DNA from: Lingula anatina
Lineage: Eukaryota; Animalia; Brachiopoda
Length of the DNA stretch: 64,000 nt
Direction of reading: 5' to 3'
Assembly (NCBI GenBank): GCA_051362555.1
Contig: CM120641.1
Coordinates: 29,146,401 to 29,210,400 of the forward strand
Shown: piece by piece, positions 1-64,000 of the stretch
How positions within the stretch are numbered: the stretch's first letter is position 1
How the letters are laid out: every line of letters starts with the position of its first letter
Notes under the pieces: generated by a model
What the model was told of the DNA's origin: nothing
Seen by the model: only the letters and a program-made list of their open reading frames with translations
The model's database searches: none
Translations under genes and position numbers: made by a program

Positions 1-1716
1 AAAATTTTCAGGCTTTGAGCACATGACCAGACAGAGCTAAGAATGGGGTACAATTAGAAGAATTTGGTATATGTAACACATGCAGCATCATAATTCAGAA
101 CTATTGAGAATGCAATTCAACATTATTTTCCCCATTTCATTACGTCACAGATAACCTATAAAAATAATATTTGAACATTTTGTATTGGGCAACATTGAAG
201 GAATTCTCATGTAAATTCTCAAGTGTAAAATCAAGTGAGATTTTGCAGGAATTGGAGTAGAGCTGGGTCAGAAATACGTAAGTGGCCGACTAGCAAAAGC
301 AGAGCAGCAACAAATAGTTTAAAAGATGACAGAATTCCTCCATGAATAATTTTCTGTTCATTTTTGCTGAATTGCACTACTGTAGAAATACGTACATCAT
401 ATTTTGCATCACTCTTGTATTGCTTTTTAAGACAATATTCCTAGCACATCCAAGTTTCCACCTTGGGGCCTGGAAAGTTAGCCCCACGTTTTGTGGATTC
501 TCGGATGACATTACGTACCACAGTGTGCCATTTTTAAGGCTGATGATGCTCATTTCTAAAAAAAAAGGAGCTACTGCACTTCCATTTGAACCAAATTGGC
601 TTGAGGAGACTGTGCACAAGTTTCACTGAGAGAAGATGATGTTCCTGTCAAGTAGAAACAATACTGAAGGACCCAGGTTTCCTGCCATGGGTCATGTTGT
701 GTCAGTACCCCAGTTCAGTTGTGGCCTTGGTTTCACATACATGTTCAAGAGATTGTTTGCAAGATTAAAAATGTAAATAAAAAATCAGTTTTGTGGTACA
801 TGCCAATTATTTTTCTGTTGATATAAAAAGTTGTAAATATTACGTGTAGAAATGTGAGATTTCAATGTGCAGGGCAATATTTTTCATGTTTGAAAGCATA
901 TTGTAGTATTTACAAAATTTCAAAGATGGTTTTTATTGCGTCTAAAAACTATTTGCGGCTTGTTATCATGTCCAAGTAAATAAACCTCTGTAAATCAGAT
1001 ATACTCTATTTCTTTAAATGATTACAATGAAGTCAACTTGTAGAGTATCTCAAAAATTTTATTGAGTTTAATGATACTGCAACAGAAAAGGATGATTACT
1101 AACAAATGATAGCTGTGTAAGTGTTGAGGAAATAGAAGGCAAAAAAGTTCAAAAGTGCTACTAATTCAACCCAATTATGATAATGTTACAAGTAAAAATC
1201 CTGGCTTTTTCCTAAAAAGTTCATTAATAACCAGATGAAAAGGCTTTATGGTCTAGCTGCTCAAAAGGGCTTTAGTCATAATTCTTTACATGTACATAAC
1301 TACAGAAAATATATATATATATATAGGGTAATGTCAGAAAAATTCTTAAATTCACAGCACAAATAAAAGCACAAACAGTACTACGCTATTGCCAGTCTAT
1401 ATCAACAAGCACTATATTAATAAATATGGATGACTTGATACCACTTGGTGTTATTGTAATATATTAATTTTCTTTTATAATTATTCATGACTTCTTGATC
1501 CAGCTTATAATTTACCATGTGTGCTTTGCAGCAACAATTCATTTCTTGCAGCTGTGAAGAAACTACAAATCCACTAGAATATTGCATTGTGTAGAAAGTC
1601 GAGTAACCTTTAAATAGTAAGAGCTCCCAACAGGGATGCATAAACCTCCCTCATGTTATAACATAGTGTTTGCTCAGAATAAATTGTCCGTTGACTCTTG
1701 TTCATCTGGAAGCATG

Positions 1717-1836
1717 TTATGCAAAAGTAATTCCAGCTTCCTGGTATGTTTTGAAGATTTTTTCCACAGAGACTATGAAAGCAGCAGTACGGAGGTCAAT
1801 TCCAAGATTAAACTTCATGGCTGCCCGCATTATATT
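1717..1836 (-). CDS. GLUD1: Alternative (distal) terminal coding exon of glutamate dehydrogenase
   Basis: Acceptor ttcttcCAG, phase 0, 120 nt, [39 protein letters not shown]; same length and phase as exon 2748-2629; AATAAA downstream on - strand at 1058-1063 and 932-937. Confidence 0.88.
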
Positions 1837-2628
1837 CTGGAAGAAGCACAATATATATTATATTTTATAACAAAATCTTTTCAGGCAGGCAATCATAAAT
1901 TAAAGAAATGGTAATAAATGGAACAATAAATATCATGCCATGATTAAGGGTGTTAAATGTGAACAGTAAAAGAGTTACCTCTCAGAAATACTAAGAAAAG
2001 CAACTCCTAAGTAAATTCAAACATTTTAAGAATATAGCAGTATTTCCGTTTTCAATCAACAGCTGATATTGACATTGTTTACCTACAATATTTCAATGTC
2101 TGGAAAGTCTCACTCCCCAAAAAAATGCTCTAGATAGACATTGCATTATTGGAGGTAAACAATTTCAATATTAGCTGTTGACTGAAGAAACTTTTCTTTT
2201 TATATAATGACAAAACAGCTGATGAGATTCTTCTCAAATATTTTTTGACTGTTAATTTTCATCCACTCTGGCTATGAAGGCATTATTGAATTCCCCATTT
2301 ATTCTGAACAGAAATATAAAATGCACTTTCAGAAATGTTTAACTGCTGTTGCCATCCTGTTAAGAGAGCAAAGACAATTTACTGGAATGTTGAATTGGTT
2401 GACATCTGACGCATACAAGATGACAGAGCAGTAAGAGAAAGGACTCCAATGGTGAGAGGCAGCGGTCTGAAAGCTCTTATCAAAACATTGTTTTTAGCCT
2501 AAGGAAGTTTTAAAAAAATACCTAAAGGACTGCATCAAGGGGTGTTGTATTATTATTATTATTTTATCTATTTTTTTTTTTTTAGTGTAAAAAAAAGTGT
2601 TAAAAAATCATGAATTAAACCAACTGGA

Positions 2629-13758
<11,130 letters not shown>

Positions 13759-13792
13759 TGTTACTTCCTGAAGATGTGTACTACCTAGGGCT

Positions 13793-13957
13793 GCTTTATA
13801 AAGTTGAAACTGATATACAACTGGCACAACACAGTCAAATTAGTTCATTAATATAAAGCAGCTACCTCCACGCAGCTTGACCTCCGTTGCAAGTGACCTT
13901 GAGCAGGAGGTGTGACCACTTATAATCCAATCAAGATGTTCAGTGTATATGACGTCA
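13793..13957 (-). promoter_or_regulatory. Candidate GDH promoter: TATA, ERR element and CRE
   Basis: TATAAAGC on - strand at 13800-13793; TCAAGGTCA at 13902-13894; palindromic TGACGTCA at 13950-13957. Motif matches only. Confidence 0.45.
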
Positions 13958-14482
13958 TATTCGTTGTCCAACAAAGGTGTTTCTGATTGCGGATTATTAC
14001 AGCTCCAACTTTTACGTGCCACAAAAGCGTTCTTCAGTATGAGTAAGAGTTTTCCACTACAGAGTTTTGTTAGCACATCACTTATGAGAAAATTATTTGA
14101 TACCAATATTTCTCCCATTCTGCCGGGGAGGGGGTAATAATTATGCGTACAATTGTCCTGCCTATGTTGGGGAGAATTCTAGGACAATTCCCCGTTGCAT
14201 ATGTATAAGTCCTTGGCGCTTGTTCTGAAATCGCGGTTTTGTTGTTCATTCCTACTGGACTCTACAAAGAAAAAAAGTGCCTAACTTGGCCAACTAGCCT
14301 GGTCTTTCCTATGGCGAAACCTCTTTTTCAAATGCCGAATGAATTGAAATTTTAGTCTTTTTTAGGACAGAAAATGAATAATTATAACTGTCACTCGTGG
14401 GCGACGTTCAGCCCCTCAAGTCGACACGTTTTGTAACGCACCGAGCGTGCCTCGGGGCTCGGCCCAAACATCTCATTAATAT

Positions 14483-14652
14483 CAGGCCCGTAGCCAGCAA
14501 TTTCAGAGGGGGGGGGGGCGTTTTCTGAAAAAGTGGACCTTTTACCATAAAATCCTCAAGTACATAGATCAAATTTTACCCAGAGTGGACCTTTTCCCAC
14601 CAAAAAGGGTGGTTCTTTTGAACCCCCCGAACCTCCCCTGGCTACGGGCCTG
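14483..14652 (+). mobile_element. hAT-like MITE with 5-bp TSD (copy 1)
   Basis: TIR CAGGCCCGTAGCCAG / CTGGCTACGGGCCTG, flanked by AATAT on both sides; homologous to 50099-50264. Confidence 0.85.
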
Positions 14653-16915
14653 AATATTATCAATTATGAATTTAAAAAGAGAAAAGCATTACATGTAAAC
14701 GTGTCTTTTTACGTGCTAGAAGTTATAAGTGAAATCATTACTAATCATTTGGTGCAAGAAGGCCTACCTTCGCTATGCATTTGCCCATCGTATAGGCCGA
14801 ATTAAAATCTTTTAAATGCATGATGAACTTAGGCATTTAGTATTTTCTTAGATATACATTTTATTTTGAAATAAAAGATAGTGAAGTAGGGATCTAGAAG
14901 GCCTGCAAAAGGAAAGCGGAGATCGAGAGATCCGTTCTGTTTGTAAGGTTTATTATTTTGCTTTTCTTTTGTTGTGCTTGAGGAGCTGGGTGATCCAGCA
15001 CATCTGATGCAACGTACATTTGCATGAGTGATATCTTTAAGGTTTAGGGATACTCTAAATATTAGTTTGGACATTTCATTTCCATGATTTCATTCAACTC
15101 AGTGTCTCCGTAAAAGGAACACATAGTATATTCTTTCTTTCTGACCAGTTATTTTCTGTTTTGTTACGTAAAATTTATAGCTTAAGGAATGGCAGAAATG
15201 TTGTTACATGTCTTGTGAATTCCTATGTGAAATTAAACCAAGATCCAGTGAACAGCATATGCCTTTCCTTGACTTTGCTTATCAGTATAACGTTCGCGAG
15301 CTATAGTGTTGATCAAAACTAAAAAGGCCACAGAACAATATTTTTAAATATTTTTAAAAAACATATCATGGCTTAAAGAAAACTAAAACTTACAAAGATT
15401 CAAATGTAAAAAAAAAAAAGTTTGCTACAGGGCTATATCAAAATTAATATGAGTTACATATGAATTACCAACAGAAATCCAATAAATCGATATAACTTAT
15501 GTATAAAGGGCGGGTAGGCTGTTCTAAACACAGCATTTGTAGGTAGTTTTTTTTTTTTACACAGAACCCGACCGATTGCCACGATAAAGTTTTAAATGAT
15601 ATAACTAATAAATACCAAAGGACGTCGTTTCACATTTCCCGAATAATGACATTTGAACGGATACTTTCTGCTTATTCCATGCGTAGGAATCTAAGGGGAA
15701 TGAGAGTGATGATTATGCAATACCCGGTACGCTAGGAGTACCACGCAAGTTTGCGGATTTTTACAAACTGAAGGGACTGATAACTATGCCAATTTCCGAC
15801 CAGAATTAAAGAAAGTGTAGCTTTTTTATAGCTGTTTTGGGCTGAACGAGGGATTAATTTTGTTTATGGCTTGACATGTCGACTTCATTCTCGTTGTACA
15901 AGAAACTAATAAAAGTGGTTTATATGCGTTACTAGGAATCCACGCTCGCTTTACATGTAACTTTACGCATTAGTTTACATTTTATAGTTGGAAGAAAGAA
16001 AGTTGGGAGGAGAGGAAGAAATTATTTGCTCGGTTTAATAATTGGTTGGTGCTGGTGGCGAGAGCTGGAGTCACCCTGAGTTGCTCGAGCAGGAACACCT
16101 TGACGACCGAGCGGCACGATAAATTGAGAAAATAATAAGATAGATACTTGCGCGAGGTTGCCAATTATTGAAGGTGGGGTATTTAAAGACGCCACGATTT
16201 ATGGGATTCGATAGTTAAGGATTTATTTCCTTACCCGCTTTAGATAATGCAGAAATAAATATGGTCATATTATGAGATAATGTTCATTCGTGCTGGCAAT
16301 GTTTTAGCAGCTATTTTGGGGTGAAAACTGTAAATACGATTTCAAACAGATCTCCCTCATCTGAACTACTATCTAAAAACTACTTTTATGAAAACAACAG
16401 AAAAATCAGCATCAGGGGTTTCTTAATAGTTAAAAAAAAACTGAAATTGAAATTTTTTTCATTCAGACTCTGAAGAATGCTTTTTTTTCCTTTAGCGCCA
16501 TTTTTTGCCACACGATTCTAATACAATATCATTAAAGTGTTTTTTAAGCATCGCTAGAAAGAAACTTCAGGTCGCAAAAGCACCATTTTGCAATAAGAAC
16601 GTTGTAGTTCACTGAGAATTTAAATCGTTAAATATTAATCTTTATAATGCAATATAAACCTAAATGAACCGTCGCACAGAGAGAGTCAAGATATCGTCCT
16701 TGTTTATCTATAGACATTTTGTAGAGCAGGGGACATTCAATAATTGTACTTTTAAAAGCAAAAGCAAAGAAACATTTTATGAAATGAGTCTTAAGTTTTG
16801 CACTTAAATAGATACTTAGTAAGATCATTTACCGCGTCTTCTTGACCACATGGAGGTAGTTAAAATTAGTTTTCATAATTCACAACGGAATAGCGAAAAC
16901 AGCTGAGGCTAATAG

Positions 16916-17157
16916 TTACCTCCGCCAAGGAGGTTATGTTTTCGCCCCTGTTTGTCTGTCTGTTTGTTTGTCATCGACATAACTCAAAAAGTTATGGACC
17001 GATTTTGATGAAATTTTTCAGGAACTGTCAGAAGTGGGCCAAGGAACAGATGATTAGTTTTTGGTGGTGATCCGGATCAATAATCAATCAATAATCAATA
17101 ATAATAAAAAATCGCTGCCTTGGCGGAGGTCTGCGCTCTCGGAGTGCTTTTCTAGTT
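16916..17157 (+). mobile_element. Helentron-associated (HINE/DINE-like) element, family A, copy 1
   Basis: Subterminal IR ACCTCCGCCAAGG / CCTTGGCGGAGGT, (TGTC/TGTT) microsatellite, 3' hairpin GCGCTCTCGGAGTGC, end TTTTCTAGTT; three copies in the window. Confidence 0.8.
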
Positions 17158-17516
17158 TTATCTACAATATTATGATAATTCTTGTATGAAAGTCGAATTA
17201 CAGGGTGCCTTTCAATAATTTCCTCTTGCAAAGAGTAAATAATCTTCTCGTTTAACGAGGGTAGAAATATTGCCTTTATTTTGTTGTTATTGTTTTTAGG
17301 ATGGGCAATATCATTGGTTGGATTGAATTCAGACTCTAATTTTTTTTCTTGCTTTTTGGGGGCATATTAGAAGCTGAATTAAGCAAAATTCGAAATTTTT
17401 GAAAATTGTTGTATAGGTTGCACAATAGTCGTTAATTGTCGAGACACGAGCGTGCGGCGTGAGTACACCTTGTATGCTCCTGGCGTAACGCACGTGCTTC
17501 CGCGGTGCTTTCGACT

Positions 17517-17734
17517 TTCAGGCCTACCCAACTACCAGACTCGCCACCGAATGATCCTGAATTCACCGGTAAATCGGACCACACTACCCGTTTTCAAGGT
17601 GTGTATCAGTACGCATTTCACAGTATCAGACGCGACACCGCTCTTGCCTAGTACGCGATGTGATAGGGACGATTCTCAGCGGGGTTGAAAAGCATTGCAT
17701 CACCACTCAAAATTTGTTCAGGGTATGATACTGT
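17517..17734. repeat. Partial long-TIR (foldback-type) element: left arm plus core
   Basis: 17517-17628 is the reverse complement of about 20301-20412; core 17622-17734 matches 20194-20311 in direct orientation. Confidence 0.7.
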
Positions 17735-18199
17735 GTAATGCGTAACATGTCCAACATCCTCCGTACGTGCATACGGGTTGTCTGCGAACTCCAAAATTCG
17801 CAAGGACTTGCGTTGCACGTGAGATTCTGCGCAAAATTTGGACGAAAACAGGCCGTAAGAGCCCGTGCGGCCGGTTGTGACCGAGGCTTAAGAGTTTTAC
17901 AAGTAAACCCTTCTTCTTTTGTTTCATTTTATGCTGTGTATGATTTATTTGGGCATTTGCATGAATGATTCTGCCTGATAAATTTCAATGGGCTGGATTA
18001 AACGTAATTAAAACTCGAAAAAGACCACAGGTAATTACAAAAGCATTTCATTTAAACAGCTTTGACACAGATGAACAAGAAAATGTAAAAAAAAAAAAAA
18101 ACTGTAAAAAACTGTTTGAAATGTGAAAGTCACAATACCGTAAAATCCCCATTGGGGCCACACATAACACAATACAAGACACCAGAAGGCAAATTAAAC

Positions 18200-18356
18200 G
18201 GGGCCGTAGCAATAGTCCGAAGGTTCATTGGTCCGAATGTTCACTACAGAACCTTCGGACCAACGAACCCTTGATTAAAAAACCGATAAAAATGTTACCG
18301 TTTTTCGGACCAATGAACCTTCGGACCAATGAACCTTCGGACTATCGAGACGCCCC
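18200..18356. mobile_element. MITE with 15-bp subterminal repeats (possibly Mutator-like)
   Basis: GGGGC...GCCCC termini, repeats GGTCCGAAGGTTCATT and their inverse, flanks AAATTAAAC / CAATTAAAC (8 bp exact, 8/9 as 9 bp); further end fragments near 18549 and 18944. Confidence 0.7.
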
Positions 18357-19299
18357 CAATTAAACCAGACGCTAAATACTGCGCAGTTGTTTGAATCCTG
18401 TGCTGTGTTTCCGGTTTCGTTTTACGTGGAAAGATAAAAAAAGAAGGCATATCGCAACGGGCTGTTAAAAGATTCATCAAATAGTCAAGGGGACAAACGA
18501 GCGTAAGTACAACTGGAATATCATGATAACAATAACATGCATTATGGTGGGCGTAGCAAGAGTCCGAAGGTTCGTTACAAGTATATACTGTACAGCGGTA
18601 AACTGAAAATCTGCTAACGACCTTGGGTTTTTCCCATTACAGATGCTACCTCTTTCTATTAAATCTTGCGTTCCACGTAAACAAGCTAAGTAGATGTTTG
18701 AATCATTACATATGAATCTAAGTAGTGAAATAATTATGAACTTACTTCAAAATATATACATACATATGTACAGTGGAATTCGGAAAAGCTACTTTTGTTT
18801 CCGCCTAAGTGCCTGTTCGTTGCCGACCGACTGTCATAATTTGTATATAATTTAATATGCATTCAGATATCATTGTCCCAAGTTTACCGTAGTCTACATC
18901 GACTAAAATGGGGGCATTGAATTATAGGAACGAAAAACCTTTAGGGGGCATAACAATTAAAAATAGTCTGAAGGTTTGTTACTAGCTAGGGGTAAAGAAA
19001 AAAATCTGCTAACACTGTAAGAAGTGACCTTAAATGTTTCCCATTACTTTTACATGTGCTACCTCTACATGTATCTATTAAAATACTGGTTCCACCTAAA
19101 CAAGCTGAATTACACAGGACACCCTCCCCTCTTTCACCAATGCCCTATCAGAGAGCAACATTAACCTGGCAGATAATGGCATCTTTTCGTGGGTTACAAG
19201 TGTAAGAGACACCTTAATTGGAACTGATTGAAATGGGAGCAGTTTTAATTGGCCAAACCAGTAGGGCCAACTCTCTCCACATTCAAACAAGTTAAAATA

Positions 19300-19640
19300 G
19301 CTCTTGAAAACGTACGAGAAAGAGTGGGGAGAGGGTATTAAGCAGTAAACACATACAACTTTAAAGGAGAAGTTCCCACTAGAAAACTATATTTTGCCCC
19401 ACCCTAAACAATTAAGAGCTAATCTCTCTAAATTAAGAATAAGAGCTCGCTGTCTGCAAATAGAAAGGGGTAGGTATGATAGGCCCTTTAACCCCTCTGA
19501 GCATCGAACATGCCCCATATGTAAATCCGGAGAGGTACATGTAGAGGATGAATGTCACGTCCTCCCAAGATATCCAGCATATGATGACCTCCAAAGCCCC
19601 TTTATTACTAACATCCAAGGCTTCCTTAATATAATTTTTT
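19300..19640 (+). mobile_element. 3' fragment of a non-LTR retrotransposon (C-terminal zinc-knuckle region)
   Basis: LSKLRIRARCLQIERGRY...RTCPICKSGEVHVEDECHVL..YPAYDDL resembles the C-terminal CCHC segment of CR1/L2-group ORF2; degenerate; boundaries approximate. Confidence 0.75.
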
Positions 19641-19739
19641 ATTTTATTGCAGTGAGTACATCATAATGCACATTACTACCAGTTTGTACTGTAACAGATT
19701 TAAAGATTTAAACATTTTGCTTTTCAACAGGAGTCTATA

Positions 19740-21180
19740 ATGGAATCTGGTAAACCCACTGCCCTCATCCTGTCAATGCTTCTTCTGACTGCAACATTCC
19801 CAACAGGTAAGGTTAAAAGATATAAAAAGTCACCTTTTATGTGTTTTAACAATAAAAATTTTTTTCAGTATTGCATTTATGTGATACCCAGAAGAAAAAC
19901 CCATGATGTTCGGATTGCTGAACAAAATGATGTTAGATATATAAATAACTTTTTGTTAGATCATTTTGGGTCCCAATATATGTCTAATTTAGGAAAATGA
20001 GCAGAAGGATGGACAAAACTGCCAACCACTGACATTGGTGTGTGCATAAAAAACTAAAGGTTTGTTTTGATGCCAAAATTTGTGATTTTGTTTTTTTGTT
20101 AAGAAAAAATGGGAAAACCTGGTTTCTTGGGGTTTCTTGGGTTTGTTTTGTAATAATAGTAAGGGTGGGGGATCCGCATGGTCCTTGCTTCTAAGTATCA
20201 GATGTGATGCCGCTCTTGCCTACATAGTACACGATGTGATAGTGATGATTCTCAGCAGGGTTGGAAATTGGTGCATCACATCTCAAAATTTGTTCCGGGT
20301 ATGATACTGTGAATTCCGTACTGACACACACCTTGAAAACGGTTAGTGTGGTCCAATCTGCTGGTGAATTTGGGATCAATCGGTGCCAAGTCTGGTAGTT
20401 GGATAGGCCTGAAACTAATCTTAGGCAGCCGTCTTTACAAATATCCATTGAAAATTGGTGCAATTCGAAGTCATTAGTGATAAATGTTAACTGGTCACAT
20501 TGTCCTTAACAACTCGTGCACATCACTTATTTGCCATTGATATTTTTCTGATGCCAGTCCAAGTAGAAGAGAGCACAAGGAAACTGAAAAATAGAACTAT
20601 CACCCCAAAAATGTTGATATATGATGTCATCTGCAAAATGACATATTTCTGAAGACAGATAATACCCATGAACATTAAATAATAATATAATATAATATAA
20701 TATAATATAATATAATATAATATAATAACCACCAGTTTTGTACAGTCATTTATAGCCTGATTTTGGTTCTAGCAGTTAAAAAAAATAGTTGGAAGGCCCT
20801 CAAACCAATTATGTAACAGTTAAAAGTGCATCTGGACGGGAGTAGGCTTTCAAGAGCAACTAAATGAAGTGATCTCATGTTCAATTTTTACAGGTTCTGC
20901 TATGGGTTGGGGTGTAGTCATAGGGGGTGTTGCAGCAGCAGTGGCCGCACCCTTTGCCTTGCCAGCTATAGGGTTTGGAGCAGCTGGAATAACAGCTGGG
21001 TCTTATGCAGCATCACTGATGAGTGCATCTGCCATTGCCAATGGTGGAGGAGTGGCTGCTGGAAGCATGGTTGCTATTGCACAGTCCTTAGGTGCTGCAG
21101 GCATTGGAGCTTCAGGGGTGATTTCAGCAGGAGCAGTTGGAGCAGCTGCAGGTGCAGCCGTGGATCATGCAACGGAATAG
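19740..21180 (+). CDS. IFI27/IFI6 (ISG12 family)-like small hydrophobic protein, 117 aa
   Basis: Exons 19740-19806 and 20894-21180 (phase 1, GT-AG). ISG12 motif [47 protein letters not shown]; hydrophobic N-terminus; acceptor at 19730 implies an upstream 5'UTR exon. Confidence 0.9.
20194..20412. repeat. Partial long-TIR element: core plus right arm, inside the IFI27-like intron
   Basis: Homologous to 17517-17734. Confidence 0.7.
20680..20727. repeat. (ATAAT)n pentanucleotide microsatellite
   Basis: About 9 tandem copies. Confidence 0.9.
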
Positions 21181-21664
21181 AAAATGATTGATGTTAAATG
21201 TTTGATTTGAGTTCGAATATAGACATAGAAAAATGATTGATGTTAAATGTTTGATTTGAGTTCGAATATAGACATAGAAAAATGATTGATGTTAAATGTT
21301 TGATTTGAGTTCGAATATAGACATAGAAAAATGATTGATGTTAAATGTTTGATTTGAGTTCGAATATAGACATAGAAAAATGATTGATGTTAAATGTTTG
21401 ATTTGAGTTCGAATATAGACATAGAAAAATGATTAATGTTAAATGTTTGATTTGAGTTCGAATATAGACATAGAAAAATGATTGATGTTAAATGTTTGAT
21501 TTGAGTTCAAATATGGACATAGAAAAATGATTGATGTTAAATGTTTGATTTGAGTTCGAATATAGACATAGAAAAATGATTGATGTTAAATGTTTGATTT
21601 GAGTTCAAATATAGACATAGAAAAATGATTGATGTTAAATGTTTGATTTGAGTTCAAATAGACA
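21177..21664 (+). repeat. 49-bp minisatellite, about 10 copies, starting at the IFI27-like stop codon
   Basis: Unit ATAGAAAAATGATTGATGTTAAATGTTTGATTTGAGTTCGAATATAGAC; starts at 21177, 21225, 21274, 21323, 21372, 21421, 21470, 21519, 21568, 21617. Confidence 0.97.
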
Positions 21665-23910
21665 TACAAGGTATACTTGTCAGCTTTGAAGATGAGTCGG
21701 GTATTTAGATAACTCATCAGTGACCAATTCACCTTAGGCCAAAAGAAGAACAATGCTCTTAAAACACAAAATATTTGTTAAGCAAGATCATTGTAAACCC
21801 TACTTTTCTGATTGTTCTACTTTCTACATTATTCTCTGTCTCAAAACTTTCTTTGCATGTTATTTGTTTGTTCAGCTTTGAACTAACTCCATTGTCTTAT
21901 TAAAATGTTTCTAGGTTTTGAATTGTTAATTTGGTTTGCATGTTGAAATACATGTACAGTAATGAGTAAAAGTGTTCGGATTGCATCGAGAAACACTCCT
22001 AAAACCGAATAAAATGTAAATCACTATGGTCACGTAAATAAACATAGTGAATACAGGCCTATGTGATATTTTGTTGGTTGTTTTTGCCATTTCTCACTTG
22101 AATAATTATGTACTTTCATGAACAGTTACATTTACGCATTTACCAAGGGCTAAATCCAAAACATTATTTGTTTGAGTGAGCTTACTGCAACCGGGTTTAA
22201 GTAAAAGTAAAAGTCAAAATTATAAAATGTGCCATTCTTTATTCTACGATGTAAAATATGGAACAATACAATACACCACTGTACCTTTGTCTTCACAAAA
22301 CCAACAATGCAAACTGTCCAACTCCTTCATTTGCAATACAAATGCCAGGACAGTCCAGCAATATACCTCTTAAACATGATACATTTTGATTGTCAAGAAT
22401 AAGACACGAAATACTAGTGTATATTTTATGAATGTTAATATTTCTGCGTATGGGCAGCTACAACTTCAAAATAGTAATGTTTAAACCAAACTCCAAGGCA
22501 AAAATGCAAAGGGCACTTCTGTGTCTGGTGACAAATGACCATACTGCCAAAATGGGGAAAGAAGTTCAATTTGACTGTGGCTATGAAATACTAAATAGCC
22601 TAAAAACAACATGCTTGATAATTTACAAAAAAGCTTTGATAATTGAAAGCAAACAAAACCAAATTCATGAAGAGGCACTTGGTCCAAGACATGTTTTAGT
22701 ATAAGTTGTAACTTGTTAAAGGCAAGTTTATATTTATAATACCTATATCACATATAACATTGATAAAAACTGTGCATACATATAGTTAAAATTCAAGTAT
22801 AATTACACTGCAGTATTTGTTAGGACTAAAGGGAAATGCAGTGTACAACAACAAAGTTTGTTTTGTGAAATTAATATATAATCACACATGTAATTTAAGT
22901 TGTATTTGACTGGAAAGGACTAGCCAGTGTAAAGTGAAGCAAATTACATGAGAAATCTAATCGCAGTGCTGGAGGATAGTATGATAATGAATTATGATTA
23001 CATAATGACATAATTATAAAAATAATTGGATGATCCTTGTGTTTTATGTTAACCATTACAACCTTGAAAAGCAATAAGCTGGTCTGCATCTCTCAACACC
23101 ACCTCTTCATATTTGGATAGGGGTAGTTTGTTTTTTTACATAACAACTAATGTGAAAGACACTCATGCTGTTCTTAACAATCAAGCAAGAATATTTTTAA
23201 TATTAACTGGTGAACATTGGAATAATTGCATCAGCCCTACCAAAATCATCTGTGGCACTATATCACATACTACCTGCTTGCAAGTTTGCTAAAAACTAGG
23301 AAATTTGGGTTTGGTTTAGCCTAGTTTACTGTACTAACTGTCCTTCAATTAAGTCATACCTCATACAAGAACAGACTGATACGATACTTCAAGTTGAATA
23401 AAAAGTAAAATTCAAATTGTGCTATGGATTTTGATTATTGCAATATTTCTATCAAAAAGAGTGACAAGAACATGCGATTTTTGATTTACATTCTGAATAA
23501 AAAAAATAATAAATAAATAAAAAAATCTAAAACTGTTTATTAACCAACTTGCGCACACCCCCCTTTCTCAGGCCCATTTCATGTGATGTCTTACTATGTA
23601 TTCAGATGATATTACTCCGTTACATTCAAAAGGAACGCATTATCACTCTATACCTCATGTCTCCAAGATATGCATAGCTAAAGCATCAGTTAATATAACA
23701 CCCAAAATGAGACCATTATTGAGACAAAATAGTTCAGACAATTGAAAAGTTTTACAGAACTGTAACATGAATGTCAATATGATTATATAGAAAATATACA
23801 GAGGAAAATTTCCCATAAAGACCTGAATTAAAATGGAAAGAAACCAATCCCTCCCCTTCACTGCCAGATATTATCGGGACGGGCGATAAAGAAGTTTTGA
23901 GACACTTTAG

Positions 23911-26900
23911 TTATCGTGTCCTCTCCCACTTTGATCTCTGTGCTTCAATGTCGTTTCTCAGGTTCTGTGCAAAGCAAATTCCAAGAATCTGGAAAAACAA
24001 ACGCATTAGGTTGAAAAAAAGTAATATGCTTAATATGCTTTCTTGATATGATCAAATGTGTATGTTATATATTGCCATCTTTCTCAGAGAGTATTTATCA
24101 ATATGTACCTTTGTCTCAGGACGGGATAACAACAAATTATTGAGCTAAAAAAGACCCTACTTTAACAACTCTGACCACGATTTTGTTGATGTCAAAGATT
24201 TCTTTCATTTTCAGGATCAACTTTTCAGTTATCTTGAAAATATTCCAAATATAAACTGTCATTGTCAGATTGAAATGCTTAATCTTTTCTTAATATAACA
24301 ATTTTATTTGTTTTGTTTCTGCATGAGCACATGCTGATAACATGAAGCGATAATTTGAACAGTGAGTCATGGCACTCTAATATACATTTTAAATTACAAA
24401 AAAAAAAAAAAAAAAAAAAAAAAAATGTTATACATATGTGCATGTGTATAAAAAAAAAAAAAAAAAATCATGCATAGTATAGGGTCTATAAATTGTACCT
24501 GCAGTAGTGCTACCCCCACAGCCACACCTGCTACTGGAATGAGGTTGGTCATAAGCCAGGTTTCTCCTGCTGCCACACAGCCTGTTGTGTAGATCTTCTC
24601 ACCCATGGTGGCCTAGAAATAACAGAAGCTTTCAATCTACTTCAATGGCACCAGATGAAGGGGAAAATCTAGGTACCATAATAACTGGAAAATAGCTACA
24701 AAGCGCGATGTAAATGGTGAAACTTTGAATCACAATTAAATGCACTCAGTTTATCACAATGCACTCAAGTTACGTTGACTAATAGTTACAAAGTTATTAA
24801 AAGAAGTTACTGAAAACGTTTTGTATTCCAGATTCATATAGTTATTTGACTTATATGTGGAGGTTATATGAGGAGTTGACATTAAAATCATTATTACTTT
24901 CGCCAAGGAGGTTTATATTTTCACCCCTGTTTGTTTATCTGTTTGTGTAACTCAAAAAGTTATGGCCCGATTTTGATGAAATTTTCAGGAACTGTCAGAA
25001 GTGGGCTAAGGAACAGATGATTTGTTTTTGGTGGTGATCCAGGTCAATAATCAATCAATAATCAAAAATATCGAAAATTTAGGGGTGAAATGGCATTGCA
25101 TGGAAACTTTGCTGCCTTGGTGGAGGTCTGCGCTCTCCAAGTGCTTTTCTAGTTCAATATAATTTTATTTTACAATAGAAACTGTTCCAACTTTGAAGTA
25201 AAAGAGTAAAACAAATTTAGGTAACTGTTACATAATATGTTAGGTTACAAGACTTACTAGTTAGATTAATAAAATAAAAATAGTTTACAATCGTCATGAT
25301 CAACAGGAAATGTTTTGTTACCTCGTTTTTCCTGACACCAAAGCCACACTGCTTATTCACTATCACCTCCTATACATAAAGAATATAAAATAAATAGTCA
25401 ACTCATAACAAGTTCAGATTAAATTCTACAGAACACTCTACAGAACACTAGCTGCTTACTTCCAACACAATCATTAAACAAGAGAGCAACCTTTTTTATT
25501 TTGTATTTCACTAAAATATTAAATGTTTGGGGCCTCCTGTAAAAATTATAGGTACAATTTGAGTCATTTAAATATTCTCCAACCTGAACTGATCTTCTTA
25601 TTTTATTGGAGAACAAAGCTGGGCACAGTCACAAAACCATTTTTATTATGAAATTACATAATATTTCAACTGAAACAAATCTACAATTCAAAGGCATAAG
25701 GTAAATTTGAGATAAGAAATGCTAAAGACTTCTTTGGCCTTACTTAATACATCTCTCTTTTTTTCACTCCTATGACTATAAGAAATACACACCCCTGCAG
25801 CCCCCTTGCAGCAAGAGAATGGCACCCCACATTCCTCTGCACTTGGTGATGAACAGTTAAAGTATGGATTTAAATTCCAATCATTTGGTCCTGATGCGCC
25901 ACAACACAGCAACTATTAATGTATATAATATAAAATATAAAGAGAAGTGTAAAAAACATTCACTCATTCACACGTTTTTATGTAATTAATGATCAGTAAT
26001 AGAACTTAAATATGGAAACATCATATTTATCAGTTATCTTCTATAATTGGCAATGTATGAGAGTAAATAAATGATAAATGCATTATTCTTATTATTACAT
26101 CAAAATAACAACTGTCAATGTTAAACACTGGACAGCACCATTTTACATCATACATCTGGTGATATATTTTACACAGACAGCTTTAAAAGTATTATAGCCA
26201 TAACCCATGAGTCACAGGTAGGTGTAATGACCAGAACATAATATCTGCTGAATGGCTAATAACATTCAAAATTTAAAGTGAACAAAACTAAATTCATTTG
26301 TTGTAAGATTAAGGTATGGAATTAATCATTTTACTCCTGCATTTTGTGTGTGATAACTTACCCATGATTCTTGTACCCAGTCAATGAGGTTCTGAAGATC
26401 AGGGTCCTCTCTGTAGTTAATAATGAAGGTCTTAACCTGATCTGTGATTTGTTCTTTCAGCTGTATAACAAAACATGATATTATATAGCAAACAGCTGTT
26501 TTATATGTCATTAATCAATATTTGAAGGGAAATAAAACATGTTAGAAAATGTGTAAAACTCACATTTTTTTGTCTACACATCCTGTAAATCTACAAAATC
26601 TTTCCCAATTCAAACTTTAAAATCATGGACCTGATAAGATATTTCCTTATAGTATGCAGATGAAGACATGATTGTCTGACCAGCCAGTCATTTAAAACTA
26701 AATTATCAGCTATAATGAAACCAAACACTTAACTAGTTATGGTACCAAAAATGGCCATAAACAAAACTATATTTGGCTGTTCTTTACCTTACAACACAAA
26801 TGACATCTGTTGGGGATGTTTTGCAGTTATTATGGATTGTATTTGTGAAAATATATAGCCAGAATTTATATTTTCTTGTAAAGCTGGGATTGTTTTAATG

Positions 26901-29900
26901 CTGTTGGGGAGGATGTTATTTTATTAAAATTCTTAAACTTCAGTGTGCTTGATGAACATTGACCTTTGTCTCATTTGTTCTTTTATGAAAATGAAAGTCA
27001 AAGGTTTACTAGATGACTTCTTGTGTTACTTTTCACTGAGTGTCTTGATCTTAATTCTCTCTTTCACAATAATTCCAACTGCTAAAATTTTCTTTAAACT
27101 TACCCAGTCCTTGTAAACAAATCCCAGTACACCGACTACTACCTCTGCCAGGAAGATGATTCCTAACAGAACACAGAACTGAAAAACAAAATCACTGGAG
27201 CTTTTAAAATCGATTTCTGAACAATCTAAAATACCGAAAAAATATCACCTTCTTTATATTTTATCAATATTATTATGCAATTAAAGTCAAATGAATCTAA
27301 CAACTGCAAATATCTGGTTAGTTCCCTTCATTCTTCAATGTTCAAATTACATACTCTAAATAAAATTCATAATATAAATTATTTAATATAAAAATAGGAT
27401 TTTATTTGAATTTCTGTTGCTTACAATGAGTAGAAGAGTTCTGTTCTCCCTCAAGGCACCAACACAGCCTAAAAATCCAATGATGAAAATGACACCACCC
27501 ACAATCATGAAGATAAGAGCAGGATCAAGGATGAAGTTCCCAGTCAGTTTACTGATGTTGTTGAACATATCCTTTTCTGACCATGCCCATATTCCTATGG
27601 CTGCCACTCCAGCTCCAATCAACTAAAATCAAATGCATTTCATATTAAGTAATCAAGCAAGAATATAAATTTTAAACACATTATTTTAATTAATTAATTA
27701 ATTAATTAATTCACTTATTTATTCTAACATATAATTTGAAAGTTCTGAAACACAAATAATTATGATAATCAAAATACAACACTTAAAAATACACCATTGA
27801 AACAGCATTCCAGCATATACATAATACAAAGATATCCAGTAGTCTAGAGTGTAGTAAAAATTGACACAAATGAATGTTAGTACTGATTGCAGTGGAGGAG
27901 GGTCGTCTTTCACTAAGCATTAATCAGTTAAAGAAAAGGGTGGGATTTTAAGAAAAGCTTATAAGTATTGATTTTGGCACTCAATTGTGGTGGACAATAA
28001 GCATCAGAAAAGTTTGGAAATATAATAATAATGTAATATTTATTCAGCTTATATAAATCATGTATTAAATATATATATTATAAATTTAAATACTGACGGA
28101 GCTCCTAAAATATAGTGATGATAAAATTAATTCCTGAAGTTTAAGATGGGAAAATAAAATGTAAATAGTGTATTAAAAGGTTATTGGAATTTTTAAAACT
28201 GGATACAGACAGAGGGTAAAAACTTTTAAAAACTCTTACTACTACTACTCAATAGATGGTAATCCGAGACTAAATATCTCACTGCATGTCATAATTATAC
28301 GATTCAGTTCCTCTTCCGTCTTTTCAAACCACATATTTATAGAAAACCCTAAAACATTATCTACTGTTGCTCTGTAAAAATTGAATAAAGTACTCTTTGT
28401 GCTACTAAAACTCTTAAGCTTTCTCCAGAAATAAACCCTCTGCCTTGTGTCTAGCCTTTATACTGGTAAATTTGCAATTTACACATTCTCTCTTTTTCCC
28501 TTTTATTTTTTCCCCAGATTCCTTACAGTACTTTGACCAAATGACTGGAAAAAACAACATTCAAATTGTGAGTATGAATTTTATGAAGCTGACCAAAAGA
28601 AAGACAAACTGTCTGCAAATTAGAAAGAGGAATTCATTCTTTGCATTTCACATCATTTGCATTCATGAGGCAACAAAAATTTCTAAGTCACTGTGTAAGG
28701 TGAAGTCACAAAGACGTTCTCATAAAACAATCACAAGTGTATCATTTGTGTTCATTTCATTCCATTAACTGTAGTAATCAATGCTGTATACGGTTTTCCC
28801 TATCTACTACTCTCTCCCTGTTTGACTTGAAAATACATCTGTACATCCTAGTTTGTTGTTCAGGCTAGTTATCCTAATCAATCAAGACTGGTCTCCTTTA
28901 AAATAACCCTTCTCTTATCTCACAAAGTGAGATATATCTAATACATATATAAAGTTGGATTCCTATACCTTACACTATCAGAGATAAGGTGTCCATAAAT
29001 TGGCATTGATATTGGAACAGGCCACACACAGACACAAGCATGTGTAATCAATAACTGCAGACTATTAACCAGGTAGTCAAGGCTCCTGCAAAACAGGAAG
29101 TTGTTTTGACTTGGATGAAAAGTCTACTTTACTATGACACCATTCAGACAGCATAATGGCAAACTTCAATTTGAATGTAGCAAAATCACTGGAAGGGATT
29201 CTACATTGAACAAACATGCACATAATTAATGTTTTTAATCAATCCTCGCTTTAACAGTGTATCACTTGTTTGACTTTGTCAAAAATTGTGAAAGCTATAG
29301 AAAAAGTGCTGGGGACAGTATGTACCTTAATTTTGATTCCAAATTTGTTCACGTGTTAACAAACACAACTGATTCAAAATATTCCAATGCTGTTGATTCA
29401 ATAACAAAGTGGCTTATAGTTACTCCCTCTCTATGCATGTAGGACTATGGTTAGAATGTAAAACACTACAACTGCTGAGAAAAACAGATTATTACTGCTT
29501 TCAATTATATACCAATAAACAGTTAGATTTCATTAAAAAATAAATGAAATTGAAACTTATAGAAAAAGATCATAGACCATTCTGAAATATCTACTGACCA
29601 ATCCAAACCCAATTTCACTGGCCAAGAGACAGAACCAGTGGGCAACATCACAAACTATTACAATTTTTTTTTTTTTACAAGAGGGATGCAACTTGAGATA
29701 GGCAAAGATTTTCTATGTACAGCAAATCCATTCAAGTGATATCAATTACGAAGTCAAGTCATATTGTGCTTCTGAACACATCTTAACAATTTGAACTAAT
29801 AAATCAAAATATTGATTCCTATACTGCAAAGGGAAAACTATATTGATAGCTCAAGGTGCAAAATAACAAAGTTTTTGACATATAGCCAAAATGCATGCCA

Positions 29901-31004
29901 TTATTGAGGACACCATAATTCATCATTTAAGCATTTTGATAGCATTTTGAATATTTTGAAGTTGAAATGAACCAAGCTATTATCTATGCACATTGCTTAA
30001 AATTTGATGATTACTTTATCAGTTTAAAGGTGGGGTAAAAATATACAAATGGCTTAACTGATAACAATTGCCTATATATGGCATTTACTTCCCATGGCAC
30101 CTTTACTGTCTAATAAATTACTATCGAAGCACTGCAAATACCTATTGTGCAAAGGTTCATGTTAGCATGTTAACTAAACACAATTTTTTTGAAAAATTAG
30201 GACTTAGTTGCAATTATGACTTATCATGAGCAGACTTAAAAGCTCTGCTATTAAAAACAGGATTAAGTTCACCAGTTGCACTATATAGTACATACAAAAT
30301 ACACAATGCCATCCTCACTTTATTACTGTAATCATTAGATAGTACAGTTGCATGTTTCTTAACCACGAAAAAAAATTACCAAATTATATTATATGGAAAA
30401 GGTAAAAATGGAATATTTGGTGGACATGTAAAGCGGTCTTCAATCTGTAATGATAAAAGGGGGGGGGGGGGTTGCACTGTTTTACTGATGTTTAATCTTC
30501 TTCATTTTTAGTATATGGTCCTAAAATCCACAATTTAATTGCATTATTATTAATGTCGAGGTTTAAACAGTTTCATCAAATCTAAATTTAATCTCTGCAT
30601 GCACGTATTAATTTTAATTTTTATTTTCTAAGCTTGATAGACTTTTTTCTTCAAGATTTCATTAATTATTATCTTATAAGCTGGGTGATTGAAATGATAA
30701 CATTTCATTAAAATCTATGAAACACATATAAGTCCAATATAAACATGGAAGTTTAGTATATATATATTCAAACGTAAAACTGAAAAGTTTGAAATACCTG
30801 CATTTCCTGGTTCGGAAACAAGTGACCGATTCAACGACGATCCTTCAAAACATGTCTCTGTTTTTGATTATTTACACAAACGCTACAAATTTTAAATCAA
30901 CTAGGTGCTAGTATACTCACCCAAAAGAACACATTGAATCCAAATACGAGGTACTTAATACACAGACTAACTTCAGAGGTGTCTTTTGATCGTCGCTTCG
31001 CCAT
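23911..31004 (-). CDS. Tetraspanin, TspanC8 subgroup (TSPAN5/14/17/33-like), 271 aa
   Basis: Exons 31004-30921, 27622-27425, 27178-27104, 26460-26362, 25912-25793, 25369-25322, 24612-24499, 23988-23911 (all phase 0, 816 nt). Four TM segments, GFLGCVGALREN, NYREDPDLQNLIDWVQ, CCG and eight cysteines in the large loop (YFNC, CGVPFSCC, QCG, GC). Confidence 0.95.
24894..25154 (+). mobile_element. HINE family A, copy 2
   Basis: High similarity to 16916-17157 including both ends. Confidence 0.8.
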
Positions 31005-31245
31005 TTTGTCGCCTTGTTGGTCTGTCACGAACTTCAACAAGACAAGTACCCTGACGTCATATTGCCGTACAGGATCTCTAGAATTATCTAACGACAGCAG
31101 GACAAATAAATTAGTGACTATTCCCAATTTTTTAAATCTCATAATGTTTTGTAAACAACAAACTGAGTTTGTGTTTCATAACCTACTATAATCGTTACTT
31201 AAACCCACTGATAATTATAAAACATTGTCGTTAAACCATACCAAG
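31005..31245. promoter_or_regulatory. Compact bidirectional promoter
   Basis: Divergent ATGs (31004 -, 31246 +) separated by 241 bp; TGACGTCA at 31052-31059; both starts sit in a YY1-type AANATGGC context. Confidence 0.7.
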
Positions 31246-33806
31246 ATGGCTGCGCCCAGAGGTGATCGTCCGTCTCTTGTTCCTGTCAACCTCATGGAAA
31301 AGATTTGTTTCAAATACATACCTATGGCAGGCGGAGCAAGTTATGGTGCTATGTGCATTAATATGATGCAACCAAGTGTTTTTAAAAGGTAATTAGTCCT
31401 GTAAATTCTGCAAATTTTGGTTTAACCTTAACCTGGATTCTTGAAGTCTGAAGATCCGATCTCGAGTTAAATTACTGCCTCAGACTCTGTACTAACTACT
31501 CTTTGTTATTTTATAAATTCTGAGCGAAAATATTAAAAAGAAAGTGCAAAAAGGAATCCCCGGAGGCTGATTATTATGACAACAGTGCTCCGTCGCCACT
31601 AAGATCAGTTGATAAATTACTTGCACTGTAAGTTGTAACAGAAACCAAGAAGTTGGTTCACTGTGGGAACTCGAGTTCCAAGGATCCTTGCAGTGACGTT
31701 ATGAACAGTATCTACTAGTAAAATAAGAGTGTTTCTTGTAAGATTTATAGTGTATATTTCAAATTTATTGTTATTGTGAACTCTGACAAGGAAGTAATGC
31801 TTTGCTGACAAGCAGCATTATGCGAAAAGTCAGGGGTGGATTTTGATGAAATTAAAGGGGAATACAAGTCTCTGAATGGAATTAAAGCGTATTATTCCAT
31901 CGTTTATAAGCATAAATTATGTTGTGCCTTTATCGTCCAAATGCCCGACTGTCAGCAAATCGGGTAATACTATAGAAAACCTACGTTTGCAAATAAACGC
32001 TGAAATAAGCCTTACAGTATTGTATTTCAATTTTTTAATACAGTTAGTTTTCCTGGTTTTAGCTGTGTCCATGATATGCATAGCTACTTTTAAATAATCG
32101 TTTAAAAATAGTCCAAGCGCTACTAGGAAGATATGTTTTACATAATCAGAATGCACGAAAGTCCAGGATAATGTGTTCCATTTTTTGTATCTTTAAGTGC
32201 TTTATTTGTGAGGTAAACATGTTATACCTGTGCAAAGGCATTATACAACACATTGTAATCAGTGTTTGCCTCTTAGGAAAATAAGTTGCTGGACCGAAAG
32301 CTCAGCCATCTTGGAAATTAGCTGGCTAGAATGCCTGCTGGGTGGGAAAACTTCTCTGCCCGTTCTGAAAGTTGTCTGCCCCGGGCAGACGGTCCAGCCT
32401 TAATTCTAACACTGATTGTAATGCATAGGCCAATGTCAGAGAGTTCAGGCAATGACGTCATAATTACCCCCCAAAATTAAGCTTACGCTTACAGTGGGTA
32501 AAACGTGATGGGCAGATCTAGAGAGAAGAGGGGGGTCGTATTTTATTGAATTTAGGTCCCCAGAGACTTGTATTCCCCTTTAAAGCTAGGATAGATCACA
32601 ATTAGACAGTGGGAAAAAATGACTAGATTTGAGGGGAGGGGTGATACAGCTTACCATGTACAAGTAGTGATATTTACTTCTTTGGTCTATGGTACACCTC
32701 ATCGTTGTATTTACAAGCTGGGATCTCGGCTCGAAAGCATCACAAAGTGCAACCACACAAACGTGGCTATCTGTCGCTATTGCCTAACTTGAAGGGATCG
32801 CAATTTGCGACTGAGCATAAGTAGCAATATCACTGCTTGTTTGGAGGTTATTATTTGTGACGAGTAAATCCCCTCACATTTGCCTTTGCCCAAACATAAT
32901 TTGTCATTTTTATGGTGCTTTAAATGTAAATTTAATAGCATATAACAAAGCATGGAAGCTTATAAAAGATAGAGGCACTTGGTACCTCTGATACAAAAAA
33001 AAAACTTGCAAAAAATTTTCACATGAAAGATTATTTGTATGTAGAATATTATTTCATCAGAGACCAAAAATTTAATAAATTCATGTTTTGTTATGCATAA
33101 AAATTTTCAAATAAACATTTTATATACTATTTGATATTTTCTGATAAAAATACATCTGTGTAATATATTCATATTTATCATAAGTTTAAACATTTCATTT
33201 TCTATACAGAGCACTCAGTCACACCATAACCTTTCTCTGTGTGTGTAATTATGATAATGAAGACTACTCACCTATGTATCAGTAATTATATCAGTCCCTA
33301 ATAACATTTGTGCTTATGGAATTGTTTTAGACATTTTATTGGTGTCAAACATTTCAAATATCAATTCAGAATTGTGATATTTCTATAAATTAAAAAGGAA
33401 ACTTATAAACTTTAAATTGACCTTACATCTTACACTAATTGGAGGTGTGTGCCCTCTCTGAATGCTTTTCCAGTTTATTATTATTATTACCTCCGCCAAG
33501 GAGGTTGTTTTCACCCCTGTTTGTCTGTCTGTCTGTCTGTCTGTCATCAACATACCGTAACTCAAAAAGTTATGGACCGATTTTGATGAAATTTTCAGGA
33601 ACTGTCAGAAGTGGGCCAAGGAACAGATGATTAGTTTTTGGTGGTGATCTGGATCAGTAATCAATCAATAATCAATAATCAAAAATATCAAAAATTTAGG
33701 GGTGAAACAGCATTGGGTGGAGACATTGCTGCCTGGGGAGGTCTGCGCTCTCGGAGTGCTTTTCTAGTTATTATTGAGTTTGAATGGTAAGGTCTCTGTT
33801 GGCATG

Positions 33807-33840
<34 letters not shown>

Positions 33841-34911
33841 TACACAAACACATATGCATATCATTATATCAATAATTAATTTTGTAGAACCATTTATTTT
33901 ACCTTTTAGAATAATGAAGCTTATGTAGGTTCTGCTGAGAACTTTAGTGCCAGTGCTGCATCCTGATCCTGACATTCTTTAACATATTTATCAGAGACAT
34001 TCCAAACATCTCCAATACAGAGAAATATAGTCCTTTATATCTGAATAACGAATGGAATATAAACTATTGAACTGTGTATTGAAGTCTTTTCTATAACATG
34101 GTAGTTGTCTCTGATGGAGCTCGTTCTCAACAATTGGTTTACATAGATTGTTCCAATCTGCAAGGACTCTTGCAGAATATAATCAGATTACTAGTAATAG
34201 ATTAACATGTCTTATGCACTAGTTAGATATTTGGTTTCTTTGGGAATGAACCCATAGTGAAACTCATCTGCAGCATGCACAGCTGCACTGGACGTGCTAT
34301 GTTCTTATTGTAGGACCTGGAAACTTCTGGTAAACATACAAAAGACCAAAGTCATGATTTTTTTTTTATAAGACAGGGCATACTCTGAAAACGTATTGAA
34401 TAATGCATTTTTACAGCTGCTTGGGCTTTATTTTAATTCTCTCAGGAAACACCACAAAAGTAATCAGAAACCATCTACTCTAAGTAATTGCCCAGTTAAG
34501 ACCACTATAAGAATTTTCACTTCTCTGGCGACCTCAGTTTGATCTGGATTACAACTAATGCCTTAATCTGTTAAGTTATCCAATCTCTCTTCTTTCAGCA
34601 TTTATGGTTCCTGGGAGGTCGCAGCAACTCATGGGTGCTGGTTAAAAGCTCACATTGGTGTTGGTCTCTACCTGTACAGCAGGAATGTGATGAAGCAGGC
34701 AGACATGTACCACAGGATAGCCTACTCTGTGTTTGGCTCCGTCATCTTCAACTTTGGTTCTGTGTTGCTTTGGGGATATAGCAAGCTCATTTTGCCTGAC
34801 AACACTGCTGTCAGGGTATTATTTGGACTGAGCACAGCAGTTGCTTTGGTGGCTGTTGGAATGGATTACATCAAATTTGTGGATTCCAAAGTTGGAAATA
34901 AACTGGAGTGA
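31246..34911 (+). CDS. Uncharacterised multi-pass membrane protein, 151 aa
   Basis: Exons 31246-31388 and 34599-34911 (phase 2, GT-AG, 456 nt open): MAAPRGDRPS...KYIPMAGGASYGAMCINMMQP...HIGVGLYLYSR...YSVFGSVIFNFGSVLLWG...DYIKFVDSKVGNKLE*; AATAAA near 35332. Confidence 0.8.
32260..32414. mobile_element. hAT-type MITE with 8-bp TSD
   Basis: Ends CAGTGTT / AACACTG; ATTGTAAT duplicated at 32252-32259 and 32415-32422. Confidence 0.75.
33487..33769 (+). mobile_element. HINE family A, copy 3
   Basis: High similarity to 16916-17157; (GTCT)n tract. Confidence 0.8.
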
Positions 34912-36094
34912 TTTTAGTAGAAAATTAATCTACCCAGAAGAAAAACACCAGGAAATGAAATGATTGTTAATTTTTTTTTGTACTGACTTTGAAGTGTAAG
35001 CATGAAGTTCAGCTTTGTTATGTAGGTTGTTTAGTCATGTGTCTAGTTGTGTGAAAAGCATCAATTCTTTAGCATTGGAAGGATAGGTTTTCTTGCATTT
35101 GACTGTTGAGCAACCTGTGTAATGGATTTGAAAAAGAAGGCTCGTGTGATAATGGACATTTGAAAAAGACTATAAGGATAACTTACTTGGAATTTAATAT
35201 CTGCATGGCTTTTGTGTTAAGTACAAACATCACAATTTTTTATCCTTTTTCTATCCTACATTGTTGGGAACATGAACATGGAATATCAAGAAATGTATTA
35301 ATTGAAATTTCCTTTTAGTGAACTAAGCACTAATAAAACTATTATGTTTTTATTGCAGTACCAAATTAATTGTGTTATTTACTTGTTTCATTGAAAAATT
35401 TCAACCTTAAATGCGTAACTGCATAAAATGGTAAAAGGATCTCCAATTTCTTGTATTCAAACACTATCCAAGGAGATATTGCTGTAAAAGTTTTCTCTCT
35501 TTTTTCACAATGACCTTTATGGAAGTATGAAAACACTAAAACTGATAATGATATATATACTTTATTCAGTACTCTCCCTTTTCTCTTTTAATTTCACCAT
35601 GATTTATTTTTATAACTAATTCTTTAAAATGTATATAAACTGAACAAAAGTTATTCATGAAAAAATGCACAGGCAATGATTATTGAGACGGCTTCAATTA
35701 AAAATGTTAAATACCCTTTATATGATATTTCTTCAATAGTAAAAAAGAAGCAATTTTAAGAACATAAAATAACAATTACATAGATTAAAAAATAATGCAA
35801 TAAACATATTTTATCAAATTCAAGGCGAATGTTTCATTCCCAATATATGTATGTATGTATGTATAACTGCTGGTAATATACATATCTTTTTTATGCCCTC
35901 CAAATGAGGATCATTTGCTTTTATGTATTTTAAAAAAATATCTAGATCCAAGCTTTCACATTTGAAAATATGTTTATGCCGTCGAATATATATATATTTA
36001 AAAAAAAACTGAAATATGTTAAAAGTGCTGAAATATTTTGGTGAACTGATTGCGGTAGTGGTGCAGCTGGTCATGCACTACAAAAACATTTGGT

Positions 36095-36213
36095 AACCGG
36101 AAGTTGTTATTTTGTTACCTTGGCGTTGATTAGTTGATTATAAATTGTTTTATGAAATATGATTGGTAGATTCGAACCAAGCGGTAAGTCCGAGCACGAA
36201 GAAAGGAGAAGAG
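36095..36213 (+). promoter_or_regulatory. Candidate CDK1 promoter and non-coding first exon
   Basis: CCGGAAGT (ETS) 36097-36104, TTGGCG (E2F-like) near 36121, inverted CCAAT 36162-36166, CHR-like TTCGAA 36171-36176, splice donors GCG|GTAAGT (36183) and GAG|GTGAGT (36213); acceptor at 39423 precedes the ATG exon. Confidence 0.55.
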
Positions 36214-36785
36214 GTGAGTGTGGCATTTAAACGTTGATTTTTTTTGTTGAAATGTTTCATGGTATTGAGGCGATATTTTGTAAATAGTAAATTAAACAAG
36301 ACTAGGCGTTAACAAATCTATTGATTTCGGAATTTGGTGTTGATTCCCAGATCTTCCCTATCGGCTGAACTTAAAATTTGTTTGAAGATTGATGTGCACG
36401 AAAGTTCAAAACTTGATGAAGTAGATCTACAGTGCATAAAAACAGTAGTTAGTTGAACGTTGAGTTCAAAACAGCCTCAGAAGAGACTAACGGTGGTAGC
36501 ATTTTTATTTATTCATTTTCAATTTATACTTGATAACTCATTTATGTATATATTTCAACAGCCACGTTCTTGGAATTAACAATGAAGCTTTTTCCCGTTT
36601 TGGTTATTTTATTAGTAATAAATTCAAATACTTCCACCTTTAACTTTCACATTTTCACATTTTGTTTTCATTAAATGTATAGTCTATTGCGTTATATTTT
36701 CTTATAATATTACTATGTGATTGTCAATTTTTGCTAGGCGACGTTTATCCTAGTGACGCCCTTCACCATCACATTCACATCGTTT

Positions 36786-38940
36786 TTATTATGTACAGAC
36801 ACAGATGTGTCTGTACATATTGCCATCACCTGCGTCTGTCGTCGCCGTCGCCGGCGCCGTGCACTTTCCTTGTAAACACGATAAGTGGAACACAGTTTTA
36901 CTTTTTGGCTTTATATTTACAGAGCTGATGAATATTCATGAAACGCAGGTCAAGTTCGAAAATCAGCATAATCGGGCCATTATTGTAGAAGTTATGCTGT
37001 TTTTTCACTTTTCAGCATATATGCAACACTGTAAACACATTTAAAGGAAAACCAATAGTCCTGTTGTCATGAAACTTACAGAAGTACTCAATTTTACTAA
37101 AATGCAGGTCAAGTTCGAAAATCGGCATGATCGGGCCACTATTTTAGTACTTATGCAGTTTTTTCATTTTTCAGCATATATGCAACACTGTAAACACAAT
37201 ATAAGAAAAACAGATAGACCAATTGTCATTAAACTCACAGTAGTGGTCAATCTTACTAAAACGCGGGTTGAGTTCAAAAATCAGCATAATCGGGCCATTA
37301 TTTTAGAAGTTATGCTGTTTTTTCAAATTTCCTCAGATTCAATTCTTAGGCATGTTAACAGTCTCATTATAATAAGATACGTAAAAGTGTTTGTTTGACA
37401 TATCCTACATCTTTACAACATTGTTAGTTAATTTTGTAAAAATGATGGTAAACTTGTTAACGTGTATTGTGTAATAAAGTTTCAAAAATGGAAATAAACT
37501 CATATCATTTCAGTTTGTCAGATTGAATCATTCACTATGTTCAGAATCTCGGAATGGAGGAAATTGGACATTTAACACTATTCTATTGATATTTTTCCCA
37601 TCTCATCCATTTTCTTAGTTGATCATATAAAAATGGCAGTAAACTGTTAATTTTGTTTTATGTTAAAAAATTGTTAAAAATGGGAAAACACCCATTTCAG
37701 AACAGTGCTGTCTTGTTTACATTTTGGCATTTTCAAGGTGTGACTTTGAAGTTCCATGGGCCTGAAGACCTTTGCTAGTCACATTTTCTGAATATCCATG
37801 ATACTAATATTTTATTATTAAAAATTGATGGTCATTATGCTGTTAAACATTATGTAATATTGCATCAAAATTTGAAGAAACCCCTATTTTGGGCACTGCT
37901 TCCATGATGACCATGTAAGGAAAACCATGTCACTTACTGTTCTCAAACTTACAGGAAAGAAACACAGGACTAAAATACAGCTTCAGTAAGCAATACAATC
38001 TTTTTGGTAAATTTTTTCTGGCAATTAAACATTTTTTTTTTTTTTTTTTTTTTGTGAAAATTTAACTTTTCACATATTGGCATTTTCAAGGTGTGACTTA
38101 GAACCTCCACGGGCTTGAAGACCCATGCTAGTCACATTTTCTGAAAATCCATTATACATATATTTTATTATTAAAAGTTGATGGTCATTATGCTGTTAAG
38201 CATTATGTAATATTGCATTTAAATAGAAGAAAACACAATTTTTGGTGCTGCTGCCATGATGACCATTATGGGAAAACCATGTTACTTATGATTGTCAAAC
38301 TTTCAAAAAAGAAACACAGGACTAAAATGCAGCCTGAGTTGGAAAAGCAGTCTAATTGGCTTCTTTTTTTGGAAGTTATACATTTAAGTGAAATATCCAT
38401 TTTTTTCGGGTTGGCATATTAATTGTGGGACTCTGAGCTCCCATGGACATGAAGCTGAATGGTAATCAAATTTTCTACATGTCCATGCTATTTATAGTCA
38501 ATAATCAAAAATTGGTGATAATTATTCTGTAATATATTACATAATGTTACATCAAAATGGACAGAAATCTTTTTGCACTGCTACTACAAAAATTATGAAA
38601 AGAAAACTGTGTTACTTATTATTTTTAACTTACAAGTATGATTTTTAAGATTGGCATGCAGTTCAAATTAGAAAGCCAGCTCAATTGGGTTGTCATTTAT
38701 TATTGAATTATACAATTTTGTGTGAAACTTTCATTTTTCTCATTCTGGCATTTTCAAAGTGTGAACTTTAACTCCCATGGGCCTGAAGCCTTATGCTTGT
38801 TACACATTTTACTTACATTGGTATTACCTGTTGAGCATAATTAAAATTTGATGTTGAATTTGTAGTTAAGCATAATGTATTTTTACATCAGAATTGACAG
38901 TAGCCTATTTTTTTGCATTGTTATTTCCTGCTTTTTGTCT
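36786..38940 (+). mobile_element. Helentron-associated element, family B, with about 160-bp internal tandem repeats (CDK1 intron 1)
   Basis: 5' hairpin ATGTACAGACAC-AGAT-GTGTCTGTACAT after a T-run, (GTC/GCC)n microsatellite, recurring TCAAGTTCGAAAATC at about 159-bp spacing; collinear with 43990-48300. Right boundary approximate. Confidence 0.7.
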
Positions 38941-39464
38941 GTACATTTGACAGCTTTGCTGCCTTGTTTGTTATTATTTTTCAATTTAATTTTTTTGTAA
39001 AGCAAATCTAAATTTTTCGTTTCTTTAATTTAATGCAGTATTCTGAACAGATTGAAAATATGATGTTTGCCCTTAGTTTGTTATTGTCGCAATTCATTAA
39101 AATGGATAATACACTTGCTGTAACTTTGCTTTGACATAAATTCGGGTTTAAATTTAAATGATATCATATCAAATATTGTCATACTAAACATATTCATATT
39201 TACAAGAGAAAGCATACTTTTTACTGTTTTTATAGTTGTCATCACAAGGATGCCATGGAATTTAAAAATCAGTTGTTTAAATGTTTACAAAAGATATGGT
39301 AAATAGTGAACCTAGAACAGTATTAAATGATGTTAATACTGTAAGCTGTGCATATTAAACCTTATTTCAGTGCTTTAAACTTTTCTTACTTTCAACTATG
39401 CCTGTTAATTGATTTTATTTCAGGGTACTGCATAGGCTTTGGGACAGTGCATTTCAATATGAAT

Positions 39465-42024
39465 ATGGATGATTATGTCAAAATAGAAAAGATTGGAGAA
39501 GGTGAAGTTTTCCAAGAAAATATTTGTTCCCATCATTAGTTTACTGAGACTAAAGTTGTGTGTTTAAAAAGTAATATGTATTTCAAGGGGACTCAAGAAG
39601 TTTTAAATTTATTTATACATGTTTTGGGGCTCAGAAATGAAGGCCTAACTGGGCTTTGTAAGCAGCTGTGAATGTTAAACTTGATTGGTAAAGTTGGTCA
39701 TATTGATGCTAAATTTTTAAAAAATACTTATGAACCTTTTTTTTTCACCTATAGGAACCTATGGGGTTGTGTACAAAGGTAGAAATAAAAAGAACAACAA
39801 AACTGTTGCACTGAAAAAGATCCGTCTGGAGAGTGAAGAGGAAGGAGTCCCATCAACAGCAATTCGGGAGATTTCTCTCCTGAAGGAATTACAGCATCCA
39901 AATGTTGTGAAGTAAGGAGACGGTTAACATTTTTATATTTTGTGCATATGATGTACGTCTTTTAATATAATGGTTGAGTATGGACATGGAATGATTTTAT
40001 TTTGTTATAGGGACTAAACTTGGTTTGTGTTAAAAAAAACCTGTCTTTAAGTTTCATATTTTAAGTTATAATGGAGGTCTGTGGACTCTATTGAAGCTTA
40101 ATTGAAGCTGTGTACATACTCTCTTATATAAATGTTATCCAAATACTGTATTTTTTTTTTTAACTGTAGAACAAAGAGAGGGGTCAATGCTTTTTTTAAG
40201 TCTGTCACTTATTACATGCAGTGTTAACATATCACAGTACTGTGCACTTTTATATTATTTTCAGTTTGGAAGACATCTTGATGCAAGAGAACAAGTTGTA
40301 CTTAGTATTTGAGTTCCTATCCATGGACTTGAAAAAATACATGGACTCCATTCCCTCAGGCCAGTACATGGACAAGATGCTTGTCAAGGTATGAACTTTA
40401 CACACCTGTAACACTTTTGGTAACCATTGATTAGTTTCTTTTTTCCTTTGAATCTTCACTTGTGATAAGACTTTTTTTTAAAGGAAAATCTTAAAAACAG
40501 TTTACCAAACAGATTCACTTATTTTATCATACTTATATTACATATTTGATAATGGAGCAGTTTTGATAGTATTTGATTAAATAACATACTTTACCTACAC
40601 CCCCACTTTTTTTTTTGTCTCCAATAACATGCCATTTCTTTTCTATAACTTCAGAGCTATTTATATCAGATCACCCAGGGAATTTTGTTTTGCCACCAGA
40701 GACGTGTGCTTCACAGAGACCTGAAGCCACAGAATCTGCTGATAGATAACAAAGGAGTCATCAAACTGGCTGACTTTGGTCTGGCAAGGGCTTTTGGTAT
40801 CCCAGTCAGGGTGTACACTCATGAGGTAGGGTTTAGGCGGTCAAAAATGATATGTAAATTTGTACTTCCATAAAATTTCTTATATAGTTTGAGAGAATTG
40901 CAGTCTGTTAAATAATCATGCCAAGCATGCCATTGTTAAATAATCATGCCAAGCATGCCATTTGATAAGGTAGAGTAGTAAAACAGTAGAACAAAGTGTG
41001 AATATTAAAAAAAAAAAAAATTCCATACCAGTGATGCATGTAAATTGTTGAAATACAACAATGACTAGCTGAAAAAGGAACCAGGTTGTGACCCTGTGGT
41101 ATCGAGCACCCGAAGTCCTCCTTGGCTCCCAGCGGTATTCCACACCCATAGATGTGTGGAGCATAGGCTGCATCTTTGCCGAGATGGTCACCAAGGTCCC
41201 CTTGTTCAGGGGAGACTCTGAAATTGACCAACTTTTCAGAATTTTCAGGTAAAGGACAAACAAAACATAAGTCATTGGTCAATGAAAATAACAATAACGA
41301 ATCTCAGATTTTTACTATTAACTGAAAGTCATTTTTATAATTTAACCACTATTTATTTATATTAAATTTTTGTTTGTTTGTGTGCATGCACACATGCAGG
41401 GTGTCACCAGTTTCTTAAAAAAAAAAAAAAACAAACTTCCAGCTTACCTTTGAACTAGTTTTTGTTTTTACACTAGTCCAGCATGCATTAATCTAACCTA
41501 ACACTGTTCACATAACAGGACCATGACCACCCCAACTGAAGAGAACTGGCCTGGCGTGACCAGCTTACCTGACTACAAGCATACCTTCCCCAAGTGGACC
41601 AAAAATCAGTTGGAAACTTCAGTCAAACAGTTGTGCAGTCAGGGACTGGATCTTCTTCAGGTGACTGTTTATTAATTTTTTTTCACCATTTTGAGTTAAA
41701 ACTTTAATTAACTTTTTATTTAGAAAAAAGCTTTAATTAAGAATTATTTCAGTTGCAAACTCCCTATATTTAATTGGCTATACCTTAATTTTTTTTAACT
41801 TATTGGCATTTTCGGTTTTTAACGCTTGTTATGAAAGTTTTAGTGCGTGTCATAAATGTCAAACAACAACAGCATTTGTCACCTTTGATTATTGGCTGCA
41901 TTGTTTGTTTCTGTTTCAGAAAACCCTCATCTACGACCCTGCCCAAAGGATATCTTGTAAAGCCATGCTTCTGCACCCATATTTCTACGATTTGGACAAA
42001 AACACTTTGCCCGCCCACTGCTGA
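39465..42024 (+). CDS. CDK1: Cyclin-dependent kinase 1 (cdc2), 299 aa
   Basis: Exons 39465-39501, 39755-39911, 40265-40388, 40655-40825, 41085-41248, 41519-41660, 41920-42024 (900 nt). [79 protein letters not shown]. In-frame ATG also at 39459; AATAAA at 42967. Confidence 0.98.
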
Positions 42025-43987
42025 TAGCAGTTTACTGAAAGACAGTTCACACAAATAGTTAAGGCATACTTTTATGTACAAGTAAATACTGGATTACATG
42101 GGGCACACTCTATAAGTAAATTATAAGTTGAATCTGACTGAAATAACTCTGATGAATAAACAACATTAATAGACTCCATCTGAAGAACAGGCGTTAAAGG
42201 TTGGTTTATATCAATAGCGTTAACTGTCAATTTCATCAGGAGAATCAGAAGTGGTATGATGATGCAGGTTTAAGTCTGTTGGTTAAGTCTTCGTGTCCCC
42301 TTTAAAGTGATGTATATAGAAATGCACTGTTTGCTACTTTCATTGAAGACATATTTGAACTTGATTATTCTGTTGGAGATTAATTTGGTTTCTTTGAAGT
42401 CCCTTATTATGTTCACTATATTAACACTGGCTAGAATGCAAGGAATTGAATTTCAAATGAAGTTTACCACCACTGCGTAGTTTTTAGCAGACATTGGTTA
42501 TTTAAAAATGCCTTGTAGTTTGCTGTAAATGCAAATACTTATTTTCATTGACCAATTATTTTGTCTTTTTTAGATGGTTAATTCATTTGCCAAATGACTT
42601 ACATTGGTGATGGGTGAATGGAGTCAAATGTGACAGTAAATGTGATGATGTGTTGGTTGTAAAGAACATTCTTTGAAATTAATATAATGAATAGTTGTAG
42701 CTTTTACAGGCCTTTGAAAAAATGAGGGACAGATGTGTTTCAGTTCCTGCTTTCAATATGTTATTTATGGTTATTTTGGTATGATTATCCCCTTTGGAGA
42801 AGTGTAGTTATTAATGTATACATAATGTAAATTCATTTATATGATTACTGTATATGTCAAATTGTAAAAATGTCTGTCTGGCAGTCTTTCATGCTTAATG
42901 CAATTTTTGTACACACTGTATAAATGTGTATGTAAGGTATGTAGACTAATTAGATCACGTGAGGCGAATAAAATGTACAGTCGTCATATAAACTAGTCTT
43001 TCATACAACTGCAGGCTGGATTTTTTTTTTAATCTACTTTAAAATGTAAAATTGACCTCCTATCTTTTCCGAGGGATACAAAATAACATTGAGATAAAAT
43101 TATTCAGTCTTGTTAACAAAGGCACTTGCCTAACAAAATGGATATTCTGAATGCAATCCTATAATATTTTTTACGGTACCTATATTTCACAACTGCATTT
43201 TTCATCATACAAAAGTAAATTTATGAAATTGACCACTAGCATTAAGAGAAAAAAAATCCCCCTACCTCCACCCTCTTGATTTTGGAGTAGGTCAACAAAT
43301 TTTCAGGCTTATTTGTCTAGCAATGCAAGAGCCTGTAAAAGAAAAAACGTTCTCTAGGAATTGTGAAAAAAATGAGGCTTGGATGCGCATAGGCTGAAAA
43401 AGCCTTTATGCAAATTTTACTTTTTGATGACGCCCTAATTATATACCATAAAAATTCTGCACTGCATATGCTTGTCTGCTTTATGTTTAAGAGTGACAAT
43501 ATCAAACGGGTGTTGTTTCCTATTATTTCGCCTAAGAAGATGCCCAGATAAAGAGTACAAAGCTCCCAGGGTTCATACAGGCTTGAAAAGTGTGCAAATC
43601 AGCTTTGTGCCTTGAATTCAGTTAGTGGCCTCGGAGAATACTAAATAAAATTGCAAATGCCTTTGAAAAGGGCTTGTTTTCCATCATTTTTGCGTTTGAA
43701 AAGTACTTGAATTTATCAAAATTATTTTAAACTTGTAGTTTTTGACCTGAAGAAACAATCATCTTATTTAAATCTTTCAATGTTTTGTCGTAGTTTCATT
43801 AATTTTGTTTCACCATCAATGTATCAACATACAAAGTTTATGCCAAATATGAAGCCCTTTTCACTTTGATTTGTACACTTACAACAGCAAGTTGCCCTCA
43901 TTTAGGAAAAAAATGAAAAGTACTTGAATTAGAGTTTCAAAGATCCTTGAATTTGTTCTTGGTGTTGCTATGCAAACCACAATTCCT

Positions 43988-46900
43988 TTTTTATGTACAG
44001 ACACAGATGTGTCTGTACATATAGCCATCACCTGCGTCTGTCGTCGTCGTCGCCGTGCACTTTTACCGATAACACGATAAGTGGAAAACTGTTTTTCATT
44101 TCAGCTTGAAACTTACAGAATTGATAAATATTTATAATACGCAGGTCAAGTTCGAAAATCAGCATGATCGGGTCACTTGTAGGGAAGTTATGCTGTTTTT
44201 ATGTACAGACACAGATGTGTCTGTACATATAGCCATCACCTGCATCTGTCGTCGTCGCCGTGCACTTTGACCACCGATAACACGATAAGTGAAAAACCGT
44301 TTTACCTTTTGGCTTGAAACTTACAGAACTGATGAGCTTTCATAATATGCAGGTCAAGTTCGAAAATCAGCATGATATGGCCATCTATATGGAAGTTATG
44401 CTGTTTTTTCACTTTTTTCAGCATATATGCAACACCGATAACACGATTAGTGAAAAACCGTTTTACCTTTTGGCTCGAAACTTATGGAACTAATGAATAT
44501 ACATAATACACAGGTCAAGTTCGAAAATCAGCATGAGCGGGCCATTTTTATGGAAGATATGCTCTTTTTTCATTTTTTAAAGCATATATGCAACACTGAT
44601 AACACGATAAGTGAAAAACCGTTTTACCTTTTGGCTTGAAACTTACAGAACTGATGACTATTCATAATACACAGGTCAAGTTTGAAAATCAGCGTGATTG
44701 GACCAATTTTATGGAAGTTATGCTGTTTTTTTTTCACTTTTTTTAGCATGTATGCAATACCGATAACGCATTTCAAGGAAAATCAATTGGCCAATTGTCT
44801 TGAAATTTACAGGGGTGATCAGTCTTACTGAAATACAGATGGAGTTCGAAAATAAGCTCCATTGGTTCAGTTCTGGTGAAGTTATGCCTTTTTTGTATAT
44901 AAGTGTTTTTTCCTTTGATTTAATTCTTAGGCATGTTAACAATCTCATCTGTGAACTAATTAGATATGTAAAGGTGTTCTTTTGACATTTTCTGCATCTT
45001 AACAATATTGTTAGTTGATTATATAAAAAAGATGGAAAACCTGTAATTGTGTAATAAAGTGTCAAAAAATGGAAATAATAATAAACTCATATCTTTACAG
45101 TTTGTCAGATTCAATCATTCACCATGTTCAGAATCTCAGAATGGAGCAACCTGGACATTTAAAATTGTTCTATTGATATTTTTCCTATGTCAACAATTCT
45201 CTCAGTTGTTCATTTAAAAATGACAGTAAATTGATTACTTTGTTATATGAAAAAAAGGTGTTGAAAATGGAAGAAAATCAATTCAATACAGTTATCTCTT
45301 GTATACAGGTACATTTTGGCATTTTGAAAGTGTGACTCTGAACTTCCATGGCCTTGAAGACCTTTCCATGTCACATTTTCTGTATATCCATGATACTTTT
45401 ATTTTATTATTAAAAATTGATGGTCATTATGTTATATTGCATAAAAGTTGAAGAAAACCCTATTTTGGAAATGGCTGCCGGAATGACCATTAAGGAAAAA
45501 CCATGTTACTTATGATACTCAAACTTACTGAAAAGTTTTGTAAGACTGACGTGCAGTTTGTGTTGGAAAATCAGAGTGATTGTTTTCTGTTCTGGAAGCA
45601 ATGCAGCTCTATAGAGTGCTATATGGGGCTACTGTTTATGGATGGTGGTAATTGTCCCTTGGGGTAGTCACAAGCTAAATTCAGAGCTATAAAATCATTT
45701 GCCTAATTAATTTCCAAGTGCCCATTAAATAAGATTACATAAAACACACGTTGAGATTTCCCAGTAAAGTCCCATAGGTAAAGCTCTCTTAACTGTGTCA
45801 CATAATTAGGAATCTGTGATAATTATGCAGGTAAATGTTGTTTAATATTGCAAATAAGTTAACAAAAGAAAAAAAAATTGAATAACAGTGCCTTATTATC
45901 CTCAAACACATTGGGGTTATTCATATCATGTTATTACAGCAAGATTAAAAGTTTGAATAGCAGCTTTAATGGGATATTTTTGTTGTGTTTTCTTTTTAAT
46001 TTATTTTTCAAACACTGGCATTTTCAGCTCCCATCCACCTGAAGCTCTTCACATTCTCTGTATTTCCACATAAACAGTTGCATTGGTTTTTATGTCTTTA
46101 AACATTATGTAATATTATTTTATGCATTGTCATCATTATTCAAATATTGGGATTTTCATTATGTGAATTTGGTCCTGACTGTAATCTTATTGCAGGGGTG
46201 GATTGAGGCCGTCTTCTGGGTCTTTCAGATTTTAAAGTTCATATTGATGGGTATCTGTTTTTTTTCTGTTGGAAGACCATCAAAAATGTAGGATGGATCA
46301 ACAAAGATAATTTGGAATACTGTCAGAAAATATCTCTGGATCCGCTCCTGTTATTGACGATGTCACCTGTTGTGCATGATTAAAATTCAGTGTTGATTGA
46401 CAGTGCTATTGTAGGCATGATTTATTATTGCATCAAAATTAACAAAATGAACCATTTTCTGCATTTTCTTAGCATATATGCAGCACTGATAACACGATAA
46501 GTGGAAAACCATTTTACCTTTTGGCTTGAAACTTACAGAACTGATGAACATTCATAATACACAGGTCAAGTTCGAAAATTGGCTTGATTGGACTATTTTT
46601 ACAAATTTAAAGTTATGCTGCTTTTTTCCATTATTCGGCATATATGCAACACTGATAACACATTTTAAGGAAAAGCAATCAGCCTTTTGTCTTGAAACTT
46701 GCAGGAGTGATCAGTCTGACTAATATACAGATCAAGTTTGAAAATAAGCTTGATCAGTTAAGTTTTGATGAAGTTATTAGCCTTTTTGCATATAAGTGGC
46801 TTTTCTTCAGATTTAATTCTTAGGCATGTTAACAGTCTCAATATGGAACAAATTAGATATGTAAAAGTGTTGTTTTGACATTTTCTGCTTCTTAAAAATA

Positions 46901-48300
46901 TTGTTAGTTGATTATATAAAAATGACAATACACCTTTTATTGTGCATTGTGTAATAAAGTATCAAAAATGGAAGGGAACTCATATCATTGAAGTTCATCA
47001 GGTTCAATCATTCACTAAGTTAAGAATCTCAGAATGGAGCAAGTTGGACATTTAAATTTGTTCTATTGATATTTTTCCTTTGACAACATATTTTAATTGA
47101 TCATATAAAAATGACAGTAAATCGATTATTTTTTTTCATGTAAAAAAGGTATTGAAAATGGAAATAAACTCTTTTTAATACAGTTTCTCTTGTTTAGATT
47201 TTGGGATTTTCAAAGTGTTTCTGAACTCTATGGGCTAGACACATTTTGTGAATATCCATGATAGTTTTATTTTATCATTAAAAAACTGATGGTTATTATG
47301 CTGTTAAGCATTATGTAATATTGCATCAAAATTGAACAAAACCCTATTTTAGGCACTGCCTCCTTAGTGACTGTGAAAGGAAAACCATGTCACTTGCTCT
47401 TTTTACACTTAAAGGAAAGAAACATAGGACTGAAATACAGCTTCAGTTGGAAAATCTGTCTCATTAGTTAATTTTCTGGAAGTTATAGAGGTTTTTTGTG
47501 AAAATTTTTATCTTTCACATACTGGAATTTTCAATGTGGGACTTAAAGCTCCCTTGGGCATGAAGCCCAGTGGTAATCACCTTTTTTTAATGTCCATGTT
47601 TTTAATAGTAGATATTTAAAAATTGGTGGTATTTATACAGTTAATCATTATGTAATGTTGCATCAAAATTGACAAAAAACCTCTTTTGTACACTGCCACC
47701 ATTAACGTTATAGAAAGAAAACTGTTACTTTCTAATTATTCAACTAGTCTTACAAGAATGATTCTTAGGATTGACATACAGCTCATATTAGAAAACCAGC
47801 TCTATTAGATTATCACTTTTATTAAATTTATGCATTTTTTGTGAAATTTTCATTTTTCTCATTTTGGCACTTTCTAAGTATAAACTTGAACTCTGATGGG
47901 CCTGAAGCCTTATGCTTTTACTTTCGTCGGTGTTACCTGTTGTGCATAATTTTAAAACATTTGATGTTGACTGTGCAGTTAAACATAATGTATTATTGTA
48001 TCAGAATTGATTGTCTCCTATTTTGTGCATTATTGTTTTGTGCATTTCTTAAGGGTGTGACTTATGGGCCTGAAGACCTTTGAGAGGGTCAGTCTGTAAA
48101 TTTCCCTTGGGTCTCACTAGGCTAAGTTATAAAGTTATAAAGTCATTTGCCTAATTAATAGGCCATTAAATGAGATTACATAAAGCACACTTGTTGATAT
48201 TTCCCTGTAAACTCCCAAAGGTTAAGCTTTCTGCTGGATTAATAATAAGGAAGCAGTGATAATTATGCAGGTAAATTTTGTTTTATATTGCAAATAAGTT
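43988..48300 (+). mobile_element. Compound/nested array of HINE family B
   Basis: Two 5' hairpin starts (43993, 44201), about 161-bp repeats (44354, 44515, 44676), and a second pass of the same body from about 46460 to 48050; 45645-45870 duplicated at 48100-48300. Confidence 0.7.
46193..46350. mobile_element. hAT-like MITE with 6-bp TSD
   Basis: Ends CAGGGGTGGAT / ATCCGCTCCTG; TTATTG duplicated at 46187-46192 and 46351-46356. Confidence 0.7.
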
Positions 48301-49048
48301 TTTAATATATATAATTATAATTATAATAGTTTTTAATATATTTAATTATAATAATATGCCCCCAACAGCCATTATAATAAAAATGATAATATGAGTAATA
48401 GTAAAGTTTTAATCTGCCAGTGTGTGTGAGTGTATGTGTTATGAAATGCATTAAAAGGGGAAGTTACATTACTACCTCGGGCTTAAATAAAAATGAAATA
48501 AGACTATGACTAAAAGAAAAGTGAAGTTGAAAATTGTGGACAAAAGTACTATGATTAACTATAATATTTACAAAGGTGTTTGAGAGTCTGGTAAAATCAT
48601 ATACCCCGGTACATGTAGGACTTATTCTAAAAGCTTTTTATTGACCAGTGATTTCTGCTTCTAAGATTTAAGTAAAATAAAAGGTAATGCAATTAATGAA
48701 ACATTTTTACTGCTATGGATGTGCCCAGAATTATTCCTTCAATAATTTTAAATTTGACAAAAGAAAGTCTTTCTTTTGACTAGGACTAGGTTTTGACAAG
48801 GATCAGTTTTTTTTTGGTAGTTCTATAAGCTCTGGTAAAATTGCAAACACTGAAATACTTTTACATGTGGTAGTAGAGATTTTGTACTTAAGCATTGACA
48901 AAATGTCTCTTTCATCTCTTTTGTACATATAATGGTGAAATTAAAACCTTTTGAACCTCATAGTTATTTAGTTTCTTTGATAAAGAATAACTTCATTTAT
49001 ATATTTATACATGTATATGAAATGTCTCATCATTTTAATGTCTTACAG

Positions 49049-52000
49049 GACTCTCACTCTTAGAAAGATACATGACCTACTGTGATGTGTACAAGAAGAG
49101 GGGTGGTTCGAGTCCTGGCTCAGATGACGACGATCAAGATGTACTGTACCAACGTCAAGGCCATTACAACCCATTCCTCCTTACAAAACTCCTCAAAAAC
49201 TACAGATCACATCCTGCTATCCTCAAGCTTCCAAACGAACAGTTCTACGACAACGAGCTAGAAGCCTGTGCTGACCGACTTGCCAGGGAGTCCCTCTGCA
49301 ACTGGGAAGGTTTACCAAAAATGGGGTGTCCCTTTGTATTGCATGGAGTGGTTGGGGAGGACATGAGGGAGGAAAGGAGTCCATCATTCTTCAATCCAGA
49401 AGAAGCAACTATTGTGTTGGGATATGTGGAGAAGCTACTGGAGGCCAGAGGCATCCGAGTCTTGCAGAATGAAATTGGAATTATTTCCCCCTACAGAAAA
49501 CAAGTGAGGGAAATATGACAGAGCTTATTCCATGATGAATACAGGCAACCCCTTCCCAGTCCCTCTCCCTTTTCAAGTTACTAACAACAGTTTGCAATAT
49601 CAAATCGGGCTTCACGCCAAATGCCAATTCATTGAAGCTGCCTAGTAAAACTTTGCAAATTTGTTTACAATTATTAACTGGGCCTTTTTGCTGAGTTAGG
49701 GCAATAGATTCTAAGAATGTGGCGTAGCTCTAAAGAGCCAGTAGTCAACATTCTTTAAAGGTCCAACATTCCATTTACCTTAAAGTACAGCCACAATACA
49801 TCTGAGTTAATAGTATGTTATAGATATGGTACTGTTAGGCTTATGAAAAGCCCTACTTTAACTACAGAAGTGTACATGTGATAAAGTATAAAGAAAAATT
49901 TAAAAAATTAAAATTAAAATTGTGGTGAATTTGCTCACTCCCATCTCACATGGCAAATTCAATTACTAATCCACCTGAGCTTGGTTATAATGTAATGTAC
50001 TAACAATATGCAGCCTGTTCAGAGTTATGGCTATATAACTACTAGTAAAATAAGATAAAGATAAAGTAAATGCTGAATGTAACGGATGAGTATTAAATCA
50101 GGCGCGTAGCCAGGGGGGGTTCGGGGGTTTTAAAGAACTGCCACTTTTGCTGGGAAAAGGTCCACTGTGGGTAAAATTTGATCTAGGTACATGAAGTTTT
50201 TATGGAAAAGGTCCACTTTTTCAGAAAAAGAACCCCCCTTTTGAAATTGCTGGTTACGGGCCTGTAAATGCACAGACATCCCTTTTTATTCTCTCCACAG
50301 GTTCAAAAACTGAGGCAACTGCTGTTCAAGAAAAACTTTCGGGACATAAAGGTGGGCAGTGTGGAGGAATTTCAGGGTCAGGAGAGACGGGTCATCATGG
50401 TGTCCACCGTGAAGAGTAACCCCGATTACCTGGCTCTGGACGCAGAGTTCAAGCTGGGCTTTTTAAAGAACCCAAAGGTCAGTCATTTGTACACTTATGC
50501 ATGTGGACACACAAACTGGGGTAGAGTTAACACTGCCCAATTAAGCCAAATGCTAAAACTGACTTCAATTGGCTAAACAAAATAGGGTTGATTTGACTTA
50601 TTTTAGTCAAATTTAAACCATTTTGGAGAAAAAAGTGATGAAAAAGTAGTAATTTGGCTTTAGAAAAAATTGCTAGTGCCACCTCAGCATATGGTAATAA
50701 CTTGATTTTTTTCAGTAGGGGGGGAAATCGTGAATTTTACAGATGCGGTATTTTTTAGGCCATTAATTTTTAAAATTTTGATACTCCTACCCAATTCCTA
50801 TTGGATGGTCACAACAGAATAAAAAAGTAAGCTACTCTATAGTTCTAATCTGTGCAGTAAGAGTACCACTAATACTATATACTTCATGTGTTTATAAAGG
50901 TATACATTTGAAAGTTTGATAATTTTTGCCCATTAGTGTTAGTGATTAGTGATAGTGTCGTTACCATGATTGTGCTGTGGCATGTGTACATGCGTGAACA
51001 CATAATTCATAAGACTTTGTACATGTGGATGTGCACACACATATTTTGAAATGTAAGGTTATTTAAACAGCTATAGTCCATACTATTTTCATCACCATTT
51101 CTTTCCACTATGGCACTGCAGAGACTATGCCATGTGATGCGGAATTCACAGAAGAGATATGAACAGTTAGTCTCAGACTATACTGTCTTCAGTGTTAACC
51201 TGCACATACAGTTACATGTGGGATTAATTTTTTTTCAGAGGTTTAATGTGTCGATCACAAGAGCAAAGGCCCTATTGATTGTTGTAGGGAATCCGTTTCT
51301 TCTTTCGCAAGATGAACATTGGAACAGGTGAAGTGAATTATTTTAATTTATTTGATCAGTAAGCAAAAAAAGTTCAATCAAATTATAAGACTTTTTCAAA
51401 CCAAACACAAATCAGCCATGTTAGGTTCAAAATTTTTTTCCTTTATTTAATCTTTATTTAATCTCATTGTTTCTAAGAACTCTTGTTCAGACAGACAGAC
51501 AAACCAACAAAAAAAGAAATGTTAAAGATTTAATAAAGTTCATAAATTAAATTTTTAATGTTTGTTCAGACAGACTGACAAAAAAAAAAAAAAAAAACAG
51601 AGGATAGAAAGATTAAAAAGAGAAAGCTATCATGTTTTAGTTCAGACAGACTGTTAAATGAAAAAAAAATAGAAAAAAAAAGGAAAGTTAAAAAACATGT
51701 AAATTAAACTCCAAACTGACAGACAAAATAGTGTCTACTAGGCAATTCTTTCTTTTATTGTGAATGAAAGTCCATACAGAAAGACAAAAGAAAGTAGGCA
51801 ATTCTTTCTTTATTTTCAACTTCTCTTTGGTGTAGTTTCCTTAAGTACTGCCTCGAGAAAAAAGCGTACACAGGATGTGATTACGATGACCCTACTGATC
51901 AGCTCGACGATGTCGTAGAGAGGTTTGCTGCAGTGAATATTAAGCAGTCAGGTACGAGCAGGATTTATTGCAATCAATTTCTCTGTTGAATATTTTATTT

Positions 52001-52206
52001 TCTCAGATTATTGGCTATAAATAATCTAAATCATTAGGACTGAAAAGTCAGAATTTCAAATAAATTGCATGCACATGTACTATCTACTAGCTGTCATCTT
52101 GCATTTTCATTACTTAAAGTCCATTTTCAAGAGCAACTATTTTCTTCTTGTCTGTCATGTTATTCAGACGTACGACAAGTAATGTGTCCAAGATTTATTG
52201 ATTTTA

Positions 52207-52244
<38 letters not shown>

Positions 52245-52350
52245 TGCACCATTTAAACTTTTTTGGGAATATATTATTTTTCAAGATGTAACCATGGATG
52301 TCAGCCAGGTTCAGTTGCAAGAGGACCCCGAGTGGAGAGGAGAGGCCTAA
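49049..52350 (+). CDS. MOV10: MOV10 RNA helicase (UPF1-like SF1), C-terminal about 300 aa only; 5' exons not found in the window
   Basis: Exons 49049-49503, 50301-50477, 51239-51327, 51836-51951, 52286-52350, all in frame. [87 protein letters not shown], C-terminal DPEWRGEA*. Confidence 0.9.
50099..50264 (-). mobile_element. hAT-like MITE with 5-bp TSD (copy 2)
   Basis: Reverse-oriented homolog of 14483-14652; TAAAT on both sides. Confidence 0.85.
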
Positions 52351-55300
52351 TTTTAACTCTGTATTCTCAACTGTATTCTCAACTCAGATTCTTCTGTGAT
52401 CAAGAGGAAATGCAAGATCTTTTACTAGGGGACCCTGAATTTGAAAATCAAAATATTATGACGAATAAGACATGGAGGCTAGAGAAACTGATATAATATA
52501 ATATTGTTGACCACGATATAAAGCTGCCTCATGTATATTAAACTATGACATCTACCTGTAAACGCAGACTTATCAAACCTTGCAAGTTCATCTTTTTTTC
52601 TGGAGAATGGTACATTCAAGTGACATGACGTTTATTATGAAACAATTGAGGATATTACTTACTTAAGCCATATTTTATGGTGCTTGAAACTGTGGGCATT
52701 TTTTGTCACTTGATTTTAGAGAGATTTTGATAGATATCATGTAGTCAGATTAGGTACAACTCTGTTAAAGAACTTGTGAATCACTAATTGTATGAAAATA
52801 ATCAAAATTGGGGTTTGAATAATGCTTCAATAATTGTCTTAATCATTTTGACTTGAGCCTATTTTATCTGTGAATATCAAATTTTAATATTTTTAATAAC
52901 ATTTTATCAGTGTATTTCAGATATGCTTCATGAAAAAGTTTTAAATTGACAGGAGTATTTTTATAATAAGTCAGTTTTAGAAATCAAATTGATTCTATAC
53001 AGTGAAAATGTAAAATTCCAGAGTATATTTTTAACCAATGTTTTCTGTAATGTATCATACAGTGTGACTGTGTTTGTTCTCACCCTATGGGGAGGCAGAG
53101 CCTTCAAACTAACTATTCCTTGCACTTGCTTTACTAAATGTTTGAAGCTGGTTTGTAGTCTAAAATCTGAGCCTATAAAGACTTAGCTGGCTAAGTTGCA
53201 CTTCACAGTTGTAAGAATCTTACAGATAGCCTAGGCCAGAAATAACTGATAAGTTGCAATGACTCACTGTAAAAAAGGTTGGTAGATTGCATGAATCTAT
53301 TTGTGGTCTAAATTTTGTCTTTTATGCATATGTTTAATGAGAATAGCATCCAAAGGTTAAGGTTGGGCTTTCACTACACCAATCCCCTATTCCCCAAGAA
53401 AAGGTGCAAGAAAAGTTCTGATTTAATCAAAACTAGAGTATTGTTCGCTCATTAACCAAATTATCAATTTTGCCTCATTTTTTCCAGTCTTTTTACTTTC
53501 TTTTCACTTTCCTTTGATTTACATTTTGATTGTCTTGGCAAGTCTTTTACTTGCAGTGGTGTCAGTAGCCCATTTATGTATATTCTACTCATCAACTGTG
53601 GACCAATCATTCTTAAAAAATTGTAGTTGTAAGACAATATCGCAAAGTTGACTTTGTATAGTTGGCTATCCAGATTTAGCAGTCTAAGCTTAATTTTTTT
53701 GTGAAACGGTTCCCTTTTTTCAATGAGCCAGTATACAGTACCTAATCAGTATTGAATTTACATATTTTATCTTTATCAGCACAATAAGAATCTTGCCATC
53801 TACTTTGAATTTTCATTGTTATTAACATTTTAGAATTGTTATGGAATTAAGCTAATTATGTTATCAGTAAGAACAAGATGTTATTATAATGATACATTTA
53901 TGTACTGTGTAGATGCCAGTGCACTACTAAATTATGAGGAGAAATTTTTAATATTCTTTGGGATGGAGGAAACACAATTAATGAGGTTTTGGGGATTATC
54001 TTAATTTTGTGCAAAATTGGGCAACAGACAATGGTAATTTATGTACTAAAAATATATCAATAAAGCAAAAAAGAATGATAGTGCTAAGCTTTGTGGTGGA
54101 ACCAAAATTTTAAGAAACAGATTTTATGGGGTTGCAAAATATCGTGTGTATCACGTCTATAGACCTAGCAGTATAAAAAGCCTTATAATTCTTGCAAGTG
54201 GTTTCTTCTTAGTAATTTGGACATTTAAGGTAAATTGAGGACAACACCGCTTCACTAAGAAATGACGTAAAGTCACAAACTACAACGAAGATGGACTGTG
54301 AATTATACAAAAGTAATGTCTGATCGGAGAGTGGGGGTGCATTCGAAACACATGACCTATTGTCACTCTTACGTAGTTTTTTTTTAATTACACATACACC
54401 ATAATAATAACTTTAGCTAGAAGACACATTTTGTACGTCTAGTTCTAAGGACATAAGCCTACGGATGTATCCAATATATATTAGATGGGGTTGGGGTTTT
54501 TTACCCCTCCTAAAATAAATTTTAAAACTCGGTCAGAACTTATAATTTGATATTAAATAACTTAATTATAAATTTATAATTGTATATATATGCATTTAAA
54601 AAAGTCATCAAATCACGTTCCAAGACCTAAATATTTTCGTAATGTACGCCTTATGACACTTGATAACGTTCACGTGATTCAGATGAAGACAAAATGTGTC
54701 AAAAATATCTGAAATCGATATTGGGAAAGGGTTTAAGGGAATGATGTAAGGCACATGAGTAAACTGTGGTCACATAAAGAGATAATTCTAGTTTTTTATG
54801 TAATTATGCAAACATTTTCCGACTCATGCATGCCTCAAAGTATGGGAAGTTTAAATATTTTAAATATCGAAGGCTTTAAAAATATCCTATGTGGATAATA
54901 TTTACACGTTTTTAATACTAACAAAAATTAGACTGCTTTAAATAGGTATTACGACATGCACGTTTATTTTTGACACATTTTGTCTTCAACTTCGGTTGAA
55001 TTTTTCACAGTAATGAATGTTTGCTAATTGCTTTCTAAGAGAATGCAGTTTTTGCCGTTTAAAAAATTTGACTTTTCCCTGTCACCATTTCGTCTAGCTA
55101 ATCGTGGATGTAACTGAATTATAGATTCTATCAATGGCTAAAATATTACAAAAAAACATCAAACTGAAAATAATGACCCGCGACAAAAGACGCCCCGAAA
55201 AGTTTCTTTTTTCAATTTTTAAAAACCGGGCGACACCTCGAAGGTGGCCGCATTATTGCGTTATTCAAAAAATTCTAGTTATTTTCGGAGACGTTTAAAC

Positions 55301-55510
55301 GTCAGATTTAGTTGCTAGGCTGATGTAAGTAAAGTTTCACTTGGACAAACAATTCTTACGTTTAGTAATATAAAAAAAAGATAAATGGGCCTACACATAT
55401 ACTTGCATTATCTTTATAAAAAATCTTTTTCTGTTTCTGCTCAACTCATAACTCATGTTACTGGTGTGGGAGTACTGATAACCCGACGCCATGAAGGGAG
55501 ACGTCAGTTG

Positions 55511-55830
55511 TTAATTATTACCTAAATCAGTTGACGTTTTGAATATAGACATATACATTCACTCGTTTCTTCTGCCTTGCATTAGTAATATGATCCACTA
55601 CTGCTATCTTCCAGGCTATTAATTATTACCTAAATCAGTAGACGTTTTGAATATAAAAATATACATTCACTCGTTTCTTCTGCCTTGCATTAGTAATATG
55701 ATCCACTGCTGCTATCTTCCATGCTATTAATTATTACCTAAATCAGTAGACGTTTTGAATATAAAAATATACATTCAGTCGTTTCTTCTGCCTGGCATAA
55801 GTAATATGATCCACTGCTTCTATCTTCCAG
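55511..55830. repeat. 108-bp tandem repeat, 3 copies
   Basis: TTAATTATTACCTAAATCAG at 55511, 55619, 55727. Confidence 0.92.
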
Positions 55831-56389
55831 TTTTGTAAATCAATATAATTTGTTTTTTCATTTTTCAGAATAACAAGTCAGCTGATTACAAAATGTGTTT
55901 CAGAGTACTTGGGTGACTGAACATGCTAAGTCCAGTGTACTTCCAATTGTCTCTCTACAATTCACTACAATCAGAACAACCATACTCCCTCAGGCTGCCT
56001 CAAAAATGCAGTCACCCTACGCCAAATTACATTATCCACATTTTGGATCAGTGTTCAAATACACGCACACTAAAGTAGCCTGCGAGAAGTTCACAGCTAC
56101 CAGCTTAACGGACATCGGACCTATAAAAATTTTAGGGAGAAGGTATGTTGCTCAGAAATTTTCATCAAATTTGCCTGCACATTTCACAGACATTGCTTAG
56201 AACTTATTACTCTTATTATAAACAAACTGACAGGCAGAATAATCAAAATATAAAATATAAAAGAAAATGTATATGTTGATAAGATATTATTACCAACTTT
56301 GCGCATCACTATCAAAGGCCATCCCCTTTGAACAAGTTGACCATTGGTGACAACAAGAACGCCATCATGTGACTATACGTCAACAAAGG

Positions 56390-56423
56390 TATAAAAGCGC
56401 AAAATTTTAAAAGTGCGTTCACT
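56390..56423 (+). promoter_or_regulatory. TATA box and initiator
   Basis: TATAAAAG at 56390-56397 and TCACT with its A at 56421, 31 bp downstream; followed by CpG-rich sequence. Confidence 0.55.
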
Positions 56424-56782
56424 CAACAGCGGACAGATCTGGAGCAACAGGACGGATGCCATGTGCTGCGCCCTGTATCAAGCACAAAGGACACGGGAGT
56501 CGACTCCCATTTCTCCGAATCTTCTACTCATCCTACGTCAACGCATCGCTCTTCGACATATTGTTCCCTGCACACGCAGACGTCTAGACGGTGGATTCGG
56601 CGTTTCTCTTAGCTGGCCAGCTAAAATCTTCGCTTCTCCCCACGAGGAATCGTCGCTCGGTCATCTTCGCAGGATACTTCACCTTTTTGCTGTCGTGGGC
56701 TGGAGTCGTAGTGTCATTGCATATTCCCATGCTTTCCAGGTTTCTTTTTATTACAGGTCCAGGAAGCAGACTGCAAACTGGT

Positions 56783-57690
56783 GGGCGCCACCTGTGGGAC
56801 TTCGACTACACTCCTTAAGGTATGTAATCTTTTTTTCTTTTTGGAAGGGGGGTTTGAGAAATGAAAGAAATCTAATCTCGTTTTTATTTCTGTTTACAGG
56901 ACATAGAAGATGATGGGCGCCACCTGTGGGACTTCGACTACACTCCTTAAGGTATGTAATCTTTTTTTCTTTTTGGAAGGGGAGTTTGAGAAATGAAAGA
57001 AATCTAATCTCGTTTTTATTTCTGTTTACAGGACATAGAAGATGATGGGCGCCACCTGTGGGACTTCGACTACACTCCTTAAGGTATGTAATCTTTTTTT
57101 CTTTTTGGAAGGGAAGTTTGAGAAATGAAAGAAATCTAATCTCGTTTTTATTTCTGTTTACAGGACATAGAAGATGATGGGCGCCACCTGTGGGACTTCG
57201 ACTACACTCCTTAAGGTATGTAATCTTTTTTTCTTTTTGGAAGGGGAGTTTGAGAAATGAAAGAAATCTAATCTCGTTTTTATTTCTGTTTACAGGACAT
57301 AGAAGATGATGGGCGCCACCTGTGGGACTTCGACTACACTCCTTAAGGTATGTAATCTTTTTTCTTTTTGGAAGGGGAGTTTGAAAAATGAAAGAAATCT
57401 AATCTCGTTTTTATTTCTGTTTACAGGACATAGATGATGGGCGCCACCTGTGGGACTTCGACTACACTCCTTAAGGTATGTAATCTTTTTTCTTTTTGGA
57501 AGGGGAGTTTGAGAAATGAAAGAAACTCATCTCGTTTTTTAATTCTGTTTACAGGACATAGAAGATGATGGGCGCCACCTGTGGGACTTCGACTACACTC
57601 CTTAAGGTATGTAATATTTTTTTCTTTTTGGAAGGGAAGTTTGAGAAATGAAAGAAATCTAATCTCGTTTTTATTTCTGTTTACAGGACA
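56783..57690 (+). repeat. 132-bp tandem repeat, about 7 copies (52-nt exon-like + 80-nt intron-like)
   Basis: GGGCGCCACC recurs every 132 bp from 56783; each unit has AAG|GTATGT, CTAAT, a pyrimidine tract and TACAG|G. Confidence 0.96.
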
Positions 57691-57749
57691 CAACTGCAAG
57701 GAGACACCCCACATCTACACTTAAGCTACTTCGACCATCCCTTGGAGCC

Positions 57750-58640
57750 AGCGAGTCCTGCCATGGTCTCTCTACGAGGTGGCTTCACTGGGGAAGCGTC
57801 CAGCGAGTCCTGCCATGGTCTGTCTACGAGGTGGCTGCACTGGGGAAGCGTCCAGCGAGTCCTGCCATGGCCTGTCTACGAGGTTGCGGCACAGGGGAAG
57901 CGTCCAGCGGGTCCTGCCATGGTCTGTCTACGAGGTGGCTGCACTGGGGAAGCGTCCAGCGAGTCTTGTCATATGGTGTTTCAATGAGATGGAAACCACT
58001 TAAAGGTAAGCCTGACTGCAGAGTGCTGACATAGTATGAAAAGTCATTAATTCATTTTTCTTTCTGTTGACAGAACACAACTGCAAGGAGACGTCCCACA
58101 TCTACACTTAAGCTACTTTGACCATTCCTTGGTGCCAGCGAGTCCTGCCATGGTCCGTCTCTTTGATGTGGCTGCACTGGGGAAGCGTTCAGCGAGTCCT
58201 GTCATGGCCTGTCTACGAGGTGGCTGCATTAAGGAAGCGTCCGGCGAGTCCTGCCATGGTCTATCTGCGAGGTGGCTGCACTGGGGAAGCGTCCAGCGAG
58301 TCCTGCCATGGTCCGTCTACGAGGTGGCTGCACTGGGGAAGCGTCCAGCGAGTCCTGCCATGGTCTATCTGCGAGGTGGCTGCACTGGGGAAGCGTCCAG
58401 CGAGTCCTGCCATGGTCTGTCTACGAGGTGGCTGCACTGGGGAAGCGTCCAGCGAGTCCTGCCATGGTCTGTCTACGAGGTGGCTGCACTAGGAAGCGTC
58501 CAGCGAGTCCTGTCCAACGTTTCATGGCAACTGCAAGGAGAAGAGGGCCACTTGCACACTTCCGATACATCCCTCAATCCTTGGTGCCAGTGAGTCCTGC
58601 CACGGTCTGTTGAAGAGGCTGCATTGGAGAAGCGTCTGAA
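57750..58640 (+). repeat. 52-bp GC-rich tandem repeat in two blocks (about 4 and about 8 copies)
   Basis: Unit AGCGAGTCCTGCCATGGTCTGTCTACGAGGTGGCTGCACTGGGGAAGCGTCC; a diverged single copy near 59170-59225. Confidence 0.95.
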
Positions 58641-59483
58641 GCATATGGTGTTTCACTGAGGCGGAAAAACCTGCAAGGTAACCCGTGTTACTGGCGAGAA
58701 CAATACACTAAAATTAATTTTTCAGCAGCAGTCTGTGCCATAAACTTTTCACCCTACTGGCCATTCAGTCCACCTTCTTTCCTAAAAACTAGATATAGAT
58801 GTCTGAATCTTGATTCACTGGTTCGAATACAAAGTTCAATAGGACTAGACTGGATTGCATTAATATTTGTATTAACAAGACCTTGACATTTTTCTCGAAT
58901 CATGATGTAACAGTTACATTTAAAATAAATCAAAAGCTCTTCTTCATACTTATAGAAAAAATCTAACAGCCATGTCACCAAATTGACACATTCTGGAAAT
59001 CTACCGATTCCAACAATTTTTCTGGCTGCAGACTGCTTTTGATATACAATTTTTGAAAACTAATCAAATTTTCCTTTCTATTTACAGAACTCAATTAGGG
59101 CAATTCCTGATAAAGTCCCGCTTTTTTGAAAGAGGTGCAAGAAGAGGGTCACATTCAATCCTTGGTGCATGGTTGAGTCCTGCCATGGTCTGTATGTTAG
59201 GGGGCTGCATGGGGGAGCATCAGAAGCATATGGCGTTTCACAGAGATGGAAACCTATCAAGCCTTAAAAGGTACATATCACTCATGTTTTTGGGGGAAAA
59301 AACTAAATTGTCATTCATTGTATAGATAATACAAATCTTTTATCAGTGCAACTCCAACAAACTGAGCATTTTGTGCAAGGTCTTAGACAATTGTTTTAAG
59401 AATGTTTGGGACCTGTCACTCGGTGCAGGCATGTTTTCTATTTACAATTTACTCTAGCAAATTCAGTGCTCATTTTTCACAGG

Positions 59484-60741
59484 TAAAAAGCTCTTTTAAT
59501 TTGTCACAGATGTGGAAAAACCTTATCATTCATACAAAATATTTTGACATGCCATTCGTCAACTTTCAGATCCTCAACAGTCTCAATATTCTGCAGAACA
59601 TTGTCAATGGTCCAGATCACGTGGAGCTACCGCCCCCACCACCCACCACCACCAATGTGACTCCGGGGCGTGGTCACTGGTCCAGATTACTTGGAGCTAC
59701 CGCCCCCACCACCCACCACCACCAATGTGACTCCGAGGTGTGATTCACTGGTCCAGATTACTTGGAGCTACCGCCCCCACCACCCACCACCACCAATGTG
59801 ACTCCGAGGTGTGGTCACTGGTCCAGATTACTTGGAGCTACCGCCCCCACCACCCACCACCACCAATGTGACTCCGAGGTGTGGTCACTGGTCCAGATTA
59901 CTTGGAGCTACGGCCCCCACCACCCACCGCCACCAATGTGACTCCGGGGCGTGGTCACTGGTCCAGATTACTTGGAGCTACCGCCCCCACCACCCACCAC
60001 CAACAATGTGACTCCGAGGCGTGGTCAGTGGTCCAGATTACTTGGAGCTACCGCCCCCCCCCCCACCACCACCAATGTGACTCCAGGGCGTGGTTACTGG
60101 TCCAGATTACTTGGAGCTACCGCCCCCAACACCCACCACCAATGTGACTCCGGGACGTTGTCACTGGTCCAGAAATTGTATACTAGCAGCTACCACCCCC
60201 ACCTCCAGTGCTGTGGTTGTGGTAATAAAAGGCCACCGTAGAAGTGAGTATTTATTTCCATCTCTCTATATTGTTCAGATTGTTAGGCATTTTCCTGGTT
60301 TATATGCCTCCCTTTACGCCTCTTGTTCTCCAGTCACTTTCTTTTTGTAGAATCTTGGCACTCTCCCAATCAATGTTTTTTTGTGATGGTTCGTTGTAGC
60401 AGAAGGCTACCTTGGGCTGTAGTGTATTTTTCCCTCTTCGGGTACCCTTTCTTATTCCTTCCCGTGTTCAACTTTCTCTTTGTCTCTCCCATATAAATCC
60501 TTCACAAATTAAACACTTGATGGAATACTAGTACACTCCTCCCGCTGGATCTAGATTGTTCAGGCTTTACTTAAACTTGTCTTTGAGTAGAGTCGTTTAA
60601 ATGCTGTTAGTGTTCCTTTTCCTTCGTTAAAACTAATTTGTGCAATACCCCATTGTGACATTAAGTCTGAAGGTCGCCAGTGGCATGTCAAAATATTTCG
60701 CTTGAATGTTTTTTCCAAGTTTGTGACAAAAGTGCTTTTTA
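59484..60741 (-). mobile_element. Penelope-like retroelement 3' fragment (GIY-YIG endonuclease remnant) with inverted terminal segments
   Basis: - strand frameshifted YSIKCLICE / IYMGETKRKLNT (about 60527-60452) and NIDWESAKILQKESDWRTRGVK (about 60377-60312); 59484-59570 and 60666-60741 are diverged inverted copies. Confidence 0.72.
59608..60200. repeat. 70-bp tandem repeat, about 8 copies, C-rich on + strand
   Basis: Unit GTGGTCACTGGTCCAGATTACTTGGAGCTACCGCCCCCACCACCCACCACCACCAATGTGACTCCGAGGT; starts 59811, 59881, 59951. Confidence 0.96.
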
Positions 60742-63700
60742 TATTTATTTCCCATCAAACTGCTGAAACTTTAAAAACACATTTCATATACAAATGGTTG
60801 ACTTTTATTACATTTTGAAGTAATAATTTAAATTTGCAGGCTACCAAAAGTGGTGGATTCTAAAAATGAAGATTGCAACTACCAAACCTCCAGATGAAAC
60901 ACTTCTTCAGGATTGAGGGATCTTTATACAGATAACTTTGTAAGTTATTGGGGATCAACAACTTAAGAAAAGTGGTTCTGAATTTTTTAAGTATTATTAT
61001 TGGTGTATTATGGCATTTCTTATTATTGACAGTGATCAAAAACTATATCCTATGTAAACAAACAGTAAAATTAGAAGTAGCACAGACAGTCAACAATTTA
61101 ACATGTAGGCTAACATTACAATATTCAATATAGCAACATCTTTTCTTACTTTTTTGTCAAATGTTTGAAATAATTTATTTTTTGAAGACTGCTGTCTACT
61201 TACTCTAAAAAGTTAATATATATATTTCAATAAAGGAAGCATATTTCACTGTACATTTGGAAATAACGCTCTGATCATTTTAAGAACCAAGCTTTTCATT
61301 AATGTTAACGGTGTGTAAATACCAGTGATATACTTTCTTTGTTGCAGTTACTGCAAGCTTTCGATATAGCTTTTCATACTTTTGAGTAAAAGTTGGATTT
61401 CATTTGTAGGCTACGAATTGGGAGTTTTCCAATAATTACGCCTGCATGATGTCAGATAACGTCGACCCAAAACCAAATGTCCAAGATGTTGAACACTGTA
61501 CAGCGTTAGCAAGGAGCCCTGTGGACACCTTCATGGATGCTCGGACATCCCACGAGTTTTGGTGTTGAAGGACACGGCTTGTTCTGCAAACAAATATAAA
61601 GAATGTGGAATGGTAATGAAGGCAATATACAGTACTGAATGTAGTGGGAATACAGTCTAATAATGTATCAGTCTTTTGGATGCTGAGAATATTTGGGGTT
61701 CATGGGTCACAAACATGTCAAGGTGAAATTGCATCAAATTTCATTTGTATTTTATGCCTTATGCAGTGAACCATTTTATTTCAATAACAGAAGAGAAAAC
61801 TGAGGTTCAAGATAATTCTTCATTCCATACAAGATCAATTGAATAAGATGTGTGCTTCTGTAGGAAAAGTCTACCTCTACAGTTGCTATAATTATTATAT
61901 TAATAAATTTGAATATAGAGTTGCTTTATCCACATTCTGAATGCAGATAGTTTTTTGCTCACAAAAACATTCCCACCACTTGTGGTCGTCTGTGTTTTGT
62001 TTCAATCTGAGATGGTCATTTTTCAAATTTGTGCTTTTGATGATGTGGAGTTGTTTGTCAGTATGGCATTTGAAAAGGTCTTAACCTGCACACTAACCTT
62101 ACTAACAAACCCTCACATCTTTGTAAAATCTGACTTCATGTAAACGCTTTTACATGAAGAGATTTTACATTGATAGATTGTGCAAAATCTGTAATGAAAT
62201 ATTTTACGTGTGAGAAAATATTTCATTATATTTTTTGTACAGTCTGCTCTTCTTGAGAGATGCTGTCATCTCTCAAGATAGAGATCACATTACTAATATT
62301 CAGATTTTCTCAAGTGTTATACTTGACAAATACATCCACTTCATCACATATGCACCTTTTCTCCGGATCAAAAAAATTCAGATTGAAATTTACATGGGCG
62401 GTCATACAGTGTAATGTGAGATCCGAAATATTTTGAAGCAAGCTTGCTTTATTCTGTACTTGTATCATGCAGGTAGTTGCGATTTCAGTGCAAAGTTACA
62501 TTTTAGAAACCTGGTATTTTAAGTCGAATTATATATCAAAGTTTAGTTGAAATCATTGATATTCCCGAGTTATAATCATATTACTTGAATCTGTTTGCAT
62601 TTTATCATAAAGAGAACTATAATCAAGTTTTGAAAGATGCTTGCAGTTGTAAAATGATTAACTTTATTTATGGTTTTAATTCTCCAAAATAAAGTCAAAA
62701 TGATTCTGTTTAATTGTTATGTCTCTTGTTAGTTTTTTATTGGCTTCAGTGCCTTTTTCTGTAAGAATTACTTTAATAAGTTTTTATGCTTCACCTCGTG
62801 TATAGTATATATAGAGAATAGTTAGTCAACACAAAGGTTATTCCGTCACACAATGCTGTCTAAAACGGGACGATTCTTGAACTGTACGCAGCGCCGTGCC
62901 AATAGAAACCGATTTCGTCATGTTATAAGGACCGAATTATCCGGGCGTGGGCACTTTCCCGGCATTCCCCACGAAGGGTTTAGACGGGGTTTTCCCCACG
63001 GCCCGAGAGCATCTGGTACCAGTTTCCGACCACAAGACCTGCATTATCGGACTGTGTGCGTTCCGACGCTAGATGAAGACGATGGAAAATCTTAGAACTT
63101 TTGATAATACTGCTATGTATTAATTCATTGCGTTTACGTAGTTCATTACTGATTATTAGTCCTTTTTAAATCAACTGTAAATATTCAAAATTGTACATAA
63201 TAGTTGAATAAAAGATATTCTATAATTTTCTTTCTTTCTTTTTAATTTTTTTTTTTGTAAAAAAAAGTGGTCGTGTACAGATCGCTAAAAAAAAGCGAGA
63301 CTTGCAAATAAATTTAAATGGACTCGCATGTATGCTCGTTTAATCATTAGTAGAAATTATCCTCTTTCGCCTCTCACTTAAACTTTTACAATCTCGTCAC
63401 TATTTCTGTCACTCCAATTTCTTCCATAAAACTAGCCGATGTCCAGGTAATGAGTTGAATTTTGGTTTTTGGATACAAAGCTGTGGTGCTGCGTTACTTT
63501 GCTCTCCCGGGCCCCGTAACTCGAAAGCAGCGCGCATTGCGACCGAGCGCAAGCGTCTCGATTCCATTACTTGCCCATGCTCGCCCCATGTAATACACTG
63601 TAGCCTCTATGTGATATCGCCGTTCGCAATACGCGATGCTTTTAAGTTACGGAGCCCCAGGAATAACTCGAGCCGTTTCCTAGACTTTCCCGAGTCAAAT

Positions 63701-63881
63701 TAGAGAAGTAACTATCTTACTTAAATAAATCCCACTGTAGATTTAAGAACCCAACACCTCTTAATGTTAACGAAGGGGTACATTGTGTATAAATGTATAT
63801 GTTCTTGACTATAACACAAGTAAAACGAGAAAAAAACTAGTTTTTTCCCATTCCTGTGCCATTGTTATCCTTATCTACTGG

Positions 63882-63885
<4 letters not shown>

Positions 63886-63953
<68 letters not shown>
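63886..63953. repeat. (TA)n microsatellite
   Basis: Uninterrupted TA run. Confidence 0.95.
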
Positions 63954-63961
<8 letters not shown>

Positions 63962-64000
63962 TTGCTGTGGGAATTGAGGCCCAATTTTTTATATAAATGC

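What the first reader, a model, noticed from the sequence alone, without database searches (positions are those of the whole stretch)
56390..57690. Tandem array whose repeat unit is a complete exon plus intron, downstream of a TATA/Inr promoter
Each 132-bp unit is a 52-nt exon-like segment and an 80-nt intron-like segment with AAG|GTATGT donor, CTAAT branch point, pyrimidine tract and TACAG acceptor. The AG/GT sites are kept in all seven copies while indels fall elsewhere. Every 52-nt exon has stops in all three frames, so splicing would give a (52-nt)n concatemer RNA rather than a repeat protein. The only coding option is a repeated, overlapping 30-aa smORF that exists only after splicing (MMGATCGTSTTLLK|DIEDDGRHLWDFDYTP*). 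Candidate repeat-scaffold lncRNA, small-RNA or circRNA precursor, or polycistronic micropeptide transcript. No family that I recognise.
Basis: partly seen in the sequence, partly recalled or inferred. Interest (0 to 1): 0.8.

Follow-up and report, generated by a model that had tools for sequence, protein, structure and literature searches.

The report
Whole-intron repeat that spawns spliced exons
In a lamp shell (Lingula) gene, one short intron and its flanks are repeated seven times head to tail, and RNA reads show the resulting 52-base exons spliced together in part of the RNA while much of it keeps the introns; the RNA is likely non-coding and the array likely a by-product of repeat expansion rather than a dedicated device.

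Summary
The array is real: seven 79-80-nt GT-AG introns and six internal exons (five of 52 nt, one of 49). The organism is Lingula. RNA reads show plus-strand transcription from about 56,420, varying about 100-fold among runs. The predicted exon-exon junction is read (7, 26 and 10 reads in three runs), and RefSeq model LOC106172600 already translates through it. In the two high-expressing runs most RNA keeps the introns (intron/exon depth 0.74 and 0.68). The array is the 5' part of a roughly 6-kb transcribed region with three more arrays; relatives lie on three other scaffolds. 'Splice sites kept in all copies' has no statistical power at 97% identity. I found no snoRNA, hairpin or protein-family signal. 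A 121-136-aa first-exon ORF exists, but reads show lost start codons, a stop and frameshifts; a synonymous excess (p=0.016) did not survive filtering. Best reading: a whole-intron version of the 'mirage' splice-junction minisatellites, in a likely non-coding multi-copy RNA, where the copied sites are live. A functional repeat-scaffold RNA is not excluded (about 20%).

The parts
56366..56396 (+). Promoter-like cluster: CATGTG (E-box-like) at 56366, TACGTCA (CRE-like) at 56376, TATAAAA at 56390; motif names recalled
   Evidence: read depth rises from 2-5 to 8-17 over 56410-56560 in X1 and X2
56420..56819 (+). First exon, about 400 nt, GC 0.52, CpG o/e 0.93; start approximate; no internal joint seen
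56461..56819 (+). Orphan ORF: 121 aa if spliced, 150 aa if unspliced in this allele; 132-136 aa in RefSeq LOC106172600; start lost, stop gained or frame shifted in part of the reads
56782..57690 (+). 132-bp tandem array, 6.9 copies: 38 nt of exon end + 79-80-nt intron + 14 nt of exon start; seven introns, six internal exons (56900-56951, 57032-57083, 57164-57215, 57296-57347, 57427-57475, 57555-57606)
   Evidence: spliced and unspliced reads
57687..58005 (+). Module exon 1: head + 4.3 copies of a different 52-nt unit + tail ending in a GTAAG donor
58074..58677 (+). Module exon 2 (head + 7.2 copies of the 52-nt unit + second head and tail), after a 68-nt intron-like segment; predicted
   Evidence: RefSeq models of two relatives join sequence like 58677 to sequence like 59088
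59088..59270 (+). Module exon 3, diverged; predicted
59603..60173 (+). 70-nt C-rich tandem array, 8.2 copies, 38% C, 15 runs of three or more C; transcribed on +
60840..62450 (+). 3' part: exon ending 60939 spliced to 61410 (GT..AG, 10 reads in X2, 1 in X5); coverage to about 62450; 3' end not fixed

Best explanation
The array is a 132-bp tandem duplication spanning one whole 80-nt intron near the start of a transcribed Lingula gene, and RNA reads show its copied splice sites used in part of the RNA; it likely arose as a by-product of splice-junction repeat expansion inside a likely non-coding, multi-copy repeat RNA. Shown: anatomy, + strand transcription, the exon-exon junction, intron retention in much of the RNA, three further arrays downstream, relatives on other scaffolds. 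Inferred origin: the gene is built of older exon-intron modules; a slip or unequal crossover across the short first intron fused a downstream exon start to the upstream exon end, making one 52-nt exon, and unequal crossing-over multiplied the unit. Because the unit holds a donor and an acceptor in the right order, each copy is a working intron plus a new exon, unlike classic mirages. Inferred fate: each new exon shifts frame and carries stops, which only a transcript without coding constraint tolerates; spliced molecules that are translated from exon 1 would stop in the first 52-nt exon with many junctions behind, and would be nonsense-mediated-decay targets, leaving intron-retaining, probably nuclear, RNA to dominate.
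For: Strand-specific coverage, so RNA and not DNA (intron bins 138-147 on one strand against 3-4 on the other in X1; 189-199 against 0 in X2). Spliced-type reads against listed unspliced-type reads: 7 v 55 (X1), 26 v 86 (X2), 10 v 2 (X7); intron/exon depth 0.74, 0.68, 0.53. RefSeq LOC106172600 X1/X2, on the same 1.67-Mb scaffold as the MOV10 hit, translates through the same junction. The exon-1 end and 52-nt exon resemble the module head at 58524-58585 (p=0.003 and 0.009, uncorrected, 9 pairs tried); the 3' ends of the 80-, 68- and 410-nt introns are 79-81% alike. Three RefSeq models on other scaffolds match the module ORF and switch among its frames. No convincing relative outside Lingula. 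Reads lose the ORF's ATG (3 of 6, 2 of 7, 2 of 2), gain a stop (5 of 5 in X7) and carry 1- and 7-nt deletions. Mirages are described in PMC3087553 section 16.
Against: Expression is substantial and sample-specific (18-26 reads per million in X1/X2, about 4 in X7, 0.2-1.4 in X4/X5), with a promoter-like motif cluster, which fits a regulated, functional RNA as well. In X7 spliced joints outnumber listed unspliced ones. Variants in the exon-1 ORF frame are 11 of 22 synonymous (5.9 expected, p=0.016; 0.085 over six frames), though 6 of 16 (p=0.23) after dropping indel-adjacent calls. RefSeq X1 and X2 differ only by in-frame gaps. Two of three module heads tested against the 52-nt exon were not significant (p=0.10, 0.13). 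Only 60 of 226 (X1), 92 of 292 (X2) and 2 of 45 (X7) reads are 99% or more alike, so many may come from paralogues or diverged alleles. Neutrality, nuclear location and decay are untested.
Confidence: 0.55

Rival explanations
1. A functional repeat-scaffold lncRNA (Xist/Rsx/Firre-like): four blocks of local tandem repeats multiply protein-binding sites; the C-rich 70-nt block would bind an hnRNPK-type protein, and the row of slowly removed introns would hold the RNA in the nucleus.
For: Four arrays in about 3.4 kb of one transcribed region; 70-nt block is 38% C with 15 C-runs; about 100-fold range among runs, same ranking at both ends; intron retention; PMC6316617 passages describe this route to function.
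Against: No conservation outside Lingula could be shown (protein-level searches only); no structure beyond shuffles in 9 of 9 pieces folded (z -0.94 to +2.23); family members are dispersed and diverged; no localisation or binding data.
Confidence: 0.2
2. A young orphan protein-coding gene: exon 1 encodes a 121-136-aa protein and all arrays lie in a long 3' UTR, with splicing there tuning mRNA decay.
For: RefSeq models X1 and X2; first 96 aa identical between window and X1; synonymous excess p=0.016 before filtering.
Against: C-terminus differs by frame between alleles; ATG loss, stop and frameshifts in reads; out-of-frame ATG 5 nt upstream; no Pfam family; Atlas model pLDDT 0.46, pTM 0.16, no usable feature hit; one hit only, itself Lingula (near lengths only).
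Confidence: 0.12
3. A transcribed non-autonomous mobile element or segmental duplicon that carries its own promoter; the RNA is a side product of the element.
For: At least four loci on different RefSeq scaffolds; reads with 5-13 differences over exon 1; read ends at the acceptor that match nothing in the window.
Against: No terminal repeat of exon 1 elsewhere in the window; no transposase or RT domain in the ORFs scanned; element ends could not be sought without the genome.
Confidence: 0.08
4. One reading: host of an intronic small RNA, circRNA precursor, or polycistronic micropeptide message.
For: Repeated exon-intron layout as in SNORD115/116 hosts (PMC3413130 passages); junction reads exist, so the 30-aa smORF exists in some RNA.
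Against: No Rfam match at E up to 1 in 52000-64000; no C box and no CTGA D box; the intron folds as two weak hairpins, z -0.94; smORFs lie behind three ATGs of exon 1; both listed exon variants change the smORF's residues.
Confidence: 0.05

Closest known systems
Amphioxus 'mirage' minisatellites (Adh3, globins BflGb6/BflGb9, troponin C, PGBD5); PMC3087553 abstract and section 16 read, PMC3902484 passages read
   Same: Tandem repeat of 10-160-bp units that copies exon-intron boundary sequence with its splice signals; units highly alike; proposed there as a route to new exons and introns.
   Different: Described mirages copy one boundary in protein-coding genes and are reported not to disturb normal splicing. 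Here the unit spans both ends of a whole intron, the copied sites are used, and the host is likely non-coding.
SNORD115/SNORD116 host transcripts and rat Bsr/RBII-36 (PMC3413130 passages read)
   Same: Non-coding transcript of repeated exons and repeated introns.
   Different: Their introns carry C/D snoRNAs; no C/D box or Rfam match here, and the intron is only 80 nt.
Argiope MaSp2 and flagelliform spidroin exon-intron arrays (PMC9779670 passages read)
   Same: Homogenised exon-plus-intron unit (97.6% mean intron identity there, 97% unit match here), unequal crossing-over proposed.
   Different: Their exons code a repeat protein; the 52-nt exon shifts frame and carries stops.
Xist, Rsx, Firre local-repeat lncRNAs (PMC6316617 passages read)
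   Same: Several blocks of local tandem repeats in one RNA, one of them C-rich.
   Different: No evidence here for nuclear anchoring, protein partners or chromatin action; multi-copy family.
RefSeq Lingula anatina LOC106172600 (XP_013408834.1, XP_013408835.1); relatives LOC106164805, LOC106153014, LOC106173768
   Same: Same locus; the model's translation runs through the exon-1 to 52-nt-exon junction.
   Different: Annotated as uncharacterized protein; reading frame at the C-terminus differs from this allele; I saw only the proteins, not the gene models.

Membership tests
Mirage minisatellite | Tandem unit spans an exon-intron boundary and carries AG/GT signals | tested here: met
   here it spans both boundaries
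Mirage minisatellite | Unit 10-160 bp, copies 81-100% alike | tested here: met
   132 bp, 97%; ranges
Mirage minisatellite | Extra splice signals do not alter the spliced RNA | tested here: not met
   exon-exon junction reads in X1, X2, X7; RefSeq translation through the junction
Mirage minisatellite | Copy number unstable between haplotypes or cells | not testable with these tools
   no second haplotype or long reads held
snoRNA host with repeated introns (SNORD115/116, Bsr) | Repeated exons and introns in a non-coding transcript | tested here: met
   non-coding status is inferred
snoRNA host with repeated introns (SNORD115/116, Bsr) | C/D snoRNA inside each intron | tested here: not met
   no C box, no CTGA; Rfam 0 matches at E up to 1
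Mirtron cluster | Whole intron folds as one hairpin pairing its two ends (definition recalled) | tested here: not met
   two separate hairpins, ends unpaired, z -0.94
Spidroin-type exon-intron repeat gene | Exon unit keeps an open frame and codes a repeat protein | tested here: not met
   52 nt, stop in every frame
Xist/Rsx/Firre-type repeat lncRNA | Several blocks of local tandem repeats in one long RNA | tested here: inconclusive
Xist/Rsx/Firre-type repeat lncRNA | Nuclear retention, repeat-bound proteins, action on chromatin | not testable with these tools
   needs FISH, fractionation, pull-down
Protein-coding orphan gene | ORF kept intact and under purifying selection among alleles and copies | tested here: inconclusive
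   start loss, stop and frameshifts in reads against a fragile synonymous excess; variants cannot be phased or assigned to copies

The most novel reading that the evidence does not exclude
A regulated, brachiopod-specific family of nuclear scaffold RNAs that gained function by repeat expansion, in which a row of seven identical, slowly removed mini-introns acts as a retention timer: unspliced RNA stays in the nucleus and presents the C-rich and 52-nt arrays to proteins, while splicing sends it to decay. It would be an Xist/Firre-like design in a lophotrochozoan, with splice signals themselves as the repeated binding sites.
Probability: 0.12. Interest if true: 0.8.

Novelty: new variant of a known kind. 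Interest (0 to 1): 0.38.

Why it matters
The mirage papers propose that boundary repeats can give birth to exons and introns but report the spare sites as silent. Here one tandem event yields six extra exons and introns whose junction is read in RNA, so birth of exons by whole-intron duplication can be watched in a young array, and the share of spliced RNA differs among samples. It also marks a well-expressed, sample-specific repeat RNA family in a phylum where my searches found no described lncRNA of this kind. If the array is neutral, as I think likely, the interest is moderate.

Tried and rejected
No whole genome is held, so copy number, element ends and paralogue DNA could not be examined. 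The run search listed no indexed RNA holder; nine raw-read runs were offered by species label, of which five were laid (X1, X2, X4, X5, X7). Rfam: 0 matches. Folding: 0 of 9 pieces better than shuffles. Pfam: no family above cut-off on the locus's + strand ORFs or the five RefSeq proteins; weak hits to Peptidase_C58, DotD and IalB, and hits of the antisense repeat ORF to DUF6717, FERM_M, DUF6117 and PH_35, were rejected as repeat-inflated (no stretch passed alone). phmmer over 1.84 billion proteins gave 4 hits: two Lingula and two unrelated repeat-rich proteins (28% and 37% identity), rejected on reading their sequences. ESM Atlas: no usable hit. A 19-nt exon motif in metagenome contigs: 0 matches. 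Scan findings by sequence, near and relatives: none. A separate 63-nt exon at 56757-56819 and a donor at 56389 were dropped: coverage is continuous and no joint was listed. The predicted donor at 60244 showed no joint. Two papers on intron creation (PMC2791625, PMC1783408) were not held, and the original Adh3 mirage paper was not read. In one search one predicted exon start (59598) was one base off (59597 fits the AG), which affects only ORFs listed beyond that junction. Literature searches (listings only): Lingula anatina + long non-coding RNA + tandem repeat, 1 unrelated title; Lingula + lncRNA + brachiopod, 9 of 10 listed, none on this by title; mirage + minisatellite + amphioxus + exon, 2; repeated exons/introns non-coding, 1; searches gave no description of this locus. 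No supplements were opened.

Full report
Observation. It holds seven AAG|GTATGT donors and seven TTACAG acceptors, hence seven introns of 79-80 nt and six internal exons, five of 52 nt and one of 49 nt. Each exon has a stop in all three frames. The claim that splice sites are specially preserved has no power: about 8-10 mutational events in 132 nt miss the four GT/AG bases with probability 0.74-0.78.

Organism and setting. The gene upstream is MOV10, 96% identical to the Lingula anatina protein; it ends near 52,350. The window is thus from Lingula, a brachiopod. No whole genome is held.

Transcription. Reads of four runs were laid on 55840-56955, which holds the first exon, one intron and one 52-nt exon, so that all copies pile on one unit. 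Reads laid: 226, 292, 2 and 45 (X1, X2, X4, X7), or 18.2, 23.6, 0.2 and 4.1 per million. X1 and X2 are stranded: first mates lie almost only on the minus strand, which in most stranded libraries means + strand RNA and rules out DNA carry-over. Depth rises from 2-5 to 8-17 over 56410-56560, just behind TATAAAA at 56390; no sharp start was listed, and thin same-strand coverage exists upstream. Coverage is continuous to 56819, so exon 1 is about 400 nt.

Splicing. The predicted junction exists. Exon-to-exon joints number 7 in X1, 18 in X2 (plus 8 read ends that run from the exon into the next module head) and 10 in X7. Listed unspliced-type reads number 55, 86 and 2; reads that cross a splice site collinearly are not listed, so these are undercounts, and two mates of one fragment may both count. 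Depth over the intron relative to the summed exon depth is 0.74, 0.68 and 0.53; spliced reads may be laid less well, so these are upper estimates of retention. Most RNA in X1 and X2 thus keeps the introns; X7 is more spliced. Independently, RefSeq model LOC106172600, on the same 1.67-Mb scaffold as the MOV10 hit, translates through this junction (...LLK|DIEDDGRHLWDFDYTP-stop). These data cannot tell linear from circular joins, but the libraries with junction reads are poly(A)- or oligo-dT-selected.

The larger unit. Behind the array come two arrays of a different 52-nt unit (57748-57972, 58135-58512) and a C-rich 70-nt array (59603-60173). They sit in repeated modules of head, 52-nt units and tail, and the 3' ends of the 80-, 68- and 410-nt introns are 79-81% alike. 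On 60095-62600, reads number 325, 8, 12 and 41 (X2, X4, X5, X7), the same ranking as at the 5' end; X2 depth on the single 70-nt unit is 121 on average, about 15-20 per copy, against 28 per copy on the 132-bp unit; a 470-nt GT-AG intron is spliced in 10 X2 reads and 1 X5 read; the predicted donor at 60244 showed no joint; coverage reaches about 62,450.

A family. The module's ORF finds three RefSeq 'uncharacterized' Lingula proteins on scaffolds of 36, 346 and 687 kb. They move among the frames of the 52-nt unit, and two join sequence like 58677 to sequence like 59088. Many reads over exon 1 carry 5-13 differences, so paralogues or diverged alleles are expressed, and junction counts may partly come from them. 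Nothing convincing was found outside Lingula, but only protein-level searches were possible.

Coding potential. Exon 1 has an ORF from 56461: 121 aa spliced, 150 unspliced, 132-136 aa in RefSeq's allele, where the frame changes after residue 96; reads show a one-base insertion at that place in 4 of 15 and 4 of 21. Reads also lose this ATG (3 of 6, 2 of 7, 2 of 2), gain a stop (5 of 5 in X7) and carry 1- and 7-nt deletions. Against this, 11 of 22 listed variants are synonymous in this frame (5.9 expected, p=0.016; 0.085 over six frames), falling to 6 of 16 (p=0.23) when indel-adjacent calls are dropped and sites counted once; only 40 of 84 variant rows were shown by the tool. No Pfam family, no Atlas hit, pLDDT 0.46. 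The 30-aa smORF is real in spliced RNA but lies behind three ATGs, and its start also gives 28-44-aa ORFs unspliced. I judge the RNA likely non-coding, with a young ORF not excluded.

Small RNA and structure. Rfam finds nothing at E up to 1. No C or D box is present. None of 9 pieces folds better than shuffles.

Origin (inferred). The unit is 38 nt of exon-1 end, the intron, and 14 nt whose first four match the start of the exon at 57687. The exon-1 end and the 52-nt exon resemble one module head (p=0.003, 0.009 uncorrected among 9 pairs; two other heads p=0.10-0.13). A slip or unequal crossover between these related sequences across the short intron would make one hybrid exon, and unequal crossing-over would multiply it. 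Earlier unreviewed notes of this scan report frequent splice-boundary arrays in this genome; I did not test their counts, and none of the MOV10 exon edges mapped carries such an array.

Comparison. Mirages of amphioxus are tandem copies of one exon-intron boundary that are reported not to disturb splicing and are proposed to seed new exons and introns (PMC3087553 section 16; PMC3902484 passages). This array works like a mirage in origin but fails the 'silent' feature, so I file it as a variant, not a member. It shares layout with SNORD115/116 hosts (PMC3413130 passages) without a snoRNA, with Argiope MaSp2 arrays (PMC9779670 passages) without a reading frame, and with Xist/Rsx/Firre (PMC6316617 passages) without functional evidence. 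My searches (listings only) found no description of this locus.

Verdict. Real, transcribed and partly spliced; likely a by-product of repeat expansion in a likely non-coding multi-copy RNA (0.55); functional scaffold 0.2; orphan coding gene 0.12; mobile element or duplicon 0.08; small-RNA, circle or micropeptide device 0.05. New variant of a known kind; interest 0.38.

Noticed in passing
window 59484-59587 and 60652-60741: Two stretches 72-74% alike in inverted orientation flank the 70-nt array exon; they could pair in the RNA.
   Followed up: no
window 60290-60780, minus strand: Broken translation that resembles, from recall, the end of a Penelope-like retroelement; the one 55-aa piece scanned had no Pfam hit. 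It is covered by + strand reads in X2.
   Followed up: partly
window 55840-55953: Opposite-strand reads in X1 and X2 (depth 4-14), some with several differences; probably a repeat transcribed elsewhere.
   Followed up: no
window 56894-56898: Read ends joined in front of the unit's acceptor (4 reads in X1, 4 in X2) match nothing in the window: the acceptor and exon start may occur at other loci.
   Followed up: partly
window 20824-21666: Single-ORF IFI6/IFI27-family gene (PF06140, E 9e-23) with a 49-nt x 10 array starting right at its stop codon.
   Followed up: no
window 55511-55830: 108-nt x 3 array, 95% matches, between MOV10 and the locus.
   Followed up: no
window 49039-52350: 3' exons of MOV10, an RNA helicase of the UPF1-like group (recalled), lie 4 kb upstream on the same strand; thin read-through toward the locus is possible.
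   Followed up: partly
window 5199-13839, 30897-31175, 41737-42024: Exons of glutamate dehydrogenase (PF02812) and, by recall of the translations only, a tetraspanin and a CDK1-like kinase.
   Followed up: no
window 60462-60464: 5-6 first mates begin here in X2 and depth falls after; a possible alternative 3' end with no AATAAA just upstream (nearest at 60224 and 60508).
   Followed up: no
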